From IMG/VR virus record IMGVR_UViG_2541047690_000002: a stretch of DNA of 43,349 bases; one strand, 5' to 3'. A program made the translations under genes and the position numbers. Shown in pieces: positions 1 through 43,349 of the stretch. How positions within the stretch are numbered: position 1 is the first letter of the stretch; the number at the start of each line of letters is the position of its first letter. The notes beneath the pieces are model-generated. The model had not been told where the DNA came from. It worked only from the letters and a program-made list of their open reading frames with translations, and did not search any database. Origin of the DNA: a virus (lineage: Duplodnaviria; Heunggongvirae; Uroviricota; Caudoviricetes).

Positions 1-1254
1 ATGCTGGAACAAATGGGCATTGCCGCGAAGCAAGCCTCGTATAAATTAGCGCAACTCTCCAGCCGCGAAAAAAATCGCGTGCTGGAAAAAATCGCCGATG
101 AACTGGAAGCACAAAGCGAAATCATCCTCAACGCTAACGCCCAGGATGTTGCTGACGCGCGTGCCAATGGCCTTGGCGAAGCGATGCTTGACCGTCTGGC
201 ACTGACGCCCGCACGGCTGAAAGGCATTGCCGATGATGTGCGCCAGGTGTGTAACCTCGCCGATCCGGTGGGGCAGGTAATCGATGGCAGCGTACTGGAC
301 AGCGGCCTGCGTCTTGAGCGTCGTCGCGTACCGCTGGGGGTTATTGGCGTGATTTATGAAGCGCGCCCGAACGTGACGGTTGATGTCGCTTCGCTGTGCC
401 TGAAAACCGGTAACGCAGTGATTCTGCGTGGCGGTAAAGAAACCTGTCGCACTAACGCGGCAACGGTGGCGGTGATTCAGGACGCCCTGAAATCCTGTGG
501 CTTACCGGTGGGTGCCGTGCAGGCGATTGATAATCCTGACCGTGCGCTGGTCAGTGAAATGCTGCGTATGGATAAATACATCGACATGCTGATCCCGCGT
601 GGTGGCGCTGGTTTGCATAAACTGTGCCGCGAACAGTCGACGATCCCGGTGATCACAGGTGGTATAGGCGTATGCCATATTTATGTTGATGAAAGTGTAG
701 AGATTGCTGAAGCATTAAAAGTGATCGTCAACGCGAAAACTCAGCGTCCGAGCACATGTAATACGGTAGAAACGTTGCTGGTGAATAAAAACATCGCCGA
801 TAGCTTCCTGCCCGCATTAAGCAAACAAATGGAGGAAAGCGGCGTGGCATTACACGCAGATGCAGCTGCGCTGGCGCAGTTGCAGACAGGCCCCGCGAAG
901 GTGGTGGCTGTTAAAGCGGAAGAGTATGACGATGAGTTTCTGTCATTAGATTTGAACGTCAAAATCGTCAGTGATCTTGACGATGCCATCGCCCATATTC
1001 GTGAACACGGCACACAACACTCCGATGCGATCCTGACCCGCGATATGCGCAACGCCCAGCGTTTTGTTAACGAAGTGGATTCGTCCGCTGTTTACGTTAA
1101 CGCCTCTACGCGTTTTACCGACGGCGGCCAGTTTGGACTAGGTGCGGAAGTGGCGGTAAGCACACAAAAACTCCACGCGCGTGGCCCAATGGGGCTGGAA
1201 GCACTGACCACTTACAAGTGGATCGGTATTGGTGATTACACCATTCGTGCGTAA
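1..1254 (+). CDS. proA: Gamma-glutamyl phosphate reductase (host housekeeping gene, complete)
   Basis: 417-aa ORF whose translation I recognise as essentially identical to E. coli ProA; normal host-like GC; immediately upstream of thrW as in E. coli. Confidence 0.93.
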
Positions 1255-1368
1255 ATAAAACCGGGTGATGCAAAAGTAGCCATTTGATTCACAAGGCCAT
1301 TGACGCATCGCCCGGTTAGTTTTAACCTTGTCCACCGTGATTCACGTTCGTGAACATGTCCTTTCAGG

Positions 1369-1444
1369 GCCGATATAGCTCAGTTGGTAGAGCAGCGCAT
1401 TCGTAATGCGAAGGTCGTAGGTTCGACTCCTATTATCGGCACCA
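1369..1444 (+). tRNA. thrW: tRNA-Thr (CGU anticodon), known prophage integration hotspot
   Basis: 76-nt sequence GCCGATATAGCTCAGTTGGTAGAGCAGCGCATTCGTAATGCGAAGGTCGTAGGTTCGACTCCTATTATCGGCACCA with acceptor stem, D-loop, CGT anticodon, T-loop GGTTCGA and 3' CCA; integrase gene starts 15 nt downstream. Confidence 0.9.
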
Positions 1445-1458
1445 TTAAAATCAATAAG

Positions 1459-2622
1459 TTACACATCATTAGTACCTTCCTTATTTTTTGACTGGGACAA
1501 ATTTGGGACCGATGGGTTCAGGATCGAGTCTATTTGCCGTGCGTGTTCGGTAAGGTGATTAGGTGCAAGGTGAGCATATCGACGAACCATTTCGATAGAC
1601 TCCCAGCCTCCCATTTCCTGTAACACTGACAATGGGACTCCGGCTTGAACCAGCCAACTTGCCCAGGTGTGTCTCAAGTCGTGAAATCTGAAATCATCAA
1701 TACCAGCCCGTCTCAGCGCCGCTTTCCAGGCTGTGTTTGCGTCATACCGCATCTTCCTTACTGTTGGCGCTTTCGTTCCGTCTGGTTTGGTACAGCTTTC
1801 CTTGTACACAAATACCCAACGGTGATGATTCCCGATTTGTTTTTTCAATACGCGACATGCAGTATCATTCAGCGCAACGCCAATTGCGCGGTTTGATTTA
1901 CTCTCTTCCGGGTTTATCCATGCCACCCGGCGCTGCATGTCTATTTGTTGCCATTCAAGGTTGATGATGTTCGAGCGTCTTAAGCCTGTTGCCAGTGCAA
2001 ATTCAACAACAGACTTTAATGGCTCCGGACATTCATCAATCAGCCTTTGTGCTTCATGGGGCTCCAGCCAGCGGATCCGTTTATTCTTTGGTTGAGGCAC
2101 TTTAATAATTGGTGCCTTATCCAGCATTTTCCATTCACGCTCTGCGGCTCTTAGTAGGGCTTTTATAAATGAAAGATGCGTAGCCTTCGTTGCAACAGAC
2201 GCTGGTTTTGGCTTGTATTCTGGAACAGGTTTCCCTTTTTTTCTGCATGCTTCTGCCCTGAGTTTCCAGTTTTCCTCATTACGCCGGTTCGTCATTTTCT
2301 GCATTGCTGAATAAATTTTTGATTCAGTAATGTCTCTTAGTTGCATTCCTGCGAAATGTTGAAGCCAGAATCCGATCCGGCTTTTGTCATCGTCCAGTGA
2401 TTTTTTATGTGCTTTCTCTTCAAGCCACCTGACACACGCTTCCTCGAACGTTATATCAGGTATTTCACCAAGTTTGCTGACCCGCCATGCTTCAGCCTTT
2501 AGCTTGTCATGGAGTTCTGTCGCCTGCCTTTTGTCCTTTGTTCCAAGAGACTGTTTAAATCTTTTACCGTTCGGCAATGTGAAACTGGCGTACCATATTT
2601 CACCTCTGCGGAAGAGTGACAT
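1459..2622 (-). CDS. int: Tyrosine-type site-specific integrase, P22-like
   Basis: 387-aa ORF; translation recalled as very close to phage P22 Int; C-terminal catalytic-domain signature HDLRHTWAS...RRYAHL (His-X-X-Arg and the Tyr nucleophile region); adjacent to tRNA. Confidence 0.9.
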
Positions 2623-2849
2623 TTTCTTTCCTCTGTTATGCCATCACCCGCGCTCACCTGGACAGTATGCAGCGGAGACTGAAGCGCCGCAATGCAGGCT
2701 TGTCGTGTTGTGAGGTAAGGAGATTTTAGTTTAGTGGGGTCTTTGCGTGTTGCCTGTAGGCGGCCTGTTCGTATCCAGTTGGTAGCGGTAGGTCTGGATA
2801 TCTTGAGAAACTGACAGGCCTCATCGAGTGTGAGGCTGTATGATTCCAT
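2499..2849 (-). CDS. xis: Excisionase, P22-like
   Basis: 116-aa product if started at the internal ATG ([31 protein letters not shown]...); resembles P22 Xis; the 3' end overlaps the int start by about 124 nt. The longer track ORF (start 2879) is probably an upstream extension. Confidence 0.7.
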
Positions 2850-3099
2850 GGTTACCTCTGCTTTTTGAACGCATGTCACGTAACTTCTTAATGTGTTCTG
2901 CCGTTTCGATCTCTTCTGCTATCCGATCTGCATCAGCTTTATTCACAGGTTCAAAGTCATGATTAAAGCGGAACATGCTGGCGATACATGTTCTGCCTTT
3001 TCGGATGTAGTGAACTTTGTTGTGGGTAGAACGCAGGATTTTGCAGGGAGTGCCGTGGTGGTCGACGTACCAGGTGTTAGGAAAAATGATTCTGAACAT
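2821..3099 (-). CDS. Hypothetical small prophage protein
   Basis: 92-aa ORF with GAGGTG Shine-Dalgarno about 6 nt upstream of ATG at 3099; no recognisable motif; overlaps xis start by 29 nt. Confidence 0.4.
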   Translation of the reverse strand: MFRIIFPNTWYVDHHGTPCKILRSTHNKVHYIRKGRTCIASMFRFNHDFEPVNKADADRIAEEIETAEHIKKLRDMRSKSRGNHGIIQPHTR

Positions 3100-3146
3100 T
3101 TTTACACCTCAGTTGGACGATGTTGAAATTTGCTGCTTTGAGGCCA

Positions 3147-3365
3147 TCACAATCCCCATTGTTTGTTCTTAAGTTCGATCTCCTCCTGGCAACTTGCACA
3201 AGTCCGACAACCCTGAACGGCCAGGCGTCTTCGTTCATCTATGGGATCGCCACACTCACAACAATGAGTGGCAGATATAACCTGGTGGTTCAGACGACGC
3301 ATTTTTATTGCTGTATTGCGCTGTAATTCTTCGATTTCTGATGCTGAATCAATGATGTCTGCCAT
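3147..3365 (-). CDS. TraR/DksA-family C4 zinc-finger protein
   Basis: 72-aa ORF with CCECG...CRTCASC four-cysteine arrangement typical of phage/plasmid TraR-like zinc fingers. Confidence 0.6.
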   Translation of the reverse strand: MADIIDSASEIEELQRNTAIKMRRLNHQVISATHCCECGDPIDERRRLAVQGCRTCASCQEEIELKNKQWGL

Positions 3366-3463
3366 CTTCCATTAATCCCTGAATTGTTGGTTAATACGCT
3401 TGAGGGTGAATGCGAATAATAAAAAAGGAGCCTGTAGCTCCCTGATGATTTTGCTTTTCATGT

Positions 3464-3679
3464 TCATCGCTCCTTAAAGACGCCGTTTAACATGCCGATC
3501 GCCAGGCTTAAATGAGTCGGTGTGAATCCCATCAGCGTTACCGTTTCGCGGTGCTTCTTCAGTACGCTACGGCAAATGTCATCGACGTTTTTATCCGGAA
3601 ACTGCTGTCTGGCTTTTTTGATTTCAGAATTAGCCTGACGGGCAATACTGCGAAGGGCGTTTTCTTGCTGAGGTGTCAT
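3464..3679 (-). CDS. Small early-left protein (lambda orf60a-like)
   Basis: Internal ATG start giving MTPQQENALRSIARQANSEIKK...; resembles a small ORF of the lambda b2/exo-proximal region from memory. Confidence 0.45.
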   Translation of the reverse strand: MTPQQENALRSIARQANSEIKKARQQFPDKNVDDICRSVLKKHRETVTLMGFTPTHLSLAIGMLNGVFKER

Positions 3680-3755
3680 TGAACAAGTCCCATGTCGGCA
3701 AGCATAAGCACACAGAATATGAAGCCCGCTGCCAGAAAAATGCATTCAGTGGTTG

Positions 3756-3947
3756 TCATACCTGGTCTCTCTCATCTGCTTCTGCTTTCGCCACCATCAT
3801 TTCCAGCTTTTGTGAAAGGGATGCGGCTAACGTATGAAATTCTTCGTCTGTTTCTACTGGTATTGGCACAAACCTGACTCCAATTTGAGCGAGGCTATGT
3901 GCCATCTCAATGCTCGTTCTTAACTCAACAGGAGATGCTTTGTGCAT
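3756..3947 (-). CDS. Small early-left protein (lambda orf63-like)
   Basis: 63-aa [26 protein letters not shown]...; position and length match lambda orf63. Confidence 0.5.
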   Translation of the reverse strand: MHKASPVELRTSIEMAHSLAQIGVRFVPIPVETDEEFHTLAASLSQKLEMMVAKAEADERDQV

Positions 3948-4108
3948 ACAGCTCCCCGTTTATTATTTATCTCCTCAGCCAGCCGCTGTGCTTTCAGGGG
4001 ATTTCGGGTAACAGAAAGGCCGGGAAATACCCAGCCTCGCTTTGTAACGGAGTAGACGAAAGTGATCGCGCCTACCCGGATATTATCGTGAGGATGCGTC
4101 ATCGCCAT
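3920..4108 (-). CDS. Small early-left protein (lambda orf61-like)
   Basis: 62-aa [24 protein letters not shown]... immediately downstream of exo, as lambda orf61. Confidence 0.5.
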
Positions 4109-4779
4109 TGCTCCCCAAATACAAAACCAATTTCAGCCAGTGCCTCGTCCATTTTTTCGATGAACTCCGGCACCATCTCGTCAAAACTCGCCATGTACTT
4201 TTCATTCCGCTCAATCACGACATAATGCAGGCCTTCACGCTTCATGCGCGGGTCATAGTTGGCAAAGTACCAGGCATCTTTTCGCGTCACCCACATGCTG
4301 TACTGCACCTGGGCCATGTAAGCCGATTTTATTGCCTCGAAACCACCGAGCCGGAACTTCATGAAATCCCGGGAGGTAAACGGGCATTTCAGTTCAAGGC
4401 CGTTGCCGTCACTGCATAAACCATCGGGAGAGCAGGCGGTGCGCATACTTTCGTCGTGATAGATGATCGGGGATTCAGTAACATTCACGCCGGAAGTGAA
4501 TTCAAACAGGGTTCTGGCGTCGTTCTCGTACTGTTTTCCCCAGGCCAGCGCCTTAGCATTAACTTCCGGAGTCACACCGGTGCAAACCTCAGCCAGCAGG
4601 GTGTGGAAGTAGGACATTTTCATGTCAGGCCACTTCTTTCCTGAGCGGGGCTTTGCTATCACGTTGTGAACTTCTGAAGCGGTGATGACGCCGAGCCGTA
4701 ATTTGTGCCATGCATCATCCCCCTGTTCGACAGCTCTCACGTCGATCCCGGTACGCTGCAGGATAATGTCCGGTGTCAT
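4099..4779 (-). CDS. exo: Lambda exonuclease (Red-alpha)
   Basis: 226-aa translation recalled as near-identical to lambda Exo ([40 protein letters not shown]...). Confidence 0.95.
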
Positions 4780-5561
4780 GCTGCCACCTTCTGCTCAGTG
4801 GCTTTCTGTTTCAGGAATCCAAGAGCTTTCACTGCTTCGGCCTGTGTCAGTTCTGACGATGCGCGAATGTCGCGGCGAAATATCTGGGAACAGAGCGGCA
4901 ATAAGTCGTCATCCCATGTTTTATCCAGGGCTATCAGCAGAGTGTTAATCTCCTGCATGGTTTCATCGTTAACCGGAGTGATGTCGCGTTCTGGCTGACG
5001 TTCTGCAGTGTATGCAGTATTTTCGACAATGCGCTCGGCTTCATCCTTGTCATAGATACCAGCAAATCCGAAGGCCAGACGGGCACACTGAATCATGGCT
5101 TTATGCCGTAACATCCGTTTGGGATGCGACTGCCACGGCCCCGTGATTTCTCTGCCTTCGCGAGTTTTGAATGGTTCGCGGCGGCATTCATCCATCCATT
5201 CGGTAACGCAGATCGGATGATTACGGTCCTTGCGGTAAATCCGGCATGTACAGGATTCATTGTCCTGCTCAAAGTCCATGCCATCAAACTGCTGGTTTTC
5301 ATTGATGATGCGGGACCAGCCATCAACGCCCACCACCGGAACGATGCCGTTCTGCTTATCAGGGAAGGCGTAAATTTCTTTCGTCCACGGATTAAGGCCG
5401 TACTGGTTGGCGACGATCAACAATGCGATGAACTGCGCATCGCTGGCATCACCTTTAAATGCCGTCTGGCGAAGAGTGGTGATCAGTTCCTGTGGGTCGA
5501 CAGAATCCATGCCGACACGTTCAGCCAGCTTCCCTGCCAGCGTTGCGAGTGCTGTACTCAT
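4776..5561 (-). CDS. bet: Recombination protein Bet (Red-beta, single-strand annealing)
   Basis: 261-aa translation recalled as near-identical to lambda Bet; 4-nt overlap with exo. Confidence 0.95.
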
Positions 5562-5566
5562 CCGTT

Positions 5567-5863
5567 TTATACCTCTGAATCAATATCAACCTGGTGGTGA
5601 GCAATGGTTTCAACCATGTACTGGATGTGTTCTGCCATGCGCTCCTGAAACTCAACATCGTCATCAAACGCACGGGTAATGGCTTTTTTGCTGGCCCCGT
5701 GGCGTTGCAAATGATCGATGCATAGCGATTCAAACAGGTGCTGGGGCAGGCCTTTTTCCATGTCGTCTGCCAGTTCTGCCTCTTTCTCTTCACGGGCGAT
5801 CTGCTGGTAGTGACGCGCCCAGCTCTGAGCCTCAAGACGATCCTGAATGTAATAAGCGTTCAT
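5567..5863 (-). CDS. gam: Host-nuclease inhibitor Gam (short GamS form)
   Basis: 98-aa translation [21 protein letters not shown]... matches lambda GamS. Confidence 0.92.
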
Positions 5864-5938
5864 GGCTGAACTCCTGAAAATGGCTGTGAAAAAATCGCCC
5901 GCGGAATGCCAGGCTGATTCGGAAAACAGGAAAGGGGA

Positions 5939-6229
5939 TTAGTGATTCAGACCGTTGCCGCGTCCGTCGAGAAAAACTTCCACGAGCAAGTCACGGGTAT
6001 AAGTGCGCTCAATGCCGCGATGCAGATAAAGTCGTCCGCGTAAATTAGCTGATGCAGTCCAGGTACCATCTTTGCGTTTGACCAGCATTCCTGGCATGAC
6101 CGCACCGCGATTAACGGTCTGCGTTCCGTAATGTTGATGAACCATAAAAACTCCTGCCCGTAAGCTGGGCTGCTGAACATATAAAGACTTCTGCGCGTAT
6201 TCAGGCGGTGGATGGCCGCCGGTTGTCAT
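5939..6229 (-). CDS. Hypothetical protein, first gene of the leftward early operon (kil/cIII position)
   Basis: 96-aa ORF with no recognised motif; an overlapping 77-aa ORF in another frame makes the true frame and start uncertain. Confidence 0.3.
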   Translation of the reverse strand: MTTGGHPPPEYAQKSLYVQQPSLRAGVFMVHQHYGTQTVNRGAVMPGMLVKRKDGTWTASANLRGRLYLHRGIERTYTRDLLVEVFLDGRGNGLNH

Positions 6230-6419
6230 AACTAAGCCGCCTCGTTGAAGCGACTAAGGTATGAAATGTTGAGTTGATTTCAGCTGGTCACACCGACGTT
6301 CACGCGTCCGTTTCATCCCTCGCACTCCCCGAAGCCTGCTGAAATTCAAGCTGCGGATCTAAGCGGTCATCGCAACGGTGAATCAGGTGGTTGCCGTATC
6401 GTTGTGTTGTTGCGATATG

Positions 6420-6500
6420 GTGATAATAGCTATTGCTATTGGTGATATCAATACTTATTGCTATTAGTTGATGTGTTTTGATATTAAATGTTTGATAGCA
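6420..6500. promoter_or_regulatory. Putative leftward operator/promoter region (OL/PL analogue)
   Basis: AT-rich stretch with reiterated TATTGCTATT and GATATCAAAACAC-type motifs that recur in the cI-cro intergenic region (8860..8969); lies upstream of the leftward early genes. Confidence 0.45.
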
Positions 6501-6588
6501 AAAAGAATTAATTTTGTGACTTGCATCGCATAGCGATAACTGAAGTGAGGTCGTGGTGGTTTTTTGAACGGTGTGTGATGAGGGGAGG

Positions 6589-6617
6589 GCAAAAGAAAAC
6601 CCGGCACGGTGGCCGGG
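6589..6617 (-). terminator. Intrinsic terminator downstream of the cI-linked cassette
   Basis: Minus-strand reading: hairpin CCCGGC-(6 nt loop)-GCCGGG at 6600..6617 followed by GTTTTCTTTTGC U-tract (6589..6599); abuts the stop codon of the 149-aa membrane-protein gene. Confidence 0.6.
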
Positions 6618-7067
6618 TTATTGTTCTTGATTGATCTTATCGAAGATATCATGACTTAATTTTTGCACATTTAGGAAATTTACTATGAAGAAGACAATTG
6701 CGTAAATTATTAATGTGAAAAAAAGTATTGAAGGAGAGAATTTTAGTATCAGGGATTTAAATTCAAAGCTGAACTCATACTCTTTTAAATATTCACTAAG
6801 CACAAGGCATAAAGTAGAAAGAGTGAAAAAGCGCAAAAAAGAATTTCGTATAGATACCAATTCTTTTCTGATAACTTTAACATAATTAATGTTTTTAATG
6901 CCAGACATGTTAAAAGTTACAATCAACCCTAACCCGATAGAAAACATTATGCCACAGACAGAATACAATGTAGAAATCAAAAACTGATCAGGCCTCCAAG
7001 CTAAAAATGATGGAAGCCCGATAGTAATTATCAGAACAATTAGCAAGCTAGCTATTTGTCGCTTCAT
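6618..7067 (-). CDS. Small four-helix integral membrane protein in the RexB position (candidate exclusion-system effector)
   Basis: 149 aa; four hydrophobic segments of about 20 residues (approx. residues 4-24, 32-52, 80-100, 113-134); markedly AT-rich codon usage; 20-nt overlap with the upstream gene; same strand and immediately downstream of cI. Confidence 0.6.
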   Translation of the reverse strand: MKRQIASLLIVLIITIGLPSFLAWRPDQFLISTLYSVCGIMFSIGLGLIVTFNMSGIKNINYVKVIRKELVSIRNSFLRFFTLSTLCLVLSEYLKEYEFSFEFKSLILKFSPSILFFTLIIYAIVFFIVNFLNVQKLSHDIFDKINQEQ

Positions 7068-8073
7068 TTTCTATCTCTTTTAAATATCTGCTCATTTCTT
7101 GAAATACCTCTTGTTCTACAAGCTTGCCTGAATCAGTAACCTCAATTGTTACAATTTTAATCTTAAGAAGATCTTTGCCTTTTATTTCTGAGCGACCATC
7201 ACTTCGTTTGAATACAATGTTATCAAGATCACTAACAGGTTTTAATGTTGCACCTAATAGTTTAGCATAACTATCTTCATCCATGCTCCTTGGTTTACTA
7301 AACTTTATCAACAGTTCAGCTGATACTATTTGATTGTCAATTATTTCTTTTAGATTTGGGAAATTTGGTACAGCTGATTTCAATGCATTTAAAACAGCGT
7401 GTGAAAGTTTTATTTTTGTATTTTTTTCTTCAATTTCTGATGGTGGCGATTTCATATCGGATGACTGAACCAATACTTCTTTTGGAAGAGGAGATGGATC
7501 TCTCACAGAAATTGATTTTATATCCTTAAGCTGAACTTTATTACCTTTAACAATCATCGGTGTGAATTCAATCATTTCATTCCCAACCAGCCAGCGTATA
7601 TAAGTTTGTAGAGATGATATAGTCCTATTCATCTGCAGATTGGTAACTAAATAATTATCACTTATACAGAAGTAGAAATGGTTTTTGCATACGACCTCTG
7701 TATCAATGTCAGCATTATGGAGATCACTAATTGTAAATGATTTTTTGTTAAAAAGTTGATCGGGAATCTTTTCAACTCCCTCGCTTGGGGCAATTCTAAC
7801 CATTGTACAAAAAACAGAATTACTGTTGTCTGATGTCTGATAGAACGATATCAAATCTTGTTCTTGCCTAAGATCGTCAGAGTTTAAAACCATGCAACGT
7901 TCTTTTACGGTAGATGAGTCAACTAGCTTTTGTAATAAAAGCTTTTTCGCGGGGCTAGATTTTTCTGTTAGATTATTGTTTTCTATCTTAAAAGCTCTTA
8001 ATTTCACTTGTTTAGGTTTATTATGTTTTTTATTTACAGAGCTGCTATTTTCACTATTCATAGAATCAACCAT
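7048..8073 (-). CDS. Hypothetical 341-aa protein in the RexA position (candidate sensor of a cI-linked exclusion system)
   Basis: ATG at 8073; AT-rich, Lys/Asn/Ser-rich product without recognisable catalytic motif; 93-nt gap from cI stop, co-directional with cI. Confidence 0.55.
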   Translation of the reverse strand: MVDSMNSENSSSVNKKHNKPKQVKLRAFKIENNNLTEKSSPAKKLLLQKLVDSSTVKERCMVLNSDDLRQEQDLISFYQTSDNSNSVFCTMVRIAPSEGVEKIPDQLFNKKSFTISDLHNADIDTEVVCKNHFYFCISDNYLVTNLQMNRTISSLQTYIRWLVGNEMIEFTPMIVKGNKVQLKDIKSISVRDPSPLPKEVLVQSSDMKSPPSEIEEKNTKIKLSHAVLNALKSAVPNFPNLKEIIDNQIVSAELLIKFSKPRSMDEDSYAKLLGATLKPVSDLDNIVFKRSDGRSEIKGKDLLKIKIVTIEVTDSGKLVEQEVFQEMSRYLKEIENEATNS

Positions 8074-8166
8074 TGATTATGTGTAGTTTTATAATGTAGT
8101 AAGCATCAAGTATTTTTATAATTTGAGTTTGGTTTATCACACAAACATTTAAACCAACTTGCTAAG

Positions 8167-8859
8167 TCATCCATGCTTTCTGTATGTCTGCGGCATGCTC
8201 CCAATAACTTTCCCGAAGATAAACACCCGGTTCATCTCGTCTTTCTCGATCGGGTCCCACGGTGAGTAGCTCTTGTTATCAGAGATAACCAGCAGCTTAT
8301 CCTTCATCATTTGCAGGCGCTTTACATGGGCTGTGTCGTCATACAGAAACGCATAGATACCATCACCGTCGAAAGATTTAACCGTGATATCAACGAACAG
8401 AAGATCACCTGGTTCGATCGTTCCTGACATGCTGTCACCACGCACGTTAATGATGCGGATATTTTCCGCCTTCCTGCCATCGAACATGTGACGAGCATCG
8501 TCAAACGAGTACTCAACCGAGCGTAGAACTTCTACAAACTCACGGTTGATTACACCCGGCCCGGCACTGACTTCTATATCAAGAACGTCAATCTTGAAGT
8601 ATTTTGAATGGCTGACAGCAGGCTTCCCTGATTGTTGACCGTCATTTCTCATCGGGCCTATGCCTGATGAGAGCCATTCTGTTCGAACACCCAATGCATT
8701 AGCTATTTCAACAATTTTTGTTGAGCCGCGCGCGTTGCCGCTTGTCAGTCTCCAGATTGTGGGTTGAGCTACGCCAGACGCCTTTGCAAGAGCGCCTTGA
8801 GACATTCCAGATTGTTCCATCGCTAGGTTTAAGCGATCAGCAAGAGTTTCTTTTTTCAT
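8167..8859 (-). CDS. cI: CI-type prophage repressor (HTH plus LexA-like S24 peptidase domain)
   Basis: N-terminal HTH (QGALAKASGVAQPTIWRL), C-terminal self-cleavage motifs (GDSMSGTI, serine nucleophile; downstream Lys); start placed at the first ATG (MKKETL...); the track ORF reaches 8895 via a TTG codon. Confidence 0.8.
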   Translation of the reverse strand: MKKETLADRLNLAMEQSGMSQGALAKASGVAQPTIWRLTSGNARGSTKIVEIANALGVRTEWLSSGIGPMRNDGQQSGKPAVSHSKYFKIDVLDIEVSAGPGVINREFVEVLRSVEYSFDDARHMFDGRKAENIRIINVRGDSMSGTIEPGDLLFVDITVKSFDGDGIYAFLYDDTAHVKRLQMMKDKLLVISDNKSYSPWDPIEKDEMNRVFIFGKVIGSMPQTYRKHG

Positions 8860-8969
8860 AAGTTTTAATTTATACGCTTGCGTATTGATAGTCAAAACAC
8901 GTTTTGCTATTGCTTGGATTAATACGCATTGCTATTATTCATTCATTGCAATACCAATAGGAATTGATA
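8860..8969. promoter_or_regulatory. Divergent cI/cro operator-promoter region (OR, PRM/PR analogue)
   Basis: Intergenic between divergent repressor and cro; contains TTGCTATTGC, CATTGCTATT and TGATAGTCAAAACAC repeats shared with the 6420..6500 region. Confidence 0.55.
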
Positions 8970-9197
8970 ATGACAAATCAAACCATTCAACTCGCAATCA
9001 GTATTACAGGTAGTCAAAAACGACTGGCAGATCTATGCGGTGTAGCCCAACCCACAGTTTGGCGTTGGCTACACGGTGGCGGAATTGATGCCCGCTATGT
9101 AATGAAAATTGTCTCAGCCACTGGTGGAAAGATTAAACCAGCAGATATTCGTCCCGACCTCGCACCATTGTTTAACGCGAGTAATTCTGCCGCCTAA
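8970..9197 (+). CDS. cro: Cro-like HTH regulator (YdaS-type)
   Basis: About 75 aa; HTH motif GSQKRLADLCGVAQPTVWRW and C-terminal RPDLAPLF typical of YdaS-like Cro proteins; divergent from cI. Confidence 0.7.
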   Translation: MTNQTIQLAISITGSQKRLADLCGVAQPTVWRWLHGGGIDARYVMKIVSATGGKIKPADIRPDLAPLFNASNSAA

Positions 9198-9221
9198 ACT
9201 GCGGCGTTAACTGATAAGGCA

Positions 9222-9767
9222 ATGACTATGCAACCACTTACATACCAACAGACTAGCGGATTTAGCCCGACTGCGGTGATAAATCGTTCTCAAATAAAAC
9301 AAGCTCCAGACCACGAAAAAATCCGTGATGCCGTCCGCGCCTGGTCGGCTGTAGATAATCAGGATGTCGTTGCCGCACTCATTGTGAATGAGTATCGGGA
9401 GCAGGGCGACGGCACCATCGATTTCCCTGATGATGTCAGCCGTGCACGCCAGAAGCTGTTCCGCTTCCTCGATAACAAATTCGATTCTGAAAAATACCGA
9501 AATAACGTGCGTGAACTGACCCCGGCAATTCTGGCGGTACTACCGCTGGAATATCGCGGTTACCTGGTTGAGCAGGATAGCTTCATGACTCGGCTGGCTG
9601 AAATGGAAAAGGAACTCAGTGAGGCAAAACAGGCTGTCATTCTCAACGCACCACGCCACCAGAAACTGAAGGAAATTAGTGAAGGTATTGTGTCGATGTT
9701 TCGTGTGGACCCGGATCTGGCTGGTCCATTGATGGCGATGGTTACCACCATGTTGGGGGCAATATGA
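9222..9767 (+). CDS. Hypothetical protein in the cII position (possibly YdaT-like regulator)
   Basis: 181-aa ORF between cro and O; assignment by position and weak recollection of YdaT-family proteins following YdaS-type Cro; no motif verified. Confidence 0.35.
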   Translation: MTMQPLTYQQTSGFSPTAVINRSQIKQAPDHEKIRDAVRAWSAVDNQDVVAALIVNEYREQGDGTIDFPDDVSRARQKLFRFLDNKFDSEKYRNNVRELTPAILAVLPLEYRGYLVEQDSFMTRLAEMEKELSEAKQAVILNAPRHQKLKEISEGIVSMFRVDPDLAGPLMAMVTTMLGAI

Positions 9768-9853
9768 CAGGCTCAGAAATGGCGAAAGCCGGTCTGCGGG
9801 AACAGAGCCGACTTTCAGGCGCAAATCGTAACGCACTCATTGCGGGAGGAATT

Positions 9854-10783
9854 ATGGCAAACACTGCTGAGATATTCAATTTTCCAGTGCCGGATGTGGC
9901 ACAAAAGGAGCCGCGCGTGGCAGATCTCGATGATGGTTATACGCGCATTGCAAATGAGTTGCTGGAAGCTGTGATGCTGGCCGGATTAACACAGCACCAG
10001 CTTCTGGTCTTCCTGGCTGTCATGCGCAAAACATATGGCTTTAATAAAAAACTGGATTGGGTGAGCAACGAGCAACTTTCCGAATTGACCGGGATATTGC
10101 CGCACAAGTGTTCTGCTGCAAAAAGCGTTCTGGTAAAGCGTGGGATTCTTATTCAGAGCGGGCGGAATACCGGCATTAATAATGTGGTCAGTGAATGGTC
10201 AACATTACCCGAATCAGGTAAGAAAAATAAAGTTTACCTGAAAGAGGTAAATTTACCTGAATCAGGTAAAAAAAGTTTACCCAAATCAGGTAAAGACGTT
10301 TACCCGAATCAGGTAAACACAAAAGACAAACTAACAAAAGACAATATAAAACCTTATTCGTCCGAGAATTCTGGCGAATCCTCTGACCAGCCAGAAAACG
10401 ACCTTCCTGTGGTGAAACCGGATGCTGCGATTCAGAGCGGCAGCAAGTGGGGGACAGCAGAAGACCTGACCGCCGCAGAGTGGATGTTTGACATGGTGAA
10501 GACCATCGCGCCATCAGCCAGAAAACCGAATTTTGCAGGGTGGGCTAACGATATCCGCCTGATGCGTGAACGTGACGGACGTAACCACCGCGACATGTGC
10601 GTGCTGTTCCGCTGGGCATGCCAGGACAACTTCTGGTCCGGTAACGTGCTAAGTCCGGCCAAACTCCGCGACAAGTGGACCCAGCTCGAAATCAACCGTA
10701 ACAAGCAACAGGCAGGCGTGACAGCCAGCAAACCAAAACTCGACCTGACAAACACAGACTGGATTTACGGGGTTGATCTATGA
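9854..10783 (+). CDS. O: Replication initiator protein O (lambda-type)
   Basis: Start at ATG 9854 with GGGAGGA SD; N-terminus MANTAEIFNF...VADLDDGYTRIANELLEA parallels lambda O; contains in-frame iteron-encoded repeats LPESGKK. Confidence 0.88.
   Translation: MANTAEIFNFPVPDVAQKEPRVADLDDGYTRIANELLEAVMLAGLTQHQLLVFLAVMRKTYGFNKKLDWVSNEQLSELTGILPHKCSAAKSVLVKRGILIQSGRNTGINNVVSEWSTLPESGKKNKVYLKEVNLPESGKKSLPKSGKDVYPNQVNTKDKLTKDNIKPYSSENSGESSDQPENDLPVVKPDAAIQSGSKWGTAEDLTAAEWMFDMVKTIAPSARKPNFAGWANDIRLMRERDGRNHRDMCVLFRWACQDNFWSGNVLSPAKLRDKWTQLEINRNKQQAGVTASKPKLDLTNTDWIYGVDL
10203..10317. repeat. Replication origin iterons (ori-lambda type) inside the O gene
   Basis: Four to five direct repeats of TTTACC(C/T)GAATCAGGTAAA spaced about 23 bp apart (10205, 10233, 10252, 10276, 10299), followed by an A-rich stretch (10318..10355). 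Confidence 0.85.
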
Positions 10784-11502
10784 AAAACATCGCCGCACAG
10801 ATGATTAACTTTGACCGTGAGCAGATGCGTCGGATCGCCAACAACATGCCGGAACAGTACGACGAAAAGCCGCAGGTACAGCAGGTAGCGCAGATTATCA
10901 ATGGTGTGTTCAGCCAGTTACTGGCAACTTTCCCGGCGAGCCTGGCTAACCGGGACCAGAACGAACTGAACGAAATCCGCCGCCAGTGGGTGCTGGCTTT
11001 CCGGGAAAACGGGATCGCCACAATGGAACAGGTTAACGCAGGAATGCGCGTAGCCCGTCGGCAGAATCGACCATTTCTGCCATCACCCGGGCAGTTTGTT
11101 GCATGGTGCCGGGAAGAAGCATCCGTTACCGCCGGGCTGCCAAACGTCAGCGAGCTGGTTGATATGGTTTACGAGTATTGCCGGAAGCGTGGCCTGTATC
11201 CGGACGCAGAGTCTTATCCATGGAAATCAAACGCGCACTACTGGTTGGTTACCAACCTGTACCAGAATATGCGGGCCAATGCGTTGACTGACTCGGAATT
11301 ACGGCGCAAGGCTGCCGATGAACTTGCCCATATGACTGCGAGAATTAACCGTGGTGAGGCGATTCCCGAGCCAGTTAAACAGCTTCCGGTTATTGGTGGT
11401 AAGCCGCTATCCCGTATACAAGGATTGGCAAAGTTGGCTGAGATTCGCGAGAAGCACGGACTGAGAAGACGTAAACAATTAACGGGAGTGAAGCTAACCT
11501 GA
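10780..11502 (+). CDS. P: Replication protein P (DnaB helicase loader)
   Basis: 240-aa translation recalled as near-identical to lambda P over most of its length (MKNIAAQMINFDREQMRRIANNMPEQYDEKPQ...); start overlaps O stop (ATGA). Confidence 0.92.
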   Translation: MKNIAAQMINFDREQMRRIANNMPEQYDEKPQVQQVAQIINGVFSQLLATFPASLANRDQNELNEIRRQWVLAFRENGIATMEQVNAGMRVARRQNRPFLPSPGQFVAWCREEASVTAGLPNVSELVDMVYEYCRKRGLYPDAESYPWKSNAHYWLVTNLYQNMRANALTDSELRRKAADELAHMTARINRGEAIPEPVKQLPVIGGKPLSRIQGLAKLAEIREKHGLRRRKQLTGVKLT

Positions 11503-11847
11503 ACTACCTTCAAGACACATAAAACCTTTCCCCCAGAAAATATAGTTCATCCTGCGGCATCAACCAGACCGTAAACATTCTGACAAAGCAGGGCGATCTG
11601 GTCGATGTCAGCAATATCTAGCGAACGATTCACTACCGATTGGTAACCGAAGAGGAAATCTCTTGGCACAAAAGCACCAATCAGATTTTCGATGATGGCC
11701 CCCAAGCCCGGTGATGACGCGAATTTTACTAGCCTACGAGAGGAACGGAGCATGAAGACAGCACCGAGCACAGTGTAACTATTCGATTTTTTTCTGTTTG
11801 ATTTTTCGACATACTACATTATATAGCTCGATATCCTTTCATTTTAC

Positions 11848-13053
11848 TTATTCAATTAACGGTACTTGTTTGTTGCAGAATACTAATATTGCATCTTGAG
11901 TAAGTTTTTTATGCATATGCTTTAGCGGCTCAATGTTAGTCTCGTAACCGAAAGTAGCGAAAAGAGTTGGTTCTATAATGAAATTTTCTTCATAAGCTTT
12001 TAGATCAAATGCTCTCTTTGCAATTAATCTAACTGCTTTCTTTCTAATGCGTGAATTATATCTATTCTCTATGCTAAGTTTAGCCATGTTTTCATCGATG
12101 TTGTTTTTTTGTTTTTTTAGTATAATTTGAATGTGATCATCATCAATTTGGCCATCTCTATATATATAATCAATGTCATAATTAAAATCAAAAAGCTGAG
12201 TGTCATTTACACCTTCAAGAAAAGGATTTGAAAATGGGCTCATGATCGGATCGAGTGATTTTTTATAAGTACTATTGCATTTAGTGCAGCTAGGAATTAA
12301 GTTAAATAAACTAAAGGAGATCAACGGATATTTGTACTTAGGTATGAAATGATCAAATGCTGGCCTGTAGCTAGTACCTGTATGGTCTTCTACTTGTTCA
12401 ATTTCTTCACTGTTGCAATATGGGCATATGCTAATGTCTAAAAAACTGTTCAATTGATACGCTGTTTCTCTATCAATAAGTGAGTATTTAAATATTTCAG
12501 AAATATTTTTAACCCATGATGGAAATAACTTAATGGTATTTTCCTTTAAAGGACCACCATTCTTGATACTTATAAGATTAAGAATCTTATCTCTTAAACT
12601 AGATAATTTTTGTGGTGAGAAATGTGTATTTAATATATCCTCAAGTATTAGGCTTTGTGTAGTTTGAGAGAAAGATGTGATTATTTTGATGGCATGTGCT
12701 AGTTCATTATAAACTATTTTTTTGTTTTCTTTTGTTTTTAAAGGTAATTGTAGGTTTGTTAATGGTTGTAAATTTAAGTGCCTTAAAAAATAATCAGGAG
12801 AATAGTACTCACACACAATTGGGTGTTTGTTGTATATTTTGATGATTATATTTTTTAATCGTTTGGGTTTTGAAAAAACTAATTTTCTGATAGTTTTTTT
12901 GTTGATTGTATTTAGAAACTCTACTTCATCGGGAGTAATGTTCAGTAACTTCCTCTGCTTCACGCGTTTATTAACTTTGCTTACTATTTTAGAAAAGGAT
13001 ATTTTTACATCAACATTGAAGTCTTTGTTTATTTTTATCATTTTTTTACTCAT
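11848..13053 (-). CDS. HNH (His-Me finger) motif protein, putative nuclease effector (PtuB-like)
   Basis: 401 aa; motif CPYCN-x20-DHFIPKYKYP-x10-NLIPSCTKCN at residues about 210-260 (nt about 12265..12426) matches the C-X2-C...DH...N...C-X2-C HNH pattern; extremely AT-rich; start overlaps upstream ATPase stop (ATGA). Confidence 0.6.
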   Translation of the reverse strand: MSKKMIKINKDFNVDVKISFSKIVSKVNKRVKQRKLLNITPDEVEFLNTINKKTIRKLVFSKPKRLKNIIIKIYNKHPIVCEYYSPDYFLRHLNLQPLTNLQLPLKTKENKKIVYNELAHAIKIITSFSQTTQSLILEDILNTHFSPQKLSSLRDKILNLISIKNGGPLKENTIKLFPSWVKNISEIFKYSLIDRETAYQLNSFLDISICPYCNSEEIEQVEDHTGTSYRPAFDHFIPKYKYPLISFSLFNLIPSCTKCNSTYKKSLDPIMSPFSNPFLEGVNDTQLFDFNYDIDYIYRDGQIDDDHIQIILKKQKNNIDENMAKLSIENRYNSRIRKKAVRLIAKRAFDLKAYEENFIIEPTLFATFGYETNIEPLKHMHKKLTQDAILVFCNKQVPLIE

Positions 13054-14837
13054 TTCTCAAAAGAATCTGTTTTATCATTGTTTTTGTTTAACTTCAGATC
13101 AATAAGATTTATGAGAAGTTTATTTTTAATTTGTGATAGTATGGTTTTTTGATGTTTATTTAAATTACCGTCATCTGAGTTTTTTATTATTGAGTTTAGA
13201 TAATTATGTGCGTGCTGTCCTATTGTAGCATCAATAAAAAAACCATTTATATATAATTCTGATATGGTTGCTCCGAAACCAAACTCTACTTTCTTAGTAT
13301 AGGTTCCTTGATTATGATCTCTTTCAAGATATATTATATCTGATGGCAAAAAATCACTTGCGAGTATAGGGGAGTGAGTTGTAAATACTAATTGAATATT
13401 TTTACTTTGTTTATATCTTAATGTTAAATCTATAATTTCTGAAAAAATAACTCGTTGCCATTCAGGGTGTAGATATAAATCACACTCATCTAATAATATT
13501 ATAATATTTTTGCTGTTGCTATGTTCTATAGAATCATAAAGTTGATTGAAAAGGTTTAATTTTGCAAACTCTCCTGAACTAAGTGAATCCCAACCATACT
13601 TAAATCGCGATGATACGCCATTTGGTAACCTATCAACTAATCTTATTAACTCCATAATCTGCTTTGGTTCTTCAACTGTGAAAGATAAACTATCAACTGG
13701 GTCTCTTGCTGTGTTTTCTAATATATCAGCTATATTACCTATAATGTCGGAGATATGTTCAGATAACATTTCTATTTTTGACTGAAATTTAACATTAACG
13801 TTAAATTCATCTAAAGTCTCTAATATAGTTTTTGCTGGATCTTTTTCTTCAAGATACGCGCGACACAAGCAAAATAAATAAACAGTCTCACATATGTCTT
13901 TAGGGATTTTTGATGTCTTGAGTAAATGCCATGTTATTGCAGGCAAAAGCATCAAGTAAATTATTTTGTGATATGAAAAGGTTGCGAGGAAATTTAATGA
14001 TCTTTCTTTGTTAAAAATAATGCTAATAATAAAATCTTCATCGTAATCTATCCCATGATTGAGTATATCCACAAGTGAAATACCTAAAGAATCTAAATCA
14101 CGTTCAATATATCTAGGGAGTTTATTGTTTTTAATTCTATCATTCAACGTATCAAAAAAGTATTCAATAGCTCCAAAAAGTCCTTTGTCACCAATATCAT
14201 TGTTTTTTATAATAGAATTTATTTTATATACTGGTGAGTTTTCTATTTCAAATTGAAATTTAGTATTAAGTCTTGATAAATTGTCTTTAGCCCATGAACT
14301 GTGGTCTGAAAATGAAATTAATTGCTTGAGTAATTTCTTATTGCGTGTTTTACTGCCTTGCAAAAAATATGACAGTGATAAATCTTTAGAAATCGAATCG
14401 TTTTTTTTCTTTTTTTGTCCAACTAACATACTTTTGAGGTCGATTGTGTTATTTATCTTTATTAGGTTGATTTTGTTTCTTCTAAAAAAATGTTCATTAT
14501 TATCAATCAGTTCCGTTTGCATTTTGGATAATATTACAGGAGGTTTGCAATTGCTTGTGATAATTATAAGTTTATCATTTTCATTCCAGATGCTATAACC
14601 GCTACCTTCAAAATCGTAAATAAAGCTACTAATGAAATCTAAAATTGATGACTTTCCAACACCATTTTTCCCTAAAATTAATGTACAGGGAATATTGCTA
14701 TAATAGTCACGACTTAAATCTTTCTTAGCAATTGTAAGGACGTTACCTTTATGGCTAAAGGTAAATTTACTTGAGGTGGGGAGGGACAGCTTATTTAAAC
14801 CTTTATAATTGTGGATATAAGTGTATATTAGTTCCAT
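13050..14837 (-). CDS. ABC-type/AAA ATPase (PtuA/AriA/OLD-like defense ATPase)
   Basis: 595 aa; Walker A GKNGVGKSS (residues 56-64), ABC-signature-like LSSGE, Walker B IIILLDECD and H-loop FTTHSP near the C-terminus; AT-rich. Confidence 0.7.
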   Translation of the reverse strand: MELIYTYIHNYKGLNKLSLPTSSKFTFSHKGNVLTIAKKDLSRDYYSNIPCTLILGKNGVGKSSILDFISSFIYDFEGSGYSIWNENDKLIIITSNCKPPVILSKMQTELIDNNEHFFRRNKINLIKINNTIDLKSMLVGQKKKKNDSISKDLSLSYFLQGSKTRNKKLLKQLISFSDHSSWAKDNLSRLNTKFQFEIENSPVYKINSIIKNNDIGDKGLFGAIEYFFDTLNDRIKNNKLPRYIERDLDSLGISLVDILNHGIDYDEDFIISIIFNKERSLNFLATFSYHKIIYLMLLPAITWHLLKTSKIPKDICETVYLFCLCRAYLEEKDPAKTILETLDEFNVNVKFQSKIEMLSEHISDIIGNIADILENTARDPVDSLSFTVEEPKQIMELIRLVDRLPNGVSSRFKYGWDSLSSGEFAKLNLFNQLYDSIEHSNSKNIIILLDECDLYLHPEWQRVIFSEIIDLTLRYKQSKNIQLVFTTHSPILASDFLPSDIIYLERDHNQGTYTKKVEFGFGATISELYINGFFIDATIGQHAHNYLNSIIKNSDDGNLNKHQKTILSQIKNKLLINLIDLKLNKNNDKTDSFEK

Positions 14838-15359
14838 TATATAACCAATCTCTTAAATATGAAAAAACATAATGGGGTGATAGGCGTATTTGAAAAATAC
14901 ACGCTACCGCCACCTAGCGTTAAGCTGGGAGTGTTATTTTTATATTTTACCCCAAGTATTTGTTTTATGCAATTGTATCATCACATCTTTTGAAAGTTTG
15001 CTTTCTAAATGTAATTGTAATTTTAAACGGGTTTAATTGTTTTAAAGTGTTTGGGTGATTTGTTTTTCGAGGTTGCCTTCATAAATTAAGAGATAAAAAC
15101 GTTGTAATGTATTTTTATATGAGTGAGCTAATAAATGAAATCTTGATTGAAAATTATAGGTTGGCGGTTACTTAAATTTGATTTTCCAAAATCAGATCGT
15201 CATAATTATCGCATCGAAGCCTGAACACCTCCGGTGACTTCTGCGCTAAACGGGGACGTTTATGCGCACATACAATCTAAACTCTCTTCTCCCTTCACAG
15301 ATGCAGAAATGCACCTGCGATTCTTTGCATCCAACGTTTGACCTCTGCGGAGGTGAAGC

Positions 15360-15815
15360 GTGAACCTCCCACAAGACGGCATCAAATTACATCGCGGTAA
15401 CTTCACCACTATCGGTCAGCAGATCCAGCCTTATCTGGAGGACGGAAAATGCTTTCGCATGGTGCTTAAACCGTGGCGCGAGAGACGCAGTCTTTCCCAG
15501 AATGCACTCAGCCACATGTGGTACAGCGAAATCAGCGAGTACCTCATCAGCAGGGGGAAAACGTTCGCTACTGCAGTATGGGTAAAAGATGCACTCAAAC
15601 ACACATACCTCGGTTATGAAACCAAGGACTTGGTTGATGTCGTAACCGGCGAAATCACTACTATCCAGTCGTTACGCCATACCTCCGATCTTGATACCGG
15701 AGAGATGTATGTCTTCCTGTGTAAGGTTGAAGCCTGGGCGATGAATATTGGCTGCCACCTGACTATTCCGCAGAGCTGCGAGTTCCAGCTGCTGCGCGAC
15801 AAGCAGGAGGCGTAA
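15360..15815 (+). CDS. ninB: NinB/YbcN-family protein
   Basis: 151-aa product (GTG start) recalled as matching DLP12 YbcN / lambdoid NinB-family proteins; first gene of a nin-like block. Confidence 0.7.
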
Positions 15816-15985
15816 TGGCTACACCGCTTATTCGTGTCATGAACGGGCACATTTACAGAGTACCAAATCGTCGTAAGCGTAAACCTGAGCTGAAGCCTTC
15901 CGAAATACCAACACTGCTCGGATATACCGCCAGCTTGGTTGATAAAAAATGGTTGCGACTGGCAGCAAGGAGGAGTCATGGCTGA
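15815..15985 (+). CDS. ninE: NinE-like small protein
   Basis: 56-aa ORF ([32 protein letters not shown]...) not in the supplied track (below length cutoff); start overlaps ninB stop (TAATG); matches DLP12 NinE from memory. Confidence 0.65.
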   Translation: MATPLIRVMNGHIYRVPNRRKRKPELKPSEIPTLLGYTASLVDKKWLRLAARRSHG

Positions 15986-16268
15986 TTTGAGAAAAGCAGC
16001 GCGTGGTCGGGAATGCCAGGTAAGAATCCCTGGCGTATGTAATGGCAACCCTGAAACGTCTGTACTGGCACATATCCGGCTGGCTGGATTGTGCGGTACC
16101 GGTATCAAACCGCCAGACCTGATTGCCACCATTGCATGTTCTGCCTGCCACGACGAAATCGACCGCCGCACACATTTTGTCGATGCTGCATATGCAAAAG
16201 AATGCGCGCTGGAAGGTATGGCGAGAACACAGGTTATCTGGCTGAAAGAGGGGGTTATTAAGGCGTGA
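15978..16268 (+). CDS. ybcO: YbcO-like putative nuclease (DUF1364)
   Basis: 96-aa product from internal ATG ([28 protein letters not shown]...); Cys-rich metal-binding motif; matches DLP12 YbcO from memory. Confidence 0.75.
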
Positions 16269-16627
16269 ATACCTACAGCATCACATTACCCTGGCCTCCG
16301 AGCAATAATCGCTATTACCGCCATAATCGCGGGCGCACGCACATCAGCGCAGAGGGGCAGGCATACCGCGATAACGTCGCCCGAATCATTAAAAACGCAA
16401 TGCTGGATATCGGCCTGGCTATGCCTGTGAAAATCCGCATTGAGTGCCACATGCCGGATCGCCGTCGCCGTGACCTGGATAATCTGCAAAAAGCCGCTTT
16501 TGACGCACTCACTAAAGCAGGTTTCTGGCTGGATGATGCTCAGGTCGTTGATTACCGCGTTGTGAAGATGCCCGTTACCAAAGGTGGGAGGCTGGAACTG
16601 ACCATCACCGAAATGGGGAATGAATGA
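16265..16627 (+). CDS. rusA: Holliday junction resolvase RusA
   Basis: 120-aa translation recalled as near-identical to E. coli DLP12 RusA ([26 protein letters not shown]...). Confidence 0.92.
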
Positions 16628-16764
16628 TGTTTGAGTTTTATATGGCAGAACTTCTTCGCCACCGCTGGGGGCATCTGCGCTTATATCGTTTCCCCGGTTC
16701 TGTTTTGACCGATTACCGAATACTGAAGAATTACGCCAAAACCCTGACAGGAGCAGGAGTATGA
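16624..16764 (+). CDS. ylcG: YlcG-like small protein
   Basis: 46-aa ORF ([25 protein letters not shown]...) overlapping rusA stop; below track cutoff; matches DLP12 ylcG from memory. Confidence 0.6.
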
Positions 16765-16849
16765 AGTCAGAGATAACAATCAACTAATACTGTTTTGTTG
16801 ATTTTTGCTTGTGATTGGCGTTCTGGTCTGATTTTTGTGGAGTAAGTTG

Positions 16850-17233
16850 ATGCGTGATATTCAGATGGTTCTTGAGCGTTGGGGAGCGTGGGCGGCTAAT
16901 AATCATGAAGATGTGACCTGGTCGTCCATTGCCGCCGGTTTTAAGGGATTAATTCCTTCAAAAGTAAAATCTCGCCCGCAATGTTGTGACGATGACGCGA
17001 TGATCATTTGCGGGTGCATGGCCCGTCTGAAAAAGAACAACAGCGATTTGCACGATTTATTAGTAGATTATTATGTAGTCGGTATGACATTCATGTCACT
17101 GGCAGGTAAGCATTGCTGCTCTGATGGTTATATCGGGAAAAGGTTACAGAAGGCTGAGGGCATAATTGAAGGGATGTTAATGGCATTAGATATCCGGTTA
17201 GAGATGGATATCGTTGTTAATAACTCTAATTAA
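16850..17233 (+). CDS. quuD: Late-gene antiterminator Q (QuuD-like)
   Basis: 127-aa product from ATG 16850 ([24 protein letters not shown]...); matches DLP12 QuuD from memory; Cys-rich zinc-binding region. Confidence 0.85.
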
Positions 17234-17372
17234 TATGCCAATTGTTTACTAAAAATTATTAAAAATGGGGCGTTGAGACGCCCCCAAAAATAAAGGGTAA
17301 TATATAACAGAAGGTTTATATAGTTAGAAGCAAGGTTGTGCTTCTAAAGGAAGTGGCTTGAGGGAGCCACTT

Positions 17373-17412
17373 ATATGTTGGGGAGGCAACGCCTCCCGCA
17401 ACATATCTTTTT
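17373..17412 (+). terminator. Intrinsic terminator downstream of Q (tR'-like)
   Basis: Long near-perfect hairpin ATATGTTGGGGAGGC-AAC-GCCTCCCGCAACATAT followed by CTTTTT; preceded by further hairpins at about 17266..17283 and 17354..17371. Confidence 0.55.
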
Positions 17413-17422
17413 CGTAATCAGA

Positions 17423-18520
17423 TTAGAACTGGTAAACCAGACCTACAGCAACGATGTCATCAGTGCTTACACCGAGTGCTTTAGTGAAGTCATTTTTGTC
17501 AAGCAGGTTGATTTTGTAATCAACGAAAGTAGACATATTTTTGTTGAAGTAATAGGTTGCACCTACATCAACATATTTGACTAAGTCCTGATCGCCCCAT
17601 ACTCCAAGATCTTTACCTTTAGATTGCAGGTAAGCAACGGACGGACGCAGACCGAAATCGAACTGATATTGTGCAACAGCTTCGAAGTTTTGGGCTTTAT
17701 TAGCAACGAAGTGATCAGCAAATACAGTCATATTCTGGGTTTCAGAATAGGTAGTGGCCAGGTAAATGTTGTTAGCGTCATATTTCAGACCTGCGGCCCA
17801 AACTTCTGCATTTTTACCGGAAGCAAATACTTCAGGAAGAACTTTCCCTGCATTAACTTGAGTGTCGGTACGATCAGATTTCGCATAAGTTGCACCGATA
17901 CCGAATCCTTCGTATTCATAGGTAGCAGAGAAACCGAAGCCATCACCGTTACCTTCAGTGTAGTTATCGAAATCGCTACGATCGTTTTTGCCTTGGTACT
18001 GAGCAGCAAAGTTCAGACCATCAACCAGACCAAAGAAGTCGTTGTTACGATAGGTTGCAACACCAGTGGTGCGACCAGTCATGAACACATCTGTTTGGGT
18101 CCAGGTATCGCCACCGAATTCTGGCAGAACGTCAGTCCACGCACCGATGTCGTATGCTACACCGTAGTTACGGCCGTAATCGATTGAGCCGTAGTCACCG
18201 AATTTCAGGCCTGCAAATGCAAGACGGGTTTTGTCTTTGGAGGAACCTTGAGATTCAGCGCGGTTGCCTTTGAATTCATATTCCCACTGACCGAAACCAG
18301 TCAGTTGATCGTTGATTTGGGTTTCACCTTTGAAGCCAAGACGGGCATAAGTAGTATCACCATCATCTGCATCATTAGAGGAGAAGTAGTGCTTGGCATT
18401 AACTTTCCCGTACAGATCCAGCTTGTTACTGTCTTTATTATAAATTTCAGCTGCCTGAGCAGACATCGCCATCAGTACTGATGCAGCTACAGCAGAAATT
18501 GCCACTGTTAATTTTTTCAT
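17423..18520 (-). CDS. nmpC: Outer-membrane porin, OmpC/NmpC family (prophage moron)
   Basis: 365-aa product with signal peptide ([23 protein letters not shown]) and C-terminal ...VGLVYQF beta-barrel terminus; same place and orientation as nmpC in DLP12. Confidence 0.9.
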
Positions 18521-19109
18521 CGTGAGCCCTTTTTTTTGAACTATTATTAAAAAATGATGTCACTGCGCGATAAATATTCATCTAATCAATGTGATTATTT
18601 CAAGATGTAAGTTTTGGTTTCTCGTTTGATTTGTGAAGTAGATCTCTATTTTTATCTGAACTTTTTTCTATCGAATCCTATTCATAGCTCTTGGCTGAAT
18701 AAAAATAAATCTATTAGCCAATTTATATTAACGGCTGTTATTTATAAGTGCTCTATAATTTGAAGGTTCAATTTAAATCGGCTAAAAATAACACTGGAAA
18801 TTATTTGTTGGTTATTTGTTGAGGTTTTCTTATGTATTTGTGGTGGTGTTTTGAACACTCGGTAGCATTCTCATAAATATCATTCAGTGGTTTACGTACG
18901 TAAAAAATTGGTTATGCTGTTAAGAGTGGTTACTTCGTCACACAGCTTAAACCCGCCGTCGAGCTGGTTTTTCCATTTTTTGAGTCTCGATATTAGCTGA
19001 TAACTCAATACCTGAGTTATTCACTGACTCCGAGTCTGTTACGTTTCTGCTTTTTTGCGATACGTTGTATTCCCTCAATTTACACCCGCTTTGTCTGCGA
19101 GGTGGGGTT

Positions 19110-32043: not shown

Positions 32044-32622
32044 ATGGCCATAAAAGGTCTTGAGCAGGCCGTTGAAAACCTCAGCCGTATCAGCAGAACG
32101 GCGGTGCCCGGTGCCGCCGCAATGGCCATTAACCGCGTTGCTTCATCCGCGATATCGCAGTCGGTGGCACAGGTTGCCCGTGAGACAAAGGTACGCCGGA
32201 AACTGGTAAAGGAAAGGGCCAGGCTGAAAAGGGCCACGGTCAAAAATCCGCAGGCCAGAATCAGGGTTAGCCGGGGGGATTTGCCCGTAATAAAGCTGGG
32301 TAACGCGCGGGTTGTCCTGTCCCGACGCAGGCGTCGTAAAAAGGGGCAGCGTTCAGCCCTGAAAGGTGGCGGCAGTGTGCTTGTGGTGGGAAACCGTCGT
32401 ATTCCCGGCGCGTTTATTCAGCAACTGAAAAATGGCCGGTGGCATGTCATGCAGCGTGTGGCCGGGAAAAACCGTTACCCCATTGATGTGGTGAAAATCC
32501 CGATGGCGGTGCCGCTGACCACGGCGTTTAAACAGAATATTGAACGGATACGGCGTGAACGTCTCCCGAAAGAGCTGGGCTATGCGCTGCAGCATCAACT
32601 GAGAATGGTAATAAAGCGATGA
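32044..32622 (+). CDS. Z: Tail protein Z
   Basis: 192-aa translation matches lambda gpZ. Confidence 0.93.
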   Translation: MAIKGLEQAVENLSRISRTAVPGAAAMAINRVASSAISQSVAQVARETKVRRKLVKERARLKRATVKNPQARIRVSRGDLPVIKLGNARVVLSRRRRRKKGQRSALKGGGSVLVVGNRRIPGAFIQQLKNGRWHVMQRVAGKNRYPIDVVKIPMAVPLTTAFKQNIERIRRERLPKELGYALQHQLRMVIKR

Positions 32623-33014
32623 AACATACTGAACTCCGTGCAGCCGTACTGGATGCACTGGAGAAGCATGACACCGGGGCGACGCTTTTTGATGGTCGCC
32701 CCGCTGTTTTTGATGAGGAAGATTTTCCGGCAATTGCCGTTTATCTCACCGGCGCTGAATACACGGGCGAAGAGCTGGACAGCGATACCTGGCAGGCGGA
32801 GCTGCATATTGAAGTTTCCCTGCCTGCTCAGGTGCCGGATTCAGAGCTGGATTCGTGGATGGAGTCCCGGATTTATCCGGTGATGAGCGATATCCCGGCA
32901 CTGTCAGATTTGATCACCAGTATGGTGGCCAGTGGCTATGACTACCGGCGCGACGATGATGCGGGCCTGTGGAGTTCAGCCGATCTGACTTATGTCATTA
33001 CCTATGAAATGTGA
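32619..33014 (+). CDS. U: Tail terminator protein U
   Basis: 131-aa translation matches lambda gpU. Confidence 0.93.
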
Positions 33015-33021
33015 GGACGCT

Positions 33022-33762
33022 ATGCCTGTACCAAATCCTGTAATGCCGGTGAAAGGTGCCGGGACCACCCTGTGGGTTTATAAGGGGAGCGGTGACCCTT
33101 ATGCGAACCCGCTTTCAGACGTTGACTGGTCGCGTCTGGCAAAAGTTAAAGACCTGACGCCCGGCGAACTGACCGCTGAGTCCTATGACGACAGCTATCT
33201 CGATGATGAAGATGCAGACTGGACTGCGACCGGGCAGGGGCAGAAATCTGCCGGAGATACCAGCTTCACGCTGGCGTGGATGCCCGGAGAGCAGGGGCAG
33301 CAGGCGCTGCTGGCGTGGTTTAATGAAGGTGATACCCGTGCCTATAAAATCCGCTTCCCGAACGGCACGGTCGATGTGTTCCGCGGCTGGGTCAGCAGTA
33401 TCGGTAAGGCGGTGACGGCGAAGGAAGTGATTACCCGCACGGTGAAAGTCACCAACGTAGGACGTCCGTCGATGGCAGAAGATCGCAGCACGGTAACAGC
33501 GGCAACCGGCATGACCGTGACGCCTGCCAGCACCTCGGTGGTGAAAGGGCAGAGCACGACGCTGACCGTGGCATTCCAGCCGGAAGGCGCAACCGACAAG
33601 AGCTTCCGTGCGGTGTCTGCGGATAAAACAAAAGCCACCGTGTCGGTCAGTGGTATGACCATCACCGTGAAAGGTGTTGCTGCAGGCAAGGTCAACATTC
33701 CGGTCGTATCCGGTAATGGTGAACTTGCTGCGGTTGCAGAAATCAACGTCACCGCCAGTTAA
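33022..33762 (+). CDS. V: Major tail tube protein V
   Basis: 246-aa product from ATG 33022 ([22 protein letters not shown]...) matches lambda gpV, including the C-terminal Ig-like domain. Confidence 0.93.
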
Positions 33763-33777
33763 TCCGGAGAGTCAGCG

Positions 33778-34200
33778 ATGTTCCTGAAAACCGAATCATT
33801 TGAACATAACGGTGTGACCGTCACGCTTTCTGAACTGTCAGCCCTGCAGCGTATTGAGCATCTCGCCCTGATGAAACGACAGGCAGAACAGGCGGAGTCA
33901 GACAGCAACCGGAAGTTTACTGTGGAAGACGCCATCAGAACCGGCGCTTTTGTGGTGGCGATGTCCCTGTGGCATAACCATCCGCAGAAGACAAAGCTGC
34001 CTTCTATGAATGAAGCCGTTAAACAGATTGAGCAGGAAGTGCTTACCACCTGGCCCACGGAGGCAATTTCTCATGCTGAAAACGTGGTGTACCGGCTGTC
34101 CGGTATGTATGAGTTTGTGGTGAATGATGCTCCTGAACAGACAGAGGACGCCGGGCCTGCAGAGCCTGTTTCTGCGGGAAAGTGTTCGATGGTGAGCTGA
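33778..34200 (+). CDS. G: Tail assembly chaperone G
   Basis: 140-aa translation matches lambda gpG. Confidence 0.93.
   Translation: MFLKTESFEHNGVTVTLSELSALQRIEHLALMKRQAEQAESDSNRKFTVEDAIRTGAFVVAMSLWHNHPQKTKLPSMNEAVKQIEQEVLTTWPTEAISHAENVVYRLSGMYEFVVNDAPEQTEDAGPAEPVSAGKCSMVS
34176..34182 (+). promoter_or_regulatory. Programmed -1 ribosomal frameshift slippery site GGGAAAG (G to G-T)
   Basis: Heptamer G GGA AAG in the G frame just before the G stop, identical to the lambda G-T slip site. Confidence 0.8.
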
Positions 34201-34616
34201 GTTTTGCCCTGAAACTGGCGCGAGAGATGGGGCGACCCGACTGGCGTGCCATGCTTGCCGGGATGTCATCCACGGAGTATGCCGACTGGCACCGCTTTTA
34301 CAGTACCCATTATTTTCATGATGTTCTGCTGGATATGCACTTTTCCGGGCTGACGTACACCGTGCTCAGCCTGTTTTTCAGCGATCCGGATATGCATCCG
34401 CTGGATTTCAGTCTGCTGAACCGGCGTGAGGCTGACGAAGAGCCTGAAGATGATGTGCTGATGCAGAAAGCGGCAGGGCTTGCCGGAGGCGTCCGCTTTG
34501 GCCCGGATGTGAATGAAGTTATCCCCGTTTCCCCGGATGTGGCGGACATGACGGAGGATGACGTAATGCTGATGACAGTATCAGAAGGGATCGCAGGAGG
34601 AGTCCGGTATGGCTGA
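34182..34616 (+). CDS. T: Tail assembly protein T (expressed as G-T fusion by -1 programmed frameshift)
   Basis: ORF in the -1 frame relative to G, overlapping its 3' end; translation matches lambda gpT; no independent start expected. Confidence 0.85.
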   Translation: MFDGELSFALKLAREMGRPDWRAMLAGMSSTEYADWHRFYSTHYFHDVLLDMHFSGLTYTVLSLFFSDPDMHPLDFSLLNRREADEEPEDDVLMQKAAGLAGGVRFGPDVNEVIPVSPDVADMTEDDVMLMTVSEGIAGGVRYG

Positions 34617-37170
34617 ACCGGTAGGCGATCTGGTCGTTGATTTGAGTCTGGATGCGGCCAGATTTGACGAGCAGATGGCCAGAGTCAGGCGTCATTTTTC
34701 CGGTACGGAAAGTGATGCGAAAAAAACAGCGGCAGTCGTTGAACAGTCGCTGAGCCGACAGGCACTGGCTGCACAGAAAGCGGGGATTTCCGTCGGGCAG
34801 TATAAAGCTGCCATGCGTATGCTGCCTGCGCAGTTCACTGACGTGGCCACGCAGCTTGCAGGCGGGCAAAGTCCGTGGCTGATCCTGCTGCAACAGGGTG
34901 GTCAGGTGAAGGACTCCTTCGGCGGGATGATCCCCATGTTCAGGGGGCTTGCCGGTGCGCTCACCCTGCCGATGGTCGGGGCCACCTCGCTGGCGGTGGC
35001 GACCGGTGCGCTGGCGTATGCCTGGTATCAGGGCAACTCAACCCTGTCCGATTTCAACAAAACGCTGGTCCTTTCCGGCAATCAGTCGGGGCTGACGGCA
35101 GATCGCATGCTGGTCCTGTCCAGAGCCGGGCAGGCGGCAGGGCTGACGTTTGACCAGACCAGCGAGTCACTCAGCGCACTGGTTAAGGCGGGGGTAAGCG
35201 GTGAGGCTCAGATTGCGTCCATCAGCCAGAGTGTGGCGCGTTTCTCCTCTGCATCCGGCGTGGAGGTGGACAAGGTCGCTGAAGCCTTCGGGAAGCTGAC
35301 CACAGACCCGACGTCAGGGCTGACAGCGATGGCACGCCAGTTCCATAACGTGACGGCGGAGCAGATTGCGTATGTTGCTCAGTTGCAGCGTTCCGGCGAT
35401 GAGGCCGGGGCATTGCAGGCGGCGAACGAGGCCGCAACGAAAGGGTTTGATGACCAGACCCGCCGCCTGAAAGAGAACATGGGCACGCTGGAGACCTGGG
35501 CAGACAGGACAGCGCGGGCATTCAAATCCATGTGGGATGCGGTGCTGGATATTGGTCGTCCTGATACCGCGCAGGAGATGCTGATTAAGGCAGAGGCTGC
35601 GTTTAAGAAAGCAGACGACATCTGGAATCTGCGCAAGGATGATTATTTTGTTAACGATGAAGCGCGGGCGCGTTACTGGGATGATCGTGAAAAGGCCCGT
35701 CTTGCGCTTGAAGCAGCGAGAAAGAAGGCTGAGCAGCAGACTCAACAGGACAAAAATGCGCAGCAGCAGAGCGATACCGAAGCGTCACGGCTGAAATATA
35801 CCGAAGAGGCGCAGAAGGCTTACGAACGGCTGCAGACGCCGCTGGAGAAATATACCGCCCGTCAGGAAGAACTGAACAAGGCACTGAAAGACGGGAAAAT
35901 CCTGCAGGCGGATTACAACACGCTGATGGCGGCGGCGAAAAAGGATTATGAAGCGACGCTGAAAAAGCCGAAACAGTCCGGCGTGAAGGTGTCTGCGGGC
36001 GATCGTCAGGAAGACAGTGCTCATGCTGCCCTGCTGATGCTTCAGACAGAACTCCGGACGCTGGAGAAGCATGCCGGAGCGAATGAGAAAATCAGCCAGC
36101 AGCGCCGGGATTTGTGGAAGGCAGAAAGTCAGTTCGCGGTACTGGAGGAGGCGGCACAACGTCGCCAGCTGTCCGCACAGGAGAAATCCCTGCTGGCGCA
36201 TAAAGATGAGACGCTGGAGTACAAACGCCAGCTGGCTGCACTTGGCGACAAGGTTACGTATCAGGAGCACCTGAATGCGCTGGCGCAGCAGGCGGATAAG
36301 TTCGCACAGCAACAACGGGCAAAACGGGCAGCCATTGAGGCGAAAAACCGGGGGCTTACTGACCGGCAGGCAGCGCGGGAAGCCACAGAACAGCGCCTGA
36401 AGGAACAGTATGGCGATAATCCGCTGGCGCTGAATAACGTCATGTCAGAGCAGAAAAAGACCTGGGCGGCTGAAGACCAGCTTCGCGGGAGCTGGATGGC
36501 AGGCCTCAGGTCCGGCTGGAGTGAGTGGGAAGAGAGCGCCACGGACAGTATGTCGCAGGTTAAAAGTGCAGCCACGCAGACCTTTGATGGTATTGCGCAG
36601 AATATGGCGGCGATGCTGACCGGCAGTGAACAGAACTGGCGCAGCTTCACCCGCTCCGTGCTGTCCATGATGACAGAAATTCTGCTTAAGCAGGCAATGG
36701 TGGGGATTGTCGGGAGTATCGGCAGCGCCATTGGCGGGGCTGTTGGTGGCGGCGCATCAGCGTCAGGCGGTACAGCCATTCAGGCAGCTGCGGCGAAATT
36801 CCATTTTGCGACCGGAGGATTTACGGGAACCGGCGGCAAATATGAGCCAGCGGGGATTGTTCACCGTGGTGAATTTGTCTTCACTAAGGAGGCAACCAGC
36901 CGGATTGGCGTGGGGAATCTCTACCGGCTGATGCGCGGCTATGCCACCGGCGGTTATGTCGGTACACCGGGCAGCATGGCGGACAGCCGCTCGCAGGCGT
37001 CCGGGAAGTTTGAGCAGAATAACCATGTGGTGATTAACAACGACGGCACGAACGGTCAGATAGGGCCACAGGCGCTGAAGGCGGTTTATGACGTAGCCCG
37101 TAAGGCGGCAATGGATGTTGTGACCGGGCAGATGCGCGATGGTGGTCTGTTCTCCGGAGGTGGACGATGA
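34609..37170 (+). CDS. H: Tail tape-measure protein H
   Basis: 853-aa translation matches lambda gpH. Confidence 0.95.
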   Translation: MAEPVGDLVVDLSLDAARFDEQMARVRRHFSGTESDAKKTAAVVEQSLSRQALAAQKAGISVGQYKAAMRMLPAQFTDVATQLAGGQSPWLILLQQGGQVKDSFGGMIPMFRGLAGALTLPMVGATSLAVATGALAYAWYQGNSTLSDFNKTLVLSGNQSGLTADRMLVLSRAGQAAGLTFDQTSESLSALVKAGVSGEAQIASISQSVARFSSASGVEVDKVAEAFGKLTTDPTSGLTAMARQFHNVTAEQIAYVAQLQRSGDEAGALQAANEAATKGFDDQTRRLKENMGTLETWADRTARAFKSMWDAVLDIGRPDTAQEMLIKAEAAFKKADDIWNLRKDDYFVNDEARARYWDDREKARLALEAARKKAEQQTQQDKNAQQQSDTEASRLKYTEEAQKAYERLQTPLEKYTARQEELNKALKDGKILQADYNTLMAAAKKDYEATLKKPKQSGVKVSAGDRQEDSAHAALLMLQTELRTLEKHAGANEKISQQRRDLWKAESQFAVLEEAAQRRQLSAQEKSLLAHKDETLEYKRQLAALGDKVTYQEHLNALAQQADKFAQQQRAKRAAIEAKNRGLTDRQAAREATEQRLKEQYGDNPLALNNVMSEQKKTWAAEDQLRGSWMAGLRSGWSEWEESATDSMSQVKSAATQTFDGIAQNMAAMLTGSEQNWRSFTRSVLSMMTEILLKQAMVGIVGSIGSAIGGAVGGGASASGGTAIQAAAAKFHFATGGFTGTGGKYEPAGIVHRGEFVFTKEATSRIGVGNLYRLMRGYATGGYVGTPGSMADSRSQASGKFEQNNHVVINNDGTNGQIGPQALKAVYDVARKAAMDVVTGQMRDGGLFSGGGR

Positions 37171-37496
37171 AAACCTTCCGCTGGAAAGTGAAACCCGGTA
37201 TGGATGTGGCTTCGGCCCCTTCCGTAAGAAAGGTGCGCTTTGGTGATGGCTATTCTCAGCGAGCGCCTGCCGGGCTGAATGCCGACCTGAAAACGTACAG
37301 CGTGACGCTTTCTGTTCCCCGTTGGGAGGCCACGGCGCTTGAGTCGTTTCTGGCTGAGCACGGGGGCTGGAAAGCCTTTCTGTGGACGCCGCCTTATGAG
37401 TGGCGGCAGATAAAGGTGACCTGCGCAAAATGGTCGTCGCGGGTCAGTATGCTGCGTGTTGAGTTCAGCGCAGAGTTTGAACAGGTGGTGAACTGA
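37167..37496 (+). CDS. M: Tail tip protein M
   Basis: 109-aa translation matches lambda gpM. Confidence 0.93.
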   Translation: MKTFRWKVKPGMDVASAPSVRKVRFGDGYSQRAPAGLNADLKTYSVTLSVPRWEATALESFLAEHGGWKAFLWTPPYEWRQIKVTCAKWSSRVSMLRVEFSAEFEQVVN

Positions 37497-38194
37497 TGCA
37501 GGATATCCGGCAGGAAACACTGAATGAATGCACCCGTGCGGAGCAGTCGGCCAGCGTGGTGCTCTGGGAAATCGACCTGACAGAGGTCGGTGGAGAACGT
37601 TATTTTTTCTGTAATGAGCAGAACGAAAAAGGTGAGCCGGTCACCTGGCAGGGGCGACAGTATCAGCCGTATCCCATTCAGGGGAGTGGTTTTGAACTGA
37701 ATGGCAAAGGCACCAGTACGCGCCCCACGCTGACGGTTTCTAACCTGTACGGTATGGTCACCGGGATGGCGGAAGATCTGCAGAGTCTGGTCGGCGGAAC
37801 GGTGGTCCGGCGTAAGGTTTACGCCCGTTTTCTGGATGCGGTGAACTTCGTCAACGGAAACAGTGACGCCGATCCGGAGCAGGAGGTGATCAGCCGCTGG
37901 CGCATCGAGCAGTGCAGCGAACTGAGCGCGGTGAGTGCCTCCTTTGTACTGTCCACGCCGACGGAAACAGATGGCGCTGTTTTTCCGGGACGTATCATGC
38001 TGGCCAACACCTGCACCTGGACCTATCGCGGCGATGAGTGCGGTTATCACGGTCCGGCGGTCGCGGATGAATATGACCAGCCAACGTCCGATATCACGAA
38101 GGATAAATGCAGCAAATGCCTGAGTGGCTGTAAGTTTCGCAATAACGTCGGCAACTTTGGCGGCTTCCTTTCCATTAACAAACTTTCGCAGTAA
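37496..38194 (+). CDS. L: Tail tip protein L
   Basis: 232-aa translation matches lambda gpL; conserved Cys cluster near C-terminus. Confidence 0.93.
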   Translation: MQDIRQETLNECTRAEQSASVVLWEIDLTEVGGERYFFCNEQNEKGEPVTWQGRQYQPYPIQGSGFELNGKGTSTRPTLTVSNLYGMVTGMAEDLQSLVGGTVVRRKVYARFLDAVNFVNGNSDADPEQEVISRWRIEQCSELSAVSASFVLSTPTETDGAVFPGRIMLANTCTWTYRGDECGYHGPAVADEYDQPTSDITKDKCSKCLSGCKFRNNVGNFGGFLSINKLSQ

Positions 38195-38199
38195 ATCCC

Positions 38200-38943
38200 A
38201 TGACACAGACAGAATCAGCGATTCTGGCGCACGCCCGGCGATGTGCGCCAGCGGAGTCGTGCGGCTTCGTGGTAAGCACGCCGGAGGGGGAAAGATATTT
38301 CCCCTGCGTGAATATCTCCGGTGAGCCGGAGGCGTATTTCCGTATGTCGCCGGAGGACTGGCTGCAGGCAGAAATGCAGGGTGAGATTGTGGCACTGGTC
38401 CACAGCCACCCCGGTGGTCTGCCCTGGCTGAGTGAGGCCGACCGGCGGCTGCAGGTGCAGAGTGATTTGCCGTGGTGGCTGGTCTGCCGGGGGACGATTC
38501 ATAAGTTCCGCTGTGTGCCGCATCTCACCGGGCGGCGTTTTGAGCACGGGGTGACGGACTGTTACACGCTGTTCCGGGATGCTTATCATCTGGCGGGGAT
38601 TGAGATGCCGGATTTTCATCGCGGGGATGACTGGTGGCGTCACGGTCAGAATCTCTATCTTGACAATATGGAGGCGACTGGTTTTTACCGTGTCGCACTG
38701 ACAGAGGCGCAGCCTGGCGACGTGCTGCTGTGCTGCTTTGGTTCATCGGTGCCGAATCATGCCGCCATTTACTGTGGTGACGGCGAGCTGCTGCACCATA
38801 TTCCTGAACAACTGAGCAAACGAGAGAGGTATACCGACAAATGGCAGCGACGCACACACTCCCTCTGGCGTCACCGGGCATGGCACGCATCTGCCTTTAC
38901 GGGGATTTACAACGATTTGGCCGCCGCATCGACCTTCGTGTGA
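38200..38943 (+). CDS. K: Tail assembly protein K (JAB/MPN plus NlpC/P60-like domains)
   Basis: 247-aa translation matches lambda gpK; HSHP motif of the JAB domain present. Confidence 0.92.
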   Translation: MTQTESAILAHARRCAPAESCGFVVSTPEGERYFPCVNISGEPEAYFRMSPEDWLQAEMQGEIVALVHSHPGGLPWLSEADRRLQVQSDLPWWLVCRGTIHKFRCVPHLTGRRFEHGVTDCYTLFRDAYHLAGIEMPDFHRGDDWWRHGQNLYLDNMEATGFYRVALTEAQPGDVLLCCFGSSVPNHAAIYCGDGELLHHIPEQLSKRERYTDKWQRRTHSLWRHRAWHASAFTGIYNDLAAASTFV

Positions 38944-39488
38944 AAACGGGGGCTGAAGCCATCCGGGCGCTGGCCACACAGCTTCCGTCGTTTCGCCAGA
39001 AACTGAATGAGGGCTGGTATCAGGTGCGCATTTCCGGGCGTGATGCAGGCGAAAATGAATTATCTGCCCGTCTTAATGAACCGCTGGCAAATGGTGCCGT
39101 GATCCACGTCGTTCCGCGTCTGGCGGGTGCCAAAAGTGGCGGTGTGTTTCAGGCGGTGCTGGGTGCGGCGCTGATTGCGGTGGCATGGTGGAACCCTGTT
39201 GGCTGGCTGGGGGCCGCGGCTGTATCGGGTCTGTATGCAGCAGGGGCCAGTATGATCCTGGGTGGTGTGGCGCAGATGCTGGCACCGAAAGCCAGGACGC
39301 CCACGGCAGCCAGTACAGATAACGGCAAACAGAACACGTATTTCTCGTCACTGGATAACATGGTTGCCCAGGGCAATGTTCTGCCTGTTCTGTACGGGGA
39401 AATGCGCGTGGGATCACGTGTGGTTTCTCAGGAGATCAGCACGGCAGACGAAGGGGATGGTGGTCAGGTTGTGGTGATTGGTCGCTGA
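38841..39488 (+). CDS. I: Tail assembly protein I
   Basis: 215 aa; N-terminus MAATHTLPLASPGMARICLYGDLQRFG matches lambda gpI; overlaps K 3' end out of frame; the middle segment is shorter than I recall for lambda I. Confidence 0.85.
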   Translation: MAATHTLPLASPGMARICLYGDLQRFGRRIDLRVKTGAEAIRALATQLPSFRQKLNEGWYQVRISGRDAGENELSARLNEPLANGAVIHVVPRLAGAKSGGVFQAVLGAALIAVAWWNPVGWLGAAAVSGLYAAGASMILGGVAQMLAPKARTPTAASTDNGKQNTYFSSLDNMVAQGNVLPVLYGEMRVGSRVVSQEISTADEGDGGQVVVIGR

Positions 39489-39548
39489 TGCAAAACATTT
39501 TATGTGAAACCGCCTGCGGGCGGTTTTGTCGTTTATGGAGCGTGACGA

Positions 39549-42500
39549 ATGGGTAAAGGCAGCAGTAAGGGGCATACCCCGCGCGAAGCGAAGGACAACC
39601 TGAAGTCCACGCAGCTGCTGAGTGTGATCGATGCCATCAGCGAAGGGCCGGTTGAAGGTCCGGTGGATGGATTAAAAAGCGTGCTGCTGAACAGTACGCC
39701 GGTGCTGGACAGTGAGGGGAATACCAATATATCCGGCGTCACGGTGGTGTTCCGGGCCGGTGAGCAGGAGCAGACACCGCCGGAGGGATTTGAATCCTCC
39801 GGCTCCGAGACGGTGCTCGGTACAGAAGTGAAATATGACACGCCGATCACCCGGACCATCACGTCGGCAAACATTGACCGTCTGCGTTTTACTTTCGGCG
39901 TGCAGGCACTGGTGGAAACCACCTCAAAGGGGGACAGGAATCCATCGGAAGTCCGCCTGCTGGTTCAGATACAACGTAACGGTGGCTGGGTGACGGAAAA
40001 AGACATCACCATTAAGGGCAAAACCACCTCGCAGTATCTGGCCTCGGTGGTGGTGGATAACCTGCCGCCGCGCCCGTTTAATATCCGGATGCGCAGAATG
40101 ACGCCGGACAGCACCACAGACCAGCTGCAGAACAAAACGCTCTGGTCGTCATACACCGAAATCATCGATGTGAAACAGTGCTACCCGAACACGGCACTGG
40201 TCGGCGTGCAGGTGGATTCGGAGCAGTTCGGCAGCCAGCAGGTGAGCCGTAATTATCATCTGCGCGGGCGTATTCTGCAGGTGCCGTCGAATTATAACCC
40301 GCAGACGCGGCAATACAGCGGTATCTGGGACGGAACGTTTAAACCGGCATACAGCAACAACATGGCCTGGTGTCTGTGGGATATGCTGACCCACCCGCGC
40401 TACGGCATGGGGAAACGTCTTGGTGCGGCAGATGTGGATAAATGGGCGCTGTATGTCATCGGCCAGAATTGCGACCAGTCGGTGCCGGACGGCTTTGGCG
40501 GCACGGAGCCGCGCATCACCTGTAATGCGTACCTGACCACACAGCGCAAGGCGTGGGATGTGCTCAGTGATTTCTGCTCGGCGATGCGCTGTATGCCGGT
40601 ATGGAACGGGCAGACGCTGACGTTCGTGCAGGACCGACCGTCGGATAAGGTGTGGACCTATAACCGCAGTAATGTGGTGATGCCGGATGATGGCGCACCA
40701 TTCCGCTACAGCTTCAGCGCCCTGAAAGACCGCCATAATGCCGTTGAAGTGAACTGGATTGACCCGGATAACGGCTGGGAGACGGCAACAGAGCTTGTGG
40801 AGGACTCGCAGGCCATTGCCCGTTACGGTCGTAACGTCACGAAGATGGATGCGTTTGGCTGTACCAGTCGGGGGCAGGCGCACCGCGCCGGGCTGTGGCT
40901 GATTAAAACAGAACTGCTGGAAACGCAGACCGTGGACTTCAGCGTGGGTGCCGAAGGGCTTCGCCATGTACCAGGTGATGTCATTGAAATCTGTGATGAT
41001 GACTATGCGGGGATCAGCATCGGCGGGCGCGTGCTGGCGGTGAACAGCCAGACGCGGACACTGACGCTCGACCGTGAAATCACGCTGCCATCCTCCGGCA
41101 CCACGCTGATAAGCCTGGTTGACGGGCAGGGTAATCCGGTGAGCGTGGAGGTCCAGTCCGTCACCGACGGCGTGAAGGTGAAAGTGAGCCGGGTTCCTGA
41201 CGGCGTTGCCGAGTACAGCGTGTGGGGGCTGAAGCTGCCGACGCTGCGTCAGCGCCTGTTCCGCTGTGTGAGTATCCGTGAGAACGATGACGGTACGTAT
41301 GCCATCACTGCCGTGCAGCATGTACCGGAGAAAGAAGCCATCGTGGATAACGGGGCGCACTTTGACGGTGACCAGAGCGGCACGGTGAATGGTGTCACGC
41401 CGCCAGCAGTTCAGCACCTGACCGCAGAAGTCACCGCAGACAGCGGGGAATACCAGGTGCTGGCGCGCTGGGACACGCCGAAGGTGGTGAAGGGGGTGAG
41501 CTTTATGCTTCGCCTGACCGTGGCAGCGGACGACGGCAGTGAGCGGCTGGTCAGCACGGCCCGGACGACGGAAACCACATATCGCTTCACGCAGCTGGCG
41601 CTGGGAAATTACAGGCTGACAGTCCGGGCGGTAAATGCATGGGGACAGCAGGGCGATCCGGCATCGGTATTGTTCCGGATCGCCGCACCGGCAGCGCCGT
41701 CGCGGATTGAGCTGACGCCGGGCTATTTTCAGATAACCGCCACGCCGCATCTTGCGGTTTATGATCCGACGGTACAGTTTGAGTTCTGGTTCTCGGAAAA
41801 GCGGATTGCGGATATCAGGCAGGTTGAAACCACAGCCCGCTATCTTGGTACGGCGCTGTACTGGATAGCCGCCAGTATCAATATCAAACCGGGCCATGAT
41901 TATTACTTTTATATCCGCAGTGTGAACACCGTAGGCAAATCGGCATTTGTGGAGGCCGTCGGTCGGGCGAGCGATGATGCATCCGGCTATCTGGATTTTT
42001 TCAAAGGCGAGATAGGGAAAACCCATCTGGCTCAGGAGCTGTGGACGCAGATTGATAACGGTCAGCTTGCGCCTGACCTGGCTGAAATCAGGACGTCCAT
42101 TACGGATGTCAGCAATGAAATCACGCAGACCGTCAATAAGAAACTGGAAGACCAGAGTGCGGCAATTCAGCAGATACAGAAGGTTCAGGTTGATACAAAT
42201 AATAACCTGAACAGCATGTGGGCTGTGAAGCTGCAGCAGATGCAGGACGGACGCCTTTATATCGCGGGTATTGGTGCTGGTATTGAGAACACCCCTGACG
42301 GCATGCAGAGTCAGGTGCTGCTGGCGGCGGACAGGATTGCGATGGTTAATCCTGCGAATGGCAACACAAAACCGATGTTTGTTGGTCAGGGCGATCAGAT
42401 ATTCATGAACGACGTGTTCCTGAAACGCCTGACGGCCCCCACCATTACCAGCGGTGGAAATCCACCGGCATTTTCCCTGACACCGGACGGAAAGCTGACC

Positions 42501-43046
42501 GCTAAAAATGCGGATATCAGTGGCAGTGTGAATGCGAACGCCGGGACGCTCAACAATGTCACGGTAAATGAAAACTGTACGATTAAGGGCATGCTGGAGG
42601 CGACTCAGGTCAGAGGTGACTTCGTTAAAGCTGTATCCAAATCATTTCCGAAACAGGCTGGTACGTGGGGTAACACGGAAACACCAGACGGGACGGTTAC
42701 AGTCACCATCAGCGATGATCATAACTTTGACCGTCAAATCATTATTCCGCCCATTATCTTTAACGGAATAGCGTATAGCGATCCGGGAAGTGGTAATAAC
42801 CCGGGAGGTACAAGATACACGGGTTATGGTTTTGAAGTTCGCAAAAACGGTGTATTAATCGCATCCAGAGAAACTAAAGGGGCCATTCCCGGTAGCTACA
42901 GTGCGGTTATTGATATGCCGAGTGGCAGGGGAAGCGTCACTCTGGAGTTTAAGGTTTTCCATAAAGGCAATCAGTGGGCAGGTAATATCACCGACTGTAC
43001 GGTGATTGTGACCAAAAAAGCTGCTTCCGGCATCAGTATTCGTTGA
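39549..43046 (+). CDS. J: Tail tip fibre / host specificity protein J
   Basis: 1165-aa ORF; N-terminal and central regions match lambda gpJ; the C-terminal receptor-binding region was not verified against lambda. Confidence 0.92.
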
Positions 43047-43067
43047 AGTTGTTATAACCCATATAAG

Positions 43068-43093
43068 GGCACCAGAAATGGTGCCTTTTTTAT
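43068..43093 (+). terminator. Intrinsic terminator downstream of J
   Basis: Hairpin GGCACC-AGAAAT-GGTGCC followed by TTTTTTATT. Confidence 0.65.
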
Positions 43094-43115
43094 TGCAGAA
43101 AAGCGAGAGGTAATT

Positions 43116-43349
43116 ATGCGTAAAGTTTGTGCAGCCATTTTGTCCGCAGCCATTTGTCTGGCCGTATCCGGTGCGCCTGCATGGGCATCTGAACATCAGT
43201 CCACGCTGAGCGCGGGGTATCTTCATGCCCGGACCAACGTTCCCGGCAGCGATGATCTGAACGGGATTAACGTGAAATACCGTTATGAGTTTACGGACAC
43301 ACTGGGGCTGGTGACGTCATTCAGCTATGCAGGAGACAAGAATCGCCAG
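43116..43349 (+). CDS. lom: Outer-membrane protein Lom (Ail/Lom family), 3'-truncated by window end
   Basis: ATG at 43116 with GAGAGG SD; signal peptide MRKVCAAILSAAICLAVSGAPAWA and beta-barrel start matching lambda Lom; window ends after 78 codons. Confidence 0.88.
   Translation, partial: MRKVCAAILSAAICLAVSGAPAWASEHQSTLSAGYLHARTNVPGSDDLNGINVKYRYEFTDTLGLVTSFSYAGDKNRQ

Follow-up and report, generated by a model that had tools for sequence, protein, structure and literature searches.

A lambda-like left operon with neither N nor put, and a conserved leader ahead of kil, in an Escherichia coli prophage

Textbooks explain processive antitermination by the N protein of phage lambda and the put RNAs of HK022. 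The stretch of viral DNA analysed here (43,349 nt, called the window) adds a third case, in which a lambda-like left operon has retained the terminators of lambda and has neither N nor put. Its PL promoter and OL operators are followed by a modular leader and then by kil and gam, and nut motifs are absent as well. We tentatively propose that the interval from 5864 to 6617 is the OL/PL control region, together with an untranslated leader of about 271 nt, of an N-less, put-less lambdoid prophage of E. coli; the prophage is perhaps of the Bievrevirus type (phage 4A7). The most likely reading, which we put forward with some reserve, is that of a compact operon whose leader regulates a toxic kil gene. 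The features on which the argument draws are as follows.

3415 to 3443, minus strand: strong intrinsic terminator that separates orf61 from the DksA-like/xis/int genes, with AGGGAGCTACAGGCTCCTT and then TTTTATTATT, identical to lambda
4009 to 4036, minus strand: intrinsic terminator in orf60a, just after exo, GGCTGGG-TATTT-CCCGGCC followed by TTTCTGTTA (hairpin and U-run scan)
5567 to 5863, minus strand: gam (Pfam Gam, E 2e-64), part of the lambda-like block 3170-5945
5939 to 6145, minus strand: kil, a 68-aa member of the FtsZ-inhibitor family (phrog_294, NF008465, 68-aa alignment, PGAP/RefSeq)
6146 to 6266, minus strand: "pre-kil" intergenic unit with three hairpins (alignment with HK225, S9-5, CobraSix and HK639)
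6254 to 6316, minus strand: 20-codon arginine-rich small ORF (sORF) MKRTRERRCDQLKSTQHFIP (MKRTRERRC...), stop TAG, with a Shine-Dalgarno (SD) sequence GGGGAG 8 nt upstream
6267 to 6416, minus strand: 150-nt leader module beginning at +1, so far seen only in Escherichia prophages and phages
6423 to 6451, minus strand: PL promoter, -35 TTGATA (6451-6446), 17-nt spacer, -10 TATTAT (6428-6423)
6424 to 6503, no strand assigned: OL operator repeats, core TTGCTATT (motif search)
6598 to 6619, bidirectional: GC hairpin (terminator scan) that closes the AT-rich cassette linked to cI, immediately upstream of OL/PL

The coordinates from which this work started, a 96-aa ORF at 5939-6229 on the minus strand next to gam and some 390 bp to the cassette end, are correct; the distance from the ORF to the cassette end at 6618 is 388 bp. 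The hairpin that closes the cassette is homologous to the one after lambda rexB (86% identity over 37 nt, lambda 35799-35835). The operator-like repeats that had been noticed in this spacer are real: the motif WWTTGCTATTR, with at most one mismatch, has 14 matches in place of the 5.9 ± 2.3 expected, and ten of the 14 lie at OL (6424-6503) and at OR (8902-8965), where the same motif recurs. PL is the best sigma-70 match within 1300-12000 (10 of 12 positions), and transcription is predicted to start near 6416. The conserved leader module starts exactly at this predicted +1, also in relatives with different promoters.

The original prediction had left the first leftward gene unrecognised and had named membership of a known Kil/CIII family as a finding that would count against it. 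The gene encodes Kil, which matches phrog_294 in a profile search (E 1.4e-37, over the whole 68 aa) and the NCBIfam model NF008465, "FtsZ inhibitor protein" (E 3.7e-16, 58.9 bits, under the cut-off of 92); the Pfam copy used gives no match. Rac KilR belongs to the same FtsZ-inhibitor family, but judged by the score below cut-off the window Kil is a broad-family member and a distant relative, not the equivalog of KilR. From the family name, its product would inhibit FtsZ and cell division. The true kil start is almost certainly the ATG at 6145, and the 96-aa ORF would be an over-extension: an SD GGAG (6154-6151) lies ahead of this ATG, 11 of 11 aligned relatives use it, and PGAP and RefSeq annotate kil as 207 nt. 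One relative has a frameshift in the 28-codon extension up to 6229, and this extension lies across conserved RNA hairpins. Thus, the first gene is to be annotated as a 68-aa Kil in place of a 96-aa protein without known identity. Since kil starts at 6145, the leader is about 271 nt long, and not the roughly 190 nt supposed earlier, which corresponds to the 187-nt gap between the predicted +1 and the ATG at 6229.

The slot immediately left of OL/PL, outside the immunity-specific segment, is where lambda has PL-nutL-N-tL1. Everything that lambda carries between PL and kil, namely nutL, N, tL1, ral, ea10 and cIII, is missing from the window. That no recognisable N would be found between the leftward operator region and the cassette was borne out when small frames of 30-149 aa were compared with Pfam and PHROGs, in the PL operon (2600-6480, minus strand) and in the PR operon (8900-11900, plus strand), five out-of-frame fragments inside bet, exo and orf60a being left out. 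No N-like family appears in either early operon, nor does the 96-aa frame or an overlapping 77-aa frame match one. In HK225 and HK639, too, the first genes after PL, all of unknown function, include no N-like family. A check for nut-like motifs, which had been suggested, gave no boxA (YGCTCTTTA, at most one mismatch) in 5800-6500 or 8900-9300. Unlike the N/nut system, in which a hairpin is repeated in both early operons, no segment of the leader has a second copy in the PR operon (score 25 versus 23 ± 2.5 for shuffled sequences). The leader also differs from those of RfaH/ops-dependent operons, since the 12-nt ops element GGCGGTAGCGTG, with up to two mismatches, has no match in 5800-6500; its only exact copy (14900-14911, minus strand) lies upstream of another cassette.

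An RNA element of the put type, as in HK022, had been offered as the mechanism in place of N. The put antiterminator RNAs of HK022 and HK639 are known from King et al. 2011, as cited in PMC9378689, and from the HK639 annotation NC_016158. Like both phages, the window is a lambdoid without N in which a conserved untranslated RNA begins at the +1 of PL, and its cro/YdaT right arm is common to HK639, but position alone does not establish put membership. A covariance model built from nine known put RNAs, whose consensus has two stems and roughly 75 nt, was run with filters off and finds nothing in 6146-6416; its highest-scoring site in the window, at 8760-8809 inside cI, reaches 9.1 bits (E 0.61). 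The same model gives 51-55 bits on putR sequences outside its training set, 51-101 bits on every true put, and recovers 22 put elements from a further 21 viral contigs. The resemblance between leader and put is limited to the short GGGAUGAAACGG, against AGGAUGAACGG in put, and the conserved put core GAACGGCGCG...GGCGGGUUCAGGAUGAACGGCAAU is missing. In sequence and structure alike, an HK022-type put in the leader is refuted, and a diverged version of it has practically no chance of being there. Rfam, searched with gathering and E-value thresholds, finds nothing in the leader; it has no put family and also misses HK022 putL and putR, so that this negative carries no information on put. A literature search for strings of the leader sequence gave no match.

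Taken together, the absence of N, nut, put, ops and a PR-operon repeat counts for an N-less, put-less operon. So does the right operon of HK639, in which the covariance model finds no put. Downstream, the block 3170-5945 is 97.4% identical (blastn) to lambda 30418-33193, through gam, bet, exo, orf60a, orf63 and orf61, terminators included. Transcripts from PL meet their first intrinsic terminator after exo, at a distance of 2.4 kb. This terminator matches a hairpin at lambda ~31.27 kb, which we take to be tL3, and it departs from lambda solely at 4008, in the distal U-run. The second one precedes the DksA-like gene, xis and int, and a homologous terminator is present in L113, a viral contig that carries put. 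The promoter scan of 1300-12000 shows no sigma-70-like promoter for xis/int, and the close relatives PhiR68_2 and 4A7 were recovered as phages. The two lambda-type terminators before xis/int, the negative promoter scan and the recovery of these phages all count against the N-less, put-less reading, as does the 3-kb inverted AT-rich cassette that PR transcription has to cross before Q. The original prediction had envisaged a different antitermination mechanism or none at all; the latter is now the leading reading and the put-like example has fallen away, while the two terminators keep the question legitimate.

These same terminators, retained by an N-less and put-less family, suggest an alternative: the 150-nt module, maybe with a 5′ hairpin shared with HK639, would be an unrecognised cis-acting antiterminator RNA, a putL analogue that carries polymerase past the terminators to xis and int. 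The module is joined at +1 to at least three operator/promoter types, in the manner of nutL and putL, and its 5′ start, AUCG, an A/C-rich loop and CGAUA, is common with HK639. In L113 an HK639-type putL occupies the exact slot of the module, with an identical TTTCATAC junction downstream, and is followed by the pre-kil unit and kil as in the window. This suggests an antiterminator as the usual occupant of the slot, and it counts against a reading without antitermination. The module is present in 16 phages and in 2,314 of 5,426 complete E. coli genomes (43%). Its diversity is 0.025, while the third codon positions in kil and gam have 0.05-0.06; the module thus evolves at about 40-50% of the third-position rate, which indicates some constraint, in the form of moderate purifying selection. 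The start at +1, the three or more immunity types and the slowed evolution also count against the absence of antitermination.

Other observations count against such an RNA. Stem I is predicted between AUCGCAAC (6416-6409) and GUUGCGAU (6376-6369), and stem-loop II at 6365-6323, but the module does not fold better than shuffles (z = +0.34), and among 54 E. coli haplotypes only one-sided GC/GU changes occur, without compensatory pairs. The missing thermodynamic signal (leader z-scores of -1.3, +0.3 and -1.0) is uninformative because HK022 putL itself scores -0.8. Two of the 54 haplotypes (type 3) have the first 35 nt of the module replaced, and neither a similarity to put nor a partner copy in the PR operon speaks for such an RNA. 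The put RNAs, which act through the zinc-binding domain of the RNA polymerase beta' subunit and bring about read-through of downstream terminators, keep their sequence from Escherichia to Salmonella, Erwinia and Pantoea, whereas no similarity to the module was found in other genera; in Kluyvera and Citrobacter relatives the flanking promoter (77-85%) and kil (~80%) are conserved and the module is not. Homology of the E. coli leader to those of Citrobacter, Kluyvera and Enterobacter was considered and rejected, as the core conserved in the latter, a hairpin ahead of the kil ribosome-binding site, misses the module when searched as an nhmmer profile. Two related kil-first operons, of Silvania and Enterobacter, have leaders of about 75 nt, made of a 5′ hairpin and a hairpin before the ribosome-binding site; therefore, an elaborate leader RNA is not obligatory for the kil-first architecture. 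These short leaders and the restriction of the module to one genus count for the N-less, put-less reading. On balance, a cis-acting antiterminator RNA that acts here as putL does is a serious competitor of the favoured reading, though somewhat less probable than it, and we are a little more doubtful that the module represents a new class of such processive antiterminators, unrelated in sequence to put.

The pre-kil unit between the module and kil is wider in distribution, being found in at least 120 IMG/VR contigs and common to HK225 and HK639. Hairpin A (6264-6226) shows compensatory changes across the HK225, S9-5, CobraSix and HK639 alignment; hairpin B (GGCGG-CCAUCCA-CCGCC, 6220-6204) is invariant in it, and the unit also contains the conserved stretch UUAGUUAUGA. 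Hairpin C (GCCC..GGGC, 6170-6156) immediately precedes the kil SD sequence. The unit as a whole folds with z = -1.8. In HK639 hairpin B is annotated as a terminator and a T-run follows it, whereas the window copy has no T-run. The idea that phages without an antiterminator carry hairpin B as a "disarmed" terminator was considered and dropped: only 7 of the 120 contigs have the T-run, and it does not track with put (2 of 21 put loci, none of 37 loci with the leader, 5 of 62 others).

It had also been stated that the spacer holds no ORF with an arginine-rich N-type motif. This stands for frames of N-like length in either early operon; the leader does contain the arginine-rich sORF, the sole ARM-like frame, of 20 codons. 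It lies where N would be, and its RERRCDQ resembles RERRAEK, which we take to be the arginine-rich motif of lambda N. Together with the SD at 8 nt, the exchange of ATG (10 of the 54 haplotypes) and GTG (43) as start codon, and synonymous AAA/AAG variation in the second codon, this could point to a functional mini-N or the remnant of an N gene, with either the peptide itself or the ARM-Kil fusion of 125 aa that most relatives encode binding a leader hairpin. However, the haplotypes do not share one product. In 32 of them the frame runs on into kil, in 17 it ends at a stop and in 5 it is frameshifted, with three different breaks among those not fused, and the stop TAG at 6256 is CAG in 37. A full-length N ancestor with this N-terminus was sought among 5.8 billion (5.8e9) proteins and not found; the only matches are chimeras created by deletion in E. 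coli and Kil calls of 96 aa. An arginine-rich motif alone lacks the NusA- and RNA polymerase-binding parts of N, and neither a boxA nor a hairpin repeated in the PR operon is there to serve it. The sORF has neither the length nor the constancy of frame that N would need, and a role as mini-N or N remnant is very improbable.

A trans-acting antiterminator protein could instead be encoded elsewhere in the prophage, for example by a small early gene, and act on a site in the leader. Early ORFs without known function are at hand (phrog_303, phrog_285, DUF1317, DUF1382 and two in the cassette), and N-type proteins are too divergent for reliable profile detection. On the other side, kil occupies the slot of N, first after PL, and no early frame of N-like length is arginine-rich. 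The unknown ORFs beyond exo are common to lambda, whose counterparts are non-essential, and the cassette ORFs vary among relatives with the same leader. Such a protein is thus improbable, although less so than a mini-N.

We return to the compact, N-less and put-less operon with a regulatory leader as the favoured reading. Transcripts from PL would read through the leader directly into the KilR-type kil and then into gam-bet-exo, 97% lambda in sequence, unmodified by any known processive antitermination system. Polymerase would reach these genes because the first 2.4 kb hold no intrinsic terminator. The leader itself would be a cis-regulatory 5′UTR of the toxic kil, with control exerted at the 5′ hairpin, at a C-rich, G-poor rut-like stretch and at the three hairpins before the kil ribosome-binding site. 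The first 40 nt of the module contain 15 C and 5 G; a second stretch with C in excess of G spans 6296-6247. The middle of the leader is G-rich, and the sORF (6316-6254) may be translated. It is tempting to propose that the rut-like stretch exposes leaky transcripts to Rho/NusG, as has been reported for the silencing of Rac kilR (PMC5793797). Rac shares with the window a YdaS/YdaT-type cro/cII and a long C-rich untranslated leader, and the Rho/rut role is suggested by base composition and this precedent. Beyond the two lambda-type terminators, xis and int would be expressed by partial read-through or by another route.

The arrangement is not peculiar to the window. Phages 4A7 (Bievrevirus), PhiR68_2, Perceval, Lambda_4C10, 1W and 3W are 93-99.9% identical to it over 5560-6617, the whole leader included, and have the same order of cI, moron cassette, PL, leader, kil and gam; they differ in the cassette genes and in some operator sets, and their records annotate no leader features. 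It is very common: some 43% of the complete E. coli genomes have the leader, as do recovered phages, 4A7 and PhiR68_2 among them. If these operons do without early antitermination, the reach of the lambda paradigm and the view of how xis and int are expressed on induction would both have to change. Alternatively, a so far unrecognised RNA antiterminator may lie within the conserved leader, and it would then be by far the commonest in E. coli.

The window is a lambdoid prophage adjoining proA and a tRNA gene (1369-1441).

Gene layout of the prophage
1459-2622, minus strand: int
between int and exo in gene order: xis, a DksA-like gene and homologues of orf61, orf63 and orf60a
4099-4779, minus strand: exo
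4776-5561, minus strand: bet
5567-5863, minus strand: gam
6618-8073, minus strand: AT-rich two-gene cassette
8167-8895, minus strand: cI
8964-9197, plus strand: YdaS-type cro
9222-9767, plus strand: YdaT-type "cII", with O and P coming next
16835-17233: Q (phrog_79)

Positions 3170-5945 share 97.4% identity with lambda 30418-33193, and the hairpin at 6592-6628 matches that after lambda rexB; only 5946-6591, comprising kil, the leader and OL/PL, is non-lambda. The lambda-identical block, whose other edge is at 3170, stops exactly at the kil stop codon (5945/5946), a precise mosaic junction at which lambda kil has given way to one of KilR type. At the DNA level, Stx phages have gam, and not this kil, in common with the window. 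The cI-linked cassette at 6618-8073 (33% GC) sits in the rexAB slot; its two products, a hydrophobic protein of 149 aa and one of 341 aa, have no match in Pfam, PHROGs, NCBIfam or PADLOC. The slot differs in relatives with the same leader: 4A7 has an ASCH-domain gene and a hypothetical one, and E. coli 2014C-3307 two small ORFs. A sub-threshold Rfam match to isrJ (6596-6659, minus strand; 29.1 bits, gathering score 37; E 0.004) extends over the 3′ end of the cassette, terminator hairpin included, and probably reflects the terminator only.

The top sigma-70 match within 1300-12000 is PL, TTGATA-17-TATTAT (6451..6423, minus strand), which places +1 near 6416. The original prediction had the coordinates of the interval right, and its operator-like repeats are real and common to OL and OR: WWTTGCTATTR has 14 matches against 5.9 ± 2.3 expected, 10 of them inside 6424-6503 and 8902-8965. 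The first gene, formerly an unrecognised 96-aa frame, is Kil (phrog_294, E 1.4e-37); the Rac KilR model NF008465 of NCBIfam, "FtsZ inhibitor protein", gives 58.9 bits, under its cut-off of 92. The Pfam copy used here does not match this Kil; Kil proteins P0008-P0033 bear the precomputed label PF27398, apparently a newer family. The conserved Kil has 68 aa from ATG 6145, preceded by a GGAG Shine-Dalgarno sequence. An equivalent start is present in 11 of 11 relatives from six genera (alignment A3), RefSeq and PGAP annotate kil as 207 nt, and the further 28 codons reaching back to 6229 coincide with conserved RNA hairpins; one relative has a frameshift in them. This start lengthens the leader from 190 to about 271 nt.

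As had been predicted, no N-like gene was found: neither the 96-aa nor the 77-aa frame matches anything N-like in Pfam or PHROGs, and a PHROGs scan of small open frames in the PL (2600-6480, minus strand) and PR (8900-11900, plus strand) operons returned the expected genes only (30-149 aa; five out-of-frame fragments inside bet/exo/orf60a excluded). An unrecognised trans-acting protein is a minor and improbable alternative. The boxA check that had been proposed found none in either early leader, and no leader segment is repeated in the PR operon. Rfam has no put family, HK022 putL and putR being unmatched there; we therefore built a covariance model from these two, HK639 putL and six more phage put RNAs. 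Untrained putR copies score 51-55 bits with it, and among 120 unrelated viral contigs it detects 22 put elements, spread over 21 of them. Run without filters, it gives no match in the leader; its top match in the window (9.1 bits) is within cI. Thus, the suggested HK022-type element is not seen, and a diverged put is scarcely credible. The leader also has no ops. Since an N-like gene, boxA, put and ops were all not found, PL is without N/nut, an HK022-type put or an RfaH site.

An exact 12-nt ops, the RfaH loading site (GGCGGTAGCGTG), does occur at 14900-14911 (minus strand), with a chance expectation for such matches of about 0.005 in the window. It lies within a 520-nt gap upstream of an inverted two-gene cassette (11848-14837, minus strand; 26-31% GC) between P and the nin/Q region. 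This cassette, head-on to PR transcription heading for Q, corresponds to PDC-M62, a candidate defence system (a 595-aa PtuA-like ATPase and a 401-aa PtuB/HNH-like protein). Site and cassette together suggest an RfaH-dependent defence moron. HK639 has an annotated "M3-like RNA" (11911-11970, plus strand) after its YdaT-type cII; at the equivalent place in the window O and cII overlap (9764-9767), which leaves no room between the genes.

Contrary to the original prediction, the leader does hold an arginine-rich ORF, from ATG 6316 to TAG 6254, encoding MKRTRERRCDQLKSTQHFIP, with GGGGAG 8 nt upstream. Its RERRCDQ resembles the arginine-rich motif of lambda N, RERRAEK. Among 54 distinct leader haplotypes, drawn from IMG/VR and collected loci, the start is GTG in 43, and in 37 the stop is changed from TAG to CAG, so that the ORF runs on in the kil reading frame. 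The 125-aa fusion with kil is open in 32, stopped in 17, and interrupted by a 5-nt insertion in four and a 1-nt deletion in one. A search of 5.8 billion proteins gave no longer N-like relative; everything it returned was either an E. coli deletion chimera or a 96-aa Kil call. A functional arginine-rich-motif peptide is very improbable; we regard the ORF as a curiosity or, at most, a regulatory leader peptide.

The first 150 nt of the leader (6416-6267) are found at 95-100% identity in 16 phages, e.g., 4A7 (genus Bievrevirus), PhiR68_2 and Perceval, and in 2,314 of 5,426 complete E. coli genomes. Across the haplotypes, this module abuts at least three unrelated promoter/operator sets exactly at +1; two of the 54 have only its first 35 nt replaced. 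Its opening 40 nt contain 15 C and 5 G, and its middle is G-rich. The predicted fold has an 8-bp stem (AUCGCAAC/GUUGCGAU) around a 32-nt A/C-rich loop and a second stem-loop at 6365-6323; the folding energy is not better than that of shuffles, and there are no compensatory changes, GC/GU transitions only. Diversity is 0.025, against 0.05-0.06 at third codon positions of kil/gam and 0.004 at first and second positions of kil, which indicates moderate constraint. The remainder, a pre-kil unit (6266-6146, minus strand), is common to HK225, HK639, S9-5 and CobraSix and to at least 120 IMG/VR contigs, both put-carrying and put-free. Its hairpin A shows compensatory changes, and the conserved stretch UUAGUUAUGA comes next; hairpin B (GGCGG-CCAUCCA-CCGCC) hardly varies at all, loop included; hairpin C directly precedes the kil Shine-Dalgarno sequence. 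The HK639 annotation makes hairpin B a terminator because a T-run comes after it; such a run is present in 7 of 120 copies and absent from the window and most contigs.

Is antitermination needed? A hairpin and U-run scan of the PL strand (6416-1459) finds exactly two canonical intrinsic terminators.

4036-4018 plus U-run, minus strand: inside orf60a, just past exo; equivalent to lambda ~31.27 kb, which we take to be tL3
3443-3425 plus U-run, minus strand: ahead of the DksA-like gene, xis and int

Both match lambda exactly, apart from a single base where the first U-run ends. Since both lie past exo, transcription can get to kil-gam-bet-exo without antitermination. For xis/int the promoter scan shows no sigma-70-like site, so these genes can be reached only if the terminators leak.

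The main rival, doubtful but to be taken seriously, sees in the 150-nt module a new antiterminator RNA. Among the comparisons, the most suggestive is with contig IMGVR_UViG_2568526609_000001, ordered cI, moron, PL, putL (HK639-type, 97 bits), pre-kil unit, 54-aa ORF, kil, gam, recT, exo, with a homologue of the 3443 terminator further downstream. Its pre-kil unit begins at the same TTTCATAC junction as in the window, so the same slot holds putL in one case and the 150-nt module in the other. The leaders of the window, HK639 and Kluyvera also all start AUCG, with a 5′ hairpin and A/C-rich loop. However, Silvania and Enterobacter kil-first operons have leaders of just ~75 nt, consisting of a 5′ hairpin and hairpin C, and the module is not conserved in Kluyvera/Citrobacter, where the flanking promoter and kil are; true put RNAs, in contrast, are conserved across genera.

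We tentatively prefer a compact PL operon, N-less and put-less, with no known processive antitermination, whose leader would be a regulatory 5′UTR of toxic kil. Judging from base composition and the precedent of Rac kilR, which is reported to be under Rho/NusG control (PMC5793797), the leader might act as a Rho/NusG attenuator. The mechanism is apparently unstudied: a full-text search of the literature with strings from the leader came back empty, and the Genome Research 2025 lambdoid survey goes no further than the remark that phages without N "may" rely on put (PMC12315714). The early control region described here is a real lambdoid variant and a widespread one.

What the first reader, a model, noticed from the sequence alone, without database searches (positions are those of the whole stretch)
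6420..8969. Shared operator-like repeats at both ends of the immunity region define a non-lambda immunity specificity
The motifs TATTGCTATT and (T)GATA(G)TCAAAACAC recur in the cI-cro intergenic region (8860..8969) and again at 6420..6500 on the far side of the cassette. This is the arrangement expected for OR and OL sites of a single repressor, so the repressor-linked cassette is enclosed within the immunity region exactly as rexAB is in lambda. The repressor is LexA-like (S24 peptidase) rather than lambda CI, and Cro is YdaS-type.
Basis: seen in the sequence. Interest (0 to 1): 0.4.

Follow-up and report, generated by a model that had tools for sequence, protein, structure and literature searches.

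The report
Paired operators of a lambdoid immunity region
The repeats are almost certainly the left and right operator sites of a common, non-lambda type of prophage repressor switch, and the two genes enclosed between them look like a very diverged version of lambda's rexAB exclusion system; the layout is textbook rather than new.

Summary
Both regions, 6417-6510 and 8860-8969, carry copies of one 16-bp dyad, AATAsN-N4-NsTATT (best form AATAGC-TATT-GCTATT), about four per region.

A matrix trained only on OR sites picks the OL sites as the best other hits in 43 kb. The same motif sits at OR and beyond cI in Klebsiella, Kluyvera, Citrobacter, Raoultella and O157:H7 relatives. Phages with identical flanks and cI C-terminal domain but another HTH swap exactly 6417-6506 for different repeats that match their own OR.

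So this is OL/PL and OR/PR/PRM of one CI/Cro switch. It is not lambda's specificity, and it occurs in 723 of 5426 complete E. coli genomes.

Two corrections. Lambda CI is itself an S24 protein, so "LexA-like rather than lambda CI" is a false contrast. The TCAAAACAC motif is conserved only at OR.

No binding or exclusion has been tested. This is a new member of a known kind, of modest interest.

The parts
6417..6506 (.). OL module: a 90-bp immunity-specific block that holds the left operators and PL
   Evidence: In heteroimmune PhiR5_1 and PhiR47_2 this block is replaced, without any gap, by different repeats, while both flanks stay identical.
6425..6440 (.). OLa: AATAGC-TATT-GCTATT, a perfect dyad that overlaps the PL -10
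   Evidence: Scores 20.2 with the OR-only matrix. Coordinates. In relatives the weaker half lies on the other side, which shows the site's dyad nature.
6450..6465 (+). OLb: AATACT-TATT-GCTATT, overlapping the PL -35
   Evidence: Scores 23.1 with the OR-only matrix, the best hit outside the training sites in 43 kb. Conserved in relatives.
6470..6485 (+). OLd: GATGTG-TTTT-GATATT, a weak site.
   Evidence: 11/16 matches to ORa and ORb in the unbiased search. Only the right half is conserved by position in relatives.
6494..6509 (-). OLc: AATTCT-TTTT-GCTATC (minus strand), upstream of PL
   Evidence: Scores 13.7 with the matrix. The block TTGATAGCrAArrGAATT is conserved in all homoimmune relatives.
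6423..6451 (-). PL candidate: -35 TTGATA (6451-6446), 17-nt spacer, -10 TATTAT (6428-6423), reading leftward into kil-gam-bet-exo
   Evidence: 10 of 12 consensus matches, the best promoter-like site in 6100-9300. Conserved in Perceval and PhiR70_1.
6598..6619 (-). Intrinsic terminator-like hairpin that ends the cI-cassette transcription unit before OL
   Evidence: Stem of 8 pairs, 6 of them G-C, followed by a T run. The cassette swap boundary lies at 6617/6618.
6618..7067 (-). 149-aa small multi-pass membrane protein in the RexB-like position
   Evidence: No Pfam, PADLOC, PHROG or NCBIfam match. Three strong hydrophobic segments plus a long fourth helix. A gene of about 150 aa always overlaps the end of the 341-aa homologue in other elements. 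No detectable similarity to RexB.
7048..8073 (-). 341-aa protein with a RexA/RdgC-type fold
8167..8859 (-). cI-type repressor, 230 aa: Xre/434-like HTH plus an S24 autopeptidase domain
   Evidence: Pfam Peptidase_S24 at 67 bits and HTH_3. Matches the 434 repressor and UmuD' among solved structures. 25% identity to lambda CI, with the Ala-Gly, Ser and Lys positions aligned.
8871..8886 (.). ORd: TATACG-CTTG-CGTATT, a palindrome between the PRM -35 and -10 (OR3-like position)
   Evidence: Invariant in all ten homoimmune OR regions aligned. 11/16 matches to ORb.
8896..8911 (+). ORa: AACACG-TTTT-GCTATT. It abuts the PRM -35 and overlaps the PR -35 (OR2-like position).
8921..8936 (+). ORb: AATACG-CATT-GCTATT, overlapping the PR -10 (OR1-like position)
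8950..8965 (-). ORc: AATTCC-TATT-GGTATT (minus strand), downstream of the predicted PR start and overlapping the cro ribosome-binding site
   Evidence: Its GGAATT half resembles the AGAATT half of OLc, where there is no ribosome-binding site.
8867..8895 (-). PRM candidate: -35 TTGACT (8895-8890), 17-nt spacer, -10 TAAATT (8872-8867). It lies 7 nt before the cI ATG, which implies a leaderless cI mRNA.
   Evidence: Found. Both hexamers and the spacing to the ATG are conserved in relatives. Leaderless cI and paaR2 are described in PMC8630535.
8910..8938 (+). PR candidate: -35 TTGCTT, 17-nt spacer, -10 TATTAT
   Evidence: Read from the sequence. The -10 and the TTG are conserved in relatives. It falls below the scanner's -35 threshold.
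8970..9197 (+). cro, YdaS-type HTH, 75 aa
   Evidence: Pfam YdaS_toxin at 54.6 bits against a cut-off of 30. Matches phrog_35.
9222..9767 (+). YdaT-type cII equivalent, 181 aa
   Evidence: Pfam YdaT_toxin at 105 bits. Matches phrog_163, 'CII-like'.

Best explanation
The repeats are the operator sites of a lambdoid CI/Cro bistable switch.

The unit is a 16-bp imperfect dyad, AATAsN-N4-NsTATT. Its strongest half-site is AATAGC, and its perfect form is OLa at 6425-6440. About four copies lie in OR (8871-8965), between the divergent cI and cro genes. About four more lie in OL (6425-6509), 2.47 kb away on the far side of the cI-linked cassette.

Inferred mechanism, by position and by analogy with lambda and CP-933P:
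- Repressor dimers on ORb and ORa, 25 bp apart centre to centre, cover the -10 and -35 of PR.
- The ORa-bound dimer abuts the -35 of PRM and may activate a leaderless cI-cassette transcript.
- ORd lies inside PRM and would give autorepression or Cro-mediated shut-off.
- OLa and OLb, also 25 bp apart, cover the -10 and -35 of PL, which drives kil-gam-bet-exo.
- The repressor carries an S24 domain with Ala-Gly, Ser and Lys in place, so induction is probably by RecA-stimulated self-cleavage.

The cassette (6618-8073) lies inside the immunity region and is co-oriented with cI. It has no terminator before it and one after it, so it is probably expressed in the lysogen. It is most likely a diverged RexAB-type module.

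Shown: the motif, its statistics, its conservation, its co-variation with the HTH domain, the module boundaries, and the fold match.

Inferred: who binds the sites, the promoter assignments, activation, DNA looping, and the cassette's function.
For: Statistics:
- k-mer sharing between the two regions is reached by 0 of 2000 shuffles, and OL is the top window of the 43 kb.
- A matrix trained only on OR sites scores the OL sites 23.1, 20.2 and 13.7. The maximum anywhere else in 86,172 positions is 8.4, and the maximum for shuffled OL is 19.0.
- An unbiased search of 16-mers returns the same eight sites.

Conservation:
- A Klebsiella phage whose cI-cro region is 74% identical in DNA, an O157:H7 prophage, and prophages in four species (two Kluyvera, Citrobacter pasteurii, Raoultella lignicola) with repressors 56-83% identical were scanned.
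- In each, matrix hits of at least 11 cluster at two places only, apart from a single 11.7 hit in L014: next to the cI start, and 0.9-2.9 kb beyond the cI end.
- The OR alignment shows four invariant blocks separated by variable spacers.
- At OLa and OLb the strong and weak halves swap sides between lineages, as expected of a dyad.

Co-variation:
- PhiR5_1, PhiR47_2 and a Klebsiella grimontii prophage keep the same cI C-terminal domain. The two phages also keep the flanks.
- They have a different HTH, no matrix hit of 11 or more, and GTTGTT/AACAAC repeats at both their OL and their OR.
- The swapped OL block is exactly 6417-6506.
- L017 has a diverged C-terminal domain but the same HTH, and it keeps the operators.

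Promoters and terminator.

Repressor domains.

Cassette:
- It is replaced precisely at 6618-8170 in homoimmune phages.
- It is 32-33% GC against about 51% in the flanking phage genes.
Against: - There are no binding or reporter data for this immunity type in the library searched.
- PR has a weak -35 (TTGCTT, 3 of 6) and was not called by the scanner.
- ORc overlaps the cro Shine-Dalgarno sequence, so part of its conservation may be translational.
- OLd is weak, and only its right half is conserved.
- The sites are ordered in the same direction in OL and OR rather than as mirror images as in lambda. The Klebsiella and Raoultella OLs are inverted.
- CI and Cro sites cannot be told apart computationally.
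- The RexA relationship is at fold level only. PADLOC's RexA and RexB models hit lambda's proteins but not these, and hhalign is not significant.
- The membrane partner shows no RexB similarity.
Confidence: 0.85

Rival explanations
1. The repeats are bound mainly or only by Cro (YdaS) or by the YdaT CII-equivalent, and the S24 repressor recognises something else.
For: Two half-site flavours exist. AATAGC dominates at the PR and PL sites, while ORd inside PRM is built from two ATACG halves. This could reflect different protein preferences. A match with one mismatch to the CP-933P YdaT site, TTGATTN6AATCAA, overlaps the cro ATG at 8964-8981.
Against: In lambda and in CP-933P, the repressor and Cro/YdaS protect overlapping sites (PMC8630535). 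The motif co-varies with the repressor's HTH domain, although cro is swapped in the same block. The YdaT-like match is not conserved in relatives. No such site lies at the end of cro, which is where CP-933P has it.
Confidence: 0.08
2. The similarity is a by-product of AT-rich promoter DNA (shared -10 and -35 elements) and is not a protein-binding motif.
For: Both regions are 25-30% GC. TATTAT is part of two sites and serves as the -10 of PL and PR.
Against: Shuffles that preserve composition never reach the observed sharing. 417 other AT-rich windows share at most 8 7-mers with OR, against 22 for OL. The motif extends beyond the promoter hexamers. It is conserved across genera while the spacers vary. 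It is replaced in concert at both ends in heteroimmune phages.
Confidence: 0.02
3. The enclosed cassette is not a RexAB-type exclusion system. The 341-aa protein would be a RdgC/RexA-fold DNA-binding protein with another role, for example tuning the lysis-lysogeny switch or recombination, and the membrane protein would be unrelated to RexB.
For: There is no sequence similarity to RexA or RexB. No RexB-like fold hit was found for the partner. The RexA paper reports a RexB-independent role of RexA in the switch (PMC11077077).
Confidence: 0.35

Closest known systems
Bacteriophage lambda immunity region (OL/PL - rexB - rexA - cI - OR/PRM/PR - cro)
   Same: The gene order and strands are the same, with multiple 16-17-bp operators about 24-25 bp apart overlapping PR, PRM and PL. 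The distance between OL and OR is about 2.4 kb, and a terminator lies between the cassette and OL. The repressor is HTH+S24, and a leaderless cI is predicted. The cassette's first protein has the RexA fold.
   Different: The operator sequence is unrelated, and no lambda-type operator is present. The repressor is only 25% identical, and its HTH is closer to that of 434. There are about four sites per side rather than three, ordered in the same direction at both ends. Cro is YdaS-type and the CII equivalent is YdaT-type. There is no N gene after PL. The cassette proteins fall outside the RexA and RexB sequence families.
Cryptic prophage CP-933P switch: PaaR2 / YdaS / YdaT with paaA2-parE2 enclosed (PMC8630535, PMC9986795)
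   Same: A YdaS-type Cro and a YdaT-type CII equivalent are present. The accessory cassette lies downstream of the repressor in place of rexAB. There are four repeats in the intergenic region, with similar operators at a PL-like promoter beyond the cassette, and a leaderless repressor mRNA.
   Different: The CP-933P repeat consensus is GTTTAGTAA-type, not AATAGC-N4-GCTATT. Its cassette is a toxin-antitoxin pair. No YdaT inverted repeat lies at the end of cro here.
Phage 434 repressor and its 14-bp operators
   Same: It is the closest solved relative of the N-terminal DNA-binding domain, at E about 2e-5. By my own knowledge of 434, its operators are also dyads with conserved outer half-sites and a non-contacted centre.
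   Different: Similarity is low, and the operator sequence and length differ.
RexAB-type system of Pseudomonas putida prophage P1 (PMC12894663)
   Different: That system was validated experimentally and this one has not been. No sequence comparison between the two was made here.
BstA locus of Salmonella phage BTP1, and the cI-to-N mosaic hotspot (PMC8585504)
   Same: A defence gene sits directly downstream of the prophage repressor. That paper describes the region between cI and N as a hotspot of mosaic diversity. The same behaviour is seen here, where the slot holds a SIR2 protein, HipA/HipD, GevT/GevA, a ParA-like protein or hypothetical proteins.
   Different: The proteins are unrelated.

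Membership tests
Lambdoid immunity region with paired OL/OR operators | Several copies of one operator motif lie between divergent repressor and cro genes and overlap promoter-like elements | tested here: met
   Four sites lie at 8871-8965 and overlap the PRM and PR candidates.
Lambdoid immunity region with paired OL/OR operators | A second cluster of the same motif overlaps a leftward early promoter beyond the repressor operon | tested here: met
   Sites lie at 6425-6509 and overlap PL, which matches 10 of 12 consensus positions. The second cluster is conserved in 7 relatives from other taxa.
Lambdoid immunity region with paired OL/OR operators | The operators change together with the repressor's DNA-binding domain (immunity specificity) | tested here: met
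   Heteroimmune relatives swap 6417-6506 and the HTH-OR-cro block together.
Lambdoid immunity region with paired OL/OR operators | The repressor and Cro bind these sites and control PR, PL and PRM | not testable with these tools
   This needs EMSA, footprinting and reporter fusions.
Lambda immunity specificity (imm lambda) | Operators of the lambda type, TATCACCGC..GGTGATA | tested here: not met
   No good match was found in the window: only two unrelated hits with four mismatches. This motif's matrix finds nothing in lambda's immunity region, where the maximum score is 5.6.
CI-type phage repressor (HTH + S24 self-cleaving domain; includes lambda CI and LexA relatives) | An N-terminal HTH and a C-terminal Peptidase_S24 domain, with the Ala-Gly site and the Ser/Lys dyad | tested here: met
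   Pfam S24 at 67.2 bits against a cut-off of 23.3, and HTH_3 at 28.3 against 23. VSAGPG, GDSMSG and HVKRL align with lambda's AG, S149 and K192 regions.
CI-type phage repressor (HTH + S24 self-cleaving domain; includes lambda CI and LexA relatives) | RecA-stimulated autocleavage on SOS induction | not testable with these tools
   The near-identical sequence is deposited as a complete phage genome, PhiR68_2, whose recorded host is ECOR13. Cleavage itself was not examined.
YdaS-type Cro | A match to Pfam YdaS_toxin above the gathering score, in the cro position | tested here: met
   54.6 bits against a cut-off of 30. The gene is divergent from cI.
YdaT-type CII equivalent | A YdaT domain, plus a TTGATTN6AATCAA site at the end of cro as in CP-933P | tested here: inconclusive
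   The domain is met, at 105 bits. No such repeat with up to two mismatches lies at 9100-9300, and the only near-match overlaps the cro ATG. The paper says the YdaT recognition loop is highly variable.
RexAB | Membership of the RexA sequence family | tested here: not met
   PADLOC's RexA model hits lambda RexA at 9e-110 but not this protein. BLASTP and hhalign are not significant.
RexAB | The RexA fold (split globular domain plus dimerisation domain, RdgC-like) | tested here: met
RexAB | A small multi-pass membrane partner encoded immediately downstream | tested here: met
   The 149-aa protein has 3-4 hydrophobic helices, and the gene pair overlaps. The pairing is conserved in Pasteurella, Klebsiella and Bacteroidota elements.
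RexAB | The partner is homologous to RexB | tested here: not met
   There is no PADLOC RexB hit. hhalign probability is 0.6%. No RexB appeared among the BFVD fold hits.
RexAB | Excludes superinfecting phages such as T4 rII, with both genes required | not testable with these tools
   This needs plaque assays.

The most novel reading that the evidence does not exclude
The enclosed two-gene cassette (341 aa with a RexA fold, plus a 149-aa membrane protein) represents a widespread RexAB-type abortive-infection family that has diverged beyond sequence recognition. It is found from Enterobacterales and Pasteurellaceae to Bacteroidota and is missed by Pfam, PADLOC, PHROGs and NCBIfam. In this phage it sits in the ancestral rexAB slot. 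In addition, the switch may use two half-site flavours, AATAGC and ATACG, to separate repressor and Cro preferences across four sites per operator.
Probability: 0.45. Interest if true: 0.45.

Novelty: new member of a known kind. Interest (0 to 1): 0.3.

Why it matters
This immunity type is common. Its HTH-OR-cro block is in 723 of 5426 complete E. coli genomes, including O157:H7, and in at least ten sequenced phages. I found no description of its operators.

Defining the 16-bp operator, the roughly 90-bp OL module and the promoter layout has three uses:
- It allows heteroimmunity to be predicted.
- It gives clean boundaries for engineering or swapping the cI-adjacent accessory slot.
- It explains how cassettes as different as a SIR2 protein, HipA/HipD or this RexA-fold pair could be expressed in lysogens, on the inference that they are co-transcribed with cI.

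The fold-level link of the cassette to RexA adds a candidate to the small set of RexAB-type systems. It also shows that sequence-based defence finders miss them.

None of this changes the accepted picture of lambdoid switches.

Tried and rejected
- **Exact search for the second motif.** GATANTCAAAACAC matches only once. The two copies differ by an indel, and only the 9-mer core is shared.
- **Rfam on 5500-10000.** Only sub-threshold hits on the terminator hairpin were found.
- **RNA fold of the 190-nt PL leader.** It is not significantly structured, with z = -1.27. The relatives are too similar for covariation analysis.
- **YdaT site.** It is not present at the end of cro.
- **Sequence and profile comparison of the cassette proteins with RexA and RexB.** Nothing was found.
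- **Fold search of the membrane protein against BFVD.** No hit had E of 0.001 or less, and RexB did not appear.
- **Window 3361-3470.** It shares 11 7-mers with OR, but it holds only a TAATACGCTTG fragment and has no matrix hit. I treat it as chance.
- **Literature.** I searched for a paper describing the ECOR PhiR phage panel or this operator. Only an incidental mention of PhiR68.2 turned up.
Full report
**What the window is**

Positions 6200-9250 are 99.9% identical to Escherichia phage PhiR68_2 (host ECOR13), where the genes are annotated cI, Cro and cII. The gene order is:

- exo, bet, gam and a kil homologue on the minus strand, ending at 6229
- a 190-nt non-coding leader
- the AT-rich block 6417-6510
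- a hairpin terminator at 6598-6619
- two minus-strand genes of 149 aa (6618-7067) and 341 aa (7048-8073)
- a 230-aa repressor (8167-8859, minus strand)
- the 110-bp intergenic region 8860-8969
- cro (8970-9197, plus strand), then a YdaT-type gene (9222-9767), then O and P

Yes. TATTGCTATT occurs exactly at 6431 and 6456, and with one mismatch at 8902, 8927 and 8950(-). These are 5 of the 8 matches with up to one mismatch in 43 kb, against 2.9 expected.

The two regions share 21 7-mers and 14 8-mers, against 4.7 and 1.6 in dinucleotide shuffles. None of 2000 shuffles reaches the observed values. Scanning every 96-nt window of the 43 kb against OR puts the 6411-6421 windows first, at 21-22 shared 7-mers. 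The 417 other AT-rich windows share at most 8.

The second motif is weaker. Only the 9-mer TCAAAACAC is shared (8892 plus strand, 6473 minus strand), and a third copy lies elsewhere. The fuller pattern matches once only.

**What the repeat unit is**

Reading both strands gives eight related 16-mers of the form AATAsN-N4-NsTATT (coordinates, with ORd and ORc shifted by one base after inspection):

| Site | Coordinates | Sequence |
|---|---|---|
| OLa | 6425-6440 | AATAGC-TATT-GCTATT (perfect dyad) |
| OLb | 6450-6465 | AATACT-TATT-GCTATT |
| OLd | 6470-6485 | GATGTG-TTTT-GATATT (weak) |
| OLc | 6494-6509 (-) | AATTCT-TTTT-GCTATC |
| ORd | 8871-8886 | TATACG-CTTG-CGTATT |
| ORa | 8896-8911 | AACACG-TTTT-GCTATT |
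| ORb | 8921-8936 | AATACG-CATT-GCTATT |
| ORc | 8950-8965 (-) | AATTCC-TATT-GGTATT |

An all-against-all comparison of 16-mers, made without reference to my reading, returns exactly these eight: 7 partners for the best seed, against a shuffle mean of 2.8 and maximum of 6.

**An independent test**

I built a weight matrix from OR sites only: three from this window and two further distinct ones from the OR of a Klebsiella phage. In the whole window its best hits outside the training set are OLb (23.1), OLa (20.2) and OLc (13.7). Nothing outside OL and OR exceeds 8.4 in 86,172 scored positions. Shuffled OL sequences reach at most 19.0 in 3000 trials.

**Comparative evidence**

- *Same immunity, different cassette.* PhiR70_1, Perceval and others match 5900-6617 and 8171-9798 at 96-99%. 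They carry unrelated genes between those blocks.
- *More distant relatives.* These are Klebsiella phage ST11-VIM1phi8.2 (cI-cro 74% identical in DNA), an O157:H7 prophage, and prophages in two Kluyvera species, Citrobacter pasteurii and Raoultella lignicola (repressor 56-83% identical). Matrix hits of at least 11 fall in two clusters only, apart from one 11.7 hit in L014. One cluster is next to the cI start. The other is 0.9-2.9 kb beyond the cI stop, whatever lies in between.
- *Footprint pattern.* The OR alignment shows four invariant blocks, which are the four sites plus the promoter hexamers, separated by variable spacers.
- *Dyad behaviour.* At OL, the strong and weak half-sites swap sides between lineages, and whole sites are inverted in the Klebsiella and Raoultella versions. 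This is how a dyad behaves, not a directional element.
- *Natural controls.* PhiR5_1, PhiR47_2 and a Klebsiella grimontii prophage keep the cI C-terminal domain. The two phages also keep both flanks of OL. They have a different HTH and cro, no matrix hit of 11 or more, and GTTGTT/AACAAC repeats at both their OL and their OR. The alignment places the swapped OL block at exactly 6417-6506, with no gaps.
- *The converse case.* L017 has a diverged C-terminal domain but the same HTH, and it keeps the operators.

Operator sequence therefore tracks the DNA-binding domain at both ends of the region. That is the genetic definition of an immunity region.

**Promoters and likely mechanism (inferred)**

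- *PL.* TTGATA-17-TATTAT at 6451-6423 (minus strand) is the best promoter-like site in 6100-9300. OLa overlaps its -10 and OLb its -35.
- *PRM.* A candidate, TTGACT-17-TAAATT at 8895-8867 (minus strand), ends 7 nt before the cI ATG. This predicts a leaderless mRNA, as described for lambda cI and CP-933P paaR2. Both hexamers and the spacing are conserved.
- *PR.* I read this as TTGCTT-17-TATTAT at 8910-8938. The -10 is conserved, but the -35 is weak and the scanner did not call it.
- *Site positions.* ORb covers the PR -10. ORa covers the PR -35 and abuts the PRM -35, which is lambda's OR2 position. ORd lies inside PRM, the OR3 position. ORc lies just downstream of the PR start.
- *Spacing.* Centre-to-centre distances are 25, 25 and 29 bp in OR, and 25, 20 and 24 bp in OL. 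OL and OR are 2.47 kb apart, similar to lambda.

This matches the logic shown experimentally for lambda and for CP-933P. In CP-933P, four repeats lie in the intergenic region and similar operators sit at a PL beyond the enclosed cassette. Binding, activation and looping are untested here.

**The repressor**

It has HTH_3 and Peptidase_S24 domains. Its N-terminal domain is closest to the 434 repressor among solved structures, and its C-terminal domain is closest to UmuD'. It aligns with lambda CI at 25% identity over 212 residues, with the Ala-Gly, Ser and Lys positions in register.

Lambda CI is itself an S24 protein, and RefSeq labels it 'LexA family'. This is a CI-type repressor of a different specificity.

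Lambda-type operators are absent from the window, and this motif is absent from lambda's immunity region.

**The cassette**

It is 32-33% GC, against about 51% in the flanking phage genes. It is bounded exactly by the terminator and the cI stop. It is present in 42 of 5426 complete E. coli genomes, whereas the HTH-OR-cro block is present in 723.

In relatives the slot holds other cargo:
- a SIR2 family protein in the O157:H7 prophage
- HipA/HipD in PhiR5_1 and GevT/GevA in PhiR47_2, both pairs annotated as toxin-antitoxin
- a ParA-like protein in the Klebsiella phage
- hypothetical proteins in PhiR70_1 and Perceval

This agrees with the published view of the cI-to-N interval as a mosaic hotspot.

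Neither cassette protein matches Pfam, PADLOC, PHROGs or NCBIfam. PADLOC's RexA and RexB models do recognise lambda's proteins.

The 149-aa partner has three strong hydrophobic segments and four long helices. It has no detectable similarity to RexB.

The overlapping gene pair recurs in three other settings: a Pasteurella chromosomal locus, a Klebsiella mobile element next to a superinfection-immunity gene, and a Mu-like prophage of Bacteroidota.

I therefore call it a RexAB-type candidate at fold and architecture level. It is not a member of the RexA or RexB sequence families.

**Verdict**

The arrangement is the textbook lambdoid one. The specific operator appears undescribed in the literature I could search, and the immunity type is common. 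This is a new member of a known kind, of modest interest. The most interesting loose end is the RexA-fold cassette.

Noticed in passing
window 6230-6416 (minus strand), between PL and kil: There is no N-like antiterminator gene after PL. A 190-nt leader is conserved at 95-100% in 16 E. coli phages, including heteroimmune ones. The short phi80 homology (window about 6206-6266) maps just downstream of phi80's N gene. The only ORF is 31 codons long and arginine-rich (..GMKRTRERRCDQ.., 6254-6349). It is in frame with kil. It is closed by TAG here but reads CAG in Perceval, where 'Kil' is annotated as 139 aa. There is also no room for a nutR between cro (which ends at 9197) and ydaT (which starts at 9222). 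How early antitermination works in this phage group is unclear.
   Followed up: partly
window 8964-8981: TTGATAATGACAAATCAA matches the CP-933P YdaT operator TTGATTN6AATCAA with one mismatch and overlaps the cro start codon. It is not conserved in the Kluyvera, Citrobacter or Klebsiella relatives, so it may be chance.
   Followed up: partly
L007 3854-5455; L005 2955-4528; L006 2927-4355; L004 3633-4709: The same slot between cI and OL carries other cargo in relatives: a SIR2 family protein in an O157:H7 prophage, HipA/HipD in PhiR5_1, GevT/GevA in PhiR47_2, and a ParA-like protein in a Klebsiella phage. The slot behaves as a cargo or defence hotspot with fixed boundaries at the terminator and the cI stop.
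   Followed up: partly
L003 1925-3475 (phage Perceval): Perceval's cassette is also a protein of about 340 aa followed by a 168-aa membrane protein. The large protein is 22% identical to the window's over 212 residues, with pairwise E of 0.004. It is probably a second, very diverged member of the same two-gene family in the same slot.
   Followed up: partly
window 11848-13053 (minus strand): A 401-aa ORF lies downstream of the replication gene P. It has only a sub-threshold HNH match, at 18.8 bits against a cut-off of 21.4. It may be another accessory gene.
   Followed up: no
window 8167-8859 versus L017 6001-6732: The repressor is itself mosaic. The HTH domain and the S24 domain recombine independently: L017 has the same HTH with a diverged C-terminal domain, while L016, PhiR5_1 and PhiR47_2 have the same C-terminal domain with a different HTH. 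The junction lies near window 8723.
   Followed up: partly
window 3388-3401: GTTAATACGCTTGA shares 8-9-mers with ORb and ORd, which puts this intergenic window second for k-mers shared with OR. No full operator-like site is present.
   Followed up: yes

What the first reader, a model, noticed from the sequence alone, without database searches (positions are those of the whole stretch)
10203..10355. Replication-origin iterons embedded in the O coding sequence
Four to five 19-bp direct repeats (TTTACCYGAATCAGGTAAA) followed by an A-rich region lie inside O and encode the repeated peptide LPESGKK. This is the classic lambdoid origin arrangement; the iteron sequence gives the replication specificity type of this prophage.
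Basis: seen in the sequence. Interest (0 to 1): 0.2.

Follow-up and report, generated by a model that had tools for sequence, protein, structure and literature searches.

The report
Lambda-type replication origin inside gene O
The repeats are the initiator-binding sites and easily melted A-rich stretch of an ordinary lambda-style phage replication origin lying inside the phage's own initiator gene; the repeat sequence differs from lambda's, and this version occurs in about four of every ten complete E. coli genomes.

Summary
Five copies of a 19-bp near-palindrome (core TTACC-N7-GGTAA) lie at 10204-10317, where none is expected by chance. A 40-bp A-rich stretch follows at 10318-10357. All of it lies inside an O-family initiator gene (9854-10783), and a lambda P gene comes next.

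Repeat spacing (19/24/23) and the distance to a conserved ACAAAAGAC pair match the experimentally defined origins of lambda and P22. The repeats fall in two reading frames, and their arms are far less polymorphic than the spacers. The repeat type tracks residues 70-115 of the O DNA-binding domain: 14 of 14 loci against 0 of 17.

The locus is a mosaic. The left module (O N-terminus, iterons, A-rich region) is closest to P22. From about 10354 rightwards the sequence is 92-100% identical to lambda.

This specificity type differs from lambda, 21, 434, phi80, P22 and HK97. Phage 82 could not be compared. The module is in 2297 of 5426 complete E. coli genomes and in 15 phage genome records.

Function is inferred by homology; nothing was tested experimentally. 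This is an ordinary feature of low interest.

The parts
9854..10783 (+). Gene O, the replication initiator (309 aa from ATG 9854). GenBank relatives annotate the longer ORF starting at ATG 9764.
   Evidence: Pfam Phage_rep_O, E = 1.9e-34. Homology to the O proteins of lambda, Klebsiella phage GZ7 and SEN34 begins at MANTAEIFNF, i.e. at 9854. Both start versions are present in the protein collection.
10061..10198 (+). Codons 70-115 of O, containing the motif LPHKCSAAKS. This is the proposed iteron-recognition segment of the DNA-binding domain.
   Evidence: Identity over this segment is at least 65% in all 14 loci with TTACC-N7-GGTAA iterons and at most 54% in all 17 loci with other iterons. Residues 20-69 do not separate the two groups. 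The assignment is an inference; there is no structure.
10204..10222 (.). Iteron 1, the distal extra copy: ATTACCCGAATCAGGTAAG
   Evidence: It is present 29 bp upstream of iteron 2 in E. coli, Enterobacter, Klebsiella and Pseudocitrobacter and absent in Pantoea, Xenorhabdus and Providencia.
10233..10251 (.). Iteron 2: TTTACCTGAAAGAGGTAAA
10252..10270 (.). Iteron 3: TTTACCTGAATCAGGTAAA (18 of 19 positions self-complementary)
10276..10294 (.). Iteron 4: TTTACCCAAATCAGGTAAA
10299..10317 (.). Iteron 5, next to the A-rich region: TTTACCCGAATCAGGTAAA
   Evidence: The distance from its start (TTACC) to the ACAAAAGA anchor is 19 bp in all 14 type-A loci.
10318..10357 (.). A-rich, strand-asymmetric region, the presumed DNA-unwinding element. 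It holds two 15-bp units, ACAAAAGACAAACTA and ACAAAAGACAATATA.
   Evidence: It is 75% A+T with 24 A out of 40, and the least stable 40-bp window in 9200-11600 starts at 10319. The ACAAAAGA pair is conserved at this position in lambda, P22, mEp213, SEN34 and Klebsiella phages.
10360..10387 (.). Imperfect inverted repeat GTCCGAGAATTC-TGGC-GAATCCTCTGAC (10 of 12 complementary), shared with lambda (11 of 12).
   Evidence: Read directly from the sequence. It lies in the lambda-identical segment.
10354..11350 (+). Lambda-identical module: the O C-terminal (P-interacting) domain and most of P. The mosaic junction sits at the right edge of the A-rich region.
   Evidence: Nucleotide identity to lambda is 24-72% left of 10354 and 92-100% from 10354 to about 11250, then declines to 88% by 11350. 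O residues 168-309 are 99.3% identical to lambda O and P is 93% identical to lambda P.
10780..11502 (+). Gene P, the helicase loader
   Evidence: Pfam Phage_lambda_P, E = 7.3e-62.

Best explanation
This is the cis-acting replication origin of a lambdoid prophage, built like ori-lambda and embedded in the linker-coding part of gene O. What the sequence shows: five 19-bp dyad-symmetric iterons (core TTACC-N7-GGTAA), a 40-bp A-rich low-stability stretch, an O-family gene around them and a lambda P gene after them. What I infer from the lambda paradigm: dimers of the O N-terminal domain bind each iteron and assemble a bent nucleoprotein complex (the O-some). In supercoiled DNA this complex opens the adjacent A-rich region. 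The O C-terminal domain, here 99% identical to lambda's, recruits the P-DnaB complex. Host chaperones then free DnaB to start bidirectional replication. The four iterons nearest the A-rich region are the core. The distal fifth copy probably raises the local O concentration or stabilises the complex, as proposed for the extra iterons of Stx phages. The iteron sequence together with O residues about 70-115 defines a replication-specificity type distinct from lambda, 21, 434, phi80, P22 and HK97. Its half-sites resemble P22's but lie 2 bp further apart.
For: 1.
2. The host gene is Phage_rep_O and the next gene is Phage_lambda_P.
3. The geometry equals that of the annotated origins of lambda and P22. 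Spacing is 19/24/23 against 20/24/23. The last iteron centre lies 11 bp from the ACAAAAGAC pair in both this window and lambda.
4. The A-rich block is the least stable duplex in the O-P region.
5. The constraint is on the DNA. The copies lie in two reading frames. Among 60 haplotypes from 79 IMG/VR loci, the TTACC/GGTAA arms are polymorphic at 3 of 50 sites, all singletons (0.06 minor haplotypes per site). The spacers score 1.58 per site and the flanking coding sequence 0.74.
6. The iterons are conserved across genera. Core, spacing (19/24/23) and the 19-bp distance to the anchor are the same in 14 loci from Enterobacter, Kluyvera, Klebsiella, Pseudocitrobacter, Pantoea, Xenorhabdus, Providencia, Arsenophonus and Sodalis.
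7. The iteron type covaries with O residues 70-115: 14 of 14 loci against 0 of 17.
8. The left module travels with three different partner types: lambda P, a DnaC/IstB-like ATPase, and a Toprim protein. This is what an independent origin-recognition module would do.
9. Fifteen phage genome records, several listing laboratory E. coli C or K-12 as host, carry the same O and ori at 97-99% identity.
10. The lambda paradigm and the precedent for extra iterons are described in PMC6022878 and PMC7466680.
Against: There is no experimental evidence for this iteron type. No paper in the searchable library contains the sequence, and none of the related GenBank records I opened annotates an origin here. 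No structure of an O DNA-binding domain exists and my single-sequence model was unusable, so the recognition segment rests on covariation alone. The consensus scan did not find a rightward pR-type promoter upstream; reading the sequence by eye gives only a plausible TTGCTT-17-TATTAT. Whether this particular prophage is replication-competent is unknown.
Confidence: 0.9

Rival explanations
1. The sequence has the right architecture for an origin but is inactive here. It would be a relic in a defective prophage, or one iteron array among several in the host genome that is never fired.
For: Nothing in the window proves that it fires. Many E. coli genomes carry 2-3 copies of this module, and prophage pools are often defective. 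The consensus scan found no clear rightward promoter.
Against: O and P are intact ORFs. The 507-bp module is 100% identical in several genomes and 97-99% identical to that of sequenced phages. The window holds an apparently complete lambdoid gene set running from integrase to tail fibre genes. The iteron arms are under purifying selection across the population.
Confidence: 0.07
2. The repeats exist for the protein. They would encode a repeated flexible linker peptide (LPESGKK) in O and have no cis-acting DNA role.
For: LPESGKK occurs twice and LPKSGK once. The region encodes a K/S/G/P/N-rich segment whose length varies between relatives.
Against: Two of the five DNA copies are read in a different frame and give unrelated peptides, VYLKEV and VYPNQV. 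Each copy is a DNA palindrome. The palindrome arms are conserved, whereas the spacers vary. Lambda, P22 and phi80 have analogous arrays at the same place that encode unrelated peptides.
Confidence: 0.01
3. The palindromes are binding sites for a different protein, such as a repressor or exclusion factor, or they act as hairpins in the O mRNA that regulate translation.
For: The array folds strongly as a single strand (z = -6.6). Cloned lambda origin regions are known to interfere with the growth of phages of the same replication type (PMC3349717 abstract).
Against: Strong folding is trivial for a set of identical palindromes. No Rfam family matches here. The motif occurs nowhere else in the 43-kb window. 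The iteron type tracks the O DNA-binding segment rather than the repressor or the partner genes.
Confidence: 0.02

Closest known systems
ori-lambda (four iterons ITN1-4 plus a high-AT region inside lambda gene O; also found in phages 21 and 434)
   Same: The position inside O is the same. The iterons are 18-19 bp and dyad-symmetric. Spacing is 20/24/23 in lambda against 19/24/23 here, and the distance to the ACAAAAGAC pair is 11 bp in both. The A-rich block and the flanking inverted repeat are shared. The O C-terminal domain is 99.3% identical and P is 93% identical.
   Different: The iteron sequence differs: TCCCTC-N5-GAGGGA in lambda against TTACC-N7-GGTAA here. There are five copies instead of four. 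The O N-terminal domain is only 49% identical.
Salmonella phage P22 origin inside gene 18
   Same: This is the closest classical N-terminal domain, at 63% identity. The half-site bases are the same (TTTAC / GTAAA), the spacing is 20/24/23, and the doubled ACAAAAGACAATA unit is the same.
   Different: P22 units are 17 bp (TTTAC-N7-GTAAA), so the half-sites lie 2 bp closer together than here (TTTAC-N9-GTAAA). P22 has four copies. The gp18 C-terminus differs and pairs with gp12, which the P22 record describes as similar to DnaB helicase, not with P.
Stx phages 933W and P27: lambda-type origin with six iterons (PMC7466680)
   Same: They have extra iterons distal to the A-rich region, on top of a core of four. 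In those phages the distal copies are bound weakly but are needed for plasmid replication. That is a plausible model for iteron 1 here.
   Different: Their iterons and O N-terminus are lambda-type. They have two extra copies rather than one.
Klebsiella phages GZ7 and 6 LV-2017, and prophages of Enterobacter, Kluyvera, Pantoea, Xenorhabdus and Providencia
   Same: They have the same iteron type and the same spacing. The O N-terminus is 65-85% identical.
   Different: The O C-terminal domains differ and pair with DnaC/IstB-like or Toprim partners. Copy number ranges from 4 to 9.
phi80 origin inside gene 15
   Same: The architecture is the same. The cII-position gene of this window is 66% identical to phi80 cII.
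   Different: The iterons are TTCCC-N6-GGGAA with 20/21/21 spacing. The N-terminus is 39% identical and the C-terminus 47%.

Membership tests
Lambda-type (lambdoid) origin embedded in an O-family initiator gene | It lies inside a Phage_rep_O-family gene, between the N-terminal DNA-binding domain and the C-terminal domain. | tested here: met
   The Pfam match covers O residues 21-115. The iterons begin at codon 117. The lambda-identical C-terminal domain begins at residue 168.
Lambda-type (lambdoid) origin embedded in an O-family initiator gene | An array of at least 3-4 direct repeats of 18-19 bp, each with internal dyad symmetry, spaced about 20-24 bp apart. | tested here: met
   There are five copies, self-complementary at 14-18 of 19 positions, spaced 29/19/24/23. 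Lambda and P22 are spaced 20/24/23.
Lambda-type (lambdoid) origin embedded in an O-family initiator gene | An A+T-rich, strand-asymmetric region of about 40 bp immediately to the right of the last iteron. | tested here: met
   10318-10357 is 75% A+T with 24 A. It is the least stable 40-bp window in the O-P region, and the ACAAAAGAC pair is conserved with lambda and P22.
Lambda-type (lambdoid) origin embedded in an O-family initiator gene | A helicase-loading partner gene immediately downstream of the initiator gene. | tested here: met
   Phage_lambda_P, E = 7.3e-62, and 93% identical to lambda P.
Lambda-type (lambdoid) origin embedded in an O-family initiator gene | The iteron sequence is matched to the initiator's N-terminal domain (type specificity). 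| tested here: met
   Covariation with O residues 70-115: 14 of 14 loci against 0 of 17.
Lambda-type (lambdoid) origin embedded in an O-family initiator gene | Rightward transcription from pR passes through or near the origin (transcriptional activation). | tested here: inconclusive
   The gene order, with the repressor divergent from cro-like, cII-like, O and P, fits. The consensus scan found no promoter on the + strand. Reading by eye gives only a plausible TTGCTT-17-TATTAT at 8910-8938.
Lambda-type (lambdoid) origin embedded in an O-family initiator gene | O protein binds the iterons, unwinds the A-rich region and supports O/P-dependent replication. | not testable with these tools
   This needs EMSA or footprinting and a plasmid replication assay.
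Lambda replication-specificity type (lambda, 21, 434) | Iteron ATCCCTCAAAACGAGGGA with the cognate O N-terminus. | tested here: not met
   The arms differ, and the N-terminus is 49% identical.
P22 replication-specificity type | A 17-bp iteron TTTAC(C)-N5/7-(G)GTAAA with the gp18 N-terminus. | tested here: not met
   The half-site bases are the same but lie 2 bp further apart. Residues 70-115 are 52% identical.
phi80 replication-specificity type | Iteron TTCCC-N6-GGGAA with the gp15 N-terminus. | tested here: not met
HK97 / mEp213 / SEN34 replication-specificity type | Iteron TTAGC-N7-GCTAA. | tested here: not met
Phage 82 replication-specificity type | The iteron sequence of phage 82, published in 1979-81. 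| not testable with these tools
   No phage 82 origin record turned up among the phage hits, and no paper held in the library gives the sequence. From memory only: phage 82 has a type-specific O N-terminus combined with a lambda-compatible P, which is the layout seen here. That is a lead, not a test.

The most novel reading that the evidence does not exclude
The TTACC-N7-GGTAA iteron, together with the O recognition segment LPHKCSAAKS, may be a replication-specificity group that has never been characterised experimentally or annotated, even though it is among the commonest in E. coli prophages. Its discrimination from the P22 group could rest largely on a 2-bp difference in half-site spacing, and residues about 80-95 of O could be the recognition helix.
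Probability: 0.4. Interest if true: 0.2.

Novelty: already known. Interest (0 to 1): 0.1.

Why it matters
The practical value is annotation. The origin is not marked in the related phage records I opened. The iteron type gives a quick sequence key (TTACC-N7-GGTAA, five copies, spacing 29/19/24/23) for sorting lambdoid prophages into replication-compatibility groups. That is useful for predicting which co-resident prophages can cross-activate or interfere with one another. The covariation with O residues 70-115 proposes a recognition segment for a protein family that has no solved structure. None of this changes the current understanding of lambdoid replication.

Tried and rejected
1. Structure prediction of O from its single sequence gave mean pLDDT 40.5 and pTM 0.26, so it was unusable and I ran no fold search. 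An alignment-based run would have needed the expensive protein-database search, which I judged not worth the cost for an ordinary feature.
2. PDB searches with the protein and with a 28-sequence profile of the N-terminal domain found no relative; the best hit had E = 0.1 and was spurious.
3. A literature search for the iteron sequence itself returned 0 papers. Searches aimed at the phage 82 origin found only reference-list mentions.
5. Rfam at gathering thresholds over the whole window found only a tRNA at 1369-1441 and nothing in the O region.
6. The promoter and terminator scan of 8700-11900 found no more sites than shuffled sequence gives and no rightward promoter.
7. The plasmid collection gave 10 hits. 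Several records are hundreds of kb to 4.9 Mb long and look like chromosomal sequence filed as plasmid, and three are 28-42 kb Klebsiella records that may be phage genomes. This says nothing about autonomous replication.
8. Single-strand folding of the array gave z = -6.6. I rejected it as evidence for an RNA or cruciform role because identical palindromes must pair with one another.
9. My first scan reported 'no iterons' in L094 and L096. That was an artefact of a roughly 90-aa insertion that pushes the origin downstream. They do have an array, of another type.

Full report
**1. What is in the sequence**

Reading 9700-11500 and running the repeat finder shows five copies of a 19-bp near-palindrome:

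| Copy | Coordinates | Sequence |
|---|---|---|
| 1 | 10204-10222 | ATTACCCGAATCAGGTAAG |
| 2 | 10233-10251 | TTTACCTGAAAGAGGTAAA |
| 3 | 10252-10270 | TTTACCTGAATCAGGTAAA |
| 4 | 10276-10294 | TTTACCCAAATCAGGTAAA |
| 5 | 10299-10317 | TTTACCCGAATCAGGTAAA |

Start-to-start spacing is 29, 19, 24, 23. The degenerate core TTACCYRAAWSAGGTAA, allowing one mismatch, occurs only at these five places in the 43-kb window. The expected number was 0.00 in 100 dinucleotide-preserving shuffles. Each copy is self-complementary at 14-18 of 19 positions.

Immediately to the right, 10318-10357 holds 24 A, 6 T, 8 C and 2 G. It contains two 15-bp units that begin ACAAAAGAC. In a nearest-neighbour stability scan, the least stable 40-bp window of the whole 9200-11600 region starts at 10319.

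One detail needs correcting. Copies 1, 3 and 4 are read in one frame and give LPESGKK, LPESGKK and LPKSGKD. Copies 2 and 5 are read in another frame and give VYLKEV and VYPNQV. The 'repeated peptide' is a by-product of the DNA repeat and does not explain it.

**2. Gene context**

- The enclosing ORF is an O-family initiator (Pfam Phage_rep_O, E = 1.9e-34).
- The next ORF, 10780-11502, is a P helicase loader (Phage_lambda_P, E = 7.3e-62).
- Upstream lie a divergent S24-peptidase repressor (8167-8895, minus strand), a YdaS-family HTH in the cro position and a YdaT-family ORF in the cII position. The YdaT-family ORF is 66% identical to phi80 cII.
- Homology to the O proteins of lambda, Klebsiella phage and SEN34 starts at ATG 9854 (MANTAEIFNF), which gives 309 aa. 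GenBank relatives annotate the longer ORF from ATG 9764. Both versions are in the protein collection.

**3. Comparison with experimentally defined origins**

The lambda record annotates four iterons at 39034-39118 inside O, and the P22 record annotates an origin inside gene 18. The repeat finder gives spacings of 20/24/23 for both. The four proximal copies here are spaced 19/24/23.

I aligned eight phages on the ACAAAAGAC pair that follows the last iteron in all of them. The arrays are positionally equivalent. The centre of the last iteron lies 11 bp from that anchor both here and in lambda. The imperfect inverted repeat to the right of the A-rich block (10360-10387) is also shared with lambda.

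[quoted passage not shown] That description fits this element point for point.

**4. Mosaic structure**

O residues 1-115 are 49% identical to lambda, 63% to P22, 39% to phi80 and 84% to Klebsiella phage GZ7. Residues 168-309 are 99.3% identical to lambda O, and P is 93% identical to lambda P.

At the nucleotide level, identity to lambda is 24-72% up to 10353. It jumps to 92-100% from 10354. The junction therefore sits exactly at the right edge of the A-rich region. The left module (DNA-binding domain, iterons and A-rich block) and the right module (P-interacting domain and P) have separate histories.

**5. Evidence that the repeats are selected as DNA sites**

- *Reading frame.* The copies use two frames.
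- *Population data.* Eighty IMG/VR loci carry this O N-terminus at 96-100% protein identity. Among 60 haplotypes from the 79 loci kept, the TTACC/GGTAA arm positions are polymorphic at 3 of 50 sites, all singletons (0.06 minor haplotypes per site). The spacers score 1.58 per site and the flanking O coding sequence 0.74.
- *Length variants.* All are in frame and involve whole units: a 24-bp deletion that removes one iteron, and a third copy of the 15-bp A-rich unit.
- *Other genera.* A scan of one genome per species found the same core in Enterobacter, Kluyvera, Klebsiella, Pseudocitrobacter, Pantoea, Xenorhabdus, Providencia, Arsenophonus and Sodalis. Together with Klebsiella phage GZ7, that gives 14 type-A loci. 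The four proximal copies are spaced 19/24/23 in the 12 loci from Enterobacter to Providencia plus GZ7, and the spacing differs in Arsenophonus and Sodalis. The 19-bp distance from the last iteron to the anchor holds in all 14. Copy number ranges from 4 to 9. The 48-bp unit made of iterons 1 and 2 is the piece that amplifies in Kluyvera.

**6. Specificity type**

I classified the arrays next to 80-odd O homologues. Every locus with at least three TTACC-N7-GGTAA copies has an O N-terminus at least 65% identical to this one. Below 65% the arrays belong to other types:

- P22- and Yersinia-like, TTTAC-N7-GTAAA
- HK97/mEp213/SEN34-like, TTAGC-N7-GCTAA
- phi80-like, TTCCC-N6-GGGAA
- lambda-like

Two loci, L094 and L096, are 70-76% identical overall yet have a different array (TTTC...GGAAA). 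Splitting the domain resolves this. Identity over residues 70-115 is at least 65% in all 14 type-A loci, which share the motif LPHKCSAAKS. It is at most 54% in all 17 others, including L094 and L096. Identity over residues 20-69 does not discriminate.

This covariation is what one expects if that segment reads the iteron. It remains an inference, because no O structure exists and my single-sequence model was unusable.

Relative to P22, the half-site bases are the same but lie 2 bp further apart. Phages 21 and 434 carry lambda-type origins. Phage 82 could not be compared because it is absent from the collections and the library.

**7. Modularity**

The type-A origin module is found next to three kinds of partner:

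- lambda P (E. coli, Pantoea deserta, Arsenophonus)
- DnaC/IstB-like ATPases (Enterobacter, Xenorhabdus; the Klebsiella phage records annotate a DnaC-type loader)
- Toprim proteins (Pantoea BRM17, Providencia)

Origin recognition and helicase recruitment are therefore separable. The classical lambda hybrid work reached the same conclusion (Furth and Yates 1978, as cited in PMC6022878).

**8. How it most likely works**

Shown here: the anatomy, the conservation and the covariation.

Inferred from lambda:
1. O dimers bind the iterons and form a bent O-some.
2. The A-rich block melts in supercoiled DNA.
3. The lambda-identical O C-terminus recruits P-DnaB.
4. Host chaperones release DnaB.

The distal iteron 1 probably plays the supporting role proposed for the two extra iterons of Stx phages, which are bound weakly yet are required for plasmid replication (PMC7466680). 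Lineages with only four copies show that it is dispensable in at least some phages.

**9. How common it is, and novelty**

The 507-bp module is present, with at least 80% coverage, in 2297 of 5426 complete E. coli genomes. It is in 15 phage genome records at 97-99% identity. The exact protein occurs on about 300 contigs, within a 90%-identity cluster of 7825 members. The related records I opened annotate the O gene but no origin, and no paper in the searchable library contains the iteron sequence.

What this check adds is the exact copy number and geometry, the mosaic junction, the specificity class and a candidate recognition segment. I rate it as already known and of low interest. There is a modest chance that this very common specificity type has simply never been described formally.

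Noticed in passing
window 11848-14837 (- strand): A low-GC gene pair sits between P and the nin region. One is a 595-aa AAA_15/AAA_21 ATPase (PADLOC PDC-M62A, E = 4e-44, with weaker PtuA hits). The other is a 401-aa HNH-like protein (PDC-M62B, E = 1.2e-33, with weaker PtuB hits). Together they look like a Septu-like candidate anti-phage defence system carried as a prophage moron.
   Followed up: partly
window 6618-8073 (- strand): Two ORFs, of 149 aa (hydrophobic) and 341 aa, lie directly downstream of the repressor gene, in the position lambda uses for rexAB. Neither has a Pfam or PADLOC match.
   Followed up: partly
window 8964-9767: The cro and cII positions are occupied by YdaS-family (E = 1e-14) and YdaT-family (E = 2.8e-30) ORFs. 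The YdaT-family protein is 66% identical to the annotated 'CII decision making protein' of phi80. Pfam's 'toxin' names for these families therefore look misleading in this context.
   Followed up: partly
window 9764 vs 9854: The O start codon is ambiguous. Database records use either ATG 9764 (an ATGA overlap with the upstream stop, giving 339 aa) or ATG 9854 (a GGAGG lies 4 nt upstream, giving 309 aa). Homologues in lambda, SEN34 and Klebsiella phages start at the position equivalent to 9854.
   Followed up: partly
window 17423-18520 (- strand); 1369-1441 and 1459-2622: A Gram-negative porin gene (Porin_1, E = 1e-156) sits inside the prophage late region. At the left end, a tRNA gene lies next to a tyrosine integrase, which probably marks the attachment site.
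   Followed up: no
L094 (Enterobacter sichuanensis) and L096 (Klebsiella grimontii), locus 1501-2620: These O genes carry a roughly 90-aa T5orf172 (GIY-YIG-like) domain inserted between the DNA-binding domain and the iterons. Their iteron type differs (TTTC...GGAAA) and so does their 70-115 segment.
   Followed up: partly
L091 (Kluyvera), L107 (Sodalis), L027 and one other IMG/VR locus: Iteron copy number varies naturally. Kluyvera has 9 copies through amplification of the 48-bp two-iteron unit. Sodalis has 9 copies beside an O gene broken by a stop codon. One E. coli-type locus has lost an iteron through a 24-bp deletion, and another has a third 15-bp ACAAAAGAC unit.
   Followed up: partly
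L135 (Arsenophonus nasoniae), locus ~1720-1960: This array mixes two half-site flavours: TTCCC...GGGAA (7 hits) and TTACC...GGTAA-like (4 hits). The units alternate, unlike the homogeneous arrays seen elsewhere.
   Followed up: no
L143-L148, L151-L153, L156 (genome contigs): Assemblies labelled Shewanella, Chromatiales, Pseudomonas, Leeuwenhoekiella, Neobacillus, Oceanobacillus, Paenibacillus, Bradyrhizobium and Chromatium contain a lambda O gene that is 100% identical to lambda's. Three of the contigs are about 48.4 kb long. This is almost certainly lambda control-DNA contamination of the assemblies.
   Followed up: yes

What the first reader, a model, noticed from the sequence alone, without database searches (positions are those of the whole stretch)
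11503..11847. GC-normal remnant between P and the inserted ATPase/HNH operon
The 345 bp between the P stop and the HNH gene stop have phage-typical GC and contain a 74-aa minus-strand ORF (11547..11771) without start context. It may be the truncated 3' end of a gene displaced when the AT-rich operon was inserted, marking one insertion boundary; the other boundary would be the AT-rich to GC-normal transition near 15180.
Basis: inference. Interest (0 to 1): 0.2.

Follow-up and report, generated by a model that had tools for sequence, protein, structure and literature searches.

The report
Dead ren gene beside defence cassette
The stretch between the phage replication gene P and the AT-rich ATPase/HNH defence operon is a decayed, full-length copy of the lambda gene ren on the plus strand; the 74-codon minus-strand ORF is only its antisense shadow, so the feature is ordinary, but it shows the defence operon moves between prophages together with this dead gene.

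Summary
There are 345 bp between the P stop and the HNH stop, and a 74-aa minus-strand ORF lies at 11547..11771. Only 11503-11778 has normal GC (47.5%); 11779-11847 is AT-rich (27.5%), like the operon.

The interval is a gene remnant next to the operon's boundary, but the remnant is not the minus-strand ORF and it is not truncated. It is a full-length pseudogene of lambda ren on the plus strand (11478-11755). It has lost its start codon and carries a +1 frameshift, a net 16-nt deletion, a TGG>TAG nonsense codon and a -1 frameshift. The G>T change at 11480 that killed the ren start also removed the P stop, which lengthens P by 7 codons.

The minus-strand ORF is the antisense "shadow" of the ren frame. 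It is also open in intact ren genes, is not conserved in orthologous loci, and is no longer than chance allows.

Psi-ren and the last ~100 bp of P are inherited together with the ATPase/HNH (PADLOC PDC-M62, Septu-like) operon in Serratia and Morganella prophage remnants. One frameshift is shared with Serratia, and the sequence has drifted neutrally since. The mosaic block in this window therefore runs from about 11400 (inside P) to 15177/15178. The original operon/ren junction (about 11756-11779) is older. The 9-bp direct repeat at the boundaries is a chance match. Interest is low.

The parts
10780..11502 (+). Replication gene P (240 aa). The last 7 codons (11479-11499, LTGVKLT) are read-through into the dead ren gene.
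   Evidence: ORF list. Pfam Phage_lambda_P on the identical product. Lambda P and Serratia P' end at the ATGA overlap, whereas the window has ATTA.
11400..11410 (.). Mosaic crossover inside P. To the left the sequence is lambda/E. coli-type P. To the right it belongs to the block inherited with the defence operon.
   Evidence: Megablast homology to more than 3000 E. coli P copies stops at window 11401-11409. Identity to lambda drops from 82-98% to 58-62% at about 11400, while identity to the Serratia module is 82% to the right of it.
11478..11755 (+). Psi-ren: a full-length pseudogene of lambda ren (phrog_142, 'Ren-like exclusion protein').
   Evidence: blastn finds 73% identity to annotated Ren genes on the plus strand. 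MAFFT alignment from start to stop. tblastn E = 9e-21. The frame-repaired translation hits phrog_142 at 2.3e-9 over profile positions 15-111 of 116, against 2.2e-35 for intact Ren.
11480..11480 (+). G>T substitution in the ATGA overlap. It turns the ren start ATG into ATT (11478-80) and the P stop TGA into TTA (11479-81).
   Evidence: The window reads CAATTAAC, the Serratia orthologue CAATGACC, and lambda GTATGACG.
11511..11511 (+). +1 frameshift in psi-ren (CTT C AAG against CTG AAA). The Serratia copy has the same insertion.
   Evidence: Alignments: 49 nt against 48 nt from the start codon to CATAAAACC in both the E. coli and Serratia copies.
11540..11556 (+). Net 16-nt deletion in psi-ren. 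Its exact placement depends on the alignment, about 11547/11548. It is specific to the E. coli lineage.
   Evidence: Serratia retains this stretch.
11619..11621 (+). In-frame TAG replacing the conserved Trp codon TGG of Ren (VWRTVYY motif).
   Evidence: and the sequence.
11695..11696 (+). -1 frameshift in psi-ren (GATGA-TGG against AACGAGTGT). It is specific to the E. coli lineage.
   Evidence: The C-terminal PSPVMTRILLAYERNGA* lies in another frame.
11752..11778 (+). 8-codon stub MKTAPSTV*, starting in an ATGA overlap with the ren stop (TGA 11753-55). It is the relic of the translationally coupled gene or ORF that followed ren. The ancient operon/phage junction lies at its end.
   Evidence: Sequence. 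Serratia has MKSASATV* with its stop at the same place. Intact relatives and lambda also have an ATGA-coupled ORF there. GC shifts from 52% to 27.5% at 11779.
11779..11847 (-). AT-rich 3' flank of the HNH gene, belonging to the operon. No terminator or significant structure was detected.
   Evidence: GC 27.5%. Conserved with the operon in Serratia and Morganella at a neutral rate. Terminator scan found 0 sites. Fold z-scores are -0.2 to -1.9. Alifold gives -7.5 kcal/mol with no covariation. An IS1 is inserted at 11848/11849 in one relative.
11547..11771 (-). RefSeq annotates its last 40 codons (11547-11669) as hypothetical protein WP_255402470.1.
   Evidence: Antisense frame 0 of intact Klebsiella ren is open for 94 codons and homologous (..VENLIGAL..VVNR..LLCQ..SLVDAG). 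The frame and length are not conserved in Serratia or Morganella. It has no hit in Pfam, PHROGs, NCBIfam or PADLOC. The codon-position pattern is flat. The annotation is shown.
11848..13053 (-). HNH-motif protein, PADLOC PDC-M62B (Septu PtuB-like).
   Evidence: PADLOC PDC-M62B at 1.2e-33 and PtuB at 2.7e-8. Pfam HNH at 0.0019, below the family cut-off.
13050..14837 (-). ABC-type ATPase, PADLOC PDC-M62A (Septu PtuA-like).
   Evidence: PADLOC PDC-M62A at 4e-44 and PtuA at 4.7e-19. Pfam AAA_21 and AAA_15.
14838..15177 (-). AT-rich upstream region of the operon, up to the right junction.
   Evidence: GC 29.4%. Homologous in Serratia to 15089 and in Morganella to 15177.
15178..15206 (+). Start of the conserved nin-region block (ylcH-like peptide, ybcN ...). 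It begins with a promoter-like TTGATT-17 nt-CATAAT.
   Evidence: Homology to more than 3000 E. coli prophage copies starts here. Both hexamers are invariant and the spacer varies across 4 cargo contexts.

Best explanation
The interval holds no working gene. It consists of three pieces. The first is a full-length, multiply disabled pseudogene of the lambdoid gene ren on the plus strand (11478-11755), in the canonical position directly after P. The second is an 8-codon relic of the ORF that used to follow ren (11752-11778). The third is 69 bp of AT-rich 3' flank of the HNH gene (11779-11847).

An AT-rich two-gene defence operon (ABC ATPase + HNH; PADLOC candidate system PDC-M62, Septu-like) was inserted between ren and the nin region in an ancestral lambdoid phage. 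Ren was already dead, through a +1 frameshift, before the E. coli and Serratia versions of this module diverged. Since then psi-ren has drifted neutrally and collected lineage-specific lesions. In the E. coli lineage, one G>T change in the ATGA overlap destroyed both the ren start and the P stop, adding 7 residues to P.

The unit [P 3' end - psi-ren - HNH - ATPase] has since been exchanged among lambdoid prophages. The inferred route is homologous recombination in P (crossover at about 11400 here) and in the conserved block that starts at 15178. The 74-aa minus-strand ORF is the stop-poor antisense frame of ren, not a gene.

Shown: the homology, the lesions, co-inheritance in three genera, the neutral substitution pattern, and the boundaries. 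Inferred: the order of events and the recombination route.
For: Ren homology on the plus strand:
- blastn finds 73% identity to annotated Ren genes in Klebsiella phages and 51 E. coli genomes.
- The alignment is end to end, from the start-codon position to the shared GCATGA stop.
- tblastn gives E = 9e-21 with in-frame stops.
- The repaired translation hits phrog_142 at 2.3e-9.

Lesions.

Shadow ORF:
- The antisense frame is open and homologous in intact ren.
- 9.5% of shuffles give an ORF this long.
- The frame and length are not kept in Serratia or Morganella.
- It has no family hits.

Co-inheritance:
- Homology between window 11149-15089 and Serratia is continuous at 85%.
- Morganella has P' (11362-11457) fused to 11670-15177.
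- The +1 frameshift is shared by the E. coli and Serratia copies, and Serratia keeps the ATGA overlap.

Neutral drift, E. coli against Serratia:
- Psi-ren is 76.8% identical with 10 indel events and the spacer is 75.6% identical.
- HNH is 86.9% and the ATPase 89.5% identical, with third-position identity of only 76-81%.
- Differences by codon position are flat in psi-ren (10:13:14), against 33:30:95 in HNH, 43:30:115 in the ATPase and 13:5:44 in P'.

Crossover in P at about 11400. Right junction at 15177/15178.

Spread as a unit: the block is identical (0-1 SNP) in 10 prophage contexts. These differ in repressor, in O allele, and in whether rexAB is present.
Against: No intact copy of this particular ren allele was found. 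The closest intact genes are 73-74% identical, and the protein search returned nothing. Some differences counted as decay could therefore be allelic divergence. The placement of the 16-nt deletion depends on the alignment. No empty site was found, so the original operon/ren junction is located only to 11756-11779, by GC shift and loss of ren-region homology. That psi-ren has survived 15-25% neutral divergence without being deleted in two of three lineages is slightly unexpected for bacterial pseudogenes. A weak conserved inverted repeat (TATCG..CGAATAG) in the spacer remains unexplained.
Confidence: 0.88

Rival explanations
1. The 74-aa minus-strand ORF (or its 40-aa RefSeq version) is a real small gene, for instance a third component transcribed with the ATPase/HNH operon.
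For: It lies on the operon's strand, 77 bp downstream of the HNH stop. Some gene callers report it at 74, 52 or 40 aa. The region is retained with the operon in three genera.
Against: Its sequence is explained as the antisense of ren, and intact ren genes have the same open, homologous antisense frame. In Serratia the N-terminal part is in a different frame with a stop. In Morganella only about 26 codons remain. Substitutions between E. coli and Serratia are flat across codon positions, 10:13:14. There is no Shine-Dalgarno sequence, the start is GTG, and 9.5% of shuffles give an ORF this long. It has no family hits. More distant operon relatives have nothing comparable there.
Confidence: 0.03
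2. One reading: the remnant belongs to this resident prophage, and the AT-rich operon was inserted in situ, displacing or truncating a gene. On this model 11503-11847 marks the recent insertion boundary.
For: GC shifts sharply at about 11779 and at 15177. The same slot holds other cargo in other prophages: SIR2, or emrE-ybcK-ybcL-ybcM. A 9-bp direct repeat TTTGATTTT sits at 11797 and 15177.
Against: Psi-ren and the P 3' end accompany the operon in Serratia and Morganella at the same divergence as the operon, with a shared frameshift. The P sequence switches ancestry at about 11400. Ren is full-length, not truncated. The left copy of the repeat reads TAAAATTTT in Serratia and TAGAACTTT in Morganella. 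A shared 9-mer arises in 7% of shuffles. No transposase or integrase lies in the cassette.
Confidence: 0.05
3. The decayed ren DNA is retained because it now has a non-coding role. It might be a 3' UTR or terminator for the operon, a buffer against convergent pR read-through transcription, or a homology arm that lets the operon recombine into new lambdoid prophages.
For: It has persisted through about 23% divergence in E. coli and Serratia. The block always travels together. The crossover within P at about 11400 shows that the flanking phage DNA was used for exchange.
Against: It diverges at the neutral, third-position rate with many indels. Morganella has lost two thirds of it. An IS1 separates it from the operon in one strain. 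No terminator, significant fold or Rfam family was found. More distant operon relatives lack it.
Confidence: 0.07

Closest known systems
Lambda ren (Ren, 96 aa; PHROG phrog_142 'Ren-like exclusion protein'), the first gene after P in the pR operon
   Same: It has the same position (directly after P, starting in an ATGA overlap with the P stop in the Serratia orthologue and in lambda). It is on the same strand and has the same length. Motifs are recognisable throughout: NYLKTHKT, INQ..NIL.KQG, RT.HYRL.TEEEI, KSTNQIF, P.M.R.L..Y.
   Different: It is not an intact gene. The start codon is lost, and there are two frameshifts plus a net 16-nt deletion and a nonsense codon. The sequence is 73% identical to the Klebsiella/E. 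coli allele WP_012542626.1 and about 63% identical to lambda ren. It has evolved without codon constraint since before the E. coli/Serratia split.
renD and other decayed genes of the cryptic lambdoid prophage DLP12 (P' - ren - emrE - ybcK - ybcL - ybcM - ylcH - ybcN - ninE - ybcO - rusA - ylcG - quuD - nmpC)
   Same: The backbone to the right of 15178 is the same (ybcN, ninE, ybcO, rusA, ylcG, quuD, porin). The cargo slot between ren and the ylcH/ybcN block is also the same.
   Different: In the DLP12-type element examined (O157 EC4115) ren is annotated as intact (100 aa) and the cargo is emrE-ybcK-ybcL-ybcM. Here ren is dead and the cargo is a convergently oriented ATPase/HNH operon.
Septu (PtuA ATPase + PtuB HNH) and the PADLOC candidate system PDC-M62
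   Same: The neighbouring two-gene operon matches the PDC-M62A and PDC-M62B models, and more weakly PtuA and PtuB. Like many defence systems it is carried as prophage cargo.
   Different: This concerns the neighbour, not the interval itself. PDC-M62 is a computational candidate, and no defence phenotype was tested here. The only paper found that mentions it is a survey of the Bacillus cereus group.
Shadow (antisense) ORFs of coding sequence, a known cause of spurious gene calls
   Same: The long open frame lies exactly antisense to a former coding frame. Its homologous counterpart is open in intact relatives. Gene callers treat it inconsistently.
   Different: Here the sense gene is itself dead, so annotation pipelines have no competing sense call. 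One pipeline has given the shadow ORF a protein accession.

Membership tests
Ren (lambda ren / phrog_142) | Sequence homology to Ren over the whole length | tested here: met
   DNA alignment from start to stop. tblastn E = 9e-21 over Ren residues 1-82, with the C-terminus in a second frame. phrog_142 at 2.3e-9, covering profile positions 15-111 of 116.
Ren (lambda ren / phrog_142) | Position directly downstream of P on the same strand, coupled by an ATGA overlap | tested here: met
   The start-codon position 11478-80 overlaps the former P stop. The ATGA is intact in the Serratia orthologue and in lambda, and mutated to ATTA here.
Ren (lambda ren / phrog_142) | Intact open reading frame of about 96-100 codons | tested here: not met
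   There is no plus-strand ORF of 40 aa or more in 11503-11847. The gene has ATT in place of ATG, a +1 frameshift, a net 16-nt deletion, a TAG and a -1 frameshift. It is therefore a pseudogene, not a member gene.
Ren (lambda ren / phrog_142) | Function: lets the phage escape Rex exclusion (from my own knowledge of the lambda literature; ren is listed as non-essential in PMC10695390) | not testable with these tools
   No assay was possible. Some relatives that carry this psi-ren do encode RexA/RexB.
Protein-coding gene on the minus strand (74-aa ORF) | Reading frame and length conserved in orthologous loci | tested here: not met
   In Serratia the N-terminal part is in another frame and ends in a stop. 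In Morganella only about 26 codons remain.
Protein-coding gene on the minus strand (74-aa ORF) | Third-codon-position excess of substitutions | tested here: not met
   Differences between E. coli and Serratia are 10:13:14 by ren codon position. The antisense third position corresponds to sense position 1 and has the fewest changes. Flanking genes show 33:30:95 and 43:30:115.
Protein-coding gene on the minus strand (74-aa ORF) | Ribosome-binding site, family membership, length beyond chance | tested here: not met
   The start is GTG with no Shine-Dalgarno sequence, and 9.5% of shuffles reach 74 codons. There are 0 hits in Pfam, PHROGs, NCBIfam and PADLOC.
Transposon-type insertion with target-site duplication | Direct repeats flanking the inserted DNA, conserved among copies | tested here: not met
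   TTTGATTTT occurs at 11797 and 15177, and 7% of shuffles share a 9-mer or longer. The left copy is not conserved in Serratia or Morganella.
Transposon-type insertion with target-site duplication | Transposase or recombinase within the element | tested here: not met
   Only the ATPase and HNH ORFs exceed 110 aa between 11779 and 15177, and neither has transposase or integrase domains.
PDC-M62 / Septu-like defence operon (neighbour) | Adjacent ABC-type ATPase and HNH-motif genes matching both component models | tested here: met
   PDC-M62A at 4e-44 over residues 1-570. PDC-M62B at 1.2e-33 over residues 5-348. The genes overlap by 4 bp.
PDC-M62 / Septu-like defence operon (neighbour) | Protection against phage infection | not testable with these tools
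   It is a candidate system only, and no experiment was done here.

The most novel reading that the evidence does not exclude
The loss of ren may not be incidental. Ren is an anti-exclusion, winged-helix-like protein made from the same early transcript. It might interfere with, or be toxic alongside, the adjacent ATPase/HNH system. On that reading, modules carrying this operon persist only with ren dead or absent, and the decayed ren/P DNA survives as the homology arm that carries the operon into new lambdoid prophages. In the six operon contexts examined, no intact ren lies next to the operon. It is a pseudogene in E. coli, Serratia and Morganella and absent in Enterobacter, Pantoea and Citrobacter. 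Prophages with other cargo in the same slot keep ren intact. The sample is small and not phylogenetically independent, because one frameshift is shared.
Probability: 0.08. Interest if true: 0.5.

Novelty: new member of a known kind. Interest (0 to 1): 0.15.

Why it matters
The main value is for annotation and for reading prophage mosaics.
1. A hypothetical protein in RefSeq (WP_255402470.1) and the variable 40/52/74-aa calls in other assemblies are shadow-ORF artefacts of an unannotated ren pseudogene.
2. The 240-aa P protein of this widespread module (indexed in 967 blocks of the assembly collection) carries a 7-residue tail. That tail was created by the same point mutation that killed ren.
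3. The dead gene serves as a phylogenetic marker. It shows that this candidate defence operon spreads among lambdoid prophages of at least three enterobacterial genera as a unit with flanking phage DNA, not by repeated independent insertion. The visible GC boundary is therefore an old junction, while the recent recombination boundary lies about 380 bp further left, inside P.

None of this is surprising for lambdoid phages, which are known to be mosaics.

Tried and rejected
1. A closer, intact copy of this ren allele was not found.
   - E. coli complete genomes, distant mode: only the 6 identical copies plus genes at 72-73% identity.
   - IMG/VR pattern scan: 53 loci, of which 5 are identical and the rest 72.6-74.4% identical.
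   - The 5.8-billion-protein search with the repaired translation returned no candidate.
2. No empty site was found. Exact-pattern scans of IMG/VR for the stub and for the left junction returned only the same 5 contigs. All complete E. coli genomes with psi-ren also carry the operon.
3. A scan of GTDB species genomes with the HNH protein found no close relative through the 8-mer patterns. Phage GenBank records contain no operon homologue at the DNA level.
4. The target-site-duplication idea (TTTGATTTT x2) was rejected, because the left copy is not conserved in Serratia or Morganella.
5. No terminator or structured RNA was found in the spacer or in psi-ren.
   - The consensus scan found no sites.
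   - Fold z-scores are between -0.2 and -1.9.
   - Alifold of three orthologues is weak and shows no covariation.
   - Rfam gave only a sub-threshold archaeal snoRNA match, 20.7 bits against a gathering score of 50.
6. Pfam and NCBIfam have no model that detects Ren, even for the intact control. Only PHROGs was informative.
7. Polymorphism among E. coli copies could not be used to test for coding, because 10 contexts differ by 0-1 SNP in the interval.
8. One coordinate in my first notebook entries was wrong. The nonsense codon was noted as 11628-30, and the correct position is 11619-21.

Full report
**Context.** The window is an E. coli lambdoid prophage.
- The early genes are a repressor (8167-8895, minus strand), a cro-like gene, a YdaT-like gene, O (9764-10783) and P (10780-11502).
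- Next comes an AT-rich minus-strand pair: an ATPase (13050-14837) and an HNH protein (11848-13053).
- After that is the DLP12-type late-early block: ybcN, ninE, ybcO, rusA, ylcG, quuD and a porin.
- The ATPase and HNH proteins match the PADLOC candidate system PDC-M62 (A at 4e-44, B at 1.2e-33) and, more weakly, Septu PtuA/PtuB.

**Observation.** The interval 11503-11847 is 345 bp, and the minus-strand ORF 11547..11771 (74 aa, GTG start, no Shine-Dalgarno sequence) is there. The GC statement needs refining. 11503-11778 is 47.5% GC. 11779-11847 is 27.5%, indistinguishable from the operon at 28.9%. An ORF of at least 74 codons appears in 9.5% of dinucleotide-preserving shuffles of the interval.

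**What the GC-normal part is.**
- A distant blastn of the interval against phage records hit only genes annotated Ren, at 73% identity. The hits were on the plus strand, the strand of P.
- The same hit appears in 51 E. coli genomes.
- A MAFFT alignment with two intact ren genes runs from the start-codon position to a shared GCATGA stop.
- tblastn with Ren proteins gives E = 9e-21, with in-frame stops in the subject.
- Pieces of Ren lie in all three plus-strand frames.
- The frame-repaired translation matches phrog_142 'Ren-like exclusion protein' over almost the whole profile at 2.3e-9. An intact Ren used as control scores 2.2e-35.

So 11478-11755 is a full-length ren pseudogene. Its lesions, relative to intact ren genes, are:
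- ATG>ATT at 11478-80.
- A +1 frameshift at 11511.
- A net 16-nt deletion near 11547.
- TGG>TAG at 11619-21.
- A -1 frameshift at 11695/6.

The TGA stop at 11753-55 is retained.

In lambda and in the Serratia orthologue, P and ren overlap in ATGA. Here the G at 11480 is a T. That single change removed both the ren start and the P stop, so P reads 7 codons further (LTGVKLT) to 11500-02.

After the ren stop there is an ATGA-coupled 8-codon stub, MKTAPSTV* (11752-11778). It is the relic of the next ORF. GC falls at 11779.

**The minus-strand ORF.**
- The exact antisense frame of intact Klebsiella ren is open for 94 codons and is homologous to the 74-aa ORF (..VENLIGAL..VVNR..LLCQ..SLVDAG). The lambda antisense frame is open for 72 codons. 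The ORF is therefore a shadow of the ren frame.
- It has no hit in Pfam, PHROGs, NCBIfam or PADLOC.
- Gene callers treat it inconsistently, calling it 74, 52 or 40 aa or omitting it, on sequence that is identical or differs by a single SNP.
- RefSeq carries its last 40 codons as WP_255402470.1.

**Where the block comes from.**
- Only 6 of 5426 complete E. coli genomes carry the interval, and all 6 also carry the operon.
- In the larger assembly collection, however, the 240-aa P is indexed in 967 blocks.
- Ten contexts were read. They differ in repressor, in O allele and in whether rexAB is present. All have the same P - psi-ren - HNH - ATPase - ybcN arrangement, with 0-1 SNP in the interval. 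One has an IS1 inserted at 11848/9.
- Homologues of the HNH protein occur in Serratia (84% aa), Morganella (75-78%), Enterobacter (67%), Citrobacter and Pantoea (65%) and Atlantibacter (59%).
- In Serratia, DNA homology to the window is continuous from 11149 (inside P) through psi-ren and the operon to 15089, followed by a ybcN fragment.
- In Morganella, a P fragment (11362-11457) is fused to 11670-15177. The fusion is at an AAGCAC microhomology and deletes most of ren. It is followed by 15297-15359.
- The Serratia copy has the same +1 insertion (CTT C AAG) as the window. It retains the ATGA overlap and the stretch deleted in E. coli. It also has lesions of its own: a TAA at codon 5, a TGA after the Trp codon, and a 15-nt deletion.

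Ren was therefore already dead in the common ancestor of the E. coli and Serratia modules, and each lineage has decayed independently since.

**Neutral drift.**
- Between E. coli and Serratia, psi-ren is 76.8% identical with about 10 indel events, and the spacer is 75.6% identical.
- HNH is 86.9% and the ATPase 89.5% identical. Their third-codon positions are only 76% and 81% identical.
- Differences by ren codon position are flat, 10:13:14. In HNH they are 33:30:95, in the ATPase 43:30:115, and in P' 13:5:44.
- Nothing constrains either strand of psi-ren.
- By contrast, the older divergence between psi-ren and the Klebsiella allele is third-position biased (18:17:38), like lambda against Klebsiella ren (24:21:51). 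The allele was thus a distinct, functional ren before it died.

**Boundaries.**
- Right: homology to more than 3000 E. coli prophage copies begins at 15173-15178. Four different cargos abut the same point: this operon, a SIR2 protein, ybcM of the emrE-ybcK-ybcL-ybcM set, and another. Morganella shares the junction.
- Left: the old operon/phage junction lies between the ren stop and the GC drop, 11756-11779, and is common to all three genera.
- The boundary of the exchanged block in this window is further left. Homology to other E. coli P genes stops at 11401-11409. In 50-bp windows, identity to lambda P falls from 82-98% to 58-62% at about 11400, while identity to Serratia is 82% to the right of that point.
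- The 9-bp direct repeat TTTGATTTT (11797 and 15177) arises as a 9-mer or longer in 7% of shuffles. Its left copy reads TAAAATTTT in Serratia and TAGAACTTT in Morganella. It is not a target-site duplication.
- More distant operon relatives sit in the same slot with no ren remnant. In Pantoea the HNH stop is 16 nt from the P stop. In Enterobacter the gap is about 200 nt with no Ren similarity.

**Non-coding function.** None was detected. The terminator and promoter scan found no sites. No fold is significant. Alifold is weak and shows no covariation. Rfam gave only a sub-threshold chance match.

**Literature.** Ren is the gene after P in the pR operon and is followed by tR2 (PMC3640518). It is listed as non-essential, as is the nin region (PMC10695390, PMC8022706). 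That ren mutants are sensitive to Rex exclusion is my own recollection of the lambda literature and was not checked here. PDC-M62 appears in only one paper of the library, a defence-system survey.

**Verdict.** The finding is real and is largely explained. It is an unannotated ren pseudogene plus the operon's AT-rich 3' flank. The ORF that drew attention is an antisense artefact. The useful by-product is that the dead gene shows the defence operon travelling between enterobacterial lambdoid prophages as a unit with flanking phage DNA. Interest is low (0.15). It is a new member of a known kind.

Noticed in passing
window 15178-15206 (+): The conserved nin-region block begins exactly at the cargo junction with a sigma-70-like TTGATT - 17 nt - CATAAT. 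Both hexamers are invariant and the spacer varies across four prophages with different cargo. The Morganella copy lacks 26 nt, including the -35 hexamer. This could be a promoter that keeps ylcH/ybcN...Q transcribed whatever cargo lies upstream.
   Followed up: partly
L010 (GCA_031020845.1) 7125-7822, equivalent to window 11848/11849: In one E. coli relative an IS1 is inserted right at the HNH stop codon, between psi-ren and the operon. Both operon genes are still called at full length.
   Followed up: partly
L002 (strain 90-9280) 6346-8921; L011 (ETEC-2264) 7069-8261: In some of the six complete genomes the HNH gene is annotated shorter or split (322 aa + 53 aa against 397-401 aa), and the ATPase is annotated at 1374 nt. 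The DNA is 99.9% identical with a 1-nt length difference. The operon may be inactivated by a frameshift in some strains.
   Followed up: no
L012, L013, L017, L018, 1972-3275: Several prophages carrying this identical dead ren encode RexA/RexB next to the repressor. In lambda, Ren is said to protect the phage from Rex exclusion, so the combination of rexAB with psi-ren may affect how well the prophage grows after induction.
   Followed up: no
L005 (E. coli SRY157) 1756-4455: A prophage with the same repressor, cro and YdaT genes has a truncated O, no P and no ren. A 643-aa SIR2-family protein occupies the same slot and ends at the same 15177/15178 junction. This is another example of the slot acting as a defence-cargo hotspot.
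   Followed up: no
window 11780-11835 (both strands); L077 7210-7265; L080 7212-7270: A short inverted repeat (..CTATCG.. / ..CGAATAG..) in the AT-rich spacer is present in the E. coli, Serratia and Morganella copies. Its loop is 30-45 nt long and poorly conserved. The consensus fold is weak (-7.5 kcal/mol) and shows no covariation.
   Followed up: partly
L077 (Serratia marcescens) 2686-9628: The Serratia copy of the module is a stranded fragment (P' - psi-ren - HNH - ATPase - ybcN') next to icd, which is a classical lambdoid attachment site. It is bordered by IS3-family transposases. About 1.7 kb next to it, up to icd, has no called gene.
   Followed up: no
L008 (lambda J02459) 1168-1250: Directly after the lambda ren stop there is an ATGA-coupled 26-codon hydrophobic ORF (MTIYITELITGLLVIAGLFIWGRGKS) that spans the tR2 hairpin and ends in an ATGA overlap with ninB. 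It is not annotated in the record and occupies the same position as the 8-codon stub in the window.
   Followed up: no

Follow-up and report, generated by a model that had tools for sequence, protein, structure and literature searches.

A pair of AT-rich genes in the replication region of a lambdoid prophage, one encoding an ABC-type ATPase and the other an HNH protein, probably forms a Septu-type anti-phage module, acquired horizontally and carried by the prophage, that belongs to a divergent gamma-proteobacterial branch of the candidate system PDC-M62. We refer to the genes as A (ATPase) and B (HNH protein), and to the whole stretch of DNA that was analyzed, 43,349 nucleotides from IMG/VR record IMGVR_UViG_2541047690_000002, as the window. 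The homology, folds, motif conservation, linkage, purifying selection, mobility and location of the pair are direct observations. A prophage moron that joins an ABC ATPase to an HNH protein is a well-known kind of system, and finding one here would cause a specialist little surprise.

Location and boundaries of the cassette

A first-pass annotation, made from the letters alone, had described two minus-strand ORFs with ATPase and HNH motifs, and we confirmed both, at 13050..14837 (595 aa, A) and 11848..13053 (401 aa, B), with coordinates, strand, lengths and motifs as described. Long ORFs are improbable in DNA of 29% GC and the dN/dS values of these genes are low (see below), so they are not chance ORFs. 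The AT-rich, antisense character of the insert was also described correctly: GC is 0.29 across 11772-15200 compared with 0.52 in the remaining window, and both genes are antisense to the early-right operon. The features of the region are as follows.

11410..11771, plus strand: left mosaic segment accompanying the cassette, comprising a different 3' end for P (to 11502) and the ren pseudogene
11772..15174, no strand: AT-rich cargo block with the A-B cassette, GC 0.29, defined by composition and homology breaks
11848..13041, minus strand: gene B, HNH protein of 397 aa (401 aa from a second possible ATG, upstream at 13053)
13050..14837, minus strand: gene A, 595-aa ABC-type (SMC/Rad50/PtuA-like) ATPase
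14901..14913, minus strand: GC-rich leader motif GTGGCGGTAGC(G/A)T, ~65-75 nt upstream of the A ATG
14944..14972, minus strand: candidate sigma-70 promoter, with -35 TTGCAT at 14972..14967, a 17-nt spacer and -10 TAAAAT at 14949..14944

The genes flanking the cassette are O (PF04492), P (PF06992) and YbcN. The insertion had been placed between P and ninB; the P flank holds, but the downstream gene is ybcN rather than a canonical ninB. RefSeq calls it YbcN, some phage records "NinB", and its match to the NinB model is weak (20.8 bits, cut-off 23.8). The assignment to the ren/ninA slot stands, since a ren pseudogene remnant is still present on the plus strand at ~11557-11721 (72-73% identical to annotated ren genes, with in-frame stops on translation), and a sister prophage has in the same slot an intact ren and small plus-strand genes, and no cassette. 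A 74-aa minus-strand ORF at 11547..11771, considered as a third gene, was rejected as probably spurious because it is antisense to the ren pseudogene.

Comparison with other loci sets the limits of the insertion. Homology to the sister prophage L012 stops at 11409 and restarts at 15175, the right-hand junction of the cargo block with common lambdoid sequence lies at 15174/15175, the Morganella copy is collinear with the window over 11670-15177, and the Serratia locus is collinear with the region of the left mosaic segment from 11149. Sister prophages hold other cargo in the replication-nin slot. No flanking direct or inverted repeats and no target-site duplications were found around the cassette.

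The ATPase and the HNH protein

Gene A encodes Walker A (GKNGVGKS, 56-63, with K62), an ABC signature (LSSGE, 419-423), Walker B (LLDECD at 448, with D450-E451) and an H-loop (TTHSP at 486, with H488). In an alignment of 42 sequences there is no variation at G56, N58, G61, K62, S420, G422, D450 and E451, and almost none at H488. The protein has a helical insertion at ~130-410 and a C-terminal helical extension. With these four motifs and no nuclease domain of its own, A has the makeup of a PtuA-type ATPase.

The best PADLOC model for A is PDC-M62A PDLC04734 (4e-44), with residues 1-570 aligned to positions 1-548 of 597. The PADLOC results given here for A and B are matches to its HMM library. 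The next-best named defense families for the two proteins are PtuA and PtuB, and the PADLOC PtuA models align to residues ~443-575 of A only. Among solved proteins, the nearest by sequence search of the PDB are PtuA chains (A 442-582 against PtuA 387-526), and by fold comparison the nearest structure is again PtuA. The NCBIfam PtuA model, a retron Ec78 equivalog, gives A 48.5 bits against a cut-off of 500, which places it outside curated PtuA.

Gene B had been read as overlapping A through an ATGA. The overlap is present in the sequence, but RefSeq and all full-length relatives agree on Met5 (window 13041), 9 nt past the A stop, as the start of B; in other genera the two genes are 6-9 nt apart or overlap by 14-17 nt. 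In the resulting protein, a helical domain at the N terminus (~1-175) precedes a PtuB-like HNH core of the CCCC-zinc kind, and a further helical region completes the chain to 397. Its HNH residues, in 397-aa numbering, are C206-x2-C209, D230-H231, N247 and C252-x2-C255-N256, and the pattern is retained across 47 relatives, in which these residues are invariant or nearly so. Like PtuB, B joins a beta-beta-alpha-metal HNH nuclease to a C-terminal domain of helices; its nearest solved structure is PtuB, whose fold it shows in full, down to the C-terminal helices that bind the partner. A profile of B also finds PtuB chains as its best PDB matches.

The best PADLOC models for B are PDC-M62B: PDLC04743 at 1.2e-33 (5-348 against 1-269 of 328) and PDLC04741 at 8.9e-26 (5-351 against 1-323 of 401). 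PADLOC PtuB matches at 2.7e-8 over the catalytic core only. Curated models score B below their cut-offs, far below for PtuB, with 13.8 of 150 bits for NCBIfam PtuB, 14.8 of 52 for TIGR02646 and 18.8 of 21.4 for Pfam HNH. Profile searches of both proteins find a defense candidate, PDC-M62, as their best match.

The first-pass annotation had given B an N-terminal extension of about 200 residues. The extra region is real, at ~150-175 residues relative to solved PtuB. It forms a helical domain for which a structural search gave no match, and it is restricted to this architecture, with 69 cluster representatives among 1.84 billion. A long region before the first CxxC (106-224 residues) is common to the PDC-M62B-like group; the ~175-residue domain itself is confined to a small gamma-proteobacterial clade with proteins of ~390-410 aa, and profile-profile homology of B to the Bacillus clade spans B 176-333 only. 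This domain most likely adds a regulatory, sensing or assembly function specific to the clade.

Comparison with known defense systems

PDC-M62, a computational candidate, is the best match for both proteins, nearly full length in A, and its gene order is also that seen here, the ATPase first and then the HNH protein, whose HNH part is preceded by a long region. Relatives from Bacillus, Flavobacteriia and gamma-proteobacteria all score best to PDC-M62B. The present pair differs from the core of the group in scoring 115-150 bits, compared with 658 bits for a core Bacillus member, and in the N-terminal domain of B, which is specific to its own small clade. The same kinds of pair are named PDC-M62 by PADLOC and Septu by DefenseFinder (Bacillus members). 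The suggestion that the long HNH partner might mark a divergent variant agrees with these results, although the architecture was already catalogued as PDC-M62, and the Septu-like reading of the pair is borne out by the PDC-M62 and PtuA-PtuB matches and by the nearest solved structures.

Stand-alone Septu systems (among them those of E. coli ATCC 25922, structures 8ee4/8ee7, of EcB88 and of B. thuringiensis HD12) likewise have adjacent, co-directional ATPase and HNH genes. The solved PtuA chain 8ee4 has 465 aa compared with 595 aa in A, the solved PtuB chain 8ee7_C has 234 residues compared with 397 aa in B, the catalytic histidine is residue 75 in PtuB and 231 in B, and the Septu PtuA and PtuB sequence models match only the cores of A and B. 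The regions through which PtuA and PtuB contact each other, corresponding to the C-terminal extension of A and the C-terminal helices of B, are both present in the predicted monomers.

Retron type I-A systems (Retron-Eco7/Ec78, Ec83) also contain PtuA and PtuB, together with a reverse transcriptase and an ncRNA. We found no RT ORF or annotation and no credible Rfam ncRNA near the cassette, the NCBIfam equivalog cut-offs are unmet, and membership in this type was rejected.

PARIS (AriA/AriB) and OLD/Gabija had been offered as alternatives, and we also considered and rejected AbiL. Assignment to one of these ABC-ATPase families instead of the Septu lineage is very improbable. They have an AAA_15/AAA_21 ABC ATPase core in common with A, and A does match the AriA (2e-17), AbiLi (2.3e-16) and GajA (6.4e-14) models as well as OLD in the PDB; the AriA, GajA and OLD matches are the weaker ones. 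The nuclease partner or fusion in PARIS and OLD/Gabija is Toprim or DUF4435, whereas B is an HNH protein with no match to either, a Toprim domain is likewise lacking in A, and no helicase gene adjoins the pair.

Characterized Septu and retron PtuAB systems nick DNA or cause tRNA-Tyr cleavage (PMC13096335, PMC12819146, bioRxiv 10.1101/2022.08.27.505566), and the Septu systems for which we found tests in E. coli and Providencia have the short form of PtuB. In the literature, we found no experiment on this clade or on any clearly PDC-M62-type pair, no paper naming the RefSeq accessions, and no paper describing the replication-nin slot as a defense hotspot.

Distribution and selection

A and B are adjacent and co-directional, in that order, in all 11 distinct loci examined (10 genera plus one further genome assembly). 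Both ORFs are intact in seven genera, and dN/dS against orthologues in six other genera is 0.09-0.20, or 0.09-0.26 with the N-terminal domain of B included, so the pair, this domain among it, is under purifying selection. We therefore consider it highly unlikely that the cassette is horizontally transferred DNA that has lost its function and is decaying. Its rarity, its foreign composition and the adjoining ren pseudogene would fit decay; against this stand the intact ORFs and low dN/dS, the invariant catalytic residues, and the conservation of the promoter and leader motif described below.

The cassette is sporadic, occurring in 6 of 5,426 complete E. coli genomes, and it is absent from 50,697 phage records and from near-identical sister prophages. 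Of the seven genera that have the pair at full length, four carry it antisense in the same replication-nin slot. Some relatives are found at non-prophage chromosomal sites, and some adjoin IS elements, a ParDE toxin-antitoxin pair or a type I restriction gene.

This distribution bears on two other readings of the pair. One gives it a role in the phage life cycle, for instance as an HNH cofactor for terminase or packaging, or as an aid to recombination or replication. The cassette does sit among replication and recombination genes, and some siphophages pair an HNH protein with terminase. We give this reading very little weight, given that the cassette is AT-rich and antisense to the operon, that it is missing from the sister prophages and phage records and present at chromosomal sites outside prophages, and that a BFVD viral fold search returned no structural match among viral proteins.

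The other makes the pair a selfish addiction or homing-type module, in which an HNH nuclease and an ATPase regulator maintain or spread the cassette in its slot with no real protection from phages. It is improbable in our view, if less so than a life-cycle role. HNH enzymes are commonly homing endonucleases, characterized PtuAB is toxic if unrestrained, and the same slot is occupied repeatedly, with fragments of P and of the ybcN region brought along even by decayed or relocated copies. Recombination between the flanking homologous phage genes is, however, enough to account for the shared slot, and, as noted above, no target-site duplications or flanking repeats were found. B has the fold of PtuB with its partner-binding helices and no homing-endonuclease architecture, it is obligately linked to a PtuA-like ATPase, and distant relatives lie outside prophages, by restriction and toxin-antitoxin genes.

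The region upstream of gene A

The candidate sigma-70 promoter upstream of A keeps its position, spacing and most of its bases in seven genera and would give a leader of ~100 nt. We propose it because of this conservation across genera and not from a generic promoter and terminator scan, which missed it (it falls below the -35 match threshold) and which, with 24 sites against 19 expected, is uninformative in such AT-rich DNA.

Within the predicted leader, the 11-mer GTGGCGGTAGC is identical in seven genera amid poorly conserved AT-rich DNA and occurs once in the window. It is found upstream of A in every close locus and is absent from the distant tier of relatives. A leader hairpin appears in E. 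coli only (z -2.1) and is lost in more distant genera, and RNAalifold found no conserved RNA helix in the leader. The motif is also unlike the operators of the prophage.

Proposed mechanism

We infer the defense activity, trigger, substrate, assembly and regulation of the Septu-type module largely by analogy with PtuAB. The conserved candidate promoter of the cassette probably drives its expression in the lysogen. By homology, A would oligomerize and keep the nuclease B inactive in a complex, held through contact of the C-terminal helical extension of A with the C-terminal helices of B. Infection by another phage would disturb this complex, through a phage protein, a drop in ATP or both. The zinc-stabilized beta-beta-alpha-metal site of B (H231, N247, N256) would then cut nucleic acid, phage replication would halt, and the infected cell would arrest growth. 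Transcription of the cassette is antisense to the early-right operon, so read-through at induction may silence it.

Since nothing known corresponds to the N-terminal domain of B, the pair could be regulated differently from characterized Septu and act on another target. A bolder version, which we hold to be possible though rather unlikely, is that this domain is a new sensor or target-selection module, giving a trigger or substrate unlike the tail-fibre- or ATP-regulated DNA nicking or tRNA-Tyr cleavage of PtuAB, and that GTGGCGGTAGC may be a dedicated regulatory site, which with the conserved antisense placement in the replication-nin slot could link expression to whether the prophage is lysogenic or lytic and so let it spare itself.

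Implications

As a compact member of the long-PtuB, PDC-M62-type branch that is native to E. coli, the cassette would be easy to test. If defense were proven, a PADLOC candidate would be joined to a validated system, and one could then ask what is sensed or regulated by the extra domain. The loci compared here show that, across Enterobacterales, this cargo has long resided in the lambdoid replication-nin (ren) slot, and the cassette offers a concrete case for studying how a prophage may avoid triggering its own abortive-infection module.

Gene content and motifs of the cassette

Two adjoining minus-strand genes, A (an ABC-type ATPase) and B (an HNH protein), form a cassette with exactly the coordinates that the first-pass annotation gave. 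The AT-richness noted there is also evident, with a GC content of 0.29 over ~11772-15174 and 0.52 in the remaining window. B residues are numbered here in the 397-aa form.

13050..14837, minus strand: gene A, 595 aa (ORF call)
11848..13053, minus strand: gene B, 401 aa (ORF call)
A residues 56-63: Walker A, GKNGVGKS
A residue 419: signature, LSSGE
A residue 448: Walker B, LLDECD
A residue 486: H-loop, TTHSP
B: HNH pattern, C206-x2-C209, D230-H231, N247, C252-x2-C255-N256

The ATPase and HNH motifs claimed for the two proteins are present and conserved. A 42-sequence alignment of A reaching down to ~20% identity shows no variation at G56, N58, G61, K62, S420, G422, D450 or E451 and hardly any at H488, and the HNH residues of B are invariant or nearly so among 47 relatives. 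RefSeq names A 'AAA family ATPase' and B 'hypothetical protein'. The annotation had also proposed translational coupling through an ATGA overlap, which is indeed in the window sequence. However, all full-length homologues and RefSeq start B at Met5 (window 13041, 9 nt past the A stop), and in other genera the spacing varies from a 6-9 nt gap to a 14-17 nt overlap, so the tight linkage is kept but that particular overlap is not.

Family assignment

The best PADLOC models were those of the candidate system PDC-M62, with PDC-M62A matching A at 4e-44 over residues 1-570 and PDC-M62B matching B at 1.2e-33 over residues 5-348. PDC-M62B was also the best model for all sampled B relatives (Bacillus, Flavobacteriia, Vibrionaceae, Shewanella, Ewingella). 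The PADLOC PtuA match to A (~1e-19) is limited to residues ~443-575, and that of PtuB to B (2.7e-8) to residues 210-288. Pfam assigns A to AAA_15 / AAA_21, and B falls just under threshold for HNH. A Bacillus cereus group survey reports that where PADLOC calls Septu it also calls PDC-M62 (203) or PDC-M01 (41), and in its supplement the same gene pairs are 'Septu' in DefenseFinder and 'PDC-M62' in PADLOC (PMC11811056), making PDC-M62 a Septu-overlapping subtype.

The structure model of B is of high confidence (pLDDT 89.4, pTM 0.84). Below its top structure matches, scores drop to <=6.6 (generic helical bundles), so the C-terminal half of B is a whole PtuB module that has the helices following the HNH core as well. 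These PtuB helices dock on the PtuA C-terminal extension in solved complexes (PMC12819146). At the sequence level, residues 442-582 of A align with positions 387-526 of retron PtuA, C-terminal extension included. The next lower structure matches of A are SMC/Rad50 heads (~15, with ~225 residues aligned), stand-alone PtuA (8ee4_A, 14.6), OLD (12.4) and AriA (11.9).

PARIS and OLD/Gabija, which the first-pass annotation had raised as alternatives, were ruled out because their defining parts are missing, as was retron I-A for the same reason. The NCBIfam retron Ec78 equivalogs scored below cut-off (A, 48.5 bits against 500; B, 13.8 bits against 150). Both the first-pass observation and its Septu-like reading are upheld. 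By analogy the pair would work like Septu, and it fits PDC-M62, but it misses the curated PtuA/PtuB sequence thresholds, so we file it as a divergent Septu variant rather than canonical PtuAB. We found no publications on this clade, and those Septu systems for which we found tests in E. coli and Providencia belong to the short type.

The N-terminal domain of B

The catalytic histidine is H231 in B, compared with residue ~53-75 in canonical PtuB. The N-terminal extension singled out earlier is present and in this clade forms an all-helical domain (pLDDT >90); a long stretch before the CxxC is general to the PDC-M62B family (106-224 residues). Structure searches gave no specific fold match for the domain. 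Used as the query of an exhaustive profile search, residues 1-198 recovered just 69 cluster representatives out of 1.84 billion. Nearly all are 386-416 aa long and have the domain at positions 1-200; shorter members resemble fragments, and none of the 69 fuses the domain to another effector. The domain is constrained (dN/dS 0.13-0.26), and ~395-aa partners carrying it accompany A homologues of 26-29% identity in Shewanella and Pseudomonas. In profile-profile comparison with the Bacillus long-form clade, residues 176-333 match decisively (99.9%, E 4.5e-35) and the match stops short of the N-terminal domain; local hmmsearch gave weak collinear similarity.

PHROGs divides B into phrog_9626 (residues 5-112) and phrog_8644 (residues 80-401), so at least some viral or prophage records have the gene as a pair of ORFs, whether through a frameshift or a miscall. 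A 487-aa ENA protein on a 2.1-kb contig (P0015), in which part of B is joined to replication-protein domains, is probably a chimeric gene call.

Prophage context and arrival of the cassette

A lambdoid prophage, inserted at tRNA-Thr, makes up the window. Its early region reads CI-like repressor (Peptidase_S24 + HTH), YdaT-domain protein, O (PF04492), P (PF06992), cassette, 33-codon ORF, ybcN, ninE, ybcO, rusA and Q-type antiterminator. The ybcN gene, labelled NinB in some phage records, is a weak NinB-family match (20.8 bits against a cut-off of 23.8).

11557-11721, plus strand: decayed ren pseudogene separating P from the cassette, with in-frame stops and 72-73% identity to annotated ren genes
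7048..8073, minus strand: 341-aa ORF of a second AT-rich island
6618..7067, minus strand: 149-aa ORF overlapping it

A 74-aa ORF antisense to the ren remnant is probably spurious, as is probably the 40-aa 'hypothetical protein' that RefSeq annotates on the strand opposite to it.

An O8:H8 strain carries a sister prophage with 96% identity to the window across O and the greater part of P, and once more from 15175 on. Where the window has the cassette, the sister has an intact ren and a pair of small plus-strand genes. Homology ends at 11409, within P, so the cassette arrived by recombination, bringing with it a different 3' end of P and part of ren.

The second AT-rich island (6500-8100) has a GC content of 0.31-0.35 and occupies the rexAB-type slot immediately downstream of the gene for the CI-like repressor. 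Its two ORFs have no Pfam or PADLOC match and are possibly another prophage exclusion or defence pair; in sister prophages the slot holds other cargo (either a DUF7946 protein or a 310-aa protein + DUF6932). From an annotated locus 99% identical to the window, we infer further minus-strand morons: a porin gene (17423-18520) between the Q antiterminator and lysis genes, and, beyond the latter, a gene for an iss/bor-type lipoprotein.

Distribution and linkage in other hosts

The cassette occurs in 6 of 5,426 complete E. coli genomes (99.3-99.9% identity), ~3,000 of which have the adjacent ybcN-region sequence, and in none of 50,697 phage records by DNA search and tblastn. A and B are side by side in all loci examined.

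Pantoea, Enterobacter: antisense, between P and nin genes
Citrobacter: antisense, same slot, in a prophage with a DnaC-type replication module
Serratia (L002): beside an IS3 transposase; DNA collinear with 11149-15089 of the window, and a fragment of ybcN
Morganella (L006): adjoins tail-fibre genes; small P and pre-ybcN fragments retained
Atlantibacter: chromosomal
Ewingella: close to two ORFs, one with a YbcO domain and one an integrase fragment; contig end truncates A
Pseudomonas (distant relative): adjoins ParDE
P0019 (distant relative, NCBI assembly): adjoins type I HsdR

The four lambdoid contexts that are intact (this window, Pantoea, Citrobacter and Enterobacter) all keep the antisense orientation; in Pantoea, B and P are convergent, with stops 16 nt apart. 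Given its collinearity and ybcN fragment, the Serratia locus is a decayed copy of this arrangement. P and ybcN-region fragments flank the cassette in Serratia (L002 7874-7946 and 11194-11893) and Morganella (L006 7754-7816 and 11370-11463), outside an intact replication-nin context, indicating that it moved with pieces of the lambdoid slot. Taken together, the contexts of the pair have the pattern of mobile defence cargo and show a long association with the lambdoid replication-nin slot.

Expression signals

14972..14944, minus strand: candidate promoter upstream of A, TTGCAT-17 nt-TAAAAT, common to seven genera
14913..14903 (within 14901-14913), minus strand: leader 11-mer GTGGCGGTAGC, ~35 nt downstream of the candidate promoter, invariant in seven genera

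The 11-mer recurs at L002 8130-8140, L006 8164-8174 and four other loci (L004 8135-8145, L014 1625-1635, L015 1632-1642, L016 1626-1636). Across the seven genera the AT-rich DNA around it and the promoter is otherwise poorly conserved, and synonymous divergence among loci sharing it runs from 0.4 to saturation. We found no conserved RNA helix in the leader of A that accounts for it, and no resemblance to prophage operators. We infer that read-through from the early-right operon at induction interferes with cassette expression.

Proposed mechanism

In stand-alone PtuAB, a PtuA hexamer binds PtuB, DNA nicking is inhibited by ATP, and phage proteins such as tail-fibre tips sensitise the system (PMC12819146; bioRxiv 10.1101/2022.08.27.505566). 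E. coli Septu EcB88 and Retron-Eco7 cause the tRNA-Tyr variable loop to be cleaved during infection, which requires Walker and H-N residues (PMC13096335). By homology to characterised PtuAB, A would sequester B; infection would release or activate the nuclease, and active B, with DNA or tRNA as substrate, may then cause growth arrest and loss of phage yield. Systems of this kind, and locations such as this one, are well known, but the cassette is a clean and rare variant that lends itself to testing and has a domain and a leader motif still to be explained.

Follow-up and report, generated by a model that had tools for sequence, protein, structure and literature searches.

The J gene of a lambdoid prophage is a mosaic combining a shaft of the phage 21 type with a receptor-binding tip of the phage 434 type, probably directed at OmpC

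The porin recognized by lambda particles can be changed through the C-terminus of the central tail fibre protein gpJ: exchanging this part at lambda position 964, the fusion point of functional gpJ chimeras, suffices to move the particles from LamB to OmpC (Brodel et al., PMC11338833). Four indel-rich specificity regions have been described among 1207 natural J homologues (Maddamsetti et al., PMC6646904), and residues 841-861 of lambda gpJ have been assigned to the shaft helices (Ge and Wang, PMC11101478). According to the title of Hantke (1978), phage 434 uses outer-membrane protein Ib (now OmpC); lambda given the 434 J gene attaches to OmpC, as 434 itself does (PMC3509688, PMC11101478), and the 434 central fibre is treated as OmpC-targeting elsewhere (PMC12502783). 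OmpC was also shown to be the receptor for A8, 1A2 and phi330, either in knockout and complementation experiments or in transduction assays, and phage 21 reportedly has LamB as its native receptor and acquires OmpC through a single mutation. For the lambdoid mEp phages, the survey of Hernandez-Sanchez (2008) is cited as giving FhuA as the predominant receptor and OmpC as a secondary one.

The J gene analysed here belongs to a prophage contained in a stretch of DNA of 43,349 nt (the window). The window opens with chromosomal sequence, proA being annotated under its first ~1.25 kb in matching E. coli records, and then carries a tRNA-Thr(CGT) gene (1369-1444) and a minus-strand ORF (1459..2622) that is a probable integrase, an integrase being annotated in that stretch of the matching E. 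coli records. Given the tRNA gene and the adjoining probable integrase ORF, the prophage would be an insertion at a thrW-type site.

J, encoding the central tail fibre or tip attachment protein, occupies positions 39549..43046 (+) in the ORF list and specifies 1165 aa plus a stop codon. It is identified as J by its domain series, by the identity of its hub to that of lambda and by its position between K- and I-like ORFs and a lom-like ORF. The protein matches, in this order and always far above the cut-offs, the families FNIII-A_GpJ (PF24801), Phage-tail_3 (PF13550), Ig_J (PF24421), Ig_J_second (PF24489), Phage_Tail_Tip (PF09327) and Ig_GpJ_C (PF12421, aa 1029-1164); the lambda-like gpJ series of hub, two FNIII/Ig domains, tail-tip fibre and C-terminal Ig-like receptor-binding domain is complete. 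The gene order is that of lambda-like gpJ loci, with K and I upstream (94-95% and 78% identical, respectively, to their lambda, 434 and 21 counterparts) and the lom-like ORF downstream. Upstream, the L-, K- and I-like ORFs are open, as is the lom-like ORF as far as its beginning can be read, and the 1165-codon J frame is intact. Note also that the I-like protein (38841-39488) has 215 aa, compared with 223 aa for gpI of lambda, 434 and 21, and is clearly more diverged than the adjacent K and the J N-terminus (98%). An open frame of 625 aa also runs antisense inside J (40149-42026, minus strand); it has no homology support, and as its composition resembles that of a frame shadowing a long, codon-biased gene, it is unlikely to be a gene.

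A sequence-only reading of this DNA had taken J to be longer than its lambda counterpart, and this is indeed so: lambda J (NC_001416 15505..18903; NP_040600) has 1132 aa, 33 fewer than prophage J. By BLASTP the two proteins share 82% identity overall, spread very unevenly, and alignment of prophage J with the J proteins of lambda, 434 and 21 resolved four segments. The first (aa 1-820; 39549..42008, +), comprising the hub domains and the two FNIII/Ig domains, is a backbone common to the three phages, in which 800 of the 820 residues are identical to lambda and 807 to each of 434 and 21 (98%), with no length difference and with 88-100% nucleotide identity per 90-nt block. The second (aa 821-949; 42009..42395, +) is of the phage 21 type and aligns with the alpha-helical shaft and the upper central straight fibre of lambda. 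It is 36% identical to lambda and 37% to 434, compared with 98% to phage 21 and 100% to phi458, and its nucleotide identity reaches 94-99% with 21 versus 20-77% with lambda. The third (aa 950-997; 42396..42539, +) is a conserved junction between the fibre and the receptor-binding module, where all 48 residues are identical to lambda, 45 to 434 and 42 to 21, without any difference in length. The fourth (aa 998-1165; 42540..43043, +) is an Ig-like receptor-binding module of the phage 434 type that includes PF12421. Its identity is 40% to lambda, 43% to 21 and 95% to 434 (159/168), with a net gain of five residues relative to lambda; over the last 151 aa of J the corresponding values are 37% for lambda and 96% for 434 (145/151, no gaps). 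J is thus a natural recombinant of known lambdoid modules, joining a lambda/434/21-like hub, a 21-type shaft, the conserved junction and a 434-type tip.

The excess length of J over lambda is accounted for by two of these segments (1132 + 28 + 5 = 1165). The 28 residues of the shaft segment that are absent from lambda and 434 fall into two gaps in lambda, of 21 and 7 residues, and amount to four heptads. A monomer AF2 model of aa 800-960 gives helices followed by strands, a weak hint at a pLDDT of 44. We infer that these residues (~4 nm if helical) merely lengthen the fibre. The earlier suspicion that the C-terminus (42400-43046, corresponding to aa 952-1165) does not match lambda is borne out for aa 998-1165 and fails for the first ~50 of these ~215 residues, which belong to the junction identical to lambda. 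Only five of the 33 extra residues lie in this C-terminal range; the other 28 are upstream, in a second divergent block (the shaft segment) that lies outside it and that the earlier reading had missed, so that most of the extra length of J is unrelated to the receptor-binding region.

Among fragments of J homologues, long (21-type) and short (lambda-type) shafts each occur with 434-, A8/phi330- and 1A2-type tips, and with the 21-type tip as well when phage 21 itself is counted. Across the junction at aa 950-997, therefore, shaft types and receptor-binding-domain types assort independently in the database homologues, which is the signature expected of recombination at a conserved junction. The junction is thus a probable recombination site, and the fusion point at lambda position 964 used for the functional chimeras lies inside it.

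The 434-type sequence extends downstream of J. Just past the J stop codon, a consensus scan detected an intrinsic-terminator-like hairpin with a T run (43065..43094, +), consisting of a 10-bp stem, a 4-nt loop and a T-rich tail; phage 434 has an annotated terminator at the same relative place. Next comes the 5′ part of a lom-like gene of the Ail/PagC/OmpX family (43116..43349, +), which runs off the end of the window. Its 78 readable residues are 95% identical to 434 and 94% to phi458, but only 35% to lambda Lom. Since this gene is also of the 434 type, the 434-type block starts near aa 998 of J and continues past the end of the window, and the tip and the lom-like gene seem to move together as a unit.

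When the tip (last 151 aa) was compared with phage genomes by tblastn, 74 records showed at least 90% identity, none fell between 60 and 90%, and 169 were below 60%, the lambda tip being at 36%. The same gap between 60 and 90% identity is found among the cluster representatives of a large protein collection. The group at or above 90% includes ev099, many Stx2c and Stx1a phages, mEp460, mEp332, Evi and 2B8, with tips 92-99% identical. The tip therefore belongs to a discrete class, the 434-type J receptor-binding domain, and has the same length and indel pattern as 434. The allele itself, and its combination with a 21-type shaft, are already known, for example from phi458, whose J is 99-100% identical across segments two to four (aa 821-1165). 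The last 249 aa of J are 98-99% identical in phi458, cdtI and Ayreon, and the whole gene, over 100% of its length, has 96-97% nucleotide identity in these three phages and in ev099.

Two other assignments of the tip were considered and rejected. The nearest relative of phi330, WGPS6, carries the prophage tip allele and prompted a comparison with the OmpC-using phi330; the phi330 tip is of the A8 type and only 45-47% identical. Identity with the OmpC variants A8 or 1A2 used in engineering was likewise rejected, since the PDB sequence of A8 and the sequences in the PMC11338833 supplement fall in other classes; the A8 and 1A2 sequences as printed contain none of five 14-15-nt words taken from the tip. 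The overall PDB match of J to the A8 structure 9wca scores largely through the conserved junction. It may be noted that the annotation gives phi330 J (17195-20610) 1042 aa and places a separate small ORF upstream of it; compared with other J genes, the N-terminus seems to have been split or mis-called.

Relative to 434, the tip differs at 35 of 453 nucleotides (8%, mostly synonymous) and at six amino acids, giving a dN/dS of 0.07 at a dS of 0.32. Such a ratio indicates purifying selection and hence a domain that is kept functional. The residues that differ from wild-type 434 are at aa 1032, 1036, 1037, 1077, 1127 and 1143; these positions rank among the most polymorphic of the class, and at each of them prophage J has a residue that is common in the class. 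Like prophage J, the 434B isolate carries W at 1143, but it differs at 1078. As a separate observation, J codons 1050 and 1115 specify D and R in laboratory 434 but N and W in 434B and lambda h434 (imm21). Both sites rank with the most variable ones of the natural class, and the difference between the 434 stocks suggests either laboratory host-range adaptation or stock divergence.

The 447-nt tip sequence is present at full length in 2091 of 5426 complete E. coli genomes (~39%), several of which hold copies 100% identical to it, and a 750-nt J query hits a median of two and up to 12 places per E. coli genome. Many lambdoid prophages are cryptic, and several J copies reside in many E. coli genomes, as would be seen if the gene were a relic of a defective prophage whose tip has no current function. 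This reading is most improbable: the J frame is intact, with its N-terminus, domain set and terminator present, purifying selection is strong, and the flanking L-, K- and I-like ORFs and the beginning of the lom-like one are open, those of K, I and lom being confirmed by comparison. Furthermore, phi458, cdtI and Ayreon, whose J genes are so close to that of the prophage, are viable phages.

An AF2 model of J aa 1001-1165, built with 32 homologues, has a mean pLDDT of 77, its first 23 residues being disordered in the monomer. The top four PDB matches found with Foldseek (9wcb, 9wca, 8xck and 8xcj; TM 0.72-0.74, E 4e-14 to 9e-14) are all gpJ tips, namely A8 gpJ with OmpC (9wcb) and free (9wca), and lambda gpJ free (8xck) and with LamB (8xcj), while further matches are about nine orders of magnitude weaker. 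In the model, the Ig-like scaffold is conserved and carries the sequence that diverges from lambda. With lambda as the reference, the indels (at ~1011/1012, 1050/1051, 1077/1078 and 1099-1113) map to inter-strand loops of the model and coincide with the four specificity regions of Maddamsetti et al. A LamB-binding domain of the lambda type would be highly identical to lambda J residues ~985-1132, including the specificity loops around 1012, 1048, 1077 and 1107; the prophage tip is not, and has indels at or adjoining all four. Of the checks that the sequence-only reading had proposed, the alignment gives no high identity to lambda at the C-terminus (37-40%, as against 95-96% to 434), and the structure prediction gives a tip that matches the gpJ tips of both the lambda-LamB and the A8-OmpC complexes.

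The same reading had held that such divergence would imply a receptor different from LamB, and the comparison supports this, the tip being much closer to that of OmpC-using 434 than to that of lambda. The most likely porin of the prophage phage is OmpC, as for 434, and not LamB; we regard this assignment as probable because the tip is 96% identical to that of a phage using OmpC. Ayreon, PhiR34_1 and mEp332, which carry the tip allele, have been propagated on K-12, which has OmpC. In the literature consulted we found no receptor experiment on the prophage allele or on any phage closer than 434, including phi458, Ayreon, mEp460, mEp332, ev099, the PhiR series and the Stx2c/Stx1a phages; a preprint predicting receptors from genomes treats Drexlerviridae GpJ and holds nothing on lambdoid tips. 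Moreover, the sequenced lambda h434 (imm21) hybrid carries the lom and side-tail-fibre genes of 434 in addition to the J C-terminus, so that the old h434 genetics alone do not isolate the receptor-binding domain. Porin choice is also labile in the lambdoid tip family, where few mutations can switch it. These three considerations keep our confidence in OmpC from rising higher. Note that the tip of phage 21, which uses LamB by report, and the A8-type, OmpC-dependent tip of phi330 are 81% identical; at that distance, tip class alone does not give the receptor.

Could the tip be a diverged lambda-type domain that still binds LamB, leaving the receptor unchanged? Its fold is that of the lambda tip, the 48 residues directly upstream of the module are identical to lambda, and the phage 21 tip, only 47% identical to that of lambda, is reported to serve a LamB user, so that a distant relationship to lambda is not enough to exclude LamB. 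However, the prophage tip is only 37% identical to lambda and has indels in all four specificity regions, whereas it is 96% identical to the tip of 434, for which the use of OmpC is documented; continued use of LamB is consequently very unlikely, and OmpC is retained as the preferred porin.

Another reading keeps the tip in the 434 class and holds that loop substitutions have shifted or broadened its specificity, towards certain OmpC alleles or to include OmpF or LamB. The six differences from wild-type 434 do lie at polymorphic positions, laboratory 434 itself differs from 434B and lambda h434 at two positions of the receptor-binding domain, the OmpC-binding tips A8 and 1A2 accept different OmpC variants, and single mutations alter porin use in phage 21 and lambda. 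On the other hand, the low dN/dS indicates that the domain as a whole is conserved and not diversifying, the variant residues are all common in the class, and nothing points to another receptor; we therefore consider such a shift unlikely. In a more specific form of this idea, the loop variants S1032, Q1036, A1037, S1077, R1127 and W1143, together with the long 21-type shaft, would confer a specificity unlike that of laboratory 434, with a restricted or extended OmpC range or a second porin. We give this speculative proposal little credence; if true, it would represent natural porin switching within one receptor-binding-domain class. OmpC, as for 434, stays the best basis for predicting the host range of the prophage, rather than LamB. 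OmpC is expressed in the gut, and its mutation carries a different cost for the host from that of LamB.

The solved lambda and A8 gpJ structures suggest how such a tip may act. The three Ig-like domains at the fibre tip would insert the loops at their lower end into the outward-facing opening of a porin trimer, and upon binding the base of the tip would open and spread while its top closes. The beta-prism fibre would then twist, the helical shaft would flip and partly refold, the FNIII strings would detach and the hub would open for DNA ejection. Prophage J has every element of this chain, and only the loops (and hence, probably, the porin) and the length of the shaft differ from lambda. More generally, the locus shows that lambdoid J genes are built from exchangeable modules, including the shaft, the tip and lom, at a conserved junction, and engineers already retarget lambda particles through the same junction.

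Comparison with known systems places prophage J as follows. Lambda J (PDB 8xck, 8xcj) shares its gene position, domain architecture and tip fold, together with 98% identity over aa 1-820 and 100% over aa 950-997, but differs by a tip that is 37-40% identical with indels in four loops, by a shaft segment that is 36% identical and 28 residues shorter, and by the use of LamB as receptor. Phage 21 J (OL657228; 1160 aa) provides the counterpart of aa 821-949, at 98% identity and including the 28 extra residues, whereas its tip, which belongs to the phi330/A8-like class, is 40-43% identical to that of the prophage. The J proteins of A8 (9wca/9wcb), 1A2 and phi330 have natural gpJ C-termini at the same junction and with the same Ig-like fold, in sequence classes that differ from that of the prophage tip (41-47% identity). 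Phage 434 J (OL657226/OL657227; host range "h434") has a tip module that is 95% identical, of the same length and with the same indels relative to lambda; this 1137-aa protein, however, has a short lambda-type shaft, in place of which prophage J has the long 21-type shaft with its 28 extra residues. Finally, the J genes of phi458, cdtI, Ayreon, ev099, mEp460 and many long-tailed Stx1a/Stx2c phages differ from prophage J by minor allelic differences only.
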